From Petroclostridium sp. X23 (lineage in GTDB: Bacteria; Bacillota; Clostridia; SK-Y3): a DNA stretch of 64,000 bases. The stretch's first letter is position 1. Each line of letters opens with the position of its first letter. Under the pieces are notes generated by a model. That model did not search any database, was not told the DNA's origin, and was given only the letters and a program-made list of their open reading frames with translations. Of this stretch, positions 1 to 64,000 are shown in pieces. Position numbers and translations under genes: made by a program. The DNA lies in NCBI RefSeq assembly GCF_030013905.1, contig NZ_CP124862.1, positions 1,241,051 to 1,305,050 on the forward strand, in the 5' to 3' direction.

Positions 1-866
1 AAATTATTGAAAAACTCCATTTCTTCCGGCGCATTTTCCATTACATACTGAATGATATACTTCATCATTTCTTCTGCCAGCTTCATATCATCTTTTAATT
101 CGGCAAACGCAATCTCAGGTTCAATCATCCAGAATTCAGCCGCGTGTCTTGCTGTGTTGGAATTTTCCGCTCTAAAAGTCGGACCAAATGTATATATATT
201 TCCAAAAGCCATGCAATACGTCTCGCCCTCTAACTGCCCGCTAACCGTTAAATTGGTTTGTTTTCCAAAGAAATCCTGAGAGTAATCAATATTTTCTTCC
301 TCATCTCTTGGGGTATCATTAAAATCCAAAGTAGATACCCTAAACATGGAACCGGCTCCCTCCGCATCACTCCCTGTAATTATAGGTGTATGGACATATA
401 CAAAGCCTCGCTCCTGAAAAAACTTATGTATTGCATATGCTAAGATAGACCTGACTCGAAAAACAGCTGAAAAAGTGTTTGTACGGGGTCTTAAATGAGC
501 AATGGTTCTCATATACTCAAAAGAATGCCTTTTTTTCTGCAGCGGATATTCGGGTAAAGAGGTGCCTTCAATTTCGATTCTTACCGCTTTCACCTCAAAT
601 GGCTGCTTTGCTTGTGGGGTCTCTACCAACTCACCTATTACTGTTATGGAAGCCCCAACATTTTGTTTTGATATTTCTTTGAAATTATCAATCTGATCTT
701 TTTCAAATACAATTTGAAGGTTTTTAAAAAAAGATCCATCATTGATCTCAATAAATCCAAAGGCTTTGGATACTCGAATGGTTCTTACCCATCCGGAAAC
801 CTCTACGGACCTATTAAAAAAGTCTTTCGTATTTTTATACAAATCTTTGATTGTTTGTCTCTCCAC
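1..866 (-). CDS. asnS: Asparagine--tRNA ligase, partial: N-terminal ~288 aa, C-terminus beyond window start
   Basis: Minus-strand translation from GTG at 866 gives [32 protein letters not shown]...[25 protein letters not shown], which is the class II aaRS motif 2 typical of AsnRS. RBS AAGGAGG at 879-873. Not in the ORF track because it is partial. Confidence 0.85.
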
Positions 867-1000
867 AGCAATTCCTCCTTCATGAATATATATGCGGTCT
901 ATGATGCTAATTGTGATGTTAAATATATGTTTGCTTTATTTTTGCCGTTAAAACTAAAAATACGCTTTTCCCAGAACATATTATATCATTTTTGAGTGGG

Positions 1001-1059
1001 GAGTGAATAGTGGGGAGTGGGGAGTTTTTTTTATATTCTCCTCACCCCCCACTATTCAC
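1001..1059 (-). terminator. Long GC-rich hairpin between the GH18 gene stop and the asnS promoter. Likely the GH18 gene terminator, overlapping the asnS -35.
   Basis: Arms agtgaatagtggggagtggggag / ctcctcaccccccactattcact, about 23 bp, around a T-rich loop. The minus strand further toward asnS carries TTCACT-16-TGATATAAT (extended -10). Confidence 0.45.
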
Positions 1060-1066
1060 TATTAAA

Positions 1067-2386
1067 TTATAATACCTTTGCAACATCATACAATGAATTC
1101 AGTACCAACCAATTCTGCGGGAAATATCGTCCTATTGTCCAATAACTTACTCCCCCAAGGTTATATTCATTCACCAGCCTCAACTTGGCTTCTATACTTC
1201 TTGCATCTTCAAACCACACGACATGCTGCTTTCCAGCAGCATCATAATAATTATAGAATGGCGCCTGAGCAACCGGATCATATTGGATTGCGGCGCTTAC
1301 TCTTGCTGCCTGATCCACCGCTCCCGTATTGGACAGGGTTCTTGCCTGCGTGCCCCGTACAAATGGAAGCGTCCAATCATAACCGTAATTGGGTATTCCC
1401 ATCAGGATCTTTTCAGAAGGTATAGCGGTTACCGCATAGTTTAATACTTTACGCACCTCATTAATAGGTGCTACTGCCAGCGGCGGACCGGCGGTATATC
1501 CCCATTCATAAGTCATGAGTATGACATGATCTACCAGAGCACCATGTACAGGATAATCATGCGCCTCATATAGCAGACCGGTTTGGCCGGCGGAAATCTT
1601 TGGTGCCAGCGCCGTACTGATTGTGTACCCTAATGGCCGGAGCCTCTGTACAACTTTTCTTAAAAAATTATTGTAATCTTCCCTATTCTCCGGATAGATA
1701 TACTCAAAATCGATATCCAATCCAAAATAGTTCTTTGTTCTTAAAATTTCGATGACATTATTTATCAATGTCTCTTGTGCTTCATTATTAGTCAGGATTG
1801 CTTGAGCAATATCGCTGTTAAAACCTCCGCCCTCTTCAAGGTTTGTTATTACCATCAACGGCGCAACATTCGCAGCTCTGGCTGCTTGAATAAGCGGCGT
1901 GTCGTCAATGGTGTTTAAGCTTCCGTCAGGCTTCACCTCATAACTGAATATGCTTAAATAGGTAAGATTCGGCAGTGTTTTCCTTAATACTTCCCTATCA
2001 ATATTGGGAAATGCATACCCATTTACCTCTATGGTACCCAATTTTTGAGTCCGTGGGGGTATGGTAATCACCTGTCCCGGATAGATCTGTGCCGGACTGG
2101 TAATCTGCGGGTTAGCCGCCAATAACGCTTGTACCGTTACACCATAATCTCTTGCAATCGCATAGAGTGATTGACCTGGAGCCACCCTATGCTGTCGGGT
2201 GCCTTCAAGAATTACCAATGTCTGCCCTACCACAAGTTGATTTGGATTGGCAAGTTCGTTATCAGCGATAATCTTTGAAGGTTGTACTCTATACAATCTT
2301 GCAATATTATACACACTTTCGCCCGGTCTTACAACATGAATAATCAACAACCTCACACCTTTCAAAAATATACTCTTATATTCCAA
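1067..2386 (-). CDS. LysM-LysM-GH18 protein, a YaaH/SleL-like spore peptidoglycan hydrolase (chitinase-like)
   Basis: Two N-terminal LysM motifs (VVRPGESVYNIARLY; HRVAPGQSLYAIARDYGV) followed by a family-18 glycosyl hydrolase core (GLDIDFEY catalytic motif). The listed start is TTG; an alternative TTG a few codons downstream sits behind GAGG. Confidence 0.75.
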   Translation of the reverse strand: MEYKSIFLKGVRLLIIHVVRPGESVYNIARLYRVQPSKIIADNELANPNQLVVGQTLVILEGTRQHRVAPGQSLYAIARDYGVTVQALLAANPQITSPAQIYPGQVITIPPRTQKLGTIEVNGYAFPNIDREVLRKTLPNLTYLSIFSYEVKPDGSLNTIDDTPLIQAARAANVAPLMVITNLEEGGGFNSDIAQAILTNNEAQETLINNVIEILRTKNYFGLDIDFEYIYPENREDYNNFLRKVVQRLRPLGYTISTALAPKISAGQTGLLYEAHDYPVHGALVDHVILMTYEWGYTAGPPLAVAPINEVRKVLNYAVTAIPSEKILMGIPNYGYDWTLPFVRGTQARTLSNTGAVDQAARVSAAIQYDPVAQAPFYNYYDAAGKQHVVWFEDARSIEAKLRLVNEYNLGGVSYWTIGRYFPQNWLVLNSLYDVAKVL

Positions 2387-2596
2387 TATATGCGAGTATA
2401 CAAAAAAGGTGTCGGTGTTAACTTTGCCGCTTTTCTACCTTTTGTGAATGTTTAATTTAAACTTCTTATTGTTACTTTTTATTATTATCATTTTGATAGA
2501 TATCTATTACATGAGCATTTAAACTACGGGTATGTTTCCTAAAATTTTTTGGCATACTAAAGATGTTCGAAATTCAAGTTTAAAGGAGGATTTTAT

Positions 2597-4729
2597 ATGT
2601 CAGATCAAGATATCAAGAATTCCTATAACAGAAGTGCTGAGAGAATGCGGGGAGACAATAAGACTTTCGCATCTGCCCTTACCAGAGATGATACAAATGA
2701 TCCGACACTTCATGAAGATCTTCATGAAACCGTTCATGTGAATTATGATGATATCGAAAAATCTCCTTCCATGGAGCAGGTTCATCAGTGGCAGAGAGAA
2801 CATATGCAAAAAGACGATCAGTCCAAGGAAGGATACCCTCTTAATGTTATCATCGACCCGGCAATGCGGGAAATGTACCAGGTTGTACATAATGCAGGCA
2901 TGACCAATGTTTTTGACCGTTTCAGCCAACAACAGCCTATTCAGTGCAAATTCTGTATTGAAGGGTTGTCCTGCCAGCTTTGCGCAAATGGTCCATGCCG
3001 TATAAGCTCCAAGGTTCCCAGAGGGACCTGTGGTGTAGACGCACATACCATGGTTGCCAGAAATTTTGTATATCGGCATGTTACCATCGGTACTTCTGCG
3101 AATATATTCCATTGCCATCAGGCTGCAAGAACATTAAAAGCAGCGGGTGAGCATCCGGAAAGCGGATTAAAAATAAGAGATCCGGAAAAATTGAAAAAAT
3201 ACGCAGATATGGCAGGGCTGGATGCGAATAAACCAATTAATCAACTGGCTGTAGAATTTGCCGACTGGGTAATGTCTGATATTCACAGTCCCTTCCATAT
3301 TCCATCAAAAACAGTGGAAGCTTTTGCTCCGGCAAAACGTAAGGAATTGTGGAGAAATTTAGGGCTATTTCCCGGCGGCGGCTACAGCGAGGTCGCTTAT
3401 GCACAAACCATGTGCATGACCAACTTTACTTCCGACCCTGTAGCATTTTTACTAACCAGTGTACGTCTTGGTATTGCTAACGAATATCAAGGATTATTCT
3501 TATTGGATATTATCCAGGAAATACTAATGGGTACGCAGGAAATCGCTATGAAAAAGCAAAATATGGGACTGTTGAAAGAAAATATGATCAATATTGTCAC
3601 CAACGGTCATATGCCTCTTCTTGCCCATGTTGCCATCGATTTGGCTTCTACCGATGAATGGCAGCAAAAAGCCAAAGCAGCAGGAGCCGAGGGCATTCAA
3701 ATATTGGGACACGTATGTGAAGGACAGCAATTGATCAACTATGAGGGAATGCATAATCAAAAGGGATATGGCGGCCAGGAAGGCGAATGGCTGTCGCAGG
3801 AATATCTGCTGGCAACCGGCGTCGTAGACCTGTTTATGTTTGATTATAACTGTACTGTTCCAACCATGCCGCTTTTCGCAAAACGTTTTGGCACAAAACT
3901 ATTGAGTACGCATCCTGTAATAAAACTTCAAGGTACTGAAACTTTGGACTTTGTTCCTGAAAAAATGAAAGAACAGGCCGTGAAGGCACTTGATAAAGCG
4001 ATTGAATCTTTTAATAAAAGAAAAGGTACTAGTGAGAAAAAATATATTCCGCCGCATACATCAGATTGTATGGTAGGTTTTAGTACCGAATCGGTTAAAA
4101 AGGCATTAGGTGGAAGCTTCAAGCCCCTCATTGAACAAATCGCAAACGGAAACATCAGAGGCATCGCTACCATTGTTGGCTGTACTACTGCCCGTTATGG
4201 TCAAGGCGGCAGCAATATCTTCCGCATTACTCAGGGACTAATCAAAAATAATATATTGGTGCTATCGGGCGGATGTACCTCTGCTGTTATGGAATACACG
4301 GGACTTACAAACCCTAAAGCTGCAGATGAAGCAGGCGAAGGATTAAAAGCGGTATGCAAGCAATTGGGCATTCCTCCTGTATTGACCTATGGCGCATGCG
4401 TAGATATAGGAAAAATGACGCATACGGCAAAAGAAATTGCCGATGAGCTAGATGTGGATACCAATATGCTTCCTCTTGTCATCGGAGCACCTGAATATCT
4501 GGAGCAGAAAGCAGTCGCTGACGCATGTACCGCTGTTGCTCTTGGATGGCTGGTGCATGTCGCACCCGTACCTTCCATTACCGGCAGTGATGTTGTGGTA
4601 AAAACACTTACCGAAACAACTGAAACACTTGGACTAGGAAAAGTAGTTGTAGAAATGGATGCTGAAAAAACCATTCAAATTTATGTGGACCATATTGAAA
4701 AGAAACGTAAGGAGTTAGGATTGAACTAG
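2597..4729 (+). CDS. cooS: Anaerobic Ni-dependent carbon-monoxide dehydrogenase catalytic subunit (CooS family), with ~100-aa acidic His-containing N-terminal extension
   Basis: CKFCIEGLSCQLCANGPCRI...GTCGVDAHTMVARNF matches the CooS N-terminal B/D-cluster Cys motif and the following GxCG motif. Length 710 aa. RBS AAAGGAGGA at 2581-2589. No cooC, cooF or acs genes are adjacent. Confidence 0.8.
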   Translation: MSDQDIKNSYNRSAERMRGDNKTFASALTRDDTNDPTLHEDLHETVHVNYDDIEKSPSMEQVHQWQREHMQKDDQSKEGYPLNVIIDPAMREMYQVVHNAGMTNVFDRFSQQQPIQCKFCIEGLSCQLCANGPCRISSKVPRGTCGVDAHTMVARNFVYRHVTIGTSANIFHCHQAARTLKAAGEHPESGLKIRDPEKLKKYADMAGLDANKPINQLAVEFADWVMSDIHSPFHIPSKTVEAFAPAKRKELWRNLGLFPGGGYSEVAYAQTMCMTNFTSDPVAFLLTSVRLGIANEYQGLFLLDIIQEILMGTQEIAMKKQNMGLLKENMINIVTNGHMPLLAHVAIDLASTDEWQQKAKAAGAEGIQILGHVCEGQQLINYEGMHNQKGYGGQEGEWLSQEYLLATGVVDLFMFDYNCTVPTMPLFAKRFGTKLLSTHPVIKLQGTETLDFVPEKMKEQAVKALDKAIESFNKRKGTSEKKYIPPHTSDCMVGFSTESVKKALGGSFKPLIEQIANGNIRGIATIVGCTTARYGQGGSNIFRITQGLIKNNILVLSGGCTSAVMEYTGLTNPKAADEAGEGLKAVCKQLGIPPVLTYGACVDIGKMTHTAKEIADELDVDTNMLPLVIGAPEYLEQKAVADACTAVALGWLVHVAPVPSITGSDVVVKTLTETTETLGLGKVVVEMDAEKTIQIYVDHIEKKRKELGLN

Positions 4730-4834
4730 ATAAATGATAATAGAGTAATGGAAAGTGGGGAGTTTTCTGTCTCCTCACTTATAGATGATCAAATTGAAAA
4801 TTATAAACTTACAACTTATATCTTGCGAGTTCTT

Positions 4835-4864
4835 GTAGGGGCGGACAGGGTCGTCCGCCCCTAC
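4835..4864. terminator. Perfect 12-bp-stem hairpin between the convergent cooS and cheR-like genes; likely a bidirectional terminator
   Basis: gtaggggcggac-agggtc-gtccgcccctac, followed by an A/T-rich tract. A second weaker hairpin (agtggggag...ctcctcact) lies at 4754-4778. Confidence 0.5.
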
Positions 4865-4922
4865 AAATATCCTTTTAATAGATCATGGCATTCAAATCCC
4901 AAGTTTTTATATAGCCAGTTGA

Positions 4923-6071
4923 TCATGGCTTTCTTTTAAATATTTTATCAATGTCTTTATATTTATCAAAATACATGTACCCGTTGTTATGGGTTATTCC
5001 TTCACTCTTACCTAATACTAAAAAACCATTTCGTTCCAAAGAATTCCAAAAAACTTCCAGCACCTTTTGCTGCAGACTATTATTGAAATAAATCAATACA
5101 TTTCTACATAGTATTAGATGAAATTCATTCAATATACCTTGCTGGCATAGACTGTGTTCAAAGAACAATATATTCTTTTTCAAGTCTTCCCTAATCATCA
5201 GATATTTTCCTGTCATTGTAAAATAGTTCATAAAACTTTTCATTCCTCCGGCTTTTCGATAATTGATAATGCAATTATCCACATCATCCATCGGATACAA
5301 CCCATTTTTCGCTTCCTTGATTACCAAAGGATTGATGTCAGTGGCATAAATTTGTGTTTTCCCCAACATTCCGAGCTCGTCCAGCATCATTGCCATTGAA
5401 TATGGCTCCTGCCCGCTAGAACATCCTGCACACCATATCTTTATATGCGTAAAAGAATTTAAATACGGAAGTACCTTTTCACTAATTCTTCTATAGCTTT
5501 CAGGGTCTCTAAAAAATTCTGTAGTATTGATTGAAAAGTCCAATAATAGCTGTCCAAATTGTTCCTCATTTTCCAGTATCAATCTACGAAAATCGACAAA
5601 TCTTCCAATGCTCTTATTTAACATAGACAGCTTGATTCTCCTGATGATACTTTCCATTTGGTATTGAGTATAGTCATACCCATATTTAAGGAATAGTTCA
5701 TTCAAAAAATCTTTGACATCTTCTTCTTTTATTTTTTCTTTGTACGCTGGTTTATAATCGGATGTCACCCCTGTATACACAGTCTTTTCTCTAATATATT
5801 GACATTGGATATCCAGCTTGCTTAGATATGAAAATAGAAACCTTTTAACTACAAATATCTTGATTTTCTTATATTTCTGCATTGACATTAATATATTGAC
5901 TATATTTTTACTCAGTATACCGGCATCTGAAAAAGTCACATGCAGTTCCATATCATCTTTTTGTTTAAGCACAAAAATGAAATACTGTTCATCTTCGATG
6001 TTATATAAATCTCCAGAAACAAAAACATGCTTTATTCTATTATTCTCACGATGAACATTAATATTTCCCAT
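4923..6071 (-). CDS. CheR-type protein-glutamate O-methyltransferase with an extra ~110-aa N-terminal domain of unknown function
   Basis: CheR_N-like helix region (EDVKDFLNELFLKYGYDYTQY). SAM-dependent methyltransferase core (TEFFRDPESY, IWCAGCSSGQEPYSMAM, YATDIN, LCRNVLIYF). Last gene of the histidine-kinase operon. Confidence 0.75.
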   Translation of the reverse strand: MGNINVHRENNRIKHVFVSGDLYNIEDEQYFIFVLKQKDDMELHVTFSDAGILSKNIVNILMSMQKYKKIKIFVVKRFLFSYLSKLDIQCQYIREKTVYTGVTSDYKPAYKEKIKEEDVKDFLNELFLKYGYDYTQYQMESIIRRIKLSMLNKSIGRFVDFRRLILENEEQFGQLLLDFSINTTEFFRDPESYRRISEKVLPYLNSFTHIKIWCAGCSSGQEPYSMAMMLDELGMLGKTQIYATDINPLVIKEAKNGLYPMDDVDNCIINYRKAGGMKSFMNYFTMTGKYLMIREDLKKNILFFEHSLCQQGILNEFHLILCRNVLIYFNNSLQQKVLEVFWNSLERNGFLVLGKSEGITHNNGYMYFDKYKDIDKIFKRKP

Positions 6072-6125
6072 AACCTATCTCATAAAACTCCATTTCTCAA
6101 ATCAATCTCAAGTCAAAAATCCGGT

Positions 6126-9100
6126 CTATTTATCTATCCAAGCCTTCACCAGACGAATTAACACATTATAATCTATGGGTTTGGAAATATAATCACTTGC
6201 TCCTACCGCAATGCATTTTTCCTTATCTCCTTTCAAGGTTTTTGCTGTTACTGCTATAATAGGAATATTCTTTAGTTTTTCATTATCCCGGATTGACTTT
6301 ATCATCTCATAACCGTCCATCACCGGCATCATAATATCCGTTAAAATCAAATCGATTTTATTTTCTTCAAGCTTTTTCAATGCAACTTTACCGTTTTCCG
6401 CCTCAATGATTTCAGCTCCATAATTCTCAAGTGTAGATGCCAACACAAATATATTTCTTGCATCATCATCAGCAATTAAAATCTTCTTTCCTTGTAAGTT
6501 TAAAGTATTTTTCTCATTTGCTGAAGAATGCACATACTGTCTATTCTTTTTTCTTACTTTATGCAAGAAAAGGGTTACTTCATCCAACAGCCGTTCATCC
6601 GAATTAGCTGTTTTAATAATAATGCTATCAGTATATTTGTTTAGTTGCTTTTCCATATCACCGGTTAATTCACTCGCGGTATAAATGATAATAGGAATTT
6701 TTATATTCTGCTCATCAATGAACTTACATATATCCATTCCATCTTCATCCCTTAACTGTAAATCCAATATTACGGCATCATATATTCTTTTAGAAAGTTC
6801 TGTTTTGGACTTCTCAACGCTATCCACACAAACGATTTGTATGTCTCCATTCCCAATTAATTCTTTCATCGCATTACGCTGAATCTCATCATCTTCAATA
6901 ATCAGTAAGTTTTTAGGACTCTTTTCCGAGAAAGCGATCATCTCAGAAATGATTCTGGCAACATCATTTGCATCAATAGGCTTCTGATAAAACCCTATGG
7001 CTCCCAATTTTTGCGCTTTGATATCTTTATTTTTCGCGGAAATGATATGTACAGGTATTCTTCTTAACTCTACATTATTTTTTATCTCTCTTAGCACTTC
7101 CATGCCGCTTATATCCGGAAGCATCAGATCAAGTAAAATTCCATCTATTTTATAATTCCGCACAAACTCTAATCCTATTTTTCCGGTAGGTGCAAGGAAT
7201 GTATTTAATCCCATGCCATCATTTATTTTTTTTATATATTTTGCAAAATCCGTATCGTCTTCAATAATGAGAATGTTCTTCTTTGATTGCCCTATACGCT
7301 CAATACCTTGTTCATCATCATTTAAACCTTCATGCGCTGCCGCAGTTTCTTCATATAGTATTTCCATCATATCATTAATGGCAATATTGCTTAAATGCAG
7401 TGAGAAAATGCTGCCTTTTCCCTCTTTAGTAACTACAGTAATTTTACCATCCATTATTGCTGCCAATTTGTTAGATATTGAAAGCCCTAAACCTGTTCCA
7501 CCATACTTTCTTGATATAGAACCATCCCCCTGCTTAAACTCTTTAAAGATGGTAAACAATTTTTCTTCCGGTATCCCTATACCTGTATCTGCAACTGAAA
7601 AAATGATCCCATTTTCTTTTTTCAGGTCCCGTGTCACTTGAAGTGTAACCGAACCTTCCTCAGTAAACTTGATTGCATTCGAAAGGAAATTACGTAAAAT
7701 CTGAGAAATTTTCTCTCGATCTCCTACTAATGCAGCATTTATCGAATCCTCCACCTCAAAATTTATGCCTTTTTCTTCTGCTGCCAAATGGAATAACTGC
7801 TGCATCTCTAATACCAATTCATTGGAATGGAACCTGGATATATTCAAATCCATTTTACCGGCTTCAATCTTTGAAAGGTCAAGAATGTCATTAATCAGAC
7901 GAAGAAGTTCCTGTCCGGCGTTGTATATTACATTGATTTTTTCCAATTCTTTTTCGCCTAATGCTTTATGCTCATTTCTAAACATTAGTTTAGATAGTAG
8001 TATGATAGAATTCAGTGGTGTACGCAGCTCATGAGACATATTGGCCAGAAATTCCGATTTGTATTTATTGGCTCGCTCTAATTCTATGGTACGATGATGC
8101 AGTTCCTCTTTAGACTGCTCCAATTCTTGATTCTTTTTACTAAGCATTCTGGACTGTTCTGCAAGCATTTGCTGTTGTTCTTCTAAATACGTGTTGGTTT
8201 GCTGCATTTCTTCACTCTGCTGTTGGAGCTGCTGCTGCTGTTCTTCTAACTCCGCATTTGTCTGTTGAAGCTCTAATGTTTGCTGATGAAGGAGTTTCTG
8301 TTGTTCTTCAAGCACTTCATTTGCTTTCTGCAGCTCTTGTGCACTCTCTTGTGCTTCTCTATGTGCTTGCTCGGTAATTTCAAACAGTTCTTTAATCTGC
8401 TGATTTTGAAGGGCAGAATATAGGTTGATTGATATTACTCTGCTTGCCTCTGCCATATATTCTTGTTTTAATTGGTCAAACACTTCAAAAGAAGACAGCT
8501 CAATCACACCATATAGTTCATCCTCATATACTAATGGAAATGCATAGATATTTAGGGGTGCTTCCTTGGAAGTTCCTGTTACAATCGTTGATTGGGACTT
8601 TTTAATATTTTTAAGATGGATAGGCCTTTTATCCACTGCAACTTGTCCGATAATTCCCTCCCCAAGCTTACAGCAGTTTAAAAGTTGATTTGCTTCATTA
8701 GAAGCAAATGTCGCTTGCAACTTTAAAACTTTCTCTTCAGGGTCATAAATATAAAAGACTCCATTCCCTGCCTCCATAATTCTTGAAAGAAGATTAATGG
8801 TTTTTTGGGCAAGGTCTTTTAAATCGAGGTCTCCCCAAAGCTCTTCATTAAGAAGATTTTGATTGTCCTTTATCCAGAACTGCTGTTTCAATTTTTTAAT
8901 TAATGTATTGTAATGTCCTGCCATATTAGTGATTTCATTTTCGCCCTCCAAGTCGGCTTCAGCTAATATGCCTGTATTGACACTGCTATACATTATTTTT
9001 CTCAGAAAACTAATTGGACTTATGATGCTGCGTATGATAAATACAAATATCCCCAAAGATATGAGGCAAAAAAAGATCATCCAAAAAATCTGCGTATTTT

Positions 9101-9668
9101 TTTGAAATTTCTGTACCTCGTTAGTTTGGTCTATAATTTCGCTGGTACGCTTAATAATTGTATCATCAATTTGCTCTAGTTTATTCTCAAGCTGCTGGAC
9201 AAACAATGTGTTTTTTACTTCAAAAGCCTCTTGCGCTTGTTGATGGTTTCCTTGTATAGCCAACATTATAATATCTTGTTGATTCTCTCTCCATTGTACG
9301 AGTATCTTGTCAATTTCTTTTCCTAATTGAGTTATTTCTTTCTCTTTGGTATTCCTTCGTACAATATCAAGTCGTCCATCCAATATCTGGTTTTGATAAG
9401 TCACTTCTTCTACCAGTCTCTGTACTTCGGACAGGTTCTCGGTTAATATGATTTCTCTCATTTTTGCTTCAGTTTTAAAAATCTGTACTCTCGCTTCAAT
9501 TGCAGCGTTGGATACCTTTAAATAATTATCGTGCATATTTTGCGCTAAACGCACCATTTGCTGCATTTGTAATATCTCAAATGCAGCAAACGCTATGAAC
9601 ATCATCATAAATATTGAAAATATGCCCAGTAATCTATTTTTAATACTTATATTATTTAAAAACCGCAT
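6126..9668 (-). CDS. Hybrid sensor histidine kinase: two TM helices with a periplasmic sensor, HAMP-like region, GAF domain, Gln/Glu-rich coiled coil, HisKA, HATPase_c and three receiver domains
   Basis: TM helices near residues 15-35 and 195-217. GAF-like segment (GEGIIGQVAVDKRPIHLKN). H-box ANMSHELRTPLNSI. G-boxes (DTGIGIPEE; GGTGLGLSI). Three REC domains (IIEDD...DLMLPD...K; IIEDD...DLQLRDEDG; IADDD...DIMMPVMDG...K). Confidence 0.85.
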   Translation of the reverse strand: MRFLNNISIKNRLLGIFSIFMMMFIAFAAFEILQMQQMVRLAQNMHDNYLKVSNAAIEARVQIFKTEAKMREIILTENLSEVQRLVEEVTYQNQILDGRLDIVRRNTKEKEITQLGKEIDKILVQWRENQQDIIMLAIQGNHQQAQEAFEVKNTLFVQQLENKLEQIDDTIIKRTSEIIDQTNEVQKFQKNTQIFWMIFFCLISLGIFVFIIRSIISPISFLRKIMYSSVNTGILAEADLEGENEITNMAGHYNTLIKKLKQQFWIKDNQNLLNEELWGDLDLKDLAQKTINLLSRIMEAGNGVFYIYDPEEKVLKLQATFASNEANQLLNCCKLGEGIIGQVAVDKRPIHLKNIKKSQSTIVTGTSKEAPLNIYAFPLVYEDELYGVIELSSFEVFDQLKQEYMAEASRVISINLYSALQNQQIKELFEITEQAHREAQESAQELQKANEVLEEQQKLLHQQTLELQQTNAELEEQQQQLQQQSEEMQQTNTYLEEQQQMLAEQSRMLSKKNQELEQSKEELHHRTIELERANKYKSEFLANMSHELRTPLNSIILLSKLMFRNEHKALGEKELEKINVIYNAGQELLRLINDILDLSKIEAGKMDLNISRFHSNELVLEMQQLFHLAAEEKGINFEVEDSINAALVGDREKISQILRNFLSNAIKFTEEGSVTLQVTRDLKKENGIIFSVADTGIGIPEEKLFTIFKEFKQGDGSISRKYGGTGLGLSISNKLAAIMDGKITVVTKEGKGSIFSLHLSNIAINDMMEILYEETAAAHEGLNDDEQGIERIGQSKKNILIIEDDTDFAKYIKKINDGMGLNTFLAPTGKIGLEFVRNYKIDGILLDLMLPDISGMEVLREIKNNVELRRIPVHIISAKNKDIKAQKLGAIGFYQKPIDANDVARIISEMIAFSEKSPKNLLIIEDDEIQRNAMKELIGNGDIQIVCVDSVEKSKTELSKRIYDAVILDLQLRDEDGMDICKFIDEQNIKIPIIIYTASELTGDMEKQLNKYTDSIIIKTANSDERLLDEVTLFLHKVRKKNRQYVHSSANEKNTLNLQGKKILIADDDARNIFVLASTLENYGAEIIEAENGKVALKKLEENKIDLILTDIMMPVMDGYEMIKSIRDNEKLKNIPIIAVTAKTLKGDKEKCIAVGASDYISKPIDYNVLIRLVKAWIDK
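8160..8345 (-). repeat. Coding heptad repeat in the hybrid histidine-kinase coiled coil: three L-E-E-Q-Q-x-x-L units (a Glu-Gln pair motif like MCP methylation sites)
   Basis: The DNA units ctgttgttcttc / ctgctgctgttcttc recur. Translation: EVLEEQQKLLHQQT ... AELEEQQQQLQQQS ... TYLEEQQQMLAEQS. Confidence 0.6.
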
Positions 9669-9712
9669 TTCTTTCCCCTCTAATCATGGTAAATTCCATC
9701 CCTGCTATTCAT

Positions 9713-11002
9713 CTACAAACAAATATCAGATAACTCCACCTGTACTTTTTTAAGGATATCCGGTTCTGCATTGTATACTAAATAACTATCCACATTCTTT
9801 TGATGTGTTTGCAAGTTATCCGGCAGCTCAACTATAAATTCCGTACCTTTTTTTTCGCTTGTCTTCACAAAAACCTGTCCATCATGCATCTCTACAAGAG
9901 ATTTGACCAGCCATAACCCTATTCCCGCTCCTTCATAATTTCTGGTAAATAAATGGTCTGTCTGTTTGAATTTTTCAAAAATAGCGCTTAGATTATCTTC
10001 TCTTATACAGGGCCCGTCATTCTTTACCGATATATGAACTGCTCCATCCAGCTCTTGTATATTAACTTCTATCGTTCCGCCATCTAAAGTAACTTTTATC
10101 GCATTAGATAATAAATTTAAAATAATCCGTTCAATGGCACTGATATCACAATTAACCATTTTTTGCGGTACATCTGAACGAAAAAAAACCATAATACCTT
10201 TTTTCTCTATAAATTCTTTTACGGATAATGTAAGTGTCTCAATCACCTGTACGATGTTGCACACAGTCCTGTTCAAAGTATAATGGCCGACATCGATATG
10301 AGTAATATCAAGCAAATTATTAATAAGACGCTGAAGCCTATAGCAGTTCTGCATCTGTACTTTTATTCTTTTTAAATATTTTTCTTTATGAGGAGTATCA
10401 TCGTTTTGGATATATATATTCATTAACTGAGTAGTACTTAACAATACATTTAGAGGTGTTCTAAGCTCATGCGATAAATTAGCTAGAAACATACTTTTTG
10501 CCTCATTCGCCGCTTCAGCTTCTTCTTTGGCTTTTCGTAACTCTTCGGTTTGCTGACGTACTTTCTTTTCCAGAAGAAGATTCATATTCCGTTCTTTTTC
10601 GATAAGTTTAAGATATACATTTATTCTATTGATTAATTGGTATTCATCTATGGGTTTAGTAAGGTAATCTACTGCACCAATTTCAAATCCTCTTCTTTTA
10701 AATTCTTCACTTATGTAAGATGCAGTTAAAAAAACAATAGGGATATCTCTTGTCTTCTTTCTTCTTTTTAAGATTGCCGCCAGTTCAAATCCATCCATTT
10801 CATCCATATGTACATCCAATATAATTAAATCTACAGAGTGTTTAAGAAGTACCTTTAGTGCCTTATCTCCACTATTTGCTTCAATAACATCCGCATTAAT
10901 ATATTGTTCGATTAATATCCGTAACGAGAATAAATTATTGTTATTATCATCAACAATTAATATGGTATAAGATGAAGTCTTCTCCATGATCCACTCCTCC
11001 AT
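9713..11002 (-). CDS. Response-regulator-histidine-kinase fusion: N-terminal REC, coiled coil, HisKA, HATPase_c; soluble
   Basis: REC (ILIVDDN...DLIILDVHMDEMDG...K). H-box LANLSHELRTPLN. ATPase G-boxes (NDGPCI; GAGIGLWLV). The likely true start is the second ATG at 10987, which sits behind GGAGGAG. Confidence 0.8.
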   Translation of the reverse strand: MEEWIMEKTSSYTILIVDDNNNNLFSLRILIEQYINADVIEANSGDKALKVLLKHSVDLIILDVHMDEMDGFELAAILKRRKKTRDIPIVFLTASYISEEFKRRGFEIGAVDYLTKPIDEYQLINRINVYLKLIEKERNMNLLLEKKVRQQTEELRKAKEEAEAANEAKSMFLANLSHELRTPLNVLLSTTQLMNIYIQNDDTPHKEKYLKRIKVQMQNCYRLQRLINNLLDITHIDVGHYTLNRTVCNIVQVIETLTLSVKEFIEKKGIMVFFRSDVPQKMVNCDISAIERIILNLLSNAIKVTLDGGTIEVNIQELDGAVHISVKNDGPCIREDNLSAIFEKFKQTDHLFTRNYEGAGIGLWLVKSLVEMHDGQVFVKTSEKKGTEFIVELPDNLQTHQKNVDSYLVYNAEPDILKKVQVELSDICL

Positions 11003-11185
11003 TACAATTATATGTTTTCGACAAATTTCAGCTATTAATCGATGTTATTTTCAAAAATTTATCTTATATACTATTTTATCCTAAAATCCCCAATTGTCAA
11101 ACAATTATCGCTCTTTTTTTTATTAATTTCTACTAAATTGTGTATAATTATTACATAATATGAAAGTCTCATATTGCTCTATTGA

Positions 11186-11389
11186 TCAAAACTTACTTTG
11201 ATGATCCCGTTTTTTTGATCTACACTTGCCATAGTAAATACCGGGGTTGTCTTTTGCCATCCGATTAATGACAGCATCCACATTATAAGTTTTTATATCA
11301 TAATTTACACCCTTTACTGTCAAGGCGAAATCTTTACTATTTAATGCGTTTTTTACCGCATTATAAAAATCACTATAGTTTTTTACCAT
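11186..11389 (-). CDS. Hypothetical small protein. Translationally coupled to the upstream ORF, or its frameshifted C-terminus.
   Basis: ATGA start/stop overlap at 11389-11391. No recognisable motif. Confidence 0.25.
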   Translation of the reverse strand: MVKNYSDFYNAVKNALNSKDFALTVKGVNYDIKTYNVDAVINRMAKDNPGIYYGKCRSKKRDHQSKF

Positions 11390-11676
11390 CAGATTGTTTT
11401 GGATAGTATTTTATTCATATCAGCGTCAGTTAATGCCACTACCTCATTTTTCTTGCCAAACATTTTAACTAAAAGGGTAATACCTGTTTCTCTATTGACA
11501 GCAGTTCCCAAATCCGACTCAAACGATTGTACAGATATTCCATCATAGAGTCCAAGCTGATTTAATAATCTTGCTTCATGCATGTACACAAAACCTTCAG
11601 CAGCCATCGCATTTCCCGTAATCACTAATGTAATTGCTGCTATAAAAATAATAGTTGCATTCCTTAATATCTTCAT
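11389..11676 (-). CDS. Hypothetical secreted protein with a signal peptide and an SLH/Cu-amine-oxidase-N-like segment
   Basis: N-terminal signal peptide (IIFIAAITLVITGNAMA). The stop overlaps the next ORF's start in ATGA. Confidence 0.35.
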   Translation of the reverse strand: MKILRNATIIFIAAITLVITGNAMAAEGFVYMHEARLLNQLGLYDGISVQSFESDLGTAVNRETGITLLVKMFGKKNEVVALTDADMNKILSKTI

Positions 11677-12064
11677 TATTAAACGTACTCCTCAATTTTA
11701 ATAGTAATTACTGAATATTATATAACAGATTTCAAATAAATGCATGGATAAATCCTATGTTCTTAGAAAAACACAGCAAAGACGGTGACTTGCCTTCATA
11801 TTTTATTGCTGCATACAGATATAAAATGAACTTAATGCGCTTATCACCTGAACAACTCAGAAACACAAGACACATCCTCTCACAATCTAAAAAAAGTGGA
11901 AAAGCGATGATTTTGGATGAGGTGACATAATATTTAAGTACTAAGCCTTTAATAAGTCCTGAGAACTACTCAATATGACCCTAAACGTAAGCAATACAAG
12001 ACCTTTTATTCATATCAAAAACTCCATCCTATTGATAGAATGAATATATAGGAAGGAGATTGGT

Positions 12065-13684
12065 ATGCAGCAGAAGAAGGATTTCATCATACAAAATACT
12101 GTACTTATACTATATATACTGTTGGTTTCAACCGTTTCCATTTTTCATGAACCATGGTTTGATGAAGCACAAGCATGGCTGATCGCACGTGATAATACTA
12201 TTTGGGATATCTTATGGCATGTACTGCGTTATGAAGGGCACACGCCTTTATGGCATTTGTCTCTTTATTTGCCCGCGCATATAGGCGTGCCTTACGAGTG
12301 GGGATTAAAACTTATTAATCTCACTTTTGCTTCTTTAGCCGCCGCAATGATTATAAAAAAATCTCCTTTTCCGCTTTTGATGAGACTTCTACTGCCTTTC
12401 ACCTATTTTCCTTTTTATCAATATGGTGTTATCAGCAGGAGCTATTCTCTTCTTTCTTTTATACTCTGGCTTGTGGCAGCTTCTTTTTCATCGCGCAATA
12501 AAAGTCCGATAAAGTTTTCTCTCCTGCTGGCTTTATTGGGCGGAGTCACTTTACATGGAGTACTGATTGCTTTTGGTGTAGCAGTTGCCTGGTTCTTAGA
12601 AATCATCCTTGACCATCATAAAGCCTCACGAAACATGAACAACACAGCCTGCAAGGTCATAGTTGATATCCGATTTTATTCCTTATTACTACTTGGATTG
12701 ATTAATGCCAGCTATCTTGCAATGCTTTGGCCCATGCCTGACAGGTTTACACCGCTCCAGAATCAAGGACTAAATCTTGGGGACTTTATGTTTACTCTTT
12801 TTATTGCACCTCTCAATAGCATTGCAACAGATGTTTGGCCGGGTATTTCAAGCAATTCTATTGAACTGCTGCTATTATTATTTCTAATCGGCACTATTCT
12901 AACTGCCGTTTTTTTGATATATGCCCGGTATAACGGAGTACTGCCGTATGTAGCACTGCCCTATATTTTCACGTCAGCTTTTATGTCGTTTATCTATTTT
13001 TCACTTCACCACTCAGGAATCTATATGCTTATAATATTATTTGGAATATGGCTGATGTTGAGTAACGAGCAACCTTTTAAAACATTAAGGGACAAGCACA
13101 CACGGTGGCATTCTTTTAATACTAAAATAAAAGTTTCTATTATAAGGAAACGTTGTCTTGCAGTATGCATTATGTGTGTATTTTTTGTTCAAATCTATTG
13201 GTCTGCCGCTGCATCAATCAATGATATCAAGCTGCCCTATGTATCGGCAAGAGATGTTGCGTCGTTTATTAAGCAAAACGGAATAGCAGGAAGAAAAATT
13301 TTTAATAGTTACAGCGTCTGGAACGACAAAGTATCCTTCTCTACCCAGAACATTGCATTACTGCCCTACTTTTCAAATAATATTTTTTATAATCACAATC
13401 AAGGGAAAGTAAATATGAGCTTCATCACACATCGTATATGGAGTGATGCTGATGCAATGAATTATTTAAAAAATGCGGATGAACCTGAATTTGTGATTGA
13501 ATATAAATATCCGTTATCCTTTTACTCCGATGTATTAACACCGGATGACTATATCCCAGTCGCATCTTTTGACAGTCATTATATATGGAAGAATCAAATC
13601 AACCATGATACATGTAATATCTATATCCGCAAAGATTTACAAACTCAGTTTCCCCATCTTAACGCTATGATAGGAGGTAATTAG
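12065..13684 (+). CDS. GT-C fold polyprenyl-phosphate-sugar-dependent glycosyltransferase (PMT/ArnT-like integral membrane protein)
   Basis: About 11 TM helices and a C-terminal soluble domain. First extracytoplasmic loop carries the DE motif (HEPWFDEAQAW) typical of GT-C enzymes. RBS GGAAGGAG. Confidence 0.6.
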   Translation: MQQKKDFIIQNTVLILYILLVSTVSIFHEPWFDEAQAWLIARDNTIWDILWHVLRYEGHTPLWHLSLYLPAHIGVPYEWGLKLINLTFASLAAAMIIKKSPFPLLMRLLLPFTYFPFYQYGVISRSYSLLSFILWLVAASFSSRNKSPIKFSLLLALLGGVTLHGVLIAFGVAVAWFLEIILDHHKASRNMNNTACKVIVDIRFYSLLLLGLINASYLAMLWPMPDRFTPLQNQGLNLGDFMFTLFIAPLNSIATDVWPGISSNSIELLLLLFLIGTILTAVFLIYARYNGVLPYVALPYIFTSAFMSFIYFSLHHSGIYMLIILFGIWLMLSNEQPFKTLRDKHTRWHSFNTKIKVSIIRKRCLAVCIMCVFFVQIYWSAAASINDIKLPYVSARDVASFIKQNGIAGRKIFNSYSVWNDKVSFSTQNIALLPYFSNNIFYNHNQGKVNMSFITHRIWSDADAMNYLKNADEPEFVIEYKYPLSFYSDVLTPDDYIPVASFDSHYIWKNQINHDTCNIYIRKDLQTQFPHLNAMIGGN

Positions 13685-13686
13685 AC

Positions 13687-14133
13687 ATGAAAATTGTAAA
13701 TCAATTAAAAAACCTTCATACACTATTTTTCGAATTCATGCGGTATTGTGCAGTAGGAGGTATTGCTTTTATTTGTGACTACTCTATTTTATATGTTTTG
13801 ACAGAGTTTATAGGTGTTTATTATCTTATTTCTACATTTGCAGGTTTTACAGTAGGGATTCTAATCAACTATATACTCTCTCAGAAATGGGTATTTAAAA
13901 ATGTGAAAATCCACGGTTTCCGTCCTTTCTTTACATTCTTAATAATCGGTATTGTTGGCCTCGGAATTACTGAGATATGCATGTGGCTCGGAGTAGAGGC
14001 TGCCAATATGAACTACATGGTAATAAAGGTATTGACAACGGCGATTGTACTACTGTGGAACTATACCGCTAGAAAGACACTTATATTTAGCACTCTTCTT
14101 ATTAACAAACAGATAGAACATAGCTTAGATTAG
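13687..14133 (+). CDS. GtrA-family membrane protein (polyprenyl-phosphate sugar flippase-like)
   Basis: 148 aa with 4 TM helices. N-terminal [16 protein letters not shown] is the GtrA signature. Starts 3 nt after the GT-C gene. Confidence 0.7.
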
Positions 14134-14150
14134 AATTAGGGGGATTTTAT

Positions 14151-15728
14151 ATGTCAAATATCAAAGATATTATCATCATTGGCGCCGGTCCCGCAGGACT
14201 GACTGCGGCTTATGAGCTATTGAAAAATTCTAAAGAATACCGTGTCACCATTCTTGAAGATACCGATGAAATCGGCGGAATATCACGTACGGTGAATTAT
14301 AAAGGGAATCGTATGGATATAGGCGGACATCGATTTTTTTCAAAAAGCGAGAAAATAATGAATTGGTGGACAAGTCTTCTTCCTATACAAGGAGCTGCTT
14401 CCAAAGATGATTTCATGTTAAACCGTGGGAAAAACTTAAGTGTAGGCGGTCCTGACCCGGAAGTACAGGATAGAGTCATGCTGCTCAGGGATAGAGTATC
14501 ACGCATATATTATTTACGTAAATTTTATGAGTATCCCATCAGCCTAAAACTACAGACTTTTTTTAATATGGGCATCATTAAAACTGCCAGAGCTGGCTGC
14601 AGTTACATGTATTCCTCTGTATTCAAACGCAAGGAGCAATCTCTTGAAGACTTTATGGTAAATCGTTTTGGTTCGGCACTCTACCGTATGTTCTTTGAGA
14701 ATTATACGCAAAAAGTTTGGGGAATCCATCCCTCAAAAATTTCTGCCGAATGGGGAGCCCAGAGAATAAAAGGCTTATCACTGTGCAAAATTCTTATTGA
14801 TTTATTTAAAAAGCCATTTCGCATAAAAAGCGATGTAAAACAAAAAGAGGTAGAAACATCTCTCATAGAACAATTTATTTATCCAAAATACGGCCCAGGC
14901 CAATTGTGGGAAACTGTAGCCGATGAAATCAAACGTATGGGCGGAGAAATTCTTACTGATTGCAGAGTCATTGATATTAATATGAATGATACTATAGTTA
15001 CTTCTGTAAGCTATATACACAATAACCGCAAATATTCCATGGATTGCGATACCCTGCTCTCCTCTATGCCTATCCGTGATTTAATAGGAGGAATGTCCGG
15101 CGCTCAAATTCCTGAAAACGTGACTAAGATAGCCGCAGGTCTTCCTTATAGGGATTTTATAACTGTAGGTTTGCTTGTGAATAGATTGAACTTAAAAAAT
15201 GAAACCAAGATTAAAACCATCGGTAATATCGTCCCTGACTGCTGGATCTATATACAAGAGCCGGATGTCAAAGTAGGCCGGCTGCAAATATTCAATAACT
15301 GGTCACCGTACATGGTTAACGACTTTGAAAATAAAGTTTGGATCGGCTTGGAATACTTCTGCAACGAAGGCGATGAACTTTGGAACACTGATGACACCGA
15401 CTTTATATCCTTTGCTGCTGAAGAGCTCCAAAAAATCGGAATGATCAATAAGTCGGATATTATTGATGCGGTACGTGTCAAAGTCAAAAAAGCATATCCT
15501 GCTTATTTCGGCACCTATGAAGACTTCGACAAAGTGCGGGAGTTTCTGGATGGTTTCGATAATCTCTACTGCATAGGCCGCAACGGGCAGCATAGATACA
15601 ACAATATGGACCATTCCATGCTTACTGCCATGGAAGCTGTAGACAATATCCTTAACCATAGAAAAGATAAAACAAATATTTGGTCGGTCAATACAGAAGA
15701 ACAATACCATGAGAAAAAAACGGTATAA
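14151..15728 (+). CDS. FAD/NAD(P)-binding oxidoreductase (amine-oxidase/protoporphyrinogen-oxidase-like fold)
   Basis: N-terminal Rossmann dinucleotide motif [16 protein letters not shown]...ILE...IGGISRT. 525 aa. Confidence 0.65.
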
Positions 15729-15750
15729 TACTAAAAATGGAGTGGGCAGG

Positions 15751-15885
15751 TACGAGGCTACTGAAAAAGTGCTTAATTGTTCAGAAATCACACAAGGGGA
15801 CAGGGCCGCAGTCCGGCCAAAAAACAGGCCTGACAGCAGACCAGTCCCCTAGTCTGATTTCTTCTGTTCAAAAAATTGCGACTTT
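15751..15885 (+). repeat. Degenerate copy A of a MITE-like intergenic repeat family
   Basis: tacgaggctactGAAAAAGTGCTTAATTG..., then an internal GGGGAC...GTCCCC stem-loop. Homologous to copies at 17264-17414, 23413-23556 (inverted) and 57934-57993. Confidence 0.5.
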
Positions 15886-15940
15886 ATCAGTGGCCTCGGA
15901 CGGTACTCCCATTCCATCTTTTGTCTACATCATTATTCTA

Positions 15941-17068
15941 TCATTTTGTGGGTTTTTCCTGTTTGGTCCTGTATTCAGCAATCAACAAGTCAACAACTCT
16001 TCCGTAACTCATCTCACCGTCTTTTTGATTGTTAGCTTTTAAATACAAATCATTGGCTTTACTGAAATTTTGTTCAACAGGCCCCTCATATAATGCATTA
16101 TATTCAGAAATTGCCCTAAGATCTCTTTTGATGCCTTCACCATAGTCCACCCTTAAAGTATTGTAAGCTTCTCTATCGTTTTCATACAAAGCATTCATTG
16201 AATGAATAAGTGCCAGAAACACACCCGAATACCGAAAATCATCATCCGGGTGCATACTGCATGTAAAATACGCTATATAATTTGCTTCATCTTCTCTTGC
16301 AAATCCACGCTGATGTGCCATTTCATGACATACCGTAGTCGGAAGCAATGATGCCGGTGTGGTGGTGTTGACATTCGCCTCTGATGTATAAAAGCTATAT
16401 ACTCCCGCTATTCCGGTATAAGCCATAAGCTGTGACAGGAATATTCCCTTCGGAACACCATACTGTCCACCCAGTTCTGCATGTACTTGACTTGCGCGGT
16501 CATATCCCTTATGGGCCCTGTTTAAAACATCTCTAAGTCCTTTTGGAGAACCCATTACACCCTTTGTATCCTCATGTACCCTGCTGCGCAGGTCATTCGC
16601 CCGTGTGATGAGGTCTTCACATAATGCTGCCAATTCCTTAACGGATGCAGGTCTAACGTCCAATTCAAATATCTGAGACACCATCATACGGTTATAGTTT
16701 AATCCCCACATGATAATAAATGAAAAATAAATTACACCGGCTAACGCCAGGCCATTTATGATCCCTTTTTTAAATATCTCCCACCGATTTTCTGTCCCTT
16801 TTACAAATCTTACGCATAAAACAACCAATCTCCATATAATAAAAAGAACGAATGCTATTAGCATCAACTCCGCTACCGAAAACGGAAAAACTCCGGTTAC
16901 TGTGCTGATAGTTTGGGAAAACCATTTATAACTTATATTAGAATATATTCGCTCAGTAATAGTGCTATTTAAAGATGAAGTATAATTTAATAACATTCCT
17001 ATGGGTAAAAGCAAAATCAATAAGCACTTCATCAGCAAGCTGGTTTTTTTCATTCTCCCACTCCTCAT
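15941..17068 (-). CDS. DUF3810-family membrane protein with an HExxH motif (putative zinc metallopeptidase)
   Basis: N-terminal TM helices and the HEMAHQRGF motif. Confidence 0.6.
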   Translation of the reverse strand: MRSGRMKKTSLLMKCLLILLLPIGMLLNYTSSLNSTITERIYSNISYKWFSQTISTVTGVFPFSVAELMLIAFVLFIIWRLVVLCVRFVKGTENRWEIFKKGIINGLALAGVIYFSFIIMWGLNYNRMMVSQIFELDVRPASVKELAALCEDLITRANDLRSRVHEDTKGVMGSPKGLRDVLNRAHKGYDRASQVHAELGGQYGVPKGIFLSQLMAYTGIAGVYSFYTSEANVNTTTPASLLPTTVCHEMAHQRGFAREDEANYIAYFTCSMHPDDDFRYSGVFLALIHSMNALYENDREAYNTLRVDYGEGIKRDLRAISEYNALYEGPVEQNFSKANDLYLKANNQKDGEMSYGRVVDLLIAEYRTKQEKPTK

Positions 17069-17263
17069 ATGATTCTATTATATTTAGAACAGTTTCGTCA
17101 ATCTTTTTCCATTCATTGATTACATTAAAATCATTCTCCCTATAGGGTGGTTTTTGCTTTACAGTCTTTATGGTAACCTTTCTTCACAAAAAAGGACTAT
17201 GCTCCTACCTTAATTCCTTTACTGTCTGAGCATAATCCTTCAGCATACCATATTACATAAGGC

Positions 17264-17414
17264 TATAGGAGGTTGTGAAAAAGTGCTTGATTGATCAGTC
17301 GCAAAGCATGGGGACGGACCTGCAGCTTCCCTAAAGAGCAAGCGCAGCAGTAGGTCCGTCCCCATGCTTCACTCCTTCTGCGTGCTAAATTTGATTTTTT
17401 CACAACCTCCTATA
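17264..17414 (+). repeat. Copy B (most complete) of the MITE-like repeat. 19-bp terminal inverted repeats flank a 22-bp GC-rich stem-loop.
   Basis: Left end TATAGGAGGTTGTGAAAAAGtgcttgattg. Right end aaatttgaTTTTTTCACAACCTCCTATA. Internal ggggacggacc...ggtccgtcccc. Confidence 0.65.
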
Positions 17415-18945
17415 TTTCTTTATTAATTTCTATATCATTATTGTCTACATTAACATCTTCTGTCATTCTGCTTTCCACATTATTATTGTCCGAATTGATC
17501 TCTTCTATGATTTTACTTTTTGCAATTGCCCTGGTATTGCTATTTGGGGTTTCATTTGTATTCTTTTTGTTGGACAGCAAATCTACTAGATTAACTCCGG
17601 TCAGCGCCTCCATTGTTTCAGGCAGCTGTGAAATAATATCAGTAATATACCCTGTGACTTTTGAAGCACCTTTTCCCTTCCCTTGACCATTTCCATTATC
17701 AACAATAACAATCTTTTCAGTTTTAGATAGTGGTTCGGATATGGCTCTCGAAATTTCAGGAAGCTTTTCTACAATCATTTGTGCCATCGCCGCTTCACCA
17801 TATTGCTTGAATGCTTCTGCTTTTAATTTCATAGCCTCCGCCTCTGCCTTACCTTTTTCTCTGATGATATCTACTTCAGCCATTCCTTCCGCCTTTTTAG
17901 CTTCGGCTTTTGCTCTACCTTCCAGTTTAATTGCTTCCGCTCTCGCTTCAGCATCCTGAATTTCTTTATACTTGATAGCTTCCGCCTGCTTTTCAGTCAT
18001 ATATTTATCTGCATCAGCCTGCTTTTTAATAGTCGCTTCAAGTTCTTTTTCTTTTCTAACCGCTTCTCTTTCAGCAATATCGATTTCCCTGTTTCTTCTT
18101 AAAAGTTCAACCTCCAGCTCGGTTTCGGTTACTTCTTTTGTAACCTTGTTTTCTTCGATCTTATATGCCAAATCAGCTTGTGCTTTAGCTGTTTGCTGTT
18201 CTTTTTGATACCCTTGGACTTTTAATTCCTTTTCTTTTGTAGCTTCGGCTATTTGCGTCTCCGCGCGCAGTTTTGCCTCTGCGCCCAATCTGTCGGCTTC
18301 TGCCGTTTTTATCGTTGTCTCCTTCCTTGCTTCAGCTTCAGCGATTAGAGCATCTCTCTTTACTTCTGCAATTCTTTTCTTCCCAAGGGCTTCCAAATAT
18401 CCGTTTATATCGCTTATGTCCCTGATAGTAAGCGCTTTTATTTCCAGACCCATTTCCGCAAGATCAACAGCTGCAACTTCCTGAACTGCTGATGCAAATT
18501 TTTCTCTATCCTTATAAATATCTTCCACCGTCATTTTGGAAACGATTTCTCTCAGTTTACCTTCCAAAACATCTTTTGACGTATCTTTGATAACCTCAAT
18601 GGTCCCTTGTTCATGTCCCGTATTAAATTGTTCTACAGCCGCAAGGATACTTTCAGTATCCGACTTGACCTTAATAACTGCTACACCATCAGCAATAATG
18701 GCAACCCCTTGCTCCGTCAGCGCACCATCAATACGTACTTCGATTTTCATATTTTCTAAGGAAATAATGTCCGTTTTTTCCAACAACGGTATCACAAATC
18801 CGCCACCGCCGGAAATAACTCTCTTTTTAAGGCCGGTAACAACTAAAGCCTTATCTTGTGAGACTTTTCTCCACATAGACAGAATCCCTAATAACAAAAG
18901 AACGATTACACCGATGATGCTGATAGGAATAATAAATAATTCCAC
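17410..18945 (-). CDS. floT: Flotillin-family SPFH protein
   Basis: N-terminal TM helix, SPFH domain, long Ala/Glu/Lys-rich coiled coil (EA repeats). 511 aa. Partnered with the upstream NfeD gene, as in the B. subtilis yuaF-floT pair. Confidence 0.75.
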   Translation of the reverse strand: MELFIIPISIIGVIVLLLLGILSMWRKVSQDKALVVTGLKKRVISGGGGFVIPLLEKTDIISLENMKIEVRIDGALTEQGVAIIADGVAVIKVKSDTESILAAVEQFNTGHEQGTIEVIKDTSKDVLEGKLREIVSKMTVEDIYKDREKFASAVQEVAAVDLAEMGLEIKALTIRDISDINGYLEALGKKRIAEVKRDALIAEAEARKETTIKTAEADRLGAEAKLRAETQIAEATKEKELKVQGYQKEQQTAKAQADLAYKIEENKVTKEVTETELEVELLRRNREIDIAEREAVRKEKELEATIKKQADADKYMTEKQAEAIKYKEIQDAEARAEAIKLEGRAKAEAKKAEGMAEVDIIREKGKAEAEAMKLKAEAFKQYGEAAMAQMIVEKLPEISRAISEPLSKTEKIVIVDNGNGQGKGKGASKVTGYITDIISQLPETMEALTGVNLVDLLSNKKNTNETPNSNTRAIAKSKIIEEINSDNNNVESRMTEDVNVDNNDIEINKEI

Positions 18946-19505
18946 TATACCCTCTCCTTTACTTTAATGTCATTTAACTGCGCTACATAAAAGGTATTCT
19001 TCTCTATTTTATGAATGATCACTTCCTTTCCTGCCCCTATATACCTATTATCAATATCTCTACAGGGAGCAGTATACTTGTTGCCATTAAACATATATGA
19101 AATAGTACCAAAGCCTTTCTCCATAATAGGAGATATGACTTTCGCCGGTGTACCGATCAGATACCGGTGTGAAGCTATCTTTTGATTATCCTGTATTTTA
19201 TATAAAGGTACGAGAACCAACCTGAAAAGTATGAACGCAATGATGAAACCCGAAAAAACCGCAGCAATAAATATGACATATGAACTCCATCCCCGGTAAC
19301 TTCCAAGCCATCCCACGCCGCCAAATACGGTAATAAAAGACATAATTACAATAGGCTTTAGTGGCGAAATATTTAACCATGGCACATCTACGCCCGGGTC
19401 AATGTCACCGCCCAAATCAAAAGAATCCAGAAAACTGCCCAGTATGGAAGATAATAGAGTATACGATACTCCTATTATAAAAAGAATTTGATAAGCCCGG
19501 AGCAT
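18945..19505 (-). CDS. NfeD-family membrane protein (YuaF-like flotillin partner)
   Basis: Three TM helices plus a C-terminal OB-fold-like soluble domain. Overlaps the flotillin start by 1 nt. Confidence 0.65.
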   Translation of the reverse strand: MLRAYQILFIIGVSYTLLSSILGSFLDSFDLGGDIDPGVDVPWLNISPLKPIVIMSFITVFGGVGWLGSYRGWSSYVIFIAAVFSGFIIAFILFRLVLVPLYKIQDNQKIASHRYLIGTPAKVISPIMEKGFGTISYMFNGNKYTAPCRDIDNRYIGAGKEVIIHKIEKNTFYVAQLNDIKVKERV

Positions 19506-19680
19506 TTGACCCCTCCTTCGTATTCCGGTTTTTGACCGTCATTGCCATTAATAGAGACTAATTTAGTACTGCATTATTAAGACTGAAAAAACAAAAAAAG
19601 GTTCCATCTTTGTGATAAAAAATTTGAGAAAAATATCCGGATGTTTCGCGCTTATTCTTATTCCGGCAGATAAGTAGGTA

Positions 19681-19711
19681 TAAAAAACGAATGGGAGTGA
19701 TATCCCATTCG
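19681..19711 (-). terminator. Intrinsic terminator after the paaK-like gene
   Basis: Minus strand: aacgaatggga-tatcac-tcccattcgtt followed by TTTTTAT. Confidence 0.6.
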
Positions 19712-19712
19712 T

Positions 19713-20951
19713 TCATCCTACATCACGATAATCTAAAATTCTTTTTGTTTTCTTTTCACTTCTGGGCAGCCCACCAACTTCTAACGCTTCCACATGGATA
19801 CTGAGTCCGATTAGCTTTTTAAAGTGTTCTGCAACCATTGTCTCAATATCAATCTTGTTACACAAATGACTCATTTCAACTCTTAGTGTCATCACATCTT
19901 TTCCGTCAATATGTGAGACAACAACCTGGTATTCGCTGCTGACGCCTTCGATGCTTCTCAACAATCCATCAATTTGTCCCGGATAAATATTTACACCTTT
20001 TACCTTCACCATGTCATCGGTTCTGCCTATAATCCTATCCAACCGCGGATACGGCCTGCCGCATGCGCATTGGCCCGGAATAAGTCTCGTCAAATCTCTG
20101 GTTCTGTAACGCAGCAGGGGTGCTCCTTCTTTGGTGAGGGTAGTGATTACCAGTTCTCCATATTCCCCTTCGGGAAGTACGTTACCGGTAGCCGGGTCAA
20201 TGATTTCAAAATATAAATGATCATCCCAATAATGCATTCCCGAATGTTCATCACAGTCAATTGCAATCCCCGGCCCATAAATCTCGGTCAAACCATAGAT
20301 ATCATAGGTTTGTATTCCCAACTCATCTTCAATCCTTTTACGCATTTTTTCTCCCCAGCGTTCCGAACCGAATATGCCTTTTTTTAGACGAATATGCTGT
20401 TTGATTTCCCGTTTGCACACTTCTTCAGCGATGAGCAATCCGTAAGAGGAAGTGCCTATCAATACCGTGCTTTTTAAATCTACCATCATCTGAAGCTGCT
20501 TTTCGGTATTGCCGGGCCCCATAGGTACCGCCATTGCGCCAAGTTTTTCTACACCGGCCTGAAATCCTATACCTGCCGTCCACAGACCGTATCCGGGCGT
20601 AATCTGCACTCGGTCTGTTTTGGTGACCCCTGCGGTTTCCATACATCGCCCCATAAGCTCAGCCCATACATCTACATCCGACTTTGTATATGGGATAATA
20701 ACAGGCTTGCCTGTCGTTCCTGAAGATGAGTGTATTCTTACCACATCCTCATCAGGTACCGCTTGCAGACCTAACGGATATGCATCTCTAAGTTCTTCTT
20801 TGGTCGTAAAGGGTAAATACTGGATATCCTCCATGGACTGAACTTTATTGATATCGATGCCGTACTCTTCAAATTTTCTGCGGTAAAACGGACTGTTTTC
20901 CGATAATCTTTTTAATAATGTTTTGAACTGATTAAACTGTTCTCGTCTCAT
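19713..20951 (-). CDS. paaK: Phenylacetate-CoA ligase family (aryl-acetate:CoA ligase, PaaK-like)
   Basis: AMP-binding core (SSGTTGKP; YGLTE). 412 aa. Immediately downstream of iorAB. Confidence 0.75.
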   Translation of the reverse strand: MRREQFNQFKTLLKRLSENSPFYRRKFEEYGIDINKVQSMEDIQYLPFTTKEELRDAYPLGLQAVPDEDVVRIHSSSGTTGKPVIIPYTKSDVDVWAELMGRCMETAGVTKTDRVQITPGYGLWTAGIGFQAGVEKLGAMAVPMGPGNTEKQLQMMVDLKSTVLIGTSSYGLLIAEEVCKREIKQHIRLKKGIFGSERWGEKMRKRIEDELGIQTYDIYGLTEIYGPGIAIDCDEHSGMHYWDDHLYFEIIDPATGNVLPEGEYGELVITTLTKEGAPLLRYRTRDLTRLIPGQCACGRPYPRLDRIIGRTDDMVKVKGVNIYPGQIDGLLRSIEGVSSEYQVVVSHIDGKDVMTLRVEMSHLCNKIDIETMVAEHFKKLIGLSIHVEALEVGGLPRSEKKTKRILDYRDVG

Positions 20952-20965
20952 CTATATCACCTTTC

Positions 20966-21565
20966 CTATCTTGTCTGTATAGCATTCAAGCCTAATCTGA
21001 AAGCTTTTATATTCAAGTCAATATATTTTTCTTTTACATGCTGCCCAATGATCTCTTCCATCAAATCCTGAGTGACAGGCAACATCTCCAATCCAAATGC
21101 CGCTCCCAGCATCACTACATTTACCGCTTTTGACGTTCCTGCTTCAATCGCCAATGAATGTGCATCTACATAATGCACGTTTGGAATATGCTCGCTTATA
21201 AATTTTTCAATATCTTTATAATGATACGCCGCCAGTCCTAGAGAAACCGGAACGGAATTAATCCAATACTTATTGACAATACATTTTCCTGTTGGTGAAA
21301 GGCGGTTAAAGTTCCTTACCACTTCGCCCATTTCAAATCCCAGCAATAAATCGGCATTTTTCAAAGGAATGACCGAACCTGCATCCTGACTGCTGATCCT
21401 GACATGACTGGTAACACATCCGCCTCTCTGTGCCATGCCGATGGTTTCAGCCGTTCTTACAAAATATCCTGCTTCTATAGCCGCAGCCCCTAACAACCGT
21501 GATGCCAAAACAGTCCCCTGTCCTCCGACACCTCCAATAATCACATCAAACTCCATTGTTTCCAC
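20966..21565 (-). CDS. iorB: Indolepyruvate/aromatic 2-oxoacid:ferredoxin oxidoreductase subunit beta
   Basis: About 200-aa POR gamma-like domain (GGVGGQG). Overlaps iorA. Confidence 0.7.
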   Translation of the reverse strand: METMEFDVIIGGVGGQGTVLASRLLGAAAIEAGYFVRTAETIGMAQRGGCVTSHVRISSQDAGSVIPLKNADLLLGFEMGEVVRNFNRLSPTGKCIVNKYWINSVPVSLGLAAYHYKDIEKFISEHIPNVHYVDAHSLAIEAGTSKAVNVVMLGAAFGLEMLPVTQDLMEEIIGQHVKEKYIDLNIKAFRLGLNAIQTR

Positions 21566-23348
21566 CTCCTAAGGGTTGAAATGCACCCACCGGACAGACC
21601 TGGCTGCATAGACCGCATCCATTACAGAGGGACGGCTCCACTGCGGGTTTGCCTTCTTTCATATACATTGCCGGACAACCTAAATCTCTGATACATTTAT
21701 TACAACCGATACATTTCTCAGATACCGCCAAAGGGGTATCTCCCTTTATGTTTACCACACAGGGGCTCTCTAAAATCACTACCGAAGGGCCTTTAAAATC
21801 AATCGCTGCCTGCGCGGCAGCCACTGCTTCTTTTTGTACCAGCGGATTGGCCTTTTTTATGCATTTTACACCACAGGCTTTTACAATTTCATATATATCC
21901 AGCTTGGGTGCTTCTTTACCCATCACGGTCATACCGGTACCCGGATGAGGCTGATTTCCCGTCATGGCTGTCGTTCTATTATCAAGTACCGCCACCGTAA
22001 TATCGGTGTTATTATAAACGGCATTGATAATCCCCGGAATTCCCGTATGGAAAAAGGTCGAATCACCTATAAACGCTATATTCGCCGTATCGTTCTCTAC
22101 ACGGTGCAATCCCTGTGCGATCGTAATGCCTGCCCCCATGCAAAGGCAGGTATCTACAGCTTCCAATGGCTTTGCATTGCCCAGTGTATAACATCCGATA
22201 TCCCCGGAAAAAACAGCTTTTTTCCCTTTGGTGGCAACTTTAAATGCATAGAAAGATGCTCTATGCGGACATCCCGGACATAGTACCGGAGGCCTTGGAG
22301 GAAGTTCGGGAATCTGCGAAACTTGCTGAGCCGGATTAGGGATTTGAAGAAATTCGCAGACAGCATTCCTAATAAGCTCTACACTATACTCTCCCGCCAC
22401 AGGCATATGTCCTGTCTTCTTACCGGAAATGCCCGGAATCTTCTCACATTGCAAGCTGAGCTCTTTAAGCTGCTCTTCAACCACCGGATACAACTCTTCC
22501 AGCACCAGTACGTCCTCTACACTATTTAAAAACTTTAGTGCCAATTCATCAGGAAACGGGTGCGGTGTCCCGATCTTCAATACAGGCAGGCTTAGTCCCA
22601 ATTCATCGATGACTTCTTTTAAGTACGTATAAGCGACTCCTGAAACAGCGATACCTTTCTTACCTGTTCCGGTAAAACTGTTAAACCGAGAACTTGAAAA
22701 AATATGACTGAGTTCCTTTTTCTTTTCTTCCAGCTTGATATGATTCTTATAAGCCAAACTTGGAAAAATAACCCAACGAGCATCCTTTGTAAAACCTTCT
22801 ATACAAGATTGGTCTATTTCGCCTGTGAGTTCTACAGTACTGCAGGAATGGCAGATCCTTGTGGTTGTTCTCAATATCACAGGCAGCTCAAATTGATGTG
22901 ATATATCAAAGCATTCTTTAACCATCTCTTTTGCTTCTTCCGGAGTAGAAGGATCAAAAACAGGCAAATTGGCAAATTTACCGAATGCCCTGGTATCTTG
23001 CTCCGTCTGAGAAGAAAATGGCCCCGGATCATCGGCTACATATACAATCATCGCCCCTTTAATACCTACATAGCTCAAGCTCATCAGAGGGTCAGAAGCA
23101 ACATTTAATCCCACCTGTTTCATAGCAACCATCGACTTCGCACCGGTATAAGCGGCACCTGCTGCAATTTCCAATGCAACCTTCTCGTTGACCGACCATT
23201 CCACATATATTTTTTCATCTATATTATTTTCTGCAATCGTTTCAAGCATTTCAGTGGAGGGTGTCCCCGGATAACCGGTTACCACGTTCACACCCGCTTC
23301 GATTGCGCCGAAAGCGATTGCCTCGTTTCCTATTAAGAGTTTTTTCAT
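21546..23348 (-). CDS. iorA: Indolepyruvate:ferredoxin oxidoreductase subunit alpha (TPP-dependent, C-terminal 2x[4Fe-4S])
   Basis: TPP-binding region (GDSTFFHTG...N). C-terminal CIGCNKCIRDLGCP...CNGCGLCSQVCP ferredoxin motifs. 600 aa. Confidence 0.75.
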   Translation of the reverse strand: MKKLLIGNEAIAFGAIEAGVNVVTGYPGTPSTEMLETIAENNIDEKIYVEWSVNEKVALEIAAGAAYTGAKSMVAMKQVGLNVASDPLMSLSYVGIKGAMIVYVADDPGPFSSQTEQDTRAFGKFANLPVFDPSTPEEAKEMVKECFDISHQFELPVILRTTTRICHSCSTVELTGEIDQSCIEGFTKDARWVIFPSLAYKNHIKLEEKKKELSHIFSSSRFNSFTGTGKKGIAVSGVAYTYLKEVIDELGLSLPVLKIGTPHPFPDELALKFLNSVEDVLVLEELYPVVEEQLKELSLQCEKIPGISGKKTGHMPVAGEYSVELIRNAVCEFLQIPNPAQQVSQIPELPPRPPVLCPGCPHRASFYAFKVATKGKKAVFSGDIGCYTLGNAKPLEAVDTCLCMGAGITIAQGLHRVENDTANIAFIGDSTFFHTGIPGIINAVYNNTDITVAVLDNRTTAMTGNQPHPGTGMTVMGKEAPKLDIYEIVKACGVKCIKKANPLVQKEAVAAAQAAIDFKGPSVVILESPCVVNIKGDTPLAVSEKCIGCNKCIRDLGCPAMYMKEGKPAVEPSLCNGCGLCSQVCPVGAFQPLGGGNNGV

Positions 23349-23412
23349 CTTTTATCCCCTTTACATCTATTTATTGGTTCACGGTTTACAGTTCACAGAA
23401 TATTTCCACGCT

Positions 23413-23556
23413 CAAATCACATTGGTATCCATAGAAGAATACAACAAAGTCGAATTTAGCACGCAGAGGAAATCGAACTTGGGGACTGTCCCTGCTGTTT
23501 GCCCGGTTCTGGCATAACAGAGGGACTGTCCACATGTTTGATTTTCGAACGACTAA
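23413..23556 (-). repeat. Copy C of the MITE-like repeat, inverted relative to copies A, B and D
   Basis: Reverse complement reads gtgGAAAAGTGCTTAGTCG ... gggactgtccc ... gggactgtcc ... AAATTCGACTTTGTTGTATTCTTCTATGG. Aligns to copy B termini and stem-loop. Confidence 0.5.
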
Positions 23557-23560
23557 GCAC

Positions 23561-23645
23561 TTTTCCACATCTTGTTTAGTGTAGTGGCAGGCCTTGTGTC
23601 TGCCCGAATACCCCTAAGCATTTTTATGGGGGTAGACACAAGGCC
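23561..23645. repeat. About 85-nt imperfect hairpin (13-bp perfect core stem) in the iorA upstream region
   Basis: aggccttgtgtct ... agacacaaggcct with a nested acccc/ggggt stem. Flanked by gtagtggc / gcctacccctaccac. Confidence 0.4.
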
Positions 23646-23759
23646 TACCCCTACCACCAATCATCTGATTTATTATGTTAAAAGAAAGATATATATTACC
23701 CTAAGCATGTGCAACTTATTATTTTATGCTCTAAAATATATTTTATACCAAAATAACAC

Positions 23760-24542
23760 TTATATCAATATTGATATAAACGTTATTGCAATAAGACATA
23801 TAATAACCGCATAATCCTTTGTTTTCATATCCACCTGGTTGTAGTGAGAACGCGGGCCTGCACCAAAACCTCTCACTTCCATGGATATCGCCATTTTTTC
23901 TGCTTTTTTTACCGATGATATCAATAGAGGGATGGCAAGCGGTATAATAATAAATAATTTTTTGAATGGGTTTCTTGTGTCCGAATCATACCCTCTGGAT
24001 TTTTGTGCCTGTAGGATTTGATCCATCTCTTCCATAAAAGTCGGTATAAATCTCAAAGAAGTAACAAACATAAATGCATATTTAAAAGGAACCTTACATT
24101 TTTCAGTCAGTACTACAACGATATCTTTCATCTGCGTCGTGGTCATCAGAATGGGTATAGTAGAAGTTGTCGCCAACATCCTAAGCGCCAGGACAGCACT
24201 GTATTCCAAACCTACATCGGTGATTCTTCCGATGTTTACAAAAGGGATGATATAAAAAAGTGTATTTCCTTCTGTCACGAAAAATATTTGAAAAAGTATT
24301 AATAATAAAGAAAATATAAACAATCCTATAATTGCGGGCAATACTTGCTTTAAAACTTTGGATAATGCTGCTACGGCTAAATTGCTGATCAACACTAATA
24401 ATATGGCAGCGGGCTGATTAAACATAAAACATATGGTTAATACAGCAATGGTCCATAATATTTTGGTAATGGGATTCAATTTATGCATCACCGTATTTGC
24501 GGGAATATATTCAACCAATGCCGGCATTTTTTTCACCTTCAA
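23760..24542 (-). CDS. ecfT: ECF transporter transmembrane (T) component
   Basis: CbiQ-family polytopic membrane protein, 260 aa. Overlaps ecfA. Confidence 0.7.
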   Translation of the reverse strand: MKVKKMPALVEYIPANTVMHKLNPITKILWTIAVLTICFMFNQPAAILLVLISNLAVAALSKVLKQVLPAIIGLFIFSLLLILFQIFFVTEGNTLFYIIPFVNIGRITDVGLEYSAVLALRMLATTSTIPILMTTTQMKDIVVVLTEKCKVPFKYAFMFVTSLRFIPTFMEEMDQILQAQKSRGYDSDTRNPFKKLFIIIPLAIPLLISSVKKAEKMAISMEVRGFGAGPRSHYNQVDMKTKDYAVIICLIAITFISILI

Positions 24543-25347
24543 TCAAATAAATAACTTGTTCATACATTTGTTCGGCGGTCATCATATCTTTGAAATAGCC
24601 TTTTTTGTGAAATTTTTGTGCCAAACTTAGAATTTGCGGACAACTAAGCTTTGCTTGTTTCACACTCTCATGCTTGACAAATACTTCTTCAGGTCTGCCA
24701 TCCTCTAAAACAACACCGCCGCTTAAAATGACGGCCCTTGATGCATACTTCGCTACCAATTCCATATCATGGGTAACCATAATGATGGTCTTTCCCATCG
24801 TATTCAATTCTTGAATCATCTCCATGATTTCAATACTTTCCTGATAGTCCTGCCCTGTAGTCGGTTCATCCAATACGATAATATCTACATCCAAAGCAAG
24901 AATAGATGCAAGCGCCACTCTTTGTCTCTGTCCTTTGCTCAAAGAAAAGGGATTCACATCAAGGAATTCTTCAAGGCCTACTCTTTTCGCAGCTTTTTTT
25001 ATTCTTGTCTCCATATCCGACTTGGATAGTTTTAAAACCTTCAAACCAAAGGCGATCTCTTCATAGACCGTATTACAAAAAATTTGGTGATCGGGATTTT
25101 GAAATAAAAAACCGATATGCTGGGCTAATCTGCTGGTTTTATGTCTTCTGGTATCCAGTTCCTTCACCATCACCTTGCCGCCCGTTGGCTTGAGCAATCC
25201 GTTGAAGTGTTTTAACAACGTGGTTTTCCCTGCACCGTTCTGCCCCACAAAAGCAACAAATTCACCTTTGCGGATGTGTAGAGAGATATCTTTTAAAATG
25301 TCTTTTCCGTCTATATAACCAAATGTAAGATTCTCAATCTTAATCAC
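24511..25347 (-). CDS. ecfA: ECF transporter ATPase component
   Basis: Walker A GQNGAGKTT, ABC signature LSKGQRQRV, Walker B ILDEPT. Confidence 0.75.
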   Translation of the reverse strand: MIKIENLTFGYIDGKDILKDISLHIRKGEFVAFVGQNGAGKTTLLKHFNGLLKPTGGKVMVKELDTRRHKTSRLAQHIGFLFQNPDHQIFCNTVYEEIAFGLKVLKLSKSDMETRIKKAAKRVGLEEFLDVNPFSLSKGQRQRVALASILALDVDIIVLDEPTTGQDYQESIEIMEMIQELNTMGKTIIMVTHDMELVAKYASRAVILSGGVVLEDGRPEEVFVKHESVKQAKLSCPQILSLAQKFHKKGYFKDMMTAEQMYEQVIYLIEGEKNAGIG

Positions 25348-26213
25348 TGAAATCTCCCCTTATCCTGCAATACTTTACTTACAACCAAATAGGCTTCGTC
25401 CACATTGATCGGAAATTCACCATGATATAAGCCTTTTTGTTTCAGCATATACGCCAGCTGTGTCACCGGCGGACAGTTTACTCCAAGCCCTTGGAGGGTA
25501 TCCTGCCGGGAGAGCACTTCCCGGCAGGGACCTTCTATCGCTATCTTTCCTTTGTCCAGTACAACCAAGCGGCTGCAATATTCAGCAAGGTACTGAATTT
25601 TTTGTTCTATGATAATGACAGTAATGCCATATAGTTCATTAAGGTTCTTCAGAGTCTCATAAATTGCAAGCGTTCCTTGCGGATCCAATTCAGATGTGGG
25701 CTCATCCAATACCAGAATTTTAGGACGAAGCGCAATGGCCGCTGCTATGGCTACCCTCTGTTTTTGTCCACCGGACAATCTCGCAGTAGAATAATTCCTC
25801 AATTGGGAGATCCCCGTCATCTCTAATGCTGTTGTAATTCTTTCTTCCATTTCATATCTCGGAAGATTCAGATTTTCCAATCCAAAAGCAACTTCATCCT
25901 CTACAACCGTCGCTACAATCTGCGCTTCAGGATCTTGAAAAACACTTCCGATAGAACCGGCTAGGGCTACACAGTCATTGTCAACCGTATCTTTCTGATC
26001 AACCATGACACTCCCATAAAAATCACCTTGATAAAAGTGAGGAATAACACCGTTCATACATAAAGCCAATGTTGATTTTCCTGCTCCTGTAGGCCCTGTA
26101 ATTCCTATAAACTCACCTTCATGAATATCCATATTGATCTGTTGGAGCGAAGCTTTTTTGGAATTTTGATATATAAACGTTAAATCAGAAATTTTTAAAA
26201 TACTACTCATCAT
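25344..26213 (-). CDS. ecfA: ECF transporter ATPase component, second paralog
   Basis: Walker A GPTGAGKST, signature LSGGQKQRV, Walker B LVLDEPT. Confidence 0.75.
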   Translation of the reverse strand: MMSSILKISDLTFIYQNSKKASLQQINMDIHEGEFIGITGPTGAGKSTLALCMNGVIPHFYQGDFYGSVMVDQKDTVDNDCVALAGSIGSVFQDPEAQIVATVVEDEVAFGLENLNLPRYEMEERITTALEMTGISQLRNYSTARLSGGQKQRVAIAAAIALRPKILVLDEPTSELDPQGTLAIYETLKNLNELYGITVIIIEQKIQYLAEYCSRLVVLDKGKIAIEGPCREVLSRQDTLQGLGVNCPPVTQLAYMLKQKGLYHGEFPINVDEAYLVVSKVLQDKGRFQ

Positions 26214-26769
26214 TCTTCCCCAATGCCATTTTAATAGGATAATATAATACTTGTGCCAAAACTGAATTCACTACCGCAGTCACCACTACTACAGTTAACA
26301 AATACGTAAACGCCGGGTTCTTAGGTGTTTCGATAAACAGAATCAAGAATTTAAGAATGGTAATATAGGTTAATCCACTGGCAGCGGTACCTAAAAATGT
26401 TACAACAAATGGCTTTAATGAGTACTTGCCTCCTAATGAAAGCTTAAACGGCGCCATTACCAATAATCCGGCTACAATCGCACCAATAGGTTCACTGGCA
26501 AAATTAATATAAGGAATGAGCGATTTCGTAGTAAAATGACATACCGCCGCTGCAACAATCCCTATGCCGATCACTTCTTTAAAAGAAGGCCTGATTAAAA
26601 GAATTGCCAAACAATACATTCCGATAACAAGATTGGGAGTAATCCCGAAAAATGGCGGTGTATACAATCTAAGTACCGCTCCGGCAGCAATCAATATACC
26701 CGCCAGCACTACATCTACCGCTTTTAGTTCTCTCTTTTTCACTTCTCTTTTTACTGCTGTTTCCATCAT
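26203..26769 (-). CDS. ECF transporter substrate-specific (S) component; likely tryptophan-specific (TrpP-like), judged from its leader
   Basis: 188 aa with about 6 TM helices, immediately upstream of ecfA'-ecfA-ecfT. The leader carries GAG repeats. Confidence 0.55.
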   Translation of the reverse strand: MMETAVKREVKKRELKAVDVVLAGILIAAGAVLRLYTPPFFGITPNLVIGMYCLAILLIRPSFKEVIGIGIVAAAVCHFTTKSLIPYINFASEPIGAIVAGLLVMAPFKLSLGGKYSLKPFVVTFLGTAASGLTYITILKFLILFIETPKNPAFTYLLTVVVVTAVVNSVLAQVLYYPIKMALGKNDE

Positions 26770-26840
26770 TCATCAACCTCCAAAATATTTTTTGTTAGTC
26801 AGTCTAAGATAAGGTATTTGGGGCTGAGTGATGTTTATAA

Positions 26841-26880
26841 CCAATAAAATAGCAGTAGGATGAAAAATCCTACTGCTGAT
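26841..26880 (-). terminator. Leader intrinsic terminator (attenuator) upstream of the S-component gene
   Basis: Minus strand: cagcagtaggat-ttttc-atcctactgct followed by ATTTTATTGG. It lies downstream of the gene's own TTGACA-17-TATACT promoter and about 80 nt before the start codon. Confidence 0.55.
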
Positions 26881-26909
26881 ATTCTCTAAAATATTTCAGC
26901 TAATGCAGA

Positions 26910-26961
26910 CTCATCTCTTCTCATCTCAACTCAGCTATATAATTTTCTCTCATCTCATCTC
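26910..26961 (-). promoter_or_regulatory. Cluster of (G/U)AG triplet repeats with 2-nt spacers: candidate TRAP (MtrB) binding site
   Basis: Minus strand: GAG-at-GAG-at-GAG ... 14 nt ... GAG-tt-GAG-at-GAG-aa-GAG-at-GAG, then further UAG triplets, all upstream of the leader terminator. Confidence 0.5.
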
Positions 26962-26981
26962 GAACCTAACTAGTTATTTAT

Positions 26982-27010
26982 AGTATAAATAAAAGCCTCA
27001 ATATTGTCAA
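26982..27010 (-). promoter_or_regulatory. Sigma-A type promoter for the ECF S-component operon
   Basis: Minus strand: TTGACA-17 nt-TATACT. Confidence 0.5.
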
Positions 27011-27052
27011 TCATTTTTAAATATTATTCTGATCTATCAACATGATGAAAGC

Positions 27053-27892
27053 TTATTTATGATTCTCTACAAACCAATCTATCAAACTCCTCGAAATACT
27101 GATATGATTAGGAATCTCCGGAAGATTTTCCGCACCAAACCAGCCTGCATCATCATTCTCAGTTCCGTCAACAGTGATTTCTCCACCTGCGTATTCCGCC
27201 GTAAAAGCAATCATCATTGAGTTGGGAAACGGCCATGATTGACTTCCGAAGTACTTGATATTTTTTACCTCAATGCCCATTTCCTCCATTACTTCTCTTT
27301 TTACACAATCCTCCAGCGCTTCACCCGGTTCTACAAAACCGGCGATGACACTGTACATCTTATGGGTAAACCTTTTAGCGTGGGCAAGTAAAATCTTTGA
27401 ATCTTTTACAACCGCAACGATAATGGCCGGTGAAATATTTGGGTAACTGAGCAGTCCGCACGCCGGACAGATCTTTGCCCTTTCATCTTGTTTAAAATTT
27501 GTTTCTTTTCCGCATCTGCCGCAATAGCGATGAGTCTGATCCCACAATAAAATCTGATATGCCCGTCCCGCAAGCAAAAACAGATGATCATCCACAGTAC
27601 CGAATAGTGATCTTAAGTCTTTCCAGCAAAGTTTTGAGGAATTTTCTTTGCTATCACTGATTTGCGCAAGGTAGCAATGCTTACCCTCGTACAACCCCAG
27701 GTATTGTTTGCGCTGTAACGAAATGTTATTCTCTATTAAAAAATCATTGGATGGAATGGTCACTTTTCCATCGTCTGCCGGTACTACCATGATTTTATTG
27801 TTGTCAAAAACCAACCACAGCGTGTCTTTATTAGGCTCATCTTCACAGAGATAGGCAGGAACATACTTTTCATAGATACTTGATGTTATCAT
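27053..27892 (-). CDS. nudC: NAD+ diphosphatase (NADH pyrophosphatase, Nudix family)
   Basis: Zinc ribbon CGRCG...CPACG. Nudix box GFVEPGEALEDCVKREVMEEMG. Confidence 0.75.
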   Translation of the reverse strand: MITSSIYEKYVPAYLCEDEPNKDTLWLVFDNNKIMVVPADDGKVTIPSNDFLIENNISLQRKQYLGLYEGKHCYLAQISDSKENSSKLCWKDLRSLFGTVDDHLFLLAGRAYQILLWDQTHRYCGRCGKETNFKQDERAKICPACGLLSYPNISPAIIVAVVKDSKILLAHAKRFTHKMYSVIAGFVEPGEALEDCVKREVMEEMGIEVKNIKYFGSQSWPFPNSMMIAFTAEYAGGEITVDGTENDDAGWFGAENLPEIPNHISISRSLIDWFVENHK

Positions 27893-28033
27893 AGACTTTT
27901 ATACCTTTCTTCCATAAAATATATTAATTATAACAAATATATATCAAGCAGTGCGCAAAGTCAATAAACATAAGATAAGCTGGTGAATGAAATTAAAAAG
28001 CTAGTCTTCTTAAGCCTTCTGTAGACTTTATGC

Positions 28034-28723
28034 TTAATACTTCTTACTTAGCGCATCTTTTATTATTTCTCTATATGTTGATCCTTTACTTATCAGATCA
28101 TCTATTCTTTCCTTAGATATGCCTAAGTTTTCTAGGTTAGCAATTAGTTCTGTATTAGGAAAAATAAAGTCTAATTCCTCTTGTGATATCTGAGTCATAT
28201 CCTCATATGTATAGCTTAGATTATATAATATGATACTCTTTTCTGAGTCAATCCCTTGTTCCAGTAATCTGTTTTGTTCTTCTTCTGAGCATGCAAAAAA
28301 ATCAAATCCTCCGCCATCTAAATGTGTTCCCGGAGCAAATATTATGTCAATTTGCTCTTGCGCTAAGGATAACATTTCTTCTTTATCAAATCCTAAATTT
28401 TCTAATGTATTTCTCATTTTTTCTGTAATTCCTTTTTGTTCCAATCTCTTCAATAATTCACTCTTTGAATTTTTTTCTTGCTCTAACTTTCTTAATTTAT
28501 TATCTTCAATTCTATTATCTATTGTATTTTCTTTGTTGCTCTCTTGCCCTAATGTGTCTTCAGCAGCTCTATTTTCAGAAGTGCTATTTACTTGAGCTTC
28601 TTTATCGAGATCTTTATTCATATACACAGAAGATGAATTAATATTTTTGTCTGCTTTCTGACATGACGATACCATGATTACTAAAAATATTATTCCAAAT
28701 AAAATCTTAATAACTTTTCCCAT
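28034..28723 (-). CDS. Hypothetical lipoprotein
   Basis: Signal peptide with lipobox (LVIMVSSCQ). Acidic low-complexity body. Confidence 0.4.
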   Translation of the reverse strand: MGKVIKILFGIIFLVIMVSSCQKADKNINSSSVYMNKDLDKEAQVNSTSENRAAEDTLGQESNKENTIDNRIEDNKLRKLEQEKNSKSELLKRLEQKGITEKMRNTLENLGFDKEEMLSLAQEQIDIIFAPGTHLDGGGFDFFACSEEEQNRLLEQGIDSEKSIILYNLSYTYEDMTQISQEELDFIFPNTELIANLENLGISKERIDDLISKGSTYREIIKDALSKKY

Positions 28724-28982
28724 AGAAGCCTCCTCACCACTTTTAGAATTTATTTAATATTTTTATGCTACAAGTTCGTTGTTTTCTATTCCATAATAGT
28801 AAAAAGGAATGTGTATACCAAAATTATCTTTATTTTCTTTCTCTGTCCGCATGAATATGATATCTCTGTACCTAAGTATCTCTTCAACTCTTTTCCTCCA
28901 TACACTATAAATCTATTGCCTTCATATTGACCTTCTGATTTTGCCTTATATTTTCATAATAATGCTTATAATATAATAATTC

Positions 28983-29804
28983 TTATATACCATGATCTAC
29001 GATCCACACCGTATCTTCATCATCATATATCTCATACCTAAATGTTTCCCAATACCATTGAGAATGACGTATATTCTGTTGATTATAGCCATCTACTAAC
29101 TGAACTGTCATTTCTTTAGTAATATTAGTTACATTACTATGTCCATGAGCCGTATACTCTTCATCAAATTCAAAATAATCTGCACCGAAGTAAGTCTTCC
29201 ATGCCTCAGGTAAATGCATTCTTATCCTAAATTCATTTTCATTCTTACTATAGTTTATTAATTCTAAGCTCACTTTTATTGTTACTTCTTCTTTATCTGA
29301 ATGTGCTAGGCTAACTTTCGCATCTACTAAATCAATAGTCTCTAAATTATCTTTTAAAAGCCAATAATAGGTTGATCTAACAGTATTCAATGAGTTCCTC
29401 ATTATAGGCAATACTATTGTGATTAGTATTAAAAATATCAGGATTTTATTTTTGCTGGCAAATCTCTCTAACTTAAATAAACCCCGTATCCCAATAATAA
29501 ACAAAATGAGTGGTATTAATCCCGAAAGATAGATTACACCATTGCCTAGCCTTATTGGCCTTATTATATATTGTATAATTGAATAAGAATCGTGCGGAAG
29601 TCTTTGGGTTAGTAAAACCCCGAAAAATATACTTCCCAAATACTTAAGTAATCCTTTATTGTCCTTACTCACTTCCATCCCCCTATTTGATTGATTACGG
29701 TTTCTATCTTTTTCAATATAATAACTATCCTTTAAAAAGCCGGACAGCGGCAATAATTTGTATTGCAGCCATAGAACCCATGAAAAGACTTGAAATAAGC
29801 TCAC
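28983..29804 (-). CDS. Hypothetical membrane protein
   Basis: Two or three TM helices. A more likely start is the internal MEVSKDNKG behind GGGGATGGAAG. Confidence 0.35.
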   Translation of the reverse strand: MSLFQVFSWVLWLQYKLLPLSGFLKDSYYIEKDRNRNQSNRGMEVSKDNKGLLKYLGSIFFGVLLTQRLPHDSYSIIQYIIRPIRLGNGVIYLSGLIPLILFIIGIRGLFKLERFASKNKILIFLILITIVLPIMRNSLNTVRSTYYWLLKDNLETIDLVDAKVSLAHSDKEEVTIKVSLELINYSKNENEFRIRMHLPEAWKTYFGADYFEFDEEYTAHGHSNVTNITKEMTVQLVDGYNQQNIRHSQWYWETFRYEIYDDEDTVWIVDHGI

Positions 29805-30181
29805 TTACAGAAAAATTCCGTATAAGTCCTAGTACAAGTACAATGGTAGTCTATACGCCTCCAATCAGAAAAATCCAACCTAAGCGTCCAACACTTTCAC
29901 TAAATAATTTATAGCCGTATATAGTGAGAAATGCTATTATTTCATTCTTTATAAAAGCAAGTTGTTACAACACAGCCTAACCTGCATTACCTCCAGAAAG
30001 ACCGTTTCACCCGTAACTTTATCTATTCCCTTTTAATATATTATTATATAGATGTTTTTGCCAGTAAAAAAGTTCCGTAATCATTAATAGATATACTCTT
30101 ATACTCTCCTCACTATCCACTCCCCACTAAAGCAAAATATTTCAAACAAAACGTTTAATGTATTTGATATAGTTTATTCTC

Positions 30182-31372
30182 TTACTCCGAAGCCTTAAAG
30201 TTATATACCGGCTTAATAATATCCAGTATTTCAACAGTATCGTTAATATTATTTATAATTTCCTCCATTGGTTTGTATGCCATAGGGGCCTCATCTACAG
30301 TGGAACGGTCCACACACGTTGTGTAAATCCCTTCCATAGATTTTTTGTATTCTTCCATGGAGATTCTTTCTTTTGCAGCGCCACGGCTCATCAGCCTTCC
30401 GGCTCCATGGGGAGCCGAATAGTTCCAGTCGGCGTTTCCTTTTCCTATGCAGATCAGCGCACCATCCCTCATGTTCATGGGAATAAGTACTTTTTGCCCC
30501 TCATAAACAGCAATGGCTCCTTTGCGAAGGATTTTCGCCTGAACTTCGATATAGTTATGGATAGTGGTAAAACGTTCCGTCTCATCTACCTTCATATGAC
30601 CCAAAATCTCATCTACAATGGCCAGTCTGTTGAGAACGGCATACTGTTGCACGATCTCCATATCATGAAGATAATCATCGAATAGATCACCCTCCACATA
30701 AGCCAATTGTTTGGGTACCTTCATATAATTAAGTTTCTTTAGTTCATCTTGTATTTCATTTTTTCTTCCTTGTTCCTTCAAATCCTCAATAAGTTTCTGC
30801 TTCTCTTTTGATTTTTTGTTCAAGCTGTTGAAAGCAGTCTTCTGATAATATTCCGCCACTTGCTTTCCCAGATTTCTGCTCCCTGAGTGAACAACCAGCC
30901 AGTACTTGCCCTCTTGGTCTACATCCACTTCTATAAAGTGATTCCCTCCGCCCAAGGTTCCTACACTTAGCTGTGCTCTCCTGAAATTAACATGCTTTAA
31001 ACATCTTAGGTCCTCAAGTCCGGCTTTTTTCTCATACTTATGAATCTTAGACCGTATATCGAAACCTGATGGTACATTTTTTCTAATCACACTATCCAGC
31101 GCTCCCAAATCCAGTTTGCGGACTTTTAATCTTACTGCTTCCATTCCACACCCAATATCCACCCCCACCAGATTGGGCACAATCTTGTCTGAAATGGTCA
31201 TTGTCGTTCCAATCGTGCATCCTGCTCCGGCATGCGTATCGGGCATGATTCTTATCGTACTGTCTTTCACAAATTCTTGATTGCATAGCTCTATGATTTG
31301 TGAGACAGTCTGTTCTTCTACATGATCTATGTATACTTTTGCAGTATTATATTTCCCTTTTACTTCTATCAT
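30182..31372 (-). CDS. rtcB: RNA-splicing ligase RtcB (3'-phosphate/5'-OH RNA ligase)
   Basis: PDTHAGAGCTIG, GNHFIE, PHGAGR metal/GTP-binding motifs. 396 aa. Confidence 0.8.
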   Translation of the reverse strand: MIEVKGKYNTAKVYIDHVEEQTVSQIIELCNQEFVKDSTIRIMPDTHAGAGCTIGTTMTISDKIVPNLVGVDIGCGMEAVRLKVRKLDLGALDSVIRKNVPSGFDIRSKIHKYEKKAGLEDLRCLKHVNFRRAQLSVGTLGGGNHFIEVDVDQEGKYWLVVHSGSRNLGKQVAEYYQKTAFNSLNKKSKEKQKLIEDLKEQGRKNEIQDELKKLNYMKVPKQLAYVEGDLFDDYLHDMEIVQQYAVLNRLAIVDEILGHMKVDETERFTTIHNYIEVQAKILRKGAIAVYEGQKVLIPMNMRDGALICIGKGNADWNYSAPHGAGRLMSRGAAKERISMEEYKKSMEGIYTTCVDRSTVDEAPMAYKPMEEIINNINDTVEILDIIKPVYNFKASE

Positions 31373-31438
31373 CTGTTTTTCAACTCAATTCGTAATAATT
31401 TCAGGCGGACAAATCAGCCCGCCTTTATAAGCCAGCGC

Positions 31439-32572
31439 TTACTTGCTCACTTTGCATTCATTAGCCTTATTTGACAGCAGTGCATTAAGCTGTTCAATCA
31501 ATGTGCCGCCACCTGTTAGAGAGATATTCCCTATTTTATCACAGATTTTTTCCAAAAACTCCAGTTCTTTTAATCTGAACAATGTCTGGTTTTCTTCCAT
31601 CAGCTTTGCAGTGTTTAAAAGGCTTCTTGTCGAAGCAACTTCTTCCCTCCTGGTAATAACATTCGCCTGTGCCTTCTTTTCGGCAATGAGCACGGTATTT
31701 AATATTTCTTTTATGTCTCCGGGCAATATAATATCCTTGACACCTGCAAATAAAAATTCCACACCGTAGCTACTGCTTTTCTCCTTTAACTTCTCAAGAA
31801 CATAGCTTCCTATCTCCTGTTTCTTCAAAAGAAGATCATCTAGTTTTAAAGCTCCTACATATTCCCTCAAAATCAACTGCAAAACTATGTAAAGTTGTTC
31901 CTCGAAGGACTTTATCTCAACAATTTTTAACGGATCTGTGACCCTGTAATGGCATACAAAATTTAATCTCAATGTAATCTTATCTTCCGTCATAATCTCC
32001 TGACCGGCCATATCCAACTGCTGCTGTCTTAAATCCACATTCTTTACGACAACATGTACAGGACTTTTCCAGAAGAAATACCTACCCGGCTCTAAAGTTT
32101 TTTGTGTTGCATTGTTATAATAGAGAATGCCTTTTTCATGATTTCCTACTTCATAATAACCCACATGCGCTGCAAGTTTAGGGCTATTGTAAATAGAGGC
32201 ATCAATATCCGGTTTTACTTCAGGGTTTCTAATGTCTACAACAATAAAGTCATGGTTTTTAAGTATGTTCCAGAACGCATACTTTCCGGACTTAAGTACC
32301 TCTACAAGTTTACCGTCTTCAAAATGAATGACAATTTCATAATCCTGGACATCTATCACTGTAAGCTCCTTCAAAAGCTCCGTATCCTCAAGAAACAGGT
32401 TTATATTTTTACCTGCCGAATCAAAGGCTTTATTTACATCAGACACAGCAACTCTATATTTAATAAATGGATTAAGATAATGTTTGCCCGGCATTAGGCA
32501 CTTAATATAGTTGCCATCCCTAAACAATAAACCTCTTTCATCATTCTTGATAATTACCTTCATTTTGACCAC
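31439..32572 (-). CDS. Cytoplasmic SPFH/band-7 domain protein with a duplicated N-terminal SPFH beta-region
   Basis: No TM helix. Two PGxHF/YF segments (LMPGKHYLNPF; LEPGRYFFWKSP). C-terminal SPFH helical region (AEKKAQANVITRREEVAS). 66 nt upstream of rtcB on the same strand. Confidence 0.55.
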   Translation of the reverse strand: MVKMKVIIKNDERGLLFRDGNYIKCLMPGKHYLNPFIKYRVAVSDVNKAFDSAGKNINLFLEDTELLKELTVIDVQDYEIVIHFEDGKLVEVLKSGKYAFWNILKNHDFIVVDIRNPEVKPDIDASIYNSPKLAAHVGYYEVGNHEKGILYYNNATQKTLEPGRYFFWKSPVHVVVKNVDLRQQQLDMAGQEIMTEDKITLRLNFVCHYRVTDPLKIVEIKSFEEQLYIVLQLILREYVGALKLDDLLLKKQEIGSYVLEKLKEKSSSYGVEFLFAGVKDIILPGDIKEILNTVLIAEKKAQANVITRREEVASTRSLLNTAKLMEENQTLFRLKELEFLEKICDKIGNISLTGGGTLIEQLNALLSNKANECKVSK

Positions 32573-32884
32573 CCTTTCATAAAAAGTATCAGTTGTTTTT
32601 GTAAACCTTTTTCAAGAATCCTCCCGTAACGTCGGCGGAGTGCTGCTTAAGGATATTGCTTACAAATCGTTGCACATGACTTCATGCATATTTTAGGTAC
32701 TGCTTGATTCATTTGCAATGAAGATTCACCTACAAGGATAGGTTTGCCATACCCGGTATCCGCACACTTCAAGGCTTAAGTTCCGGTGTTTTCACAAAAA
32801 AATCTGCAAAAACCTGAGGACTCTTTTCAAAGGTACCTGTGAAATACCTCGAGTGACCGTCGAGCGCTAAACCATAGCAATCAG

Positions 32885-33015
32885 ATCCTTCATCTGATGG
32901 GGATTCGAACCCCTTTTCCTTGCCTTATGCTCTACCGCTGAGCTAATTACTTTACAGTAATGGAGGAATCGAACCTCCGACACTAAGGTTCTTGAGTTCC
33001 ACCTTTTCCCGGCAT
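32885..33015 (-). pseudogene. tRNA-derived fragments: two canonical T-arms and one canonical D-arm, but no intact anticodon arm
   Basis: Minus strand: GGAGGTTCGATTCCTCC-ATTACTG ... AAGTAAT-TA-GCTCAGCGGTAGAGC-A ... GGGGTTCGAATCCCC. Upstream lies a GCCGGGA...GGTGGAACT...CTTAGTGTC type-II-tRNA-like 5' piece. The acceptor strands do not pair to give any complete tRNA. Confidence 0.45.
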
Positions 33016-33155
33016 ACCTCTTATGACTATGGTAAAAGGCACCGCAAGACCTTTCAGAAATCTTTGCATTGGGAATGGGAACAATTTTAGTATACGAGAA
33101 TAAATTACCAATTAACAGACAAAAAGTTTGCAACCTTTATCTCGTTGCAAACTTT

Positions 33156-35463
<2,308 letters not shown>

Positions 35464-35842
35464 TCATGCCCTAATTCTACCATAAAAAGTAAGCCACTTG
35501 CAAACACAGGCACCTGTACCACTTCTAGTTTTAGGATTTTTAGCTTTATAGCTGTCTTTTACCTTATTTTTGTTATTCTTTCATTTGAATCAATGATCGT
35601 TAGCCTTGTTGTATATTTCAAAAGCATGTTTATCAAAACATACCATAAATACTTTCTCAATCCCCGTATCTGTTTCAAGAAATTTCTTTATCTATAACTT
35701 CAAACCTATCTATCATCCTCTTCCCTTGTTAAAATAACTTTCCGCCTTATATCTCATATGATATAATAGAAAAGAATAATAATGGAATGATTCTCCATAC
35801 ATATTCGCCAAATACTTTTTTATCATAACGGGAGGGTTATCT

Positions 35843-36223
35843 ATGAAGTTGAAAGAAATGCTTAAGGAGAACGGTGTTTTGGAAACATTGGATAAAATAG
35901 GCTTTGACTCCGAAACAGTCATCTCTGGCCTTACTGAGGAAACAGATGCACACTATATGAAGTACAGATGGTTCAACACGGGTTCCAGCGCGCACGCAAT
36001 CCCCACAGAAGAAATGCTTGAAGCAGGATATCCCTGGGAAGAATGGTATAAGGATCGTATGGGAGTGCTTCAACATCACATCCTTTACCTTGAAAAGACA
36101 GATCTTTGCGATATGACATTTGATTGTCCCATAACAGACACAACACATCCCGAGCCTACAAGAAATCACTTCTGGTATCTCTATAATGATGAAGATAGCA
36201 GGCTGCTTTATACCAGAAAATAA
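35843..36223 (+). CDS. Hypothetical small acidic protein
   Basis: 126 aa. RBS GGGAGGG. Followed by a terminator-like hairpin agtagacaaagatcgtctact-TTTTT at about 36255-36282. Confidence 0.4.
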   Translation: MKLKEMLKENGVLETLDKIGFDSETVISGLTEETDAHYMKYRWFNTGSSAHAIPTEEMLEAGYPWEEWYKDRMGVLQHHILYLEKTDLCDMTFDCPITDTTHPEPTRNHFWYLYNDEDSRLLYTRK

Positions 36224-36512
36224 CTTAAGTCATCAGAAATAATTAGTAATAGAAAAGTAGACAAAGATCGTCTACTTTTTTAATTGCAGCAAGTATAAAT
36301 GTCAAAGAAAAGGTGTCTTGTATCCGGTTCTAGTAAGCTTTTTTAGTTAATTGCAATAATCTTATCTTCTTAATTCGAAAATCAAGTTGCTGAAATACTA
36401 TTAAATAGTGACAGATACTCCCTCTCTACCCCTGATGCCCTCTATATGCGTCATTAGATTTCTACAATACCCTCCAGTTCTTTATTCTTCAAAAGATTGC
36501 TCGGACTCTTCT

Positions 36513-36899
36513 TCATAAAAATCCAAAAATGAATACTTCTTTCCGCCTTTTTTCCCATCCTAAAACTGAATTCAAGTTCACATTTTGAGCTGATTGGAAT
36601 ATACACTTATCCACAACATCAAAGTTCTTTTTCAGCGCTTTTATCAATTGCTTTACCTCTCGGCGCTTGCTGGATGTCTTTTGTGCTGCCACAACACATC
36701 CGCAATTCATTGCCATACTGCCGTTACTACTGGTAAAACGCTTAATATCGTCCTCTTTGACATAATACATGGGACGTATCAATTCAATCCCTTTAAAGTT
36801 TTTTGATTTTAATTTATGCCATACTTTACCTTTCTGTCTTGGATCAAATATTATCATAAAATGTTTAAAAAAGCTTCCTTTATATTTTTTATTGACCAT
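36513..36899 (-). pseudogene. Truncated duplicate of the 3' ~360 bp of the ttcA-like gene (47581..48468); a gene fragment
   Basis: 36470-36830 aligns to 47566-47925 at about 93% identity. The translation shares KSKNFKG(I/V)ELIRPMYYVKEDDIKRFTSSNG(S/I)MAMNCGCVVAAQKTSSKRREVKQLIKALKKNF, then diverges at a 1-nt indel near the 3' end. No PP-loop N-terminal part is present. Confidence 0.6.
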
Positions 36900-37067
36900 T
36901 GATATCCCCTTCTAATTTATATCTTTAGTCAATATCTTACTATAAAAGGATTTGCTCTTTTACAGGTAAATTTATTCATTGCAAATAAATGGGATAGGAC
37001 AGGGACAGAGTGACAGGTTGAAACCACTGAAAAATCCATTTTAGAACGCAGAAGGTCAAGACCCTTA

Positions 37068-37940
37068 TTATTTCCAATCCAGCATATATCTTTGAAAAAC
37101 TAATGCATCACACGCATCCTTGTCTAATTTTTCTTCATCTGCACCGTTACTGATATCACGCCATACCCTTATATCTTGTCCTACTTGACCACCCATTCTC
37201 ACAAATGGCTCCATAACAACCGTCCCATCATATTCTATCTCTCTTAGCGCATCACCAATTTCTCGCCACGGTATGCGTCCTTTTCCCGGAACCATTCTGT
37301 TACATTCACCCGTATGAAAGTGTCCTAAATATTTTCCTGCTGTTCTAATAGCGTCTCCAATACTTTGCTCTTCAATGTTCATATGAAATGTATCAAGCAT
37401 TACCTTTACATTATCAGCCTCTGTTTCTTCAACAAATTCAACTGTTTCTGCTGCCGTATTTAAAACATGGTTTTCGAAACGATTTAAGGATTCGAGACCT
37501 AATGTTATACCACATTCCTTTGCAATTCTTCCCATCTCTCTTACACCCTCTACTCCACGTTGCCAATCTCCTGATTTATCAATTGGTTTGGAGTAATCAA
37601 CCGGCCAATAAGAATACAATGCACCTCCAATTAAAGTTGAATTGAGCTTTTCCATCATTTTAAAAATATTTGTAAAAAAAGCTAGTCCATTTTTTCTTAT
37701 ATCAGGATCTGATGATGCAATATTTTGCTCTGCTGTTGGTCCGTGCCCAACAGTCAGTCTAATATTATGATGTTCTGCACATGTCCTTAATTCTTTTATG
37801 TCTTTTTCAGAATAATAGGCTATTGGAGTGGCAGCTATCTCTAAAATATCGAAACCTAACTTTGAGACTTTTTCAATATAATATTTATAGTCTCCACTCC
37901 ATTCCTTCTCCCAATATGCGTAATATATTCCATGTTGCAT
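37068..37940 (-). CDS. Ketose 3-epimerase family TIM-barrel enzyme (D-psicose/D-tagatose 3-epimerase-like)
   Basis: Xylose-isomerase-like TIM barrel with the conserved E...D...H...E metal ligands (GLESLNRFE; DTFHMNIEE; GHFHTGE). Confidence 0.6.
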   Translation of the reverse strand: MQHGIYYAYWEKEWSGDYKYYIEKVSKLGFDILEIAATPIAYYSEKDIKELRTCAEHHNIRLTVGHGPTAEQNIASSDPDIRKNGLAFFTNIFKMMEKLNSTLIGGALYSYWPVDYSKPIDKSGDWQRGVEGVREMGRIAKECGITLGLESLNRFENHVLNTAAETVEFVEETEADNVKVMLDTFHMNIEEQSIGDAIRTAGKYLGHFHTGECNRMVPGKGRIPWREIGDALREIEYDGTVVMEPFVRMGGQVGQDIRVWRDISNGADEEKLDKDACDALVFQRYMLDWK

Positions 37941-38007
37941 CTTACTATCTCCTTATATTTATTCTACCCACAATTGATTTTTATAAATTTTTTCTCATCT
38001 GCATCAA

Positions 38008-38979
38008 TCAATGAATACTTTGTTCAGAATTTTCAATATATTCATATACTTCATCCACATACGGCATTGCACGAATTGCTCCTTTTCTTGTTGTAACAAT
38101 AGATGCCGCTCCATTTGCAAAAACAAGCATTTCTTCTAGCTGTATTTTCGAAAGTTCTTCTATTCCATGTACCAGTACATAAGCTAAGCAACATCCGCAG
38201 AAAGTATCGCCCGCTCCTGTAGTATCTACTGTGTCCCTATTCAAAAATGCCGGTTTCTTTACTGATATGTTATTGTAATATGCCGCACTGCCTTTTTCTC
38301 CTGAAGTAACTATGATCAGCTTAATTTTAAATTTCTCATTTAGTATTGCAATGCCTTCGTCAACAGTTTTGCAATCCAACATGAATTTCAATTCTTCCTC
38401 TTCAATTTTCAAAATATCACACTGTGAACATCCAAAGAGCATTTGCTCCCTAGCATCCTCCATTTGCTTCCATAATGGCGGTCTAAGATTCGGATCAAAC
38501 GAAATTAATGCATTATGCTCTTTCGCAATCGCCAACGCCTTCTTTGTTGCTTTTCTTACACCGTCATGTGTCATTGATAATGTTCCAAAATGAAATATTT
38601 TTGTATTTTTTAGTAATTCATCTTTTACTTCATTTTCTTCTAATCTCATATCGGCACCAGGATTTCGATAGAAGGCAAAATCTCTATCACCGTTTTCATT
38701 AATTCGCACGAATGCTAACGTCGTATTTACTTCACTCGATTTCACTAATCCGGAACTGTCTATTCCCACTTCAATTAATGTCTTTTCAAGTTGCTCACCA
38801 AAAATATCCATCCCTATTTTCCCAATAAATGCCGTACTAAATCCTGCCTTTGCAAGCATTGATAATACATTACACGGCGCTCCTCCCGGATTACACTCAA
38901 ATAATTTATTATTTTGCTGCGATAATCCATAGGGTGTAAAATCAATTAATAATTCTCCCAAAGCTACAACATCAAACAT
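38008..38979 (-). CDS. PfkB-family sugar kinase (fructokinase-like)
   Basis: N-terminal GG motif (NPGGAP). C-terminal DTTGAGD anion hole motif. Confidence 0.7.
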   Translation of the reverse strand: MFDVVALGELLIDFTPYGLSQQNNKLFECNPGGAPCNVLSMLAKAGFSTAFIGKIGMDIFGEQLEKTLIEVGIDSSGLVKSSEVNTTLAFVRINENGDRDFAFYRNPGADMRLEENEVKDELLKNTKIFHFGTLSMTHDGVRKATKKALAIAKEHNALISFDPNLRPPLWKQMEDAREQMLFGCSQCDILKIEEEELKFMLDCKTVDEGIAILNEKFKIKLIIVTSGEKGSAAYYNNISVKKPAFLNRDTVDTTGAGDTFCGCCLAYVLVHGIEELSKIQLEEMLVFANGAASIVTTRKGAIRAMPYVDEVYEYIENSEQSIH

Positions 38980-39084
38980 TTTATTCTCCTCTATTATTAA
39001 TACTATTTAGAATTTTTAATTAAATTCTCCACCCGTTCCATTCTAGTGGAGAATGTCACGACATAAAACACCTAATCATTTCCA

Positions 39085-40095
39085 TTAACTTTTACTCATT
39101 TTTAATGTCTTACGCTTATTAATAACGGTGTTTATAATTAATACAGCTATTAATGCTACTCCCCAAATTAAATCTCGATAATAGTTTGAGATATTCGGAA
39201 ACATATTTAAGTAAGATGACAAAATTTGTAGTACTACAACTGCAATAGCAATACCTGGTATGGAACCAAACCCACCATTAGGGTTTACACCTCCCAACAC
39301 AACAATTAAGATACATTGCATTGTATAACTGCTGCCGAAATCAGCCTTTGCGGAATTAATTCTTGCCAAACTAATGAGGCCCGCTATAGCTGAGATTAAT
39401 CCTGAAAGCATATATGTTTGAACAATTATTTTCTTCGTCTTAATTCCTGCAAAGAGTGCAGTTTTCTCATTTGTACCTACCAGATATACTCTGCTTCCAA
39501 ACTTCGTCTTACTCATAATAAAAGCTATCGCTATTACAGTGCACAAGAAAATGATAAATGCCAATGGTATTCCCGCTACCAGGGTTGTTCCCAGCCTTGT
39601 GTATGCTTTAGGCAATCCACTTACAGTACTTCCCCGTGAAATAACAATTGCAATTCCCATAAATAGCTGATATGACCCAAGTGTTGCTAACATGGCCGGA
39701 ATACGAAGATAGGAGATAAGCAAACCATTAAAAGCTCCACATATTGCTCCAACAAGCAACGCTGTTGCCACTGAAATAACAATTCCACTCATCCCATTCG
39801 TTCCATGCGGCACTAATTGCTTCATCATAAGGCCTGCAATAATCCCTGTAAGATTTGCTATATATACTGTTGATAGATCGATACCTCCTGAAATCATACA
39901 AATTCCCACTCCAAGGGCCATTAGACCATATTCCGTCAATTGTTTTCCCTGTGATTGCATATTTCCGACATTTAAAAAACTGATTCCTTTTGTAACAGTT
40001 GCAAGTATAAAGAATGCTATTAATGTAATAAGAAGACGAGCAATGTTATCATCAATTTTTCCAACTGGCAATTCCCTAATTTTTATATTGTTCAT
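39085..40095 (-). CDS. Sugar ABC transporter permease (RbsC/AraH family)
   Basis: Polytopic membrane protein, 336 aa. Adjacent to a second permease and an RbsA-like ATPase. Confidence 0.7.
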   Translation of the reverse strand: MNNIKIRELPVGKIDDNIARLLITLIAFFILATVTKGISFLNVGNMQSQGKQLTEYGLMALGVGICMISGGIDLSTVYIANLTGIIAGLMMKQLVPHGTNGMSGIVISVATALLVGAICGAFNGLLISYLRIPAMLATLGSYQLFMGIAIVISRGSTVSGLPKAYTRLGTTLVAGIPLAFIIFLCTVIAIAFIMSKTKFGSRVYLVGTNEKTALFAGIKTKKIIVQTYMLSGLISAIAGLISLARINSAKADFGSSYTMQCILIVVLGGVNPNGGFGSIPGIAIAVVVLQILSSYLNMFPNISNYYRDLIWGVALIAVLIINTVINKRKTLKMSKS

Positions 40096-40097
40096 GA

Positions 40098-41126
40098 TTA
40101 AGCTGCCTCCTTCTTCATTTTGGTCTTTATCTTTGAAGCGTTATTACTCTGCATAGCAGAAATAGCCGTCCCTATAATAATAATGGCTCCAATAAATATT
40201 TTTTGCCAATATACTGAAATACCAACTAAAATTAAACTATTTGACACCATGGTCAACAGCAATGTTCCAAGGAGACATCCTTTAAGCGTTCCCACGCCTC
40301 CAGCCATTCGAGTTCCTCCCAGAATAACTGCTGCGATAATAATCATTTCGCCTCCGGCAAATTCAGTCGGAAGATATCTCATAGACATAACGGTGTAACA
40401 TACACCTGCAATTGCTGCGATGATCCCATTTACTACAAAGATTCCAAACCTTATTGCTTTCACATTAAATCCTGCACGCTCAGCTGAAATCTCATCTCCG
40501 CCTATAGCATAGACCCCACGTCCTACCATCGTATAATTTAACACTAAGTATGTAATAATATATAAACCTGCCAAAATCAAGAATGTCATTGGTAATGTAG
40601 AACCTAGTCCGGTTTCTGCGTTTTTCACTGTTAATAAGGATGCTTTTCCATAATTGGCCATTGTCTCCGGCAAATCCATTCTTTCTGCTTCAAAAGCCCC
40701 TAATAGAATCCCGCTAAAAATGGAAGATGTTCCAAGTGTCACAATCAAGCTCGGAAATTTATATTTTACAATAATAAATCCGTTTATAGCTCCCATTAAC
40801 ATTCCAAAAAACATTGCAATTAAAAAGACTACAAATACCGGTCCGTTATAACCTGTTTTTATTGTAATAATCGTTGCCAAATAGCTGCTCAAAGCCGCTA
40901 TAAGCGGAAATGAAACATCAGGCCCTGTACTGACAAAAGCAAGTAATGCGCAAATCGCATAGATAGATGGAACAATCATTGAACGAATAATATCTACGAT
41001 GTTATTATTTGCAAAGAAAAGTCCGGACCTCGCTTGAATAATTAAGGACAACGCTACAATAATAAGAAATACATAAAATTCTGACTGCTGAGTTACTCTC
41101 TTTAATTTTTTATTCATTCTCCGCAC
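40098..41126 (-). CDS. Sugar ABC transporter permease (RbsC/AraH family), second copy
   Basis: 342 aa, polytopic. Tandem with the previous permease. Confidence 0.7.
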   Translation of the reverse strand: MRRMNKKLKRVTQQSEFYVFLIIVALSLIIQARSGLFFANNNIVDIIRSMIVPSIYAICALLAFVSTGPDVSFPLIAALSSYLATIITIKTGYNGPVFVVFLIAMFFGMLMGAINGFIIVKYKFPSLIVTLGTSSIFSGILLGAFEAERMDLPETMANYGKASLLTVKNAETGLGSTLPMTFLILAGLYIITYLVLNYTMVGRGVYAIGGDEISAERAGFNVKAIRFGIFVVNGIIAAIAGVCYTVMSMRYLPTEFAGGEMIIIAAVILGGTRMAGGVGTLKGCLLGTLLLTMVSNSLILVGISVYWQKIFIGAIIIIGTAISAMQSNNASKIKTKMKKEAA

Positions 41127-41135
41127 TCTCCTCTC

Positions 41136-42617
41136 CTATATAGCCGCATTAGAAAGTGTTGTTATATTCAAATCTTCTCCATCAAGTTGGCCTGTAACCC
41201 TTCCCTTTAGCATTACTATAACTCTATCGCAAGTTGCTATAACTTCTGCCGCATCATCAGATACAACAATAATCGCCATACCACTATTTGCTAGTTCTCG
41301 TAATAATTTGTGAATATCATATTTTGCTCCAATATCTACCCCCACCGTAGGTCCATTAAGAATAAGCACCTTGGGCTTATTTGCCAACCACCGTGCAAGT
41401 ACTACCTTTTGTTGATTTCCTCCCGATAAGGTCTGTACCGGCAGATTATGATCTTTTGTAGCCACTCCTATTTCGTCAACCCACTTCTGGGATTCTTCTG
41501 TAATTTTTTTACTGCTTAATAAACCGAACTTATTTGCTACGTCATCCATTCTTGTGACCGTAATATTTTTCTTAATAGACTGCGGTAAAAACAGCCCCTC
41601 TGTCAACCTGTCCTCAGGAACTAATGCAATACCCAATTTTTGTGCTGCAGATACACTGGAAAGTTTTACTTCTTTTCCCTCAACAATAATCTGTCCGCTA
41701 GTGGGCTTTAATAATCCGAAAAGCGCTAGTGACAATTCAGTTCTACCAGACCCCAGCTGACCGGTAACTCCTAGGACTTCACCTTCTCTTAGTTGAAAAC
41801 TGACATCTTCAAACCCTGGTGCACATAACCCTTTAGCTTCAAGTACTACTTCTCCAAGTTCACATTTATTTATAGCCTCTTGCGTGTCAAAATTTCGCCC
41901 CGTCATGTAGTAAGCAAATTTTTCCTCTGTCATTTCTTTGGCCGGACATGAAACCACATTTTCACCATTTCTTAAAATAGTAATGCTATCCGATATTTCG
42001 AAAACCTCGTCTAGCTTATGAGATACAAATAATATGGTTACACCGTTTGCTTTTAGATTTTCAATAATCTCAAATAGCCGATTGACTTCTTTTTTAGTAA
42101 GTGCTGTTGTAGGTTCATCCATAATAATCAATTTCGCATTATCAAGTAATGCTCTTGAAATAGCAATTAATTGCTTATCTGCAACCGGTAATGTCTCAAC
42201 AATTGCATCTAAGTCCACATCAAAATTAATCTTCTTTATTGCTTCTTGTGCTATTCTTCTAAACGCTCTTTTATTCGCTATTTTCTTTTTTTCTGATAGC
42301 ACTTGATTAAACGCCAAATTTTCCATAACCGTCAAATTGGGGAAAATAGAGAAATCTTGATATATAACTTGGATGCCCGCTTTTATGGCATCCGCCGGTG
42401 TAATATTTTGCATTTTTTGTCCATCAATCTCAATTTCGCCGGCATCAGCTTTATAAAAGCCGGATATGACCTTTATGATGGTAGATTTCCCACATCCGTT
42501 TTCTCCCGCTAGACAGTGCGTTTCACCTTTTTTAATGGTCAAATCTACCCCTTTCAGTGCATGAACTCCACCAAAAGATTTTTTTATCCCCTTTACTGAA
42601 AGAATGTTATCTACCAT
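41136..42617 (-). CDS. Sugar ABC transporter ATP-binding protein with duplicated ABC domains (RbsA-like)
   Basis: Two Walker A sites (GENGCGKST; GQLGSGRTE) and two signatures (LSGGNQQKV). Confidence 0.75.
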   Translation of the reverse strand: MVDNILSVKGIKKSFGGVHALKGVDLTIKKGETHCLAGENGCGKSTIIKVISGFYKADAGEIEIDGQKMQNITPADAIKAGIQVIYQDFSIFPNLTVMENLAFNQVLSEKKKIANKRAFRRIAQEAIKKINFDVDLDAIVETLPVADKQLIAISRALLDNAKLIIMDEPTTALTKKEVNRLFEIIENLKANGVTILFVSHKLDEVFEISDSITILRNGENVVSCPAKEMTEEKFAYYMTGRNFDTQEAINKCELGEVVLEAKGLCAPGFEDVSFQLREGEVLGVTGQLGSGRTELSLALFGLLKPTSGQIIVEGKEVKLSSVSAAQKLGIALVPEDRLTEGLFLPQSIKKNITVTRMDDVANKFGLLSSKKITEESQKWVDEIGVATKDHNLPVQTLSGGNQQKVVLARWLANKPKVLILNGPTVGVDIGAKYDIHKLLRELANSGMAIIVVSDDAAEVIATCDRVIVMLKGRVTGQLDGEDLNITTLSNAAI

Positions 42618-42709
42618 ACTCCTCTCCCTCTCTTACTTTTAATTGATGCCGGCACGAATGCCGGCATCAATATGTATATCTATTTATTTATCAAAGTCAA
42701 TGCTCAAAA

Positions 42710-43810
42710 CTAGAAATCATAATTATCAATGTTATCAGCTGTGATTTCAATATCTGCTTGACCAATAAGACATTTGTTTGCACCTTTTGATAATTTAACG
42801 CTTTCATAACCTTTAACATCTAAGTTCGAACCATCGCCTACTTCTTCACCTGCGAGAATCTTAGCTGCAATTGAACACATAGCATAACCGGCATCCTTTG
42901 GATCCCACAATTTAATTTTCGAAATAGTTCCGGACTTTACATAAGCCTTAAATTCGTTAGGTGTGCCTACCCCGACAATCTTAACTTTTCCCGCTAATCC
43001 TAACTCCTCAACAGCTTTTGCAATACCTGGGCAGTCGGTAGATGCCACACCGGTAAATCCTTTCAAATCCGGATTAGCTTTTAAAACTTCTTTTGCTCTC
43101 TCGTAGGATGTATCAATACTTTCTTCAGATTCACATGTTGGAACAGCACCATTATTAACTAATTCCATGTTTGGATATGCTTTTAACTGTCTTTCATGTT
43201 GAGCAGTTGCATATTCCATGTGAGTTGTGGAAGTTGTATAAGCAACCATTAATGCGTATTTTCCTTTTTGATCCATTTCTGTAGCAAGTGCATCCATTAG
43301 CGCCGCACCAAAATCATTTGCAGTAAATGCTTCTACGTCGAATAACGTATTTACCTGGTTAGAAGCCTCATGAGTAACTACAACAATACCTTTCGACATT
43401 GCATTTTCAAGAGATGCTTCGATTGCACCCGGATCAATAGGAACTACACAAAGTGCATCTACACCTTGATTAATTAAGTCATCAATAACTTGGACTTGTG
43501 AAGCTGCATCCGCATTTGCAGGACCTTTTTGAATTACATTGATGGACTGTTTTTCACCAAATTCATTTACACCGATTTCCATTCTTTTGAACCATGCAGC
43601 TGTATTATCTTTAGTAACAACTGCAATTGTCCATTCTGATTTGTCTTTATCAGATTTATACCGAGAAATATCAAATAAGTCTGTAGCAACCTTTTCTGTT
43701 GTGTTTTTGTCTGTTGTCGTTGTTTTTTCTCCCTCTTGACTACATCCTGTAAATGAAAATGTTATAACCAACCCTAACAATAAAGCTATTATCTTTTTCA
43801 TATTTTTCAC
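42710..43810 (-). CDS. Sugar ABC transporter periplasmic-type substrate-binding lipoprotein (RbsB/LsrB-like)
   Basis: Lipobox LVITFSFTGCSQ. Periplasmic-binding-protein type I fold pattern. Confidence 0.65.
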   Translation of the reverse strand: MKNMKKIIALLLGLVITFSFTGCSQEGEKTTTTDKNTTEKVATDLFDISRYKSDKDKSEWTIAVVTKDNTAAWFKRMEIGVNEFGEKQSINVIQKGPANADAASQVQVIDDLINQGVDALCVVPIDPGAIEASLENAMSKGIVVVTHEASNQVNTLFDVEAFTANDFGAALMDALATEMDQKGKYALMVAYTTSTTHMEYATAQHERQLKAYPNMELVNNGAVPTCESEESIDTSYERAKEVLKANPDLKGFTGVASTDCPGIAKAVEELGLAGKVKIVGVGTPNEFKAYVKSGTISKIKLWDPKDAGYAMCSIAAKILAGEEVGDGSNLDVKGYESVKLSKGANKCLIGQADIEITADNIDNYDF

Positions 43811-43884
43811 CCTTACTCCCTTTCATTTTGATTTTATCCTCAGCCATTTGTTATCTGCTTTTAGGAACCAAATACCTTTTTCTG

Positions 43885-44472
43885 CTACTCAACATTACGA
43901 TGTCTACTAACCATTTCTGATGCTGTAATATTCATTTCTTCTCGTAATTGCATGACTAAGACATCAAACAATATTAATAATGTCTGTTCGAATAGATTTC
44001 CCATAAGCTGTTCTGATGGGACGAAATTACCTACTGCACGATATGCAGCTGCAGGAACCATTACAATCTTATCCGCTATTTTCGCGATAAACCCACCGCT
44101 AGATGCCGTAATCAGCGCTAACGTAGCGCCGTTATTTTTTGCTTGTTCGCAGATATAATTTTCATGTCCCACATCTGCTGACCCGCATGCACAGATAAAC
44201 AAGTCTCCTTCTCCTATAGATGGAGTTGTATCATCCCATATCCAATAGCTTTTCTTACCTAAGTGCATTAATCTCATTGCAAAACTTCTGGTAGAAAGAC
44301 CTTCACGTCCAGCTCCTAACAAAAAAATCCGTGGGGCTTTTTTAATCATTTCCAACAATTCTCTAACTGTCGTATCGTTCATCCTATCAAATACGGCATT
44401 CAGTTCACTCAAAGCCATTTGGGACAATTCCTTAAAGCGATCTGCCATTCTTTCACCTCCCCTCTTTATCAA
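43885..44472 (-). CDS. 6-phospho-3-hexuloisomerase family SIS-domain protein (HxlB-like)
   Basis: IFLLGAGREGLSTRSFAMRLMHLG ... MGNLFEQTLLILFDVLVMQL closely follows the PHI/HxlB pattern. The likely start is the internal MADRFKEL. Confidence 0.65.
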   Translation of the reverse strand: MIKRGGERMADRFKELSQMALSELNAVFDRMNDTTVRELLEMIKKAPRIFLLGAGREGLSTRSFAMRLMHLGKKSYWIWDDTTPSIGEGDLFICACGSADVGHENYICEQAKNNGATLALITASSGGFIAKIADKIVMVPAAAYRAVGNFVPSEQLMGNLFEQTLLILFDVLVMQLREEMNITASEMVSRHRNVE

Positions 44473-44950
44473 GTTGTTCCAGATCTTTCATGCCTGCTTC
44501 ATGATTACCAGCATATTTAGCAAAAAGCCATGCTTCAATCATCCTAATAGCCTTTGGTACATCCATCATCCATGCACCTGTACACAAGATGTTTCCATTG
44601 TTATGTTCTTTACTTAATACCGCCGGCAAAACATCATAGCAAAGAACTGCTCTAATGCCAGACACTTTATTAGCTGCCATCGCCATTCCTTGTCCTGTAC
44701 CACATATCAAAATTCCATAATCATAATTTCCAATTGCCACTTCATCTGCCACCTTCTTAGCAGCCACGGTATACAATCCTTCCTTTGATGAATTACAACC
44801 CACATCGTCGATTTTGTATCCATTAGCTCTCATAACCCTTAATACTTCGCACTTAAAGTCATATGCTGCCAAGTCACATCCAATAATTAATTTTAACTGT
44901 TGTTCCATTCTTCTTTTCCCTCCTTTTTCTTTTTCTTCGTTCTGTTTCAA
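44453..44950 (-). CDS. RpiB/LacA/LacB-family sugar-phosphate isomerase (ribose-5-P / allose-6-P isomerase B-like)
   Basis: KLIIGCDLAAYDFKCEV ... GILICGTGQGMAMAANKVSGIRAVLCYD. The likely start is MEQQLKL at about 44908. Confidence 0.7.
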   Translation of the reverse strand: MKQNEEKEKGGKRRMEQQLKLIIGCDLAAYDFKCEVLRVMRANGYKIDDVGCNSSKEGLYTVAAKKVADEVAIGNYDYGILICGTGQGMAMAANKVSGIRAVLCYDVLPAVLSKEHNNGNILCTGAWMMDVPKAIRMIEAWLFAKYAGNHEAGMKDLEQLDKEGR

Positions 44951-44964
44951 ACCGCATTAATGTA
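44951..44964. promoter_or_regulatory. LacI-family operator-like palindrome upstream of the sugar operon
   Basis: TGTAACCGGTTCCA, near-palindromic with a CG centre. A second copy lies at 46029-46042, just upstream of the regulator gene. Confidence 0.45.
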
Positions 44965-44997
44965 ACCGGTTCCATTTTTGAGTAAAAATTTATGCGT

Positions 44998-46011
44998 CTA
45001 AAATGTCTGACGCATAAATGGAGCTTCAAGAATTATTTTCTGCAATGGCATTTCTGGAAATGCTATTCTTTGTATCAATAATTCCATTGCTTTCTTTCCC
45101 AATTGATAGGCATTTCTCTCAATATAATCATAAGGAATCCCTAAGATATTTAACATTCCGACTTTATCCAAAGCAATATTTGTATAATCTTTGGGTACTT
45201 TTTTCCCTACCTCATAAATAGCCTTTAAGAACCCTTTACTTGTTTGATTATTACAAGTCACTACTGCTGTTGGTTGTTCATTTAGTTTTAACAATTCTTT
45301 CGTTAAGTTATATGCTGAATCCATAGAATAGTCACCAAAAAATATATAATCTTCACATAGTGTCACACCAGCATCTTTCATTGCATCCATGAAACCCTGC
45401 TGTCTTTCTCTTGCTAATACTCTTTCCTGGGTTCCATTTATTATAGCTATCTTTCTATGTCCATTTTCAATCAGAGCCGTTACCGACTCATAAACGGCCT
45501 TGTAATCATTGAAAAAAATCCCATCATGATTAAGTCCTATATTCCTATCTACAACGACTACCGGGGCACCGAGTTCTTTTAATTTTTGAGTTACTTTTTT
45601 CTTTTCTTTATCTGTTGAATAGTCAATTGCCGGATCGTAAATCAAGCCTCTTATCCTATGAGATTTCAACATATCAAGAGCTTTTAAATCTTTATCTGCA
45701 CTGTCATCAGTATTACAGCAAATTAGAGTCAGATCATTCTTATCTGTAATGTCGATAACACCTCTAATCATCTCCCCAAAAAAATTATTATCGACTTCTG
45801 GCACAATTACACCAATTGTTGAAGAAACTTGCTTAGATAAACTCCTTGCTGTTGCAGATGGACTATAACGATTCTTCTTCATCACATCCAAAACATGCTT
45901 TCTAGTTTTTTCATCAACTGCTGCAGAATTATTTAAAACCCTTGACACTGTTGCTTTTGATACTCCTGCCTCCTTAGCTATATCTGTTATTGTAATGTTA
46001 TTCTTACCCAT
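44998..46011 (-). CDS. LacI-family transcriptional regulator
   Basis: N-terminal HTH (ITITDIAKEAGVSKATVSRVLNN) plus a periplasmic-binding-protein-like effector domain. Confidence 0.8.
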   Translation of the reverse strand: MGKNNITITDIAKEAGVSKATVSRVLNNSAAVDEKTRKHVLDVMKKNRYSPSATARSLSKQVSSTIGVIVPEVDNNFFGEMIRGVIDITDKNDLTLICCNTDDSADKDLKALDMLKSHRIRGLIYDPAIDYSTDKEKKKVTQKLKELGAPVVVVDRNIGLNHDGIFFNDYKAVYESVTALIENGHRKIAIINGTQERVLARERQQGFMDAMKDAGVTLCEDYIFFGDYSMDSAYNLTKELLKLNEQPTAVVTCNNQTSKGFLKAIYEVGKKVPKDYTNIALDKVGMLNILGIPYDYIERNAYQLGKKAMELLIQRIAFPEMPLQKIILEAPFMRQTF

Positions 46012-46256
46012 TATCCGCTTCTCCCTTTGTAACCGGTTCCACGTATTTAATTTTAGAATAATTACAACAAAATGTCAACTAATATAATATTTTTTTACTA
46101 ATTTTATTAAATTGCATAATTGCAGAAGTATATTTTTATGCATATTTTCTACTTTTAAAAGAAAAGAAGTGTGTTACCTTCGGACTAAATTCCACATAAA
46201 GCTCTTTGGCATTTAGCTTTTCAAGATCATTTTTAGTGAAACAGTGTGGCAGCCGT

Positions 46257-46556
46257 GTATATGACTAACCCCACCATTAATATTCTCTTGCGTCCATATT
46301 TATCGCTTAACGGTCCCCAGAAAAGCGTTCCAACTGCATAAAAAACAAAGAAGAGAATGATAGTGAGGTCTATAAGACCTGAAGACGAATCTAAACTTTC
46401 TGCCATACTGGCAATGCCGGAAGATAAAGATCGGTAGATAAACGAATAAAAGCACTTAAAAATGCGATTAGTACCGCTAAACCTTTATCGCCAAGATATC
46501 TTTGTGTGTTTGGATTGTTATTAACTTGATCATTTATATTATTCATGTCTAGCTCC
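46257..46556 (-). pseudogene. Degraded MFS transporter gene fragment (Bcr/CflA-like N-terminus), frameshifted and truncated
   Basis: Minus-strand translation: MNNINDQVNNNPNTQRYLGDKGLAVLIAFLSAFIRLSTDLYLPALP, then a stop. A second frame continues ...GTLFWGPLSDKYGRKRILMVGLVIYTAATLFH, then a stop. Confidence 0.5.
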
Positions 46557-46642
46557 TCAAAGCATTATTATTTTTAATTGTAATGAAAGCTATATTAGAA
46601 ATATTAAAACCGTTTTACAGATTAATGAGAATTCCTTTAAAA

Positions 46643-47374
46643 TTATGGCTCCATAAGTATCTTCAACATTTTCTCCGTATTATTCAAAAAAGTTCTCATA
46701 GTCTGATAATGTTCTGTTTGTTCATATTTCACTTCATTAAAATTTTCTTCCACCTGCAATATCCTTGAATTAGGATATGCCATAATGATGGGGGAATGTG
46801 TTGCAATGATAAACTGAGATTCTTGCTCCACCAGTTCATGGATTCTTGCAAGCATAGCCATCTGTCTAGAAGGTGATAGTGCCGCTTCCGGTTCATCTAA
46901 TATATATAATCCCTGCCCTGAAAATCTATTCATAAACACCGCGAAGAATGACTCACCATGTGATTGCTGATGCAGTGAAACGCCACCATACGATTCAATA
47001 ACCTCAAGTTCATCAATATTTGTAGCGAGATTATAGAAACTCTCAGCCCGGAGAAAAAAGCCGTCTCTGGGTCTTTTTATTCCTTTGACTAATTTGATAT
47101 GTTTATATAAATCAGAATGGGTATTATTAGATGAAAAACTAAAATTCTTAGTTCCACCTTCAGGGTTAAAACCATATGCTACCGCGATTGACTCTAAAAT
47201 CGTTGATTTCCCGGTTCCATTCTCACCTACAATAAATGTGACATTGGGATGAAATTCTAACTCATGTAAATTCCGAACAGCGGTCAAGCAAAAAGGATAC
47301 TCGGAATTAGTATGCAATTTTTCTCTATATAATTTCATACTACGCAAATATTGGGTTTCACTCAATAATCTCAA
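46643..47374 (-). CDS. Stand-alone ABC/SMC-like AAA ATPase (AAA_21-type), function unknown
   Basis: Walker A GENGTGKST, Walker B LYILDEPEAALSP, H-loop ATHSP. 243 aa with no partner gene. Confidence 0.6.
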   Translation of the reverse strand: MRLLSETQYLRSMKLYREKLHTNSEYPFCLTAVRNLHELEFHPNVTFIVGENGTGKSTILESIAVAYGFNPEGGTKNFSFSSNNTHSDLYKHIKLVKGIKRPRDGFFLRAESFYNLATNIDELEVIESYGGVSLHQQSHGESFFAVFMNRFSGQGLYILDEPEAALSPSRQMAMLARIHELVEQESQFIIATHSPIIMAYPNSRILQVEENFNEVKYEQTEHYQTMRTFLNNTEKMLKILMEP

Positions 47375-47580
47375 TATTCTCCTCCACTATTTTATATCAA
47401 AATTTTATCATAATATCGATATCAAATTAAACGATTTATAATATGTTAAAAAAATTTATTTTTCTTTATAAGTGTACTACAGCTTAAGGTAAAATCATCT
47501 ATTGTATTATCCATGCTATCCTAATTTATTCTGATATATCGTTGGATAGCTCCTAGAGCAATACAATATCCTCTAGTTCT

Positions 47581-48468
47581 TTATTCTTCAAATGATTGCT
47601 CGGACTCTTCTTCATAAAAATCCAAAAACGAATACTTCTTTCCGCCTTTTTCCCATCCTAAAACGGAATTCAAGTTTACATTTTGGGCTGATTGGAATAT
47701 ACACTTATCCACATCATTAAAGTTTTTTTTCAGCGCTTTTATCAATTGCTTTACCTCCCGGCGCTTGCTGGATGTCTTTTGTGCTGCCACAACACACCCG
47801 CAATTCATTGCCATAATGCCGTTACTACTGGTAAAACGTTTTATATCATCTTCTTTGACATAATACATGGGACGTATCAATTCAACCCCTTTAAAATTTT
47901 TTGATTTTAATTTCGGCCGCATGGTTTTAAAACTACCGGCATACAACATATTTAGCATGGTGGTTTCTATCACATCATCAAAATGATGCCCCAAAGCCAG
48001 CTTATTGCATTCTAACTCCTGCGCTTTGGCATAAAGATGGCCTCGCCGCATTCTTGCACACAGATAACACGGATAATCGCTTGCAATATCATCAATCACC
48101 TCAAAAATATCCGTCTCGAAAATCTGCACCGGAATATCCAGATGCTTGCAGTTATTCATTAACATCGTCCTATTGCTGTCATAGTATCCGGGGTCCATCG
48201 CGATGAATTCCAGTTCAAATTGGATCTTTCCATGGCGCTTTAATTCCTGAAATAATTTTGCCATCAGTAAGCTGTCTTTCCCACCGGAAAGGGCCACCGC
48301 AATTTTATCACCGTCCTGAACCAGTTTAAAATCGTTAATTGCTTTATTAAACCTCGTCCATATATGCTTTTTATATGTTTTCGTGATGCTCCGTTCAATT
48401 TCTTTAAGCGTTTTCCTTTCACCTAAAGGAATGACTACTTCACAACCGCTTCCTGCTATACCACTCAT
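47581..48468 (-). CDS. ttcA: TtcA-like tRNA 2-thiocytidine synthetase / PP-loop ATP pyrophosphatase
   Basis: PP-loop SGGKDS. CxxC motifs (CYLC; MAMNCGC). 295 aa. Confidence 0.65.
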   Translation of the reverse strand: MSGIAGSGCEVVIPLGERKTLKEIERSITKTYKKHIWTRFNKAINDFKLVQDGDKIAVALSGGKDSLLMAKLFQELKRHGKIQFELEFIAMDPGYYDSNRTMLMNNCKHLDIPVQIFETDIFEVIDDIASDYPCYLCARMRRGHLYAKAQELECNKLALGHHFDDVIETTMLNMLYAGSFKTMRPKLKSKNFKGVELIRPMYYVKEDDIKRFTSSNGIMAMNCGCVVAAQKTSSKRREVKQLIKALKKNFNDVDKCIFQSAQNVNLNSVLGWEKGGKKYSFLDFYEEESEQSFEE

Positions 48469-48696
48469 CCTATCACCTCATCAACACACAAATCTTCCGA
48501 ATATTATTCCCTAGTATTCATATATATATTAACGTATAGCAGTTTTCTTAGCAATACAATTTTATTTATATATACACTCATCAATACATGTCCCTGATAA
48601 AACAAATATCCTTAGCCTAATACTTGGACTAAGGATATATTATCTTGTGATATCTTTTCGTGCACGCCGATCATGATATACATAGAAAACACAAAT

Positions 48697-49359
48697 TTAA
48701 TTTTTATTGCTTAATAATGTTTCTTTTAACTGCTCAACACACATTTTCGGACTGGAAAGCACGGTGCATCCACATATCTTTTGGATCGCTTCTTCCAAAT
48801 GAGCCATGGACGCTTGAGCTAGTATGATAACATCCTGCTGCTTGATCTCCAGCGATTTTCTCTTAAGGATTTCATCATGATATTCCTGGTCACCGGCTTT
48901 AATTGCCACATAGGCATCCGGACAAACCATCAAGCTGATTTCCAGTTCCTTATTTAGTTTTTCCGCTTCATAAATCAGTTTGCTCTTGGTGGGCTCCAAT
49001 GTACTGTCTGCTGTAGCAAGAATAGTGATCTTCGAACCCATCTGTGCCGCCTTTCTGATCATCGCTTCATCAACGGTGATCAATGGCGTTTGTATAAACG
49101 GACGGATTTTCTCTACTGTCGGCGACAGTGTGGAACATGTTACCACGATAGCGTCCGGTTCTGTCATCTCAGCACATTTTATAAAGGATAGAAGCCTATT
49201 CATATTATTTACGGTGAACTCACCTTTTTCCGCGGGATCACTAGCAAGATATTCATCCACCGTATTGACGATTTTCACATCGTCTATTACTTCTTTAATT
49301 CTACCTGCGAAAGTAGCATAAACGCTAGGTACTGTGTGGATTAAAGATACTTTATACAC
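48697..49359 (-). CDS. Asp/Glu/hydantoin racemase-family protein (arylmalonate decarboxylase/maleate isomerase-like)
   Basis: 220 aa with paired Cys-containing half-sites (VVTCSTLS; ...AQASMA). Family-level call only. Confidence 0.45.
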   Translation of the reverse strand: MYKVSLIHTVPSVYATFAGRIKEVIDDVKIVNTVDEYLASDPAEKGEFTVNNMNRLLSFIKCAEMTEPDAIVVTCSTLSPTVEKIRPFIQTPLITVDEAMIRKAAQMGSKITILATADSTLEPTKSKLIYEAEKLNKELEISLMVCPDAYVAIKAGDQEYHDEILKRKSLEIKQQDVIILAQASMAHLEEAIQKICGCTVLSSPKMCVEQLKETLLSNKN

Positions 49360-49385
49360 TCTTCTCCCCCCTTGCGATTTTATCG

Positions 49386-50213
49386 TTATTTATAAATTTT
49401 ATTTAAAATCGGTCTCAGATGTTCCATAGCACCTCTTGCCGCCGTCTCTTGATCCGGTATCTGGAATATCTCCGTACAGAAAGCACCGTCATATCCCGTT
49501 TGCTTAAACGCATTGATAATCTTTTCAAAGTCCAGTCCGCAATGTCCGGGATATCTTCTGTTATTATCCGCCAAATGTACATGTATATTATATTCCGCAT
49601 ACTTTTCAATCATTTCGAACATGTTCTTTTCTTCGATATTCATATGGAAAACATCCATCATGATTTTAAAGTATTCGTTATCAACATCTTTTACCACTTT
49701 GACAGCTTCTTCGATGGTATTGATAAAATTAGTCTGCATCAAAGTAACGTTTTCCAACGCGATTTTTACATTTTTCTTCCCGCCGTAGTCACTGATTTCT
49801 TTAAAGGCTTCAATGGCATATCCGTAAGAGACTTCCCGGGGCAGTTCATTACAAAATTGCCCTCTTACTCTTCCGATATTGATGATAGCGCCAAGATGTG
49901 CGGCAAAGTCAATGATTTCCTTTACTCTTTTTCTGGCCTCTGCTCTTTTCTCTGCATCTTTATCCATAAAAGATAGATTTAGCTGGCCGAATATCTCACC
50001 GGTACAAACAAGAGCAATATCCAGCTTATTCTTTTCCGCTTCTTTTTTCACTTGGTCCCAATCCAACTGCAGCGGATTCAATGTCATAAGCTCTACTCCA
50101 TCGTATCCAAGCTCACCTAAACTGCCGAAGGTATATTCCAAATCTCCTTGAAAAGCAGTGACGGCAGGAGAGATGGCAACATCCGGCGTTGCTACCTGAT
50201 AGCATAATTTCAT
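49386..50213 (-). CDS. Sugar phosphate isomerase/epimerase (xylose-isomerase-like TIM barrel)
   Basis: ALENVT..., DVFHMNIEE, HVHLADNNR metal-ligand pattern. Confidence 0.55.
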   Translation of the reverse strand: MKLCYQVATPDVAISPAVTAFQGDLEYTFGSLGELGYDGVELMTLNPLQLDWDQVKKEAEKNKLDIALVCTGEIFGQLNLSFMDKDAEKRAEARKRVKEIIDFAAHLGAIINIGRVRGQFCNELPREVSYGYAIEAFKEISDYGGKKNVKIALENVTLMQTNFINTIEEAVKVVKDVDNEYFKIMMDVFHMNIEEKNMFEMIEKYAEYNIHVHLADNNRRYPGHCGLDFEKIINAFKQTGYDGAFCTEIFQIPDQETAARGAMEHLRPILNKIYK

Positions 50214-50238
50214 AGTCTTAACCTCCTATAGATGATAA

Positions 50239-51249
50239 TTAAAAAACTTTAGACCATGCTTTCCTTAAAACACGTTTTGCCCCAGCTATGATCACTTCAG
50301 AGTCCTCATAAGGTCTGGGTTTTATTTCAAAACTTAGAATAGGGCGATTCTCCTTGTTCAGATACCCTATTTCCAATAGCACTTTTAAGAACTCCGTTAC
50401 TTCCTTTACATTATTTTCACTATTCGGGAACCCAAATCTTGGATGCTCATCTCCATAAGCTTCCATAGACGGATCCTTTATAACCGTATTACCGATATGA
50501 ACATGCTTCACATGCTTAGCAATTGGTAAAATCGCTTGTCTCGGAGTTTCCCCTAACATCGGAAGATGGCTTAAATCTACCATAATCCCGAAATTATCGT
50601 ATTCTTTAGATACTTCGGCTACATATCTTTCCACTAAAGCCACAGGGCCAAGTAAACTTTTCTTATCAATATTATAATCAAATACCTCCAGCAGTACCGG
50701 CATGCCGCCTTTCTGCTGCGCATAGCTGCAAAGCTCTTTTGTAGATTGGATAAGCGCTTGCAGCGCTTCTTCTTTGCAGTCTTCATCATACCTTCCGCTT
50801 AAAAACGCAAAACTTTCCGCGTTCATATCGTAGGCTTCATCGATACCTTCTTCCAAAGCTGCGAGCGCATTCTTTCTGCCTTCTTCATTTAAATCATTAA
50901 TATTCAGTCCATTAGAAAGTAACCTGGAGTGCCCTGCATAGGATACATCCAATTTACTTACCTCTATTACTTTCTTAATTTCATCCCTAATACTATTATC
51001 TTTGATATGCCCAATCTCAACTACATCAAAGTAATCATCTGCAGCAACCTTCTTGAATGATTCCAGAAGGCTTTGACCATCTTTAAACGAAGAAGGAAAT
51101 GCCATACTTTGAATAATTCCTATTCTCATATAATCCTTGATATTTTCCATGCACTTCCTCCTTGATTCACACAACATTATTGAACTGTTTCTTGTTTCTT
51201 TTTGATAGCCTTCATAATGACCGGAGCAAAACAGAAACCTATAACACAA
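50239..51249 (-). CDS. Xylose-isomerase-like TIM-barrel protein, second copy
   Basis: LLEVFDYN, MVDLSHL, HVHIGN pattern. The likely true start is MENIKDYMRIGII at about 51153, behind GGAGGAAG. Confidence 0.5.
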   Translation of the reverse strand: MCYRFLFCSGHYEGYQKETRNSSIMLCESRRKCMENIKDYMRIGIIQSMAFPSSFKDGQSLLESFKKVAADDYFDVVEIGHIKDNSIRDEIKKVIEVSKLDVSYAGHSRLLSNGLNINDLNEEGRKNALAALEEGIDEAYDMNAESFAFLSGRYDEDCKEEALQALIQSTKELCSYAQQKGGMPVLLEVFDYNIDKKSLLGPVALVERYVAEVSKEYDNFGIMVDLSHLPMLGETPRQAILPIAKHVKHVHIGNTVIKDPSMEAYGDEHPRFGFPNSENNVKEVTEFLKVLLEIGYLNKENRPILSFEIKPRPYEDSEVIIAGAKRVLRKAWSKVF

Positions 51250-52682
51250 ACCATCAATATAATGGATATTGTACTTCCAACAAAAATACTCAAGCTTCCT
51301 GCAGACATATCAAACGACTGTCTCACATACATTTCAAGCATTGGTGTAAGCACAAATGCCAGCAACAGCGGTGCTTCAGGGATTTTAGCGATTTTCATGA
51401 AATATGCAATAACACCGGCGCCTACCATAAAACCTACATCAAACATGCTGTTATTAACAGAATATGTTCCCACAATACATACAGCCGAGATGATGGGTAT
51501 CATAATTGAATTCGGAACACTTACTACTCTCATAAGGATGGGAATACATGCAATGGCAATAATCAAGCATATGATATTTCCGATATACATCGACCCCATC
51601 AGTCCCCATACAAAATCAGGCCTGTCTTTAAAAAGCATCGGTCCCGGATTGAGTCCCCACATCATCAGACCTCCAAGAAGTACCGCACCGGTCCCAGAAC
51701 CTGGAATTCCCAGTGAAAGAAGCGGTGCAAACGCACCCATAGCGGCCCCATTATTCGCTGCTTCTGCAGCTGTTACACCTTCTATCGCACCATTTCCCAT
51801 CTCATCTTTATTTTTCCCCATTCTTTTTTCCATGATATACGAAAGGAATGCGGCCATGGTAGCGCCCGCTCCGGGCAGTACCCCTACAAAGCAACCGAGA
51901 ATCCCGGACCTTGCTGCAACCGGTGCTACTTTTTTAAATTCACTCTTATCTAATATACTTTCTTTAATGGTTAGTCTTTTTATTTCTTCATTTTTATAGT
52001 TTCCTCTATTGACCACCATATCGATAACCTGTCCAAATCCAAACATACCAATGACCAATGGAATAAAAGAAATACCGCTGAAAAGATAAACACTGTTAAA
52101 ACTGAATCTTGGAATTCCCAGCGCTTTATCAACGCCGACCGTTGCAAGCAAAATCCCTATTGCAGTCGCTAAAAGTCCTCCGCTCGGATCATCTCCCAGC
52201 AGCCATCCTATAGACGTGAGCGCTAGAATAATCAGCCACGTAAGCTCAGGTGATCCAAAAGACAAACCGGCTTTGGCGAGTCCCGGCCCTAAAAATGTAA
52301 GAATAATGATACCAATCGTACCTCCGATAAAAGAAGAGACACTGGCAGTAAAAAGTGCCTTTCCCGCTTTCCCCTGACGGCTCATGGGATATCCGTCCAA
52401 TGAAGTCATAACGGCCGGCGAATCCCCGGGAATGTTTAATAAAATAGCACTGAAAGAACCACCATACATATTTGAATAGTATAAAGCTGCCAGCATTATA
52501 ATTGCGGTGGTTGGATCCATTTTAAAGGTAAGGGGAAGCAGCAGGGCTACTCCTGCCAATGAACCAATCCCTGGCATCGCCCCAACAATAAGCCCCAGAA
52601 AAGCTCCAACAATAGCAGCTAAAAGATTCTGGAAGCCCAATGCTGTAATCAATCCATCCATTAAAAATTCGAGATTACCCAT
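51177..52682 (-). CDS. tctA: Tripartite tricarboxylate transporter large permease TctA
   Basis: 501 aa, polytopic, with the duplicated GxxxG-rich TctA pattern (GAMPGIGSLAGVALLLP). Confidence 0.75.
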   Translation of the reverse strand: MGNLEFLMDGLITALGFQNLLAAIVGAFLGLIVGAMPGIGSLAGVALLLPLTFKMDPTTAIIMLAALYYSNMYGGSFSAILLNIPGDSPAVMTSLDGYPMSRQGKAGKALFTASVSSFIGGTIGIIILTFLGPGLAKAGLSFGSPELTWLIILALTSIGWLLGDDPSGGLLATAIGILLATVGVDKALGIPRFSFNSVYLFSGISFIPLVIGMFGFGQVIDMVVNRGNYKNEEIKRLTIKESILDKSEFKKVAPVAARSGILGCFVGVLPGAGATMAAFLSYIMEKRMGKNKDEMGNGAIEGVTAAEAANNGAAMGAFAPLLSLGIPGSGTGAVLLGGLMMWGLNPGPMLFKDRPDFVWGLMGSMYIGNIICLIIAIACIPILMRVVSVPNSIMIPIISAVCIVGTYSVNNSMFDVGFMVGAGVIAYFMKIAKIPEAPLLLAFVLTPMLEMYVRQSFDMSAGSLSIFVGSTISIILMVCVIGFCFAPVIMKAIKKKQETVQ

Positions 52683-52736
52683 ATTCTTTTTAGCCTACTT
52701 TCTATAAAAATTTATATTCAATCATATTTTAAATCT

Positions 52737-53165
52737 CTATAACAATTCAAATATTCCTGAAGGAAGAGGAACTTTCAACCATGCGACAAAAATACCGTAT
52801 AATATCGCCGCACATGTAACTCCTGTCACTACCGACTTAGCTACATTGTACTTTTCCATGAATTTGAGCCATAAAAAAATGTAAATTGCAATAGAAATAA
52901 TCAGTCCAAATACATAAGAACCCAATATCAATCCGATCAGTGCTGCTACCGGAATAAAAGCTTTCCAGGAAAACCCGCTGGGTGATTTGTCTTTTGAATT
53001 CGCTATAAAAGCCATAATCCCGAAAATAATTGCCAATCCCCCACCCAGCACGGGCATAAAACCTCCTCCAGGACCTCTTCTAACCCATAATTCATAAACA
53101 AACAAACCTGAGTAAACACAATATATTCCTATAATTACTGAAAGCGCAGGGAAAAACTTTTTCAA
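52737..53165 (-). CDS. tctB: Tripartite tricarboxylate transporter small subunit TctB
   Basis: 142 aa with 4 TM helices, between tctC and tctA. Confidence 0.6.
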   Translation of the reverse strand: MKKFFPALSVIIGIYCVYSGLFVYELWVRRGPGGGFMPVLGGGLAIIFGIMAFIANSKDKSPSGFSWKAFIPVAALIGLILGSYVFGLIISIAIYIFLWLKFMEKYNVAKSVVTGVTCAAILYGIFVAWLKVPLPSGIFELL

Positions 53166-53317
53166 CTCAGACCCTCCTTCCTATAAAGTATTCATATCAA
53201 TATACAATTATATCATCAAATGAGAAGCGCTGCTATTATCTTTAGTAATTGCGGCACTTCTCATTCGATTCTTAAATACCTTTACTATTTTGAGATGCTA
53301 AAAATGTTCATCAATGT

Positions 53318-54358
53318 TTATTTTGAAAGGTCAACTTCCGAGAACATCTCTTCATATAGCTTGCTTTGTGCAGTAAAGAATTTCTTTGTTTCTTCAGCTG
53401 TTAAATATTTGTTGGTCATAAAGCCTTTTTCAATATAATTTTGCTTCCATTCATCGGTTTCTGTGACTTTCTTCAATAAATCTTCATAAAACTTAAGCGC
53501 TTCTGCAGACATATTCGGCGGGCCGGCAATTGCTCTTACTTCGCTTAGCTCAAGTTTATCATATCCAAGTTCTTTAAAGGTAGGCGTATCTTTGAATACA
53601 CCGCTAAGTCTTTCGCTGGAAAATGATGCAACCGGAATAAGCTCTCCTGCTTGAATCTGTGAATTACTCTCTGCAGGATTGAAGATTCCTACATCAATAT
53701 GTCCACCTAATAAAGAAGACATTACTTCTCCAGAACTGTTAAACTGTACATAAGCAGCTTTTGATCCGGTTTCTTTGTTAAACATTAAAAATGAAAGATG
53801 ATCACCGTTACCACGCTGAGAACCACCAATCTTTACGGTATCCGGGTTTTCTTTTGCTGCTTTGATAATGCTTTCAATATCTTTGTATTTGCTATCTTTC
53901 TTAACTGCAAAAACCAACTCATCAACAGCCACTGTACCGACATAAGTCAACATATCTGCCTTAACCGGAGATTTGTTAACAATTGCACTCATAACCTGTC
54001 CTGAGTGAAGTATCATTAATGTATTCGGATCACCCTTTTTACCATAGACATATGAGAATGATACCGCACCTGAACCGCCAGGCTTGTTAACAACCATAAA
54101 GCTCTTCGGTGTAAAATTATTCTTTTGTGCTAAATCCGCTATTGTTCTTGCATTCAAATCACTACCGCCACCAGCACTGGATGGTACCACAAATTCTATC
54201 TCTTTCTCTGGCACCCACGCTTTTGCAGGTTCTTCTGTCTTTGCGGGTTGTTCTGTTTTTGCAGGCTCTTCGGTCTTAACATCCGGTTTTTGAGCGCACC
54301 CTGCAAACAAACTTAAGGTTAACATCCCCACTGCTACTAAGCTTACAATCTTTCTCAT
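53318..54358 (-). CDS. tctC: TctC/Bug-family substrate-binding lipoprotein with a PAKTEEPAKTEQPAKTEEPAK linker
   Basis: Lipobox LSLFAGCAQ. Tandem 18-nt coding repeats at about 54230-54290. Confidence 0.7.
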   Translation of the reverse strand: MRKIVSLVAVGMLTLSLFAGCAQKPDVKTEEPAKTEQPAKTEEPAKAWVPEKEIEFVVPSSAGGGSDLNARTIADLAQKNNFTPKSFMVVNKPGGSGAVSFSYVYGKKGDPNTLMILHSGQVMSAIVNKSPVKADMLTYVGTVAVDELVFAVKKDSKYKDIESIIKAAKENPDTVKIGGSQRGNGDHLSFLMFNKETGSKAAYVQFNSSGEVMSSLLGGHIDVGIFNPAESNSQIQAGELIPVASFSSERLSGVFKDTPTFKELGYDKLELSEVRAIAGPPNMSAEALKFYEDLLKKVTETDEWKQNYIEKGFMTNKYLTAEETKKFFTAQSKLYEEMFSEVDLSK

Positions 54359-54481
54359 CTTACGTCCTCCTCAATAAATTTATTTTTAAATATTATGTTA
54401 AATTGCTTGTTTAAATCATTTCTAAACAAGTACAAAATTTAACATAATGATTTAACAATAGTATTCATAAATATTCAGCCG

Positions 54482-55513
54482 TTATTTAGCTTCCATTGCC
54501 ACTCTATCATATTCAGCTATCTTAGCCGCCATTTTTACTGCATTTTCCAATGCACCTGTCTTAGCAATACCTTTTCCTGCAATATCATAGGCTGTCCCAT
54601 GGGCCGCAGTCACAATAGGTGCCGGCAATCCTGCCGCAACGGTAATTCCGAATTCAAAACCTTTCAGCTTCATTGCAATCTGACCTTGGTCATGATACAT
54701 GGTAACTGCCGCATCAAACTCACCGTTAAAGGCTTTGATAAACAGAATATCTGCCGGATAAGGACCTATCACATTAATCCCTTCCTGTTGCGCTTGCTTC
54801 ATCGCCGGTCCGATCACATCGATTTCTTCTGTTCCGCATAGGCCGTTTTCTCCACCATGCGGATTGAGAGCTGCTATTCCTAATCGTGCATTTTCAATAC
54901 CCGCACGCTTTAATGTTTTATCTGCTAATCTTATTGCCCTCATAATATTCTCAGCAGTCAATTTATCACTTACTTCTTTTATAGGAATATGGCTGGTTAC
55001 ACGGGATGTCCATAAGTTATCAAGCACATTGACTTCTCCAAAAGGTTCTGTCCAGTTAAAATGATGCGCAAAAAGTGTATGCTCACTTTCAAAATCATGT
55101 CCTCCCAACTTAAGCGCTGCTTTATTTAATGGAGCAAAGCAGAAACCATGGATTTTCCCTTGTTTGTAAAGATCGATGGCAGTGATTAACATATCCCCTG
55201 CTACCTTACCGCAGATAGGATTCACCTCGCCGATTTTTATTTCTTCCGGGTTTAAGTTCTTTTGATCCAACACTTGAATCCCTTGACTCCAGTCTGCATC
55301 CTCGACACTGTCAATAACCCTACAAGGGAACTCTACCCCCGATACTTTCATCCCCATTTGAAGCACTCTCAAATCCCCTATAATTACAGGATTACAGTAG
55401 TTTTGCAATGTCCCGTTCGCGGCAATTTTTGCTACAATTTCAGGCCCTACGCCCGCCGCATCACCAAGGAGTATAGCAAGGATAGGTTTATTGCCCACAT
55501 TTGTATTATTCAT
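54482..55513 (-). CDS. PdxA-family NAD-dependent 4-phospho-hydroxyacid dehydrogenase (PdxA2-like)
   Basis: ILLGDAAGVGPEIV ... GIAALNPHGGENG ... VTMYHDQG motifs. Confidence 0.7.
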   Translation of the reverse strand: MNNTNVGNKPILAILLGDAAGVGPEIVAKIAANGTLQNYCNPVIIGDLRVLQMGMKVSGVEFPCRVIDSVEDADWSQGIQVLDQKNLNPEEIKIGEVNPICGKVAGDMLITAIDLYKQGKIHGFCFAPLNKAALKLGGHDFESEHTLFAHHFNWTEPFGEVNVLDNLWTSRVTSHIPIKEVSDKLTAENIMRAIRLADKTLKRAGIENARLGIAALNPHGGENGLCGTEEIDVIGPAMKQAQQEGINVIGPYPADILFIKAFNGEFDAAVTMYHDQGQIAMKLKGFEFGITVAAGLPAPIVTAAHGTAYDIAGKGIAKTGALENAVKMAAKIAEYDRVAMEAK

Positions 55514-55576
55514 TATTCAATTTTCTCCTTCCCTTATCTAATGACTAGACCGTTTTCTCTTACACACTATTATATA

Positions 55577-55592
55577 AGCAATAACTATGCCA
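55577..55592 (-). promoter_or_regulatory. Sigma-54 (-24/-12) promoter for the pdxA-tctCBA-isomerase operon
   Basis: Minus strand: TTGGCAT-agtta-TTGCT. GG and GC are 10 nt apart. About 65 nt upstream of the pdxA-like start. Confidence 0.6.
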
Positions 55593-55750
55593 ATTTTATT
55601 AAACGATCACAAAACAATCGATTTTTATTGTCTTTTATCACTAAACACATAAGAATTCTTGCATTAATAAGGTAGTTACTTTTATTTTTTTAATAATATT
55701 TTATAGACTTTTAGGGAAGAATAAATAGAATATATTAATAACCATTACTA

Positions 55751-55814
55751 TGAAACAAAAAAATGAAACAAATTTTAAACATTATCCGTTTCATTTTTGT
55801 TTCATTTTTGTTTT
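55751..55814. promoter_or_regulatory. AT-rich inverted repeat built from TGAAACAAA units; candidate enhancer (UAS) for the sigma-54 activator, or activator-gene terminator
   Basis: TGAAACAAAAAAATGAAACAAA ... 16 nt ... TTTCATTTTTGTTTCATTTTTGTTTT. Lies 160-230 bp upstream of the sigma-54 promoter. Confidence 0.4.
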
Positions 55815-55958
55815 ACTTTTTACTATTTACTTTTTTCCAAAAGGATCACTTATAGTGTAATGCCCCATTTTTTGCTTCTATTTTCTCTCACATCTATAAT
55901 CTCCCTAAATATTGCAAACCAATTCTGCACAATATCAATTTTAAAATAACAAGGATTT

Positions 55959-57875
55959 CTAAGATTTTTCTTTTAATCTTCTCCACAAAGTAGTCCTGCT
56001 AATGCCTAATGCTTTTGCTATATCTTCTTTACTTCTTTTTTTCACTTTTTTTAATCTTAGCAGTTCTTTCACCTCATCATCAATAAGTTGATCCGAATCT
56101 TCCAATATATTATCTGTAATAGCCTGTTTTATTTGTACTTGTGCATCGTCAACATCCAATAACTCCGCTACATCTTCCCGCGCAATACAGTTCGTATCTG
56201 TTAGGACCATAAGTCTCTCACAAATATTTCTAAGCTCTCGAATATTCCCCGGCCAGCTATATGCTTTTAATACATCTGTCGCTTCTTTCGTCATCACAGG
56301 TAATATTTTATGTGTTTCCTTGCAATATTTTTCGATATAGTATCTCGCAATATCAATAATATCTTCTTCCCTATCCCGCAGAGGAGGTATTTTGAAGTTC
56401 AATACATCCAACCTGTATAATAAATCCTGTCTAAAATCTCCATTCTTAACTTTTTCTTTTAAACTAATATTACTTGCGGATATAACACGCACATCAATAG
56501 GTATTACTTTATCATCACCGATCCTTCTTATCTCTCTCTCTTGCAATACTCTAAGCAGTTTGGCTTGAAGATTAAGAGGCAGTTCACTAATCTCATCTAA
56601 AAAAATAGTCCCCCTATGCGCAAGTTCAAACAAACCTACCTTTCCGCCTTTGGCAGCACCGGAAAAGGCACCTTCCGCATATCCGAAAAGCTCACTTTCA
56701 AGCAGATTTTCCGGTACCGCAGCACAGTTAATCGCAACAAAAGGTTGCAACGTCCTTTTACTTGCATTATGAATACTCTGCGCGAACAATTCTTTTCCTG
56801 TACCGGTTTCTCCCACCAATAAAATATTAGAGTCTACCTGGCTGTATTTATACGCAATTTGTTTTGCTTTATTGAGCGCATTACTATTTCCGATAATATT
56901 TCCAAAGGTATATTTTGCTACCAGTCCTTTATTATTTAATTCTTTTCTTATTTTGCTTTCAATATCCTGTATCTTATCAACATTTTGAAAAGTGCATACA
57001 AATCCTACATTTTGAGATTCTACTTTTATAGGAACCCAGTTACATACTACCATCGTCCCGTTAATGGGCCTTATAATACCTACTTCTTCCTGCTTCGTCT
57101 TCATGACATCCAACAAATCCGAATCGCGGATAATCTCTTTAATCGCTTGTCCTTTGACCTTTCTATTTAAAGGAATGTTCAATGTCCTATATGCTGCTCT
57201 ATTAAAATTGTTTATAATCCCATCTTGGTCGAAAGCAACAATCGCTTCCTTCGCGTTATCGAGTACAATATTTACAAGTTCAGCCTTTCCTCTTTCCAAC
57301 CGGGTAGCGTAAGCAGCATTTAAAGCTTCTTTAATAGACCTTCTTATTGCTTCTTCTCCTGTTTTAATCCGTATGCAATTCCATCCCATTTCCTCAGCCA
57401 TATTACACGTGGTCAAACCTCCCACAATCGCATCAGCACGGAGTGTTTGCGCAGTTTTCAAAGCACCTTCAATGTCTTCTTCATCTTTTATCTTAAAAAC
57501 TTCTATATCAATCCCCATAATCTCTTTCAGACTGTCTACTTCATATATGATGGATTCGGAAGCAATAATCGCGACCTTTTTGGTGTTATACTTCTTTTTA
57601 CACTCATTGACTGCAGTAATAATGTCATAACCCGTCACAGCTATTTCAATAACAGAAACATTTTTTAAATTTTTCTTAAAAGCCAGATAAGTAATACCCC
57701 TAGCCACAACAATATCCGAACTGCATTGTTTTAAAAAGGTTTCTTGCGTTCCCAAGATATGCGCGGTCTCAAAAATAATTTTTTCATCTTCCACTTCTTT
57801 TAAATAGCTTTTAACCTTTGCTTCAATCTCTTTATATGGGATTATGAACGTTACTTTAATCATAATTGTACTCAT
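55959..57875 (-). CDS. Sigma-54-dependent transcriptional activator: PrpR-type N-terminal sensory domain, PAS, AAA+ sigma-54 interaction domain, C-terminal HTH
   Basis: Walker A GETGTGKE. GAFTGA-equivalent GYAEGAFSGA. Arginine-finger region. C-terminal Fis-type HTH (IAKALGISRTTLWRRLK). Confidence 0.8.
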   Translation of the reverse strand: MSTIMIKVTFIIPYKEIEAKVKSYLKEVEDEKIIFETAHILGTQETFLKQCSSDIVVARGITYLAFKKNLKNVSVIEIAVTGYDIITAVNECKKKYNTKKVAIIASESIIYEVDSLKEIMGIDIEVFKIKDEEDIEGALKTAQTLRADAIVGGLTTCNMAEEMGWNCIRIKTGEEAIRRSIKEALNAAYATRLERGKAELVNIVLDNAKEAIVAFDQDGIINNFNRAAYRTLNIPLNRKVKGQAIKEIIRDSDLLDVMKTKQEEVGIIRPINGTMVVCNWVPIKVESQNVGFVCTFQNVDKIQDIESKIRKELNNKGLVAKYTFGNIIGNSNALNKAKQIAYKYSQVDSNILLVGETGTGKELFAQSIHNASKRTLQPFVAINCAAVPENLLESELFGYAEGAFSGAAKGGKVGLFELAHRGTIFLDEISELPLNLQAKLLRVLQEREIRRIGDDKVIPIDVRVISASNISLKEKVKNGDFRQDLLYRLDVLNFKIPPLRDREEDIIDIARYYIEKYCKETHKILPVMTKEATDVLKAYSWPGNIRELRNICERLMVLTDTNCIAREDVAELLDVDDAQVQIKQAITDNILEDSDQLIDDEVKELLRLKKVKKRSKEDIAKALGISRTTLWRRLKEKS

Positions 57876-57933
57876 CCTTCTATATATGATACAACTAGCG
57901 GGAGTTTTATAGACATCTTATGTCATATCATCT

Positions 57934-57993
57934 TATAGGATGCGAAAAAGTGCTTGATCGTTCGGAAATTGGACTTTTTCACAACCTCCTATA
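57934..57993 (+). repeat. Copy D (short form) of the MITE-like repeat: termini only, no internal stem-loop
   Basis: TATAGGATGCGAAAAAGTGCTTGATCGttcggAAATTGGACTTTTTCACAACCTCCTATA. Confidence 0.55.
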
Positions 57994-58237
57994 GGCATGC
58001 AAATTGTTCCAGTACTCCCCCCAGTAGTTTATATACATATTACCGTATAACAAATTTCTTATCAATACTATTTTATTCCCATACAAGTGCATATTGACTA
58101 CTTCAAAAGTCTTTGCAAAAAATCACAGCATTACCCATTTGTCCCTAGGAGAGAAGCAAACTAATAATGCTGTGCTTTTGAATAAAAACGCAGTACATAT
58201 TAATAAATAACACATCATTAACATCAGATAAACCATT

Positions 58238-59461
58238 TTACCGCTTATAAATATGGCCATTTTTCATAACAAAGCTCACATTCGCAAGCACAGATACATC
58301 TTCAAGAGGATCTCCTTTCACAGCGATAATATCCGCATCTAGACCTTCGGATATACTTCCAGTTCTATCAGAGATACCGCACATTTCTGCCGCATTAACA
58401 GTCACGCCCTTTAAGGATGTCAACTTATCCGCCCCCAGACTTACAGCGTATTCCACTTCTCTATAAAGAAAAGTATGATACGCATCAGTACCAAGAGTAA
58501 ATCTCACATTACTTTTCACAACCTTTTCCAGGCACCGTATCGTACTTTCTCTTAACTTCCGAATGGTTAGAACGCTTTGTTTCGAACAAAAAGCTTCTCG
58601 GCTTGGATCCATAAAGATTCCTGACGTTAGATTGACCCACCTGTTATTTTTTTCAATCAATTCGATGTCATCTTCGGTGGCAGCATATGCATGTTCTATC
58701 ACATCTACGCCCGCTTCTATGCAGTCTTTTAAACCCTGCCCGCCGATACAATGCGCTGCAGTTTTTAAATCCATGCTTTTTCCCTCTTCAACAACAGTCT
58801 TGATTTCATCAACAGTAAGAAAATGAGGTATAAAACTACTATTTACAGAAGGCATTCCCGGGGTTACAAATACTTTCAGCAAATCTACTCCCTTTGCCAT
58901 ATTTTCTCTCGCGGTCCTTCTAAACTCCTCTACACCGGCATGGCCCATTCCAACATAACCATGTCCGTGTACACTTCTCATACCAATCCCCGACACCAGA
59001 AGGTTAGGCCCTATAACATCACCTTTTTGGATTTGATGCTTGAAAACAACATCGATATAATGCCGGTCACCCATGCAGCGTGCAGTGGTAACCCCGGACA
59101 TTAAATCGTCTTTTAAAGTCTTCATAGATCTGATGGTCAATTCACATTCACTGTCATTCATCATTTCTAAATGATCCGGAACCCTCGCGTCCAGAGCAAC
59201 ATGGTTATGACATTCAATCATCCCCGGCATAAGGGTTACATTGCCTAGTTCAATGATTTCACATGATTTAACATCTTCCTTTAAAAACGCCTCTTCGGCC
59301 AGTACCTTCAATATTTTTCCGTCTTTTATCAAAATACAGCCATTCTGGATTGCTTTTAAATGTCCACCAACCAGTACGGTATCTGCACATAAACCAATAT
59401 ATCCCATCATCCTATTCTCCTCTATGAATAATTTACTGCACTTTTTCCCTTTTTTTCTCAT
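58238..59461 (-). CDS. Amidohydrolase-superfamily metal-dependent hydrolase
   Basis: IECHNHVALD (HxH), VHGHGY and HAY... motifs. The likely start is the internal MMGYIGL. Confidence 0.6.
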   Translation of the reverse strand: MRKKGKKCSKLFIEENRMMGYIGLCADTVLVGGHLKAIQNGCILIKDGKILKVLAEEAFLKEDVKSCEIIELGNVTLMPGMIECHNHVALDARVPDHLEMMNDSECELTIRSMKTLKDDLMSGVTTARCMGDRHYIDVVFKHQIQKGDVIGPNLLVSGIGMRSVHGHGYVGMGHAGVEEFRRTARENMAKGVDLLKVFVTPGMPSVNSSFIPHFLTVDEIKTVVEEGKSMDLKTAAHCIGGQGLKDCIEAGVDVIEHAYAATEDDIELIEKNNRWVNLTSGIFMDPSREAFCSKQSVLTIRKLRESTIRCLEKVVKSNVRFTLGTDAYHTFLYREVEYAVSLGADKLTSLKGVTVNAAEMCGISDRTGSISEGLDADIIAVKGDPLEDVSVLANVSFVMKNGHIYKR

Positions 59462-60923
59462 CCATCATATTCTTAATAAAAGGAAATACAAAAGAAAATA
59501 ATGTAAATGCGAAAAATATACTTGTTAATGGTCTGAAAAACATCCTCATATAATTACCCGAATACATCGTACTTACCAAAGTAAGAGATTCTTCTAACAT
59601 AGGTCCTAGCAATAACGCCAATGTTACAGGGGATACAGGGTAGTCATTTTTTACCATGATATAACCGATAACACCTGACAAAAACATCACAAGGACATCA
59701 AACATGTTTTGATTAATAGAAAATGAGCCTACGGTCGCCAAAACCACAATGACCGTTGCTAACACAGACTTAGGTATTAGCAAGATTTTACCTGCCCACT
59801 TACAATAAAGGAATCCTACAAAAAACATCAGTACATTAATAACTGCAAAGCCTATCAACAAAGTATAGACTACTGCCGCATTTTCGGTAAACAGCATCGG
59901 TCCCGGTCTCAAACCATGTATGATCATAGCGCCAAGAAAAATCGCCGCAGGAGCACTTCCGGGAATACCCAAAGTCAAAAGAGGAATCAAAGATCCACCC
60001 GTCACACCGTTATTTGCCGTTTCTGCTGCAATAATACCTTCAATAGACCCACGTCCAAACTCCTCGGGTTTTTTAGAAGCCTTTTTCGCTTCATTATACG
60101 ATAGAAAGGATGCAATATCCGGACCTGCCGCAGGAATAATCCCGATGCCTATACCAATCAAAGTAGACCGAATGAAATTTATGATATTCCCGGAAATATC
60201 GGAAATTTTCAACGTCATTTTGCTCACCTTGCTAGCCTCTACCAGTTTGCCCGCAGGCTCTTCCAGCATTTTCAGCACCTCCGGAAGTGAAAAAATACCG
60301 ATCAATACTGGAACTACCGCCAAACCACCTGTAAGCTGATATATGCCTGCTGTAAACCGAGGAAAACCCAAAACTGGGTCTTGGCCTATTGTCGCAATTA
60401 ACAGACTAAGAAATCCAACCAAAACACCCCTCAGCATATTTCCGAAGGATAGCATACATACAACGCTCAAGCCGAAAATTGCAATCATAACCTGCTCGGG
60501 TGGGCCAACCATGATCGCAATTTTAGCAAGTAATGGCGAAAACAAAAGAAGAGCAATTGCGCTTAAAAAGCCGCCAATGGTTGAGCCAAAAGTTGATAAC
60601 ACCAACGAACGCCCCGACTCTCCCTTTAATGTAAGTGCGTGTCCGTCAAACGAAGTAGGCGCCGACGCAGGCGTCCCCGGGATACCTAGAAGTATCGCAG
60701 GAATGGATCCTCCATAAACGCCGCCGCAATATATGCTGCTTAAGAGCAACAAAGCCGCTTCAGGCTCCATTACATAAGAAAACGGAACAAATACCGCTAC
60801 GCCCATCGTTGCAGAAAATCCCGGCAATGCACCAAACAACACACCAATAAATAAACCTGCCGTACAAATTAACAAGTTATATGGCTGAAACACATGCGTT
60901 AATCCCAAAAGAATATTTTCCAT
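59433..60923 (-). CDS. tctA: TctA-family permease, second locus
   Basis: Paralog of 51177..52682 (GALPGFSATMGVAVFVP). Confidence 0.75.
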   Translation of the reverse strand: MENILLGLTHVFQPYNLLICTAGLFIGVLFGALPGFSATMGVAVFVPFSYVMEPEAALLLLSSIYCGGVYGGSIPAILLGIPGTPASAPTSFDGHALTLKGESGRSLVLSTFGSTIGGFLSAIALLLFSPLLAKIAIMVGPPEQVMIAIFGLSVVCMLSFGNMLRGVLVGFLSLLIATIGQDPVLGFPRFTAGIYQLTGGLAVVPVLIGIFSLPEVLKMLEEPAGKLVEASKVSKMTLKISDISGNIINFIRSTLIGIGIGIIPAAGPDIASFLSYNEAKKASKKPEEFGRGSIEGIIAAETANNGVTGGSLIPLLTLGIPGSAPAAIFLGAMIIHGLRPGPMLFTENAAVVYTLLIGFAVINVLMFFVGFLYCKWAGKILLIPKSVLATVIVVLATVGSFSINQNMFDVLVMFLSGVIGYIMVKNDYPVSPVTLALLLGPMLEESLTLVSTMYSGNYMRMFFRPLTSIFFAFTLFSFVFPFIKNMMDEKKREKVQ

Positions 60924-60944
60924 CTTTCACATTTCCCACCTTTC

Positions 60945-61445
60945 TTATAAGTTAATATAGAACCATGTTCCTATCGGAAGAGAAACCATCAATAATCTGG
61001 TAAATATAAAATATACTAAGAACGTCATACATATAGGCAATGAGATTAGCATGGTCCGCGATTTAACCTTCAAAAATTTGAGAGAAGCAAAAATGAAAAA
61101 CATCGTAGATGCTATATAGCTGATTTTTTCAATTAAAAAAATATAAATTCCCATCATTGCAATAAAGATCATAATCGTCATTATCATTTTTTTTAAATCT
61201 TGATTTATATCTGTTGATTCCTCTTTCTTTACCATGTAAACGCCTCTAATAAAAAGCATGGTATTTATTACTGCACTGGCAACAAGCATGAACTTTGGAT
61301 ATCCCAGGGCTTCAGCCGGCACGTCTGACATTTGGAAATAGAACGCTGCAAGCACAACATAAACACCTATTGTAATACTTAACTCCGTATATGATTTCTT
61401 CATATAGCCCATCCCCCCTACTTCAATGAAGAGTGCAGGCATCAA
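60945..61445 (-). CDS. tctB: TctB-family small subunit, second locus
   Basis: 166 aa with 4 TM helices. Confidence 0.55.
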   Translation of the reverse strand: MMPALFIEVGGMGYMKKSYTELSITIGVYVVLAAFYFQMSDVPAEALGYPKFMLVASAVINTMLFIRGVYMVKKEESTDINQDLKKMIMTIMIFIAMMGIYIFLIEKISYIASTMFFIFASLKFLKVKSRTMLISLPICMTFLVYFIFTRLLMVSLPIGTWFYINL

Positions 61446-61485
61446 GCCTGCACTTTTAACTTTCTTGTAAAATCAGTACAATCCT

Positions 61486-62580
61486 TTATTTGGATAGATC
61501 CGTTTTTTCTATCATCGCTTTATATTTTTCGTGATTATCCAGATAGAATTCTTTAAAATCATCTCCACCTTTAAATTGACAGAACATCCCTGCTTTTAGA
61601 GCCTCTTTTTGATATTCCGGATCATCATAGGCTGCTTTGAAAGCATCCGCAAGGACACTTGCAACTTCTTCTGACACACCTGCAGGGGCTGCAATTCCTC
61701 TCCACATCGTATGTTCAAAATCCAATCCCGATTCCTTAACAGTGGGGATATCCTTAGCTAGTTCAAATCTTTCAGAGCTAGTGATAGCTATTGGAATTAC
61801 ATTGCTCGCTTGAATTTGAGGGAGAGCTTCCGATACGAATGGTACTGCAACATCACAGTCACCGCTTGCTATCGCATTGATTGCTGCCGCCCCACCTTGG
61901 AATACCATTCTTTTCATTTTAATTCCTGTTTGTTCTTCCAGCTTAATTTTTAAGAAATCCCAACTCGTCCACGCGCCACCGATACCAAATGTCATCTCAC
62001 CCGGTTTCTCTTTTGCTTTCGCAATAAGTTGTTCGATATTTGTTATACCGGATTTTTTACTTGCAACGATAATGTGCGGATCAGCAGCAATTTCTACAAT
62101 AGGAGTAAAAGAATCCGCATTATAAGAAATGCCTTCAAATAGCAAATTGTCGTTCGAGTTGGTAGATGCAAAATATCCTAAGGTATAGCCGTCATTTTTT
62201 GAATCAGCTAATTGTGTCAAACCAACAGTACCACTTCCACCCGTTACATTGTTAACTACTATTTTTTGGCCCAAATGCTTTTCAGCATATTTAGAGATCA
62301 TACGTATGGAAATATCTGCACCTCCGCCTGCACCGAAAGGAACAATCATTTTAATAGTAGTTTCAGGATACTTACTTTCACTTTTAGCTGCTACATTTGT
62401 TGTATTCCCTTGATTCGCAGAAGTATCTTGCGCAGGAGCACCTTGCTTGCTGCCTGCACCAATCCCGCATGCCGTAAAAAACATCACCATTGTTGCCGCC
62501 AGAATAACTGCCATCATTCTTTTCATCATCTTTCTCCTCCTATAATAATAAATAATTTGTATGAATCTATTTGAATTCAA
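61486..62580 (-). CDS. tctC: TctC/Bug-family substrate-binding lipoprotein, second locus
   Basis: Lipobox MVMFFTACG. The likely true start is ATGATG at 62529 behind AGGAGGAG; the listed start at 62580 lies inside a leader palindrome. Confidence 0.7.
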   Translation of the reverse strand: MNSNRFIQIIYYYRRRKMMKRMMAVILAATMVMFFTACGIGAGSKQGAPAQDTSANQGNTTNVAAKSESKYPETTIKMIVPFGAGGGADISIRMISKYAEKHLGQKIVVNNVTGGSGTVGLTQLADSKNDGYTLGYFASTNSNDNLLFEGISYNADSFTPIVEIAADPHIIVASKKSGITNIEQLIAKAKEKPGEMTFGIGGAWTSWDFLKIKLEEQTGIKMKRMVFQGGAAAINAIASGDCDVAVPFVSEALPQIQASNVIPIAITSSERFELAKDIPTVKESGLDFEHTMWRGIAAPAGVSEEVASVLADAFKAAYDDPEYQKEALKAGMFCQFKGGDDFKEFYLDNHEKYKAMIEKTDLSK

Positions 62581-62630
62581 ATAGATTTATTGATTGAATG
62601 ATCCGGTGTGTAACCACCATTCAATCAAGG
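62564..62630 (-). promoter_or_regulatory. Two consecutive palindromes in the tctC-2 leader
   Basis: 24-bp perfect palindrome AATCTATTTGAATTCAAATAGATT (62564-62587). 11-bp stem ttgattgaatg...cattcaatcaa (62590-62630). Both lie between the sigma-54 promoter and the start codon. Confidence 0.4.
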
Positions 62631-62682
62631 ATATTTTATGCCTCACACTTCGAGGCCTACCCTCTGCTTCACACTACTATAT

Positions 62683-62698
62683 TGCAAATATTATGCCA
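62683..62698 (-). promoter_or_regulatory. Sigma-54 (-24/-12) promoter for the second TTT/amidohydrolase operon
   Basis: Minus strand: TGGCAT-aatat-TTGCA. Three ATTGCATA direct repeats at 62828, 62851 and 62873 lie 130-190 bp upstream (candidate UAS). Confidence 0.6.
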
Positions 62699-62924
62699 TT
62701 TAAATTGGGTTTTTCTTTTTAAATGTTTTTATGTATAAATATAACAAATTTTTATTTAAACTTATGTTCAACATATACAAATATAGTTCACGTATAAATT
62801 TTCATCCTACATACTTAACCAGATACGATTGCATATATACAATCATATTATTGCATAGTTACACGCTCCATATTGCATAAGTGCTTCAGTTTACCTTCAT
62901 TTAGTTTTGTGCATAATAAACAAA

Positions 62925-62960
62925 ACGTTATAACAGAAGACATTCCTTCTGTTATAACGC
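62925..62960 (-). terminator. Intrinsic terminator after the second sigma-54 activator gene
   Basis: gttataacagaag-acattc-cttctgttataac, then TTTTGTTTATT on the minus strand. Confidence 0.55.
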
Positions 62961-62982
62961 TTCAACCATTCCAGTAAAAACT

Positions 62983-64000
62983 TCATCCTATATTAATTTG
63001 ATATTTTTTTATTTTTCTCCATAGCGTACTTTTATCTATATTTAAAGACTCAGCCGTTTGTTTTCTATTGTAGTTGTGAGACTTTAGTGCCGCCAAAATG
63101 ATTTCTTTTTCTGTTTCCTGCAAAATATCGGAAACACTGTCAACAGGCTTCGGATCACTAGCTTTTATTTTAATCATCTCTGTATCACCATCATGATATA
63201 TTCCTAACGCATTGGTTACATCCCAGGCGCTCGCGTATTCATTTTCACACAATACACAAATCCGCTCACAGAAATTCCTGAGTTCTCTCACATTGCCCAT
63301 CCAGTTATGCGAAACAGCCATCGCCTGCGCCTCTTTATCCAACCCCTTCAAGATACATCCGGTTTTTTCCCGCTCAGCGGTGATATAATAATTTATCAAA
63401 TGTACAATATCTTCTTTGCGTTCTCTTATAGGAAAAACCGAAAGCTTAAGCACATCCAAACGATAAAGAAGGTCTTGGCGAAAATTACCTTTTTTTACCT
63501 CTTCGTGAAGATTTTTATTAGTAGCAGAAATTACTCTTACATCTATGGGGATGATCCGGTCATGCCCTAACCGGATAATTTCCCGTTCTTGTAAAACTCT
63601 TAGCAACCTTCCTTGTAGCTTAGGCGAAATATCGCCGATTTCATCCAGGAATATAGTCCCTTTATGAGCAATCTCAAACAAACCTACCTTCCCTCCTCTT
63701 GCCGCACCGGTAAAGGCTCCCTCCACATAACCGAACAACTCGCTTTCCAATAATTCATCAGGCAAAGCTGCGCAATTAATAGCGACAAAAGGACCATTCC
63801 TTCTTCTGCTATCATTATGTATGCTTTGTGCAAACAATTCTTTTCCTGTACCGGTTTCACCGAATATTAAAAGATTGGAATCAGAATCGCTGAATCTTTT
63901 TGCTATACGAATCGTTTCTTGCATCATCTTATCTTTGTATATGATATTGCCGAAACTATACTTTGCTACAAATCCTTTTTTATATATATTCTTACGTATT
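62983..64000 (-). CDS. Sigma-54-dependent transcriptional activator, partial (N-terminus beyond window end)
   Basis: AAA+ sigma-54 domain (GETGTGKE; GYVEGAFTGA). C-terminal HTH (TAESLNIDKSTLWRKIK). The reading frame stays open upstream of the listed Met and past the window end at 64000. Confidence 0.75.
   Translation of the reverse strand, partial: IRKNIYKKGFVAKYSFGNIIYKDKMMQETIRIAKRFSDSDSNLLIFGETGTGKELFAQSIHNDSRRRNGPFVAINCAALPDELLESELFGYVEGAFTGAARGGKVGLFEIAHKGTIFLDEIGDISPKLQGRLLRVLQEREIIRLGHDRIIPIDVRVISATNKNLHEEVKKGNFRQDLLYRLDVLKLSVFPIRERKEDIVHLINYYITAEREKTGCILKGLDKEAQAMAVSHNWMGNVRELRNFCERICVLCENEYASAWDVTNALGIYHDGDTEMIKIKASDPKPVDSVSDILQETEKEIILAALKSHNYNRKQTAESLNIDKSTLWRKIKKYQINIG

Follow-up and report, generated by a model that had tools for sequence, protein, structure and literature searches.

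The window analysed here is a stretch of 64,000 nt from Petroclostridium sp. X23, and the motifs of interest lie in the interval 32885-33015 on its minus strand. Two WYL genes are found upstream of this interval, and the genes for an SPFH/Band-7 protein and an RtcB-family RNA ligase follow downstream in the same (minus) direction as the RNA described below, in agreement with the gene context given in the original prediction. The first gene (34153..35457, minus strand) codes for a 434-aa protein with WYL and WCX domains (Pfam WCX 5.1e-13, WYL 2.5e-5; PADLOC WYL 2.5e-27), and the second (33156..34220, minus strand) for a divergent WYL/WCX-like protein of 354 aa (PADLOC WYL 2.6e-6; Pfam WCX 1.1e-3, which is below the cut-off). 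They form a tandem pair of putative regulators. Homologues of the first protein adjoin the RNA/Band-7 unit in 30 of 79 loci, and both WYL genes occur together in 29.

A terminator-like hairpin read from the sequence (AAAAAGUUUGCAAC-gagauaaag-GUUGCAAACUUUUU; 33121..33157, minus strand) spans the second WYL gene's stop codon. With a 9-nt loop and few G-C pairs in its stem, this hairpin escaped the terminator scan; it is also the source of spurious miRNA-hairpin matches in the permissive Rfam scan. Further downstream lies a sigma-70-like promoter match (TTGGTA, a 16-nt spacer and TAAAAT; 33084..33111, minus strand), a consensus match only, with 9 of 12 consensus positions and a predicted transcript start near 33077. 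Conservation among relatives starts just downstream of this match.

The RtcB-family RNA ligase comprises 396 aa (30182..31372, minus strand; Pfam RtcB 5.6e-65) and scores under the NCBIfam equivalog cut-offs, and is therefore considered divergent. A 273-aa open reading frame downstream of rtcB is not an RlaP nucleotidyltransferase, and searches of Pfam, NCBIfam and PDB sequences revealed no relatives of it. Another frame of 88 aa (32867-33133), which overlaps the RNA, was rejected as a gene, since its relatives show one- and two-base indels and compensatory pairs. The genes flanking the locus are ordinary ones for transporters and metabolic enzymes. The SPFH protein is not encoded in any phage record, and PADLOC contains no model for this protein or for the window RtcB; an origin from a mobile element or a defence island is therefore unsupported.

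The textbook T-arms and D-arm that had been noted on the minus strand are all present as quoted: T-arm 1 (GGAGGTTCGATTCCTCC, 32978-32962) with ATTACTG directly after it, AAGTAAT-TA and then the D-arm (TAGCTCAGCGGTAGAGC, 32945-32929), and T-arm 2 (GGGGTTCGAATCCCC, 32913-32899). The arrangement of these tRNA-like motifs is far beyond chance, and a 21-mer over T-arm 1 and its acceptor strand occurs once in the window, with 0 occurrences expected. Judged by sequence and predicted pairing, the motifs are two intact, conserved, circularly permuted tRNA mimics in tandem on the minus strand, termed M1 and M2, and not decayed tRNA genes. Both are recognized by R1, a covariance model built on relatives from a consistent subset of 11 modules, because MAFFT misaligned the acceptor hairpins of differing length in the full set of 33. 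R1 matches 32848-32914 with 47.0 bits (E=2.4e-11) and 32925-32978 with 42.8 bits (E=4.7e-10).

M1 (32923..32988, minus strand) is a putative YrlA-type mimic, and its parts follow in the order CCUUA (the 3' strand of the anticodon stem), GUGUC (the variable loop), T-arm (32978-32962), acceptor hairpin (32961-32946), UA, D-arm (32943-32929), A and UAAGG (the 5' strand of the anticodon stem). The anticodon stem is thus built from the two flanks, as in YrlA. M2 (32848..32914, minus strand), the counterpart of the single module in the Paenibacillus loci, appears as a permuted tRNA mimic that opens within the variable region. It consists of a T-arm (32913-32899), a 7-bp acceptor hairpin (32898-32880), its own D-arm GCUA-ugguu-UAGC (32878-32866) and a complete anticodon-type stem-loop (32864-32848) with the loop CGGUCAC. 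In both modules a loop caps the acceptor stem, and the T-loop UUCGANU and a D-loop GG are kept; M1 additionally retains U8, A14, G15 and C48. Either module is therefore expected to adopt an L-shaped, tRNA-like fold in which the elbow is intact.

Circularly permuted tRNA genes, as in Cyanidioschyzon merolae, and two-piece permuted tmRNA place the 3' half ahead of the 5' half, connect the acceptor strands through an intervening loop and are matured into working tRNA or tmRNA. The two modules share the 3'-before-5' order and the loop-joined acceptor strands, yet they differ by short acceptor stems (mostly 5-7 bp across the modules), by the lack of a discriminator or CCA and by being embedded in a larger RNA. 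This architecture also accounts for a discrepancy with the original prediction, which saw no pairable acceptor stems: within each module the two acceptor strands fold back on one another into a capped hairpin (AUUACU-guaa-AGUAAU and AUCAGAU-gaagg-AUCUGAU), and the complementarity noted between the 3' and 5' fragments is this pairing. Likewise, the statement that a complete anticodon arm is missing holds within 32885-33015 and fails just outside, where M2 carries CUCGA-cggucac-UCGAG (32864-32848) with a 5-bp stem and a 7-nt loop. Of the proposal that one tRNA had been broken or permuted, the permutation stands and the breakage does not, since both modules are intact and conserved.

Conventional searches do not recover these modules. 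ARAGORN, run on the window as had been advised, found no intact tRNA gene, and at gathering score Rfam returned nothing in the window, the module matches coming from a permissive scan. The Rfam tRNA family (RF00005) reached 19.9 bits against a cut-off of 29, with a partial match extending over D-arm 1 and T-arm 2, and a cloverleaf of normal order, with an acceptor stem formed from the 5' and 3' ends, is not found. The minimum-energy fold of the single sequence mispairs the tRNA modules, and the comparative structure was therefore relied upon.

The closest relative in Rfam is YrlA (RF02553), the tRNA-mimicking Y RNA of rsr-yrlBA-rtcBA operons, whose full-length model matches M1 with 42.7 bits (E=7.4e-8). 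The cmscan alignment and RNAalifold agree that M1 shares the permuted YrlA order of T-arm, acceptor-like hairpin, D-arm and closing stem, and that this anticodon-like stem is built from the flanks. M1 likewise keeps the nucleotides that make tertiary contacts in tRNA, and lies in an RtcB operon. As the best Rfam match with the same closed arm order, M1 could be taken for part of a canonical YrlA whose partner, a Ro60 (Rsr) protein, is encoded at another site in the genome, a reading that we hold to be very improbable. The score stays below the gathering score of 69, which none of the 11 related loci scanned reaches either. The GNCGAAN0-1G motif is absent from the 513 nt between the Band-7 start codon and position 33085, a region that includes the whole RNA. 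The long terminal stem of YrlA, formed by the 5' and 3' ends and bearing the Ro60 site, is missing here, and cmscan forced the outer stem onto T-arm 2. YrlA lies within 4 kb of rsr on the same strand (Chen et al. 2014, PMC4201824), while no TROVE/Ro60 (rsr) domain was detected with Pfam among about 36 open reading frames between 9.7 and 54 kb of the window. Finally, M1 is one domain of a far larger RNA and is followed by a second module, and the RNA tracks the SPFH gene instead.

The modules are conserved over a wide phylogenetic range. At least one is present on the same strand, 120-750 nt upstream of a homologous SPFH/Band-7 gene, in 75 of 80 loci, and the order T-arm, acceptor hairpin, D-arm and anticodon arm is found from Clostridia to Paenibacillus, Negativicutes and spirochaetes, as well as in Burkholderia; the match in E. 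coli is weak (19 bits with R1). In 59 matches with E<1e-7, 93.9% of the cells are paired, compared to 37-50% in slid controls, and 18 of 20 pairs changed on both sides, with compensatory changes in all four helices; the alignment (A6) is fitted to the model and thus leans towards structure, and the sequences are related, so that the shuffle controls are not to be read as probabilities. From a sequence-only alignment of 14 M1-type modules, RNAalifold recovered the cloverleaf without an anticodon loop, and 13 of 18 pairs in this consensus are compensated, the flanking stem included. The D-arm is degenerate in many Paenibacillus copies. A Paenibacillus contig (L030) carries three copies of the RNA, each followed by an SPFH gene or an SPFH remnant.

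These data refute the view that the motifs are tRNA genes in decay or what a tRNA-targeted integration left behind, such as an att scar at an island boundary, and the residual probability of this reading is negligible. The tRNA-like arms without a canonical cloverleaf, together with the empty ARAGORN result, might have suggested decay. However, tRNA fragments in decay would lose their pairing as both sides changed, and here compensatory changes across phyla affect every helix; position and strand are moreover fixed relative to the SPFH gene. The searches recommended for an integration event likewise speak against it: the Pfam survey of the about 36 open reading frames between 9.7 and 54 kb revealed no integrase domain, the 3' fragment occurs once in the 64 kb without a second copy as a direct repeat, and the flanking genes are of the housekeeping type.

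The two tRNA mimics are the core of a structured RNA of approximately 470 nt (about 33077-32605, minus strand), which, as the alignments indicate, includes a 5' and a 3' domain on either side of the modules. Support for the outer domains likewise comes from sequence-only alignments. The 5' domain (33005..33075, minus strand) is predicted to comprise, beside a closing stem and a hairpin, a helix interrupted by an asymmetric internal loop that is conserved (…GCGG-U-GCC…hairpin…GGU-AUG-CCG…), a motif present in 68 of 80 loci. In a MAFFT alignment of 48 sequences its pairing amounts to 83%, compared to 33-48% in slid controls. Two alternative pairings of this domain have about equal overall scores; the C-R-G/C-Y-G helix is favoured because one pair covaries perfectly (pair 54-87, which is AU in 30 sequences, GC in 18 and unpaired in 0).

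The 3' domain covers 230 nt (32605..32834, minus strand) and forms a long irregular stem, closed in the RNAalifold structure by ACCUUU/AAAGGU and AAGAGUCCU/AGGAUUCUU, with a conserved internal loop in which GGAUACC (32761-32755) lies opposite CCUUAAGC (32652-32645). RNAduplex and longest-run scans failed to separate the closing helix from shuffles because the windows are long, and the question was settled by MAFFT with RNAalifold. In 30 diverse sequences, 35 long-range pairs were predicted, with 89.8% pairing, compared to 38-47% when slid; 30 of the 35 changed on both sides, and 0 of 500 shuffles scored as high. The long-range pairing is also present in a close group of relatives and in the single-sequence fold. 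Altogether, four independently conserved domains are discernible in the RNA.

The SPFH/Band-7 ('slipin') protein encoded directly downstream (31439..32572, minus strand; Pfam Band_7 8.3e-31) comprises N-terminal beta-repeats, an SPFH domain and a long helix, and has no predicted membrane segment. Residues 162-344 match stomatin chains, and Pfam, this match and the fold search agree on an SPFH domain with a coiled-coil helix of the stomatin type. The AF2 model has a mean pLDDT of 75.5, with low confidence in the C-terminal third. Foldseek retrieved stomatin and HflK/C as top matches, and the longest alignments were obtained with major vault protein (420-480 columns; TM-score normalised to the query 0.41-0.43).

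The constant partner of the RNA is this SPFH/Band-7 gene and not rtcB; the presence of the SPFH gene in 79 of 79 loci follows from the construction of the search. An RtcB gene adjoins the unit in 25-27 of the 79 loci, i.e., in about a third, and is missing within 6 kb in about two thirds; therefore, the link to ligation is not obligatory. Further RNA-repair neighbours include RlaP (the nucleotidyltransferase of the Pfam 'RNA repair pathway' family), which is found in 16 loci and in E. coli, and Pnkp, found in 5 loci. In several loci the genes are arranged in the order RtcB, RNA, SPFH, and the RNA, like YrlA, can thus have an operon-internal position. The original suggestion that the tRNA-like RNA has a function in connection with an Rtc-type system is supported in outline, with SPFH/Band-7 in place of rtcB as the invariant partner.

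Such an RNA had been anticipated. As summarized by Wang et al. 2018 (bioRxiv 10.1101/312249), Burroughs and Aravind (2016, NAR 44:8525) predicted a Band-7-associated tRNA-like RNA adjoining RtcB; the same summary states that this RNA 'strongly resembles an authentic tRNA', describes it as not validated at the time, and adds that YrlA occasionally adjoins Band-7. Compared through this summary, the RNA described here is a member of that class ('b7a-tRNA'): it is likewise a tRNA-like non-coding RNA adjoining a Band-7/SPFH gene and RtcB, it is followed in the window by SPFH and then RtcB, and the RlaP nucleotidyltransferase derives from the same 2016 study. The class is absent from Rfam and from the RefSeq annotation of the genome, and our literature search found no experimental follow-up of the predicted RNA.

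Building on the structure, the conservation and the linkage of the RNA to SPFH and RNA-repair genes, we infer that it is transcribed, processed, bound by protein and engaged in repair; the following course of events is favoured, with a probability slightly better than even. The RNA of about 470 nt would be excised from the operon transcript and form a ribonucleoprotein with the soluble SPFH protein from the adjoining gene, probably via the internal loops of the 5' and 3' domains. The modules would present a tRNA-shaped surface that recruits tRNA-binding enzymes or competes for them, and this would tie the SPFH protein to the repair of RNA ends, with RtcB (in other genomes RlaP or Pnkp) as the enzyme. 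Transcription is probably under the control of the tandem WYL proteins, which would respond to a nucleic-acid damage signal. Ro60 with YrlA in rsr-yrlBA-rtcBA operons represents a parallel to the proposed SPFH-RNA pairing.

A cis-acting leader would account equally well for the position of the RNA, directly 5' of the SPFH gene. The RNA might remain on the mRNA and, for the SPFH and rtcB genes, determine transcriptional read-through, message stability or translation, with the modules as sensors that are, for example, bound, modified or cut by a tRNA-directed factor. The RNA always precedes the SPFH gene directly and on the same strand, the start codon follows 30-60 nt after the closure of the 3' domain, RNA and SPFH gene are duplicated together in L030, and Rtc operons respond to damaged tRNA (PMC7790460). 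However, the terminator scan and the fold revealed neither a terminator/anti-terminator alternative nor a sequestered ribosome-binding site, and about 470 nt with four independently conserved domains are large for a leader. Moreover, YrlA, to which the RNA is most closely related, acts in trans as a stable RNA and is encoded within an operon, and dedicated protein regulators are already there (the WYL pair, or a sigma-54-type promoter in E. coli). We regard a leader as rather unlikely, and the regulatory role originally envisaged for a tRNA-like RNA in an rtcB leader as hypothetical.

The exposed anticodon-type loop of M2 lends itself to a further reading. Among 43 7-nt loops, C32 is found in 36, U33 in 37, A37 in 37 and A38 in 38. 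The anticodon stem CUCGA/UCGAG is conserved along with this loop frame, while the three 'anticodon' bases vary even among close relatives and amount to 16 different triplets, the common ones including UUU, GUU/GUA/GUC and UUC, which are among the targets of known anticodon nucleases. The loop might thus serve as a decoy or sentinel, i.e., as bait for tRNA-cleaving toxins, which either soaks up the toxin or signals repair upon cleavage, and Hughes et al. have proposed that YrlA might compete with an anticodon nuclease. Yet the triplet variation may be neutral, position 33 of the M2 loop in the window is G and not U, M1-type modules have no anticodon loop, Salmonella YrlA is not cleaved by an SOS-induced nuclease, and no toxin gene is consistently linked to the locus. 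Overall, a decoy function seems unlikely.

The major vault protein builds an RNA-associated cage, and the SPFH model likewise combines beta-repeats, an SPFH 'shoulder' and a long helix, its gene being coupled to a structured RNA. The SPFH protein differs in having only two or three repeats, and vault RNAs, unlike M1 and M2, are not tRNA-like. An extended version of the ribonucleoprotein proposal, which we consider quite doubtful, would have the MVP-like soluble SPFH protein assemble around or onto the RNA, with the variable anticodon loop as bait, its cleavage being sensed (e.g., by WYL proteins) and RtcB, RlaP or Pnkp repairing the RNA or answering the attack. If true, the particle would be an RNA-based surveillance device for attacks on tRNA. 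In a less likely variant, RtcB would circularise the permuted module and release a spare tRNA.

Little is known so far about the substrates and cofactors of bacterial RtcB systems, and the locus supplies a well-supported structured RNA. SPFH proteins are usually regarded as membrane scaffolds; a soluble member paired with a tRNA mimic suggests that protein and RNA have been combined a second time, independently, for RNA repair or surveillance. The RNA class is widespread: at least 558 species-representative genomes contain the SPFH subfamily. Testing is feasible in two tractable hosts, E. coli and P. aeruginosa. In the latter, an SPFH gene is located within the rtc locus, and the paper describing that locus never mentions tRNA. 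In E. coli the slipin gene and the region upstream of it are found in 1632 of 5426 complete genomes. Finally, the modules are an annotation trap for tRNA finders and genome pipelines, which miss them or call them odd tRNAs.

On the minus strand, the stretch that separates the SPFH gene from the WYL genes carries two complete tRNA mimics in tandem, M1 (32988-32923) and M2 (32914-32848), each a circularly permuted module. The motifs of the original prediction are present on this strand where they had been placed: T-arm 1 (GGAGGUUCGAUUCCUCC, 32978-32962), immediately followed on its 3' side by AUUACUG, then AAGUAAU-UA with the D-arm (GCUCAGCGGUAGAGC, 32943-32929), and T-arm 2 (GGGGUUCGAAUCCCC, 32913-32899). 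M1 starts with CCUUA (anticodon stem, 3' strand) and GUGUC (variable loop), proceeds through the T-arm to a loop-capped acceptor stem (AUUACU-guaa-AGUAAU), and ends with UA, the D-arm, a single A and UAAGG (anticodon stem, 5' strand). This order of parts is the layout given for YrlA, the tRNA-mimicking bacterial Y RNA, by Chen et al. 2014 (PMC4201824). M2 begins with T-arm 2, continues with a 7-bp capped acceptor stem (AUCAGAU-gaagg-AUCUGAU) and a D-arm (GCUA-ugguu-UAGC), and terminates in an anticodon-type stem whose loop has 7 nt (CUCGA-cggucac-UCGAG). A broken or permuted tRNA had been suspected here; the modules are indeed permuted, but read as RNA they are two and complete. Likewise, the reported lack of a complete anticodon arm is correct inside the interval first considered but not for M2, whose arm was missed because that interval stops within the module.

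ARAGORN finds no tRNA genes in the 64 kb, and no Rfam family matches the window at curated thresholds. In a permissive Rfam scan of 32300-33500 the tRNA model scores only 19.9 bits, and the one strong lead is YrlA (RF02553, "Y RNA-like"), the whole model of which aligns to the minus strand at 32903-33000 (42.7 bits, E=7.4e-8), below the family gathering score of 69. Membership in the YrlA family was rejected on the gathering score, on the Ro60 stem and motif, and on proximity to rsr; therefore, the RNA is not to be filed as YrlA, though M1 is YrlA-built. Pfam searches of about 36 ORFs located from 9.7 to 54 kb revealed neither a TROVE/Ro60 protein nor an integrase.

Homologous loci were collected by searching with an alignment of SPFH homologues; of at least 558 matches, 79 loci from species-representative genomes were retrieved. 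Nearly all of these loci harbour the T-loop motif 250-650 nt upstream of the SPFH start. By eye, a single M2-kind module occurs in Paenibacillus and many other loci, and an M1-type module followed by a second one in Clostridia, Thermoactinomycetaceae, a Pelosinus and a treponeme. A covariance model (R1), trained on 11 clean M2-type modules, detects both modules of the window, M2 with 47.0 bits (E=2.4e-11) and M1 with 42.8 bits (E=4.7e-10). In 75 of 80 loci it has at least one same-strand match that precedes the SPFH gene by 120-750 nt; two of the five loci missed lie on contigs that lack upstream sequence. In one tRNA cluster R1 also matches true tRNA genes arranged in tandem, the false-positive class warned of by Chen et al. 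(PMC4201824), and these matches to genuine tRNA genes confirm the tRNA-likeness of the modules. Among the 59 R1 hits at E<1e-7, in an alignment fitted to the R1 model and composed of sequences that share kinship, 93.9% of cells are paired versus 37-50% with partners slid. Both sides have changed at 18 of 20 pairs, and all 500 shuffles stay below the observed values. Sequence alone was used for an independent alignment of 14 M1-type modules; it yields a cloverleaf without anticodon loop, in which 13 of 18 pairs are compensated, flanking stem included (e.g., CCUUA/UAAGG versus CCGGA/UUCGG).

The anticodon-type loop comprises 7 nt in 43 of the 49 modules with a complete stem, which is CUCGA/UCGAG in nearly all modules. 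The loop frame is kept (C32 in 36, U33 in 37, A37 in 37 and A38 in 38 of 43), and the middle triplet adopts 16 different values, with GUC, GUU and GAA in close relatives of the window; the window M2 loop has a G at position 33. A conserved frame around a variable triplet would suit the idea, drawn from loop sequences, that this element may be a decoy or sentinel.

Some modules deviate from the common form. A Lachnoclostridium sp. UBA6558 contig (L075) carries three to four modules in tandem by eye (5341-5560), one of which combines a closed anticodon arm with a D-arm of class-II type (GCCAAGUGGUUAAGGC) and, ahead of the following T-arm, an apparent long variable arm; Rfam assigns 5429-5491 to tRNA (40 bits). 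A similar class-II-like module with the loop UUUCAGA is found in L071. ARAGORN reports a 96-nt "tRNA-Arg(cct)" in L043 (5567-5662), the 3' end of which is the module's T-arm, and a "tRNA-Val" within the SPFH coding sequence of L015 (6230-6307); both look false, and such loci can mislead tRNA finders.

The mimics belong to a conserved multi-domain RNA structure. The approximately 500 nt from the WYL genes to the SPFH gene can be aligned among close relatives, with a consistent consensus fold. A 5' domain (about 33075-33005, minus strand), defined by motif and covariation, features YNGCRGUGC-hairpin-GUAUNCY in 68 of 80 loci; across 48 sequences aligned with MAFFT, 83% of cells are paired versus 33-48% in slid controls, and one pair reads AU in 30 sequences and GC in the other 18, without exception. 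A 3' domain (32834-32605, minus strand), for which RNAalifold was run on 30 diverse sequences aligned with MAFFT, is predicted to contain 35 long-range pairs that span up to about 250 alignment columns, with 89.8% of cells paired versus 38-47% in slid controls, changes on both sides in 30 of the 35 pairs and no shuffle out of 500 as high. Its shape is that of a long, irregular stem interrupted by a conserved internal loop in which GGAUACC faces CUYAAG. When the window sequence is folded singly, the 5' domain reappears together with the helices that close the 3' domain (z = -3.2). No Rfam family matches either domain at E up to 10. An 88-aa ORF with a TTG start (32867-33133, minus strand) overlaps the RNA in its 5' half, where it takes in the 5' domain, M1 and the greater part of M2, and was rejected as a gene because relatives show one- or two-base indels and compensatory pairs.

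The original prediction of decayed modules marking an att scar is wrong, given the compensated pairs among relatives, the lack of an integrase in the ORFs searched and the single occurrence in the window of a 21-mer over T-arm 1 and the acceptor strand. Its alternative, a functional tRNA-like RNA, is right in outline, in keeping with the conserved structure and the linkage to SPFH and RNA-repair genes.

In the window, the minus-strand order is a WYL+WCX protein (34153-35457), a second WYL/WCX-like protein (33156-34220), a terminator-like hairpin (33157-33121), a sigma-70-like promoter match (33111-33084), the RNA, the SPFH/Band-7 gene (31439-32572; product identical at 100% to the Petroclostridium sp. 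X23 "slipin family protein") and the RtcB gene (30182-31372). The RNA is genetically linked tightly to a soluble SPFH gene and frequently to RNA-end-repair enzymes. The SPFH gene is the constant partner and other neighbours vary: the WYL pair is present in 30 loci, RtcB in 25-27 (after the SPFH gene, or in the order RtcB, RNA, SPFH), RlaP (Pfam "RNA repair pathway" nucleotidyltransferase) immediately 3' of the SPFH gene in 16, and Pnkp in 5, with a full-length gene upstream of the RNA/SPFH unit in L021 (1877-4435) and four other loci. Accordingly, the unit pairs with more than one RNA ligase family. Paenibacillus sp. CCS19 (L030) carries three module copies in 10 kb (884-946, 3069-3131, 8610-8672), two of which precede intact SPFH paralogues (3411-4499, 8934-10040) and the remaining one a 30-codon SPFH remnant (1225-1314). 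Since each copy has its SPFH gene or remnant, RNA and SPFH gene act as a unit; they appear to duplicate as a cassette. No phage record encodes this SPFH protein.

The RNA would be the partner of the SPFH protein, in parallel to YrlA with Ro60; its tRNA-shaped modules might link the particle to tRNA-binding enzymes or tRNA-directed toxins, and the WYL pair would control the operon. Tandem WYL proteins, PafBC among them, are responsive to single-stranded nucleic acid. The main rival explanation is a cis-acting leader, which the position of the RNA alone fits as well as it fits an SPFH partner. RtcR, which controls classical rtcBA operons, is itself regulated by damaged tRNAs (PMC7790460).

No membrane segment is predicted in the SPFH protein, and the stomatin sequence match covers residues 162-344. 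The AlphaFold model (mean pLDDT 75.5, C-terminal third poor) suggests N-terminal five-stranded beta units, an SPFH domain and a long helix. Stomatin and HflK/C give the best Foldseek E-values, and major vault proteins the longest alignments (420-480 columns, query-normalised TM-score 0.41-0.43), with repeats, SPFH shoulder and cap helix in the same order as in the model. This modelled likeness to major vault protein is a resemblance and not evidence of a cage.

According to Wang et al. 2018 (bioRxiv 10.1101/312249), Burroughs and Aravind 2016 predicted a Band-7-associated tRNA-like RNA ("b7a-tRNA") adjoining RtcB, and YrlA occasionally lies beside Band-7, none of it validated by then. On account of this reported prediction, and as compared through the Wang et al. 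summary, we rate the window RNA as a member, in variant form, of this known, predicted and unvalidated class. The permuted order, the tandem of YrlA-type and M2-type modules, the hypervariable triplet and the 5' and 3' domains, which bring the RNA to 470 nt, are absent from Rfam 15, RefSeq annotation and the searchable literature, in which the 2016 prediction is represented by its summary. A 2026 study of the P. aeruginosa SPFH gene that lies within the rtc locus makes no mention of tRNA. The original observation holds up and is significant, and the RNA is of interest because it is large, widespread, unannotated and experimentally accessible.

The flanks of the system code for transporters and metabolic enzymes. 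The window also encodes a second, flotillin-type SPFH protein (Band_7 + Flot, 511 aa; 17410-18945, minus strand), which is unrelated to the first. It follows directly on a 186-aa ORF without Pfam match (18945-19505, minus strand), has no tRNA-like RNA and is outside the system. Downstream of rtcB lie a 273-aa ORF (28983-29804, minus strand) without detectable family or PDB sequence matches and a 229-aa ORF (28034-28723, minus strand) with faint MksE/JetB-like matches only; neither is kept beside the system in the 79 related loci. At a distance of 1 kb on the upstream side of the WYL genes, a 128-aa ORF (36513-36899, minus strand) weakly matches the C-terminal part of TtcA, the tRNA 2-thiocytidine(32) synthetase (7.7e-10, far below cut-off), and is possibly a piece of an enzyme that modifies the tRNA anticodon loop. 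A full PP-loop ATPase is encoded at 47581-48468.

The RNA class extends to Pseudomonadota. Two modules lie upstream of the SPFH gene of a Burkholderia chromid (36 and 19 bits). The E. coli module is weaker (19 bits) and lies upstream of paired genes for a "slipin family protein" and RlaP, and this pair is preceded by a sigma-54-type TGGCAC-N5-TCGCA promoter element (TGGCACGCTTCTCGCA). The E. coli leader is shorter, and the upstream gap has neither annotated features nor Rfam matches. The locus, situated between yjbD (DUF3811) and lysC (L080/L082), occurs in about 30% of complete E. coli genomes (1632 of 5426), and a zeta-toxin family gene lies convergent to the slipin-RlaP pair.
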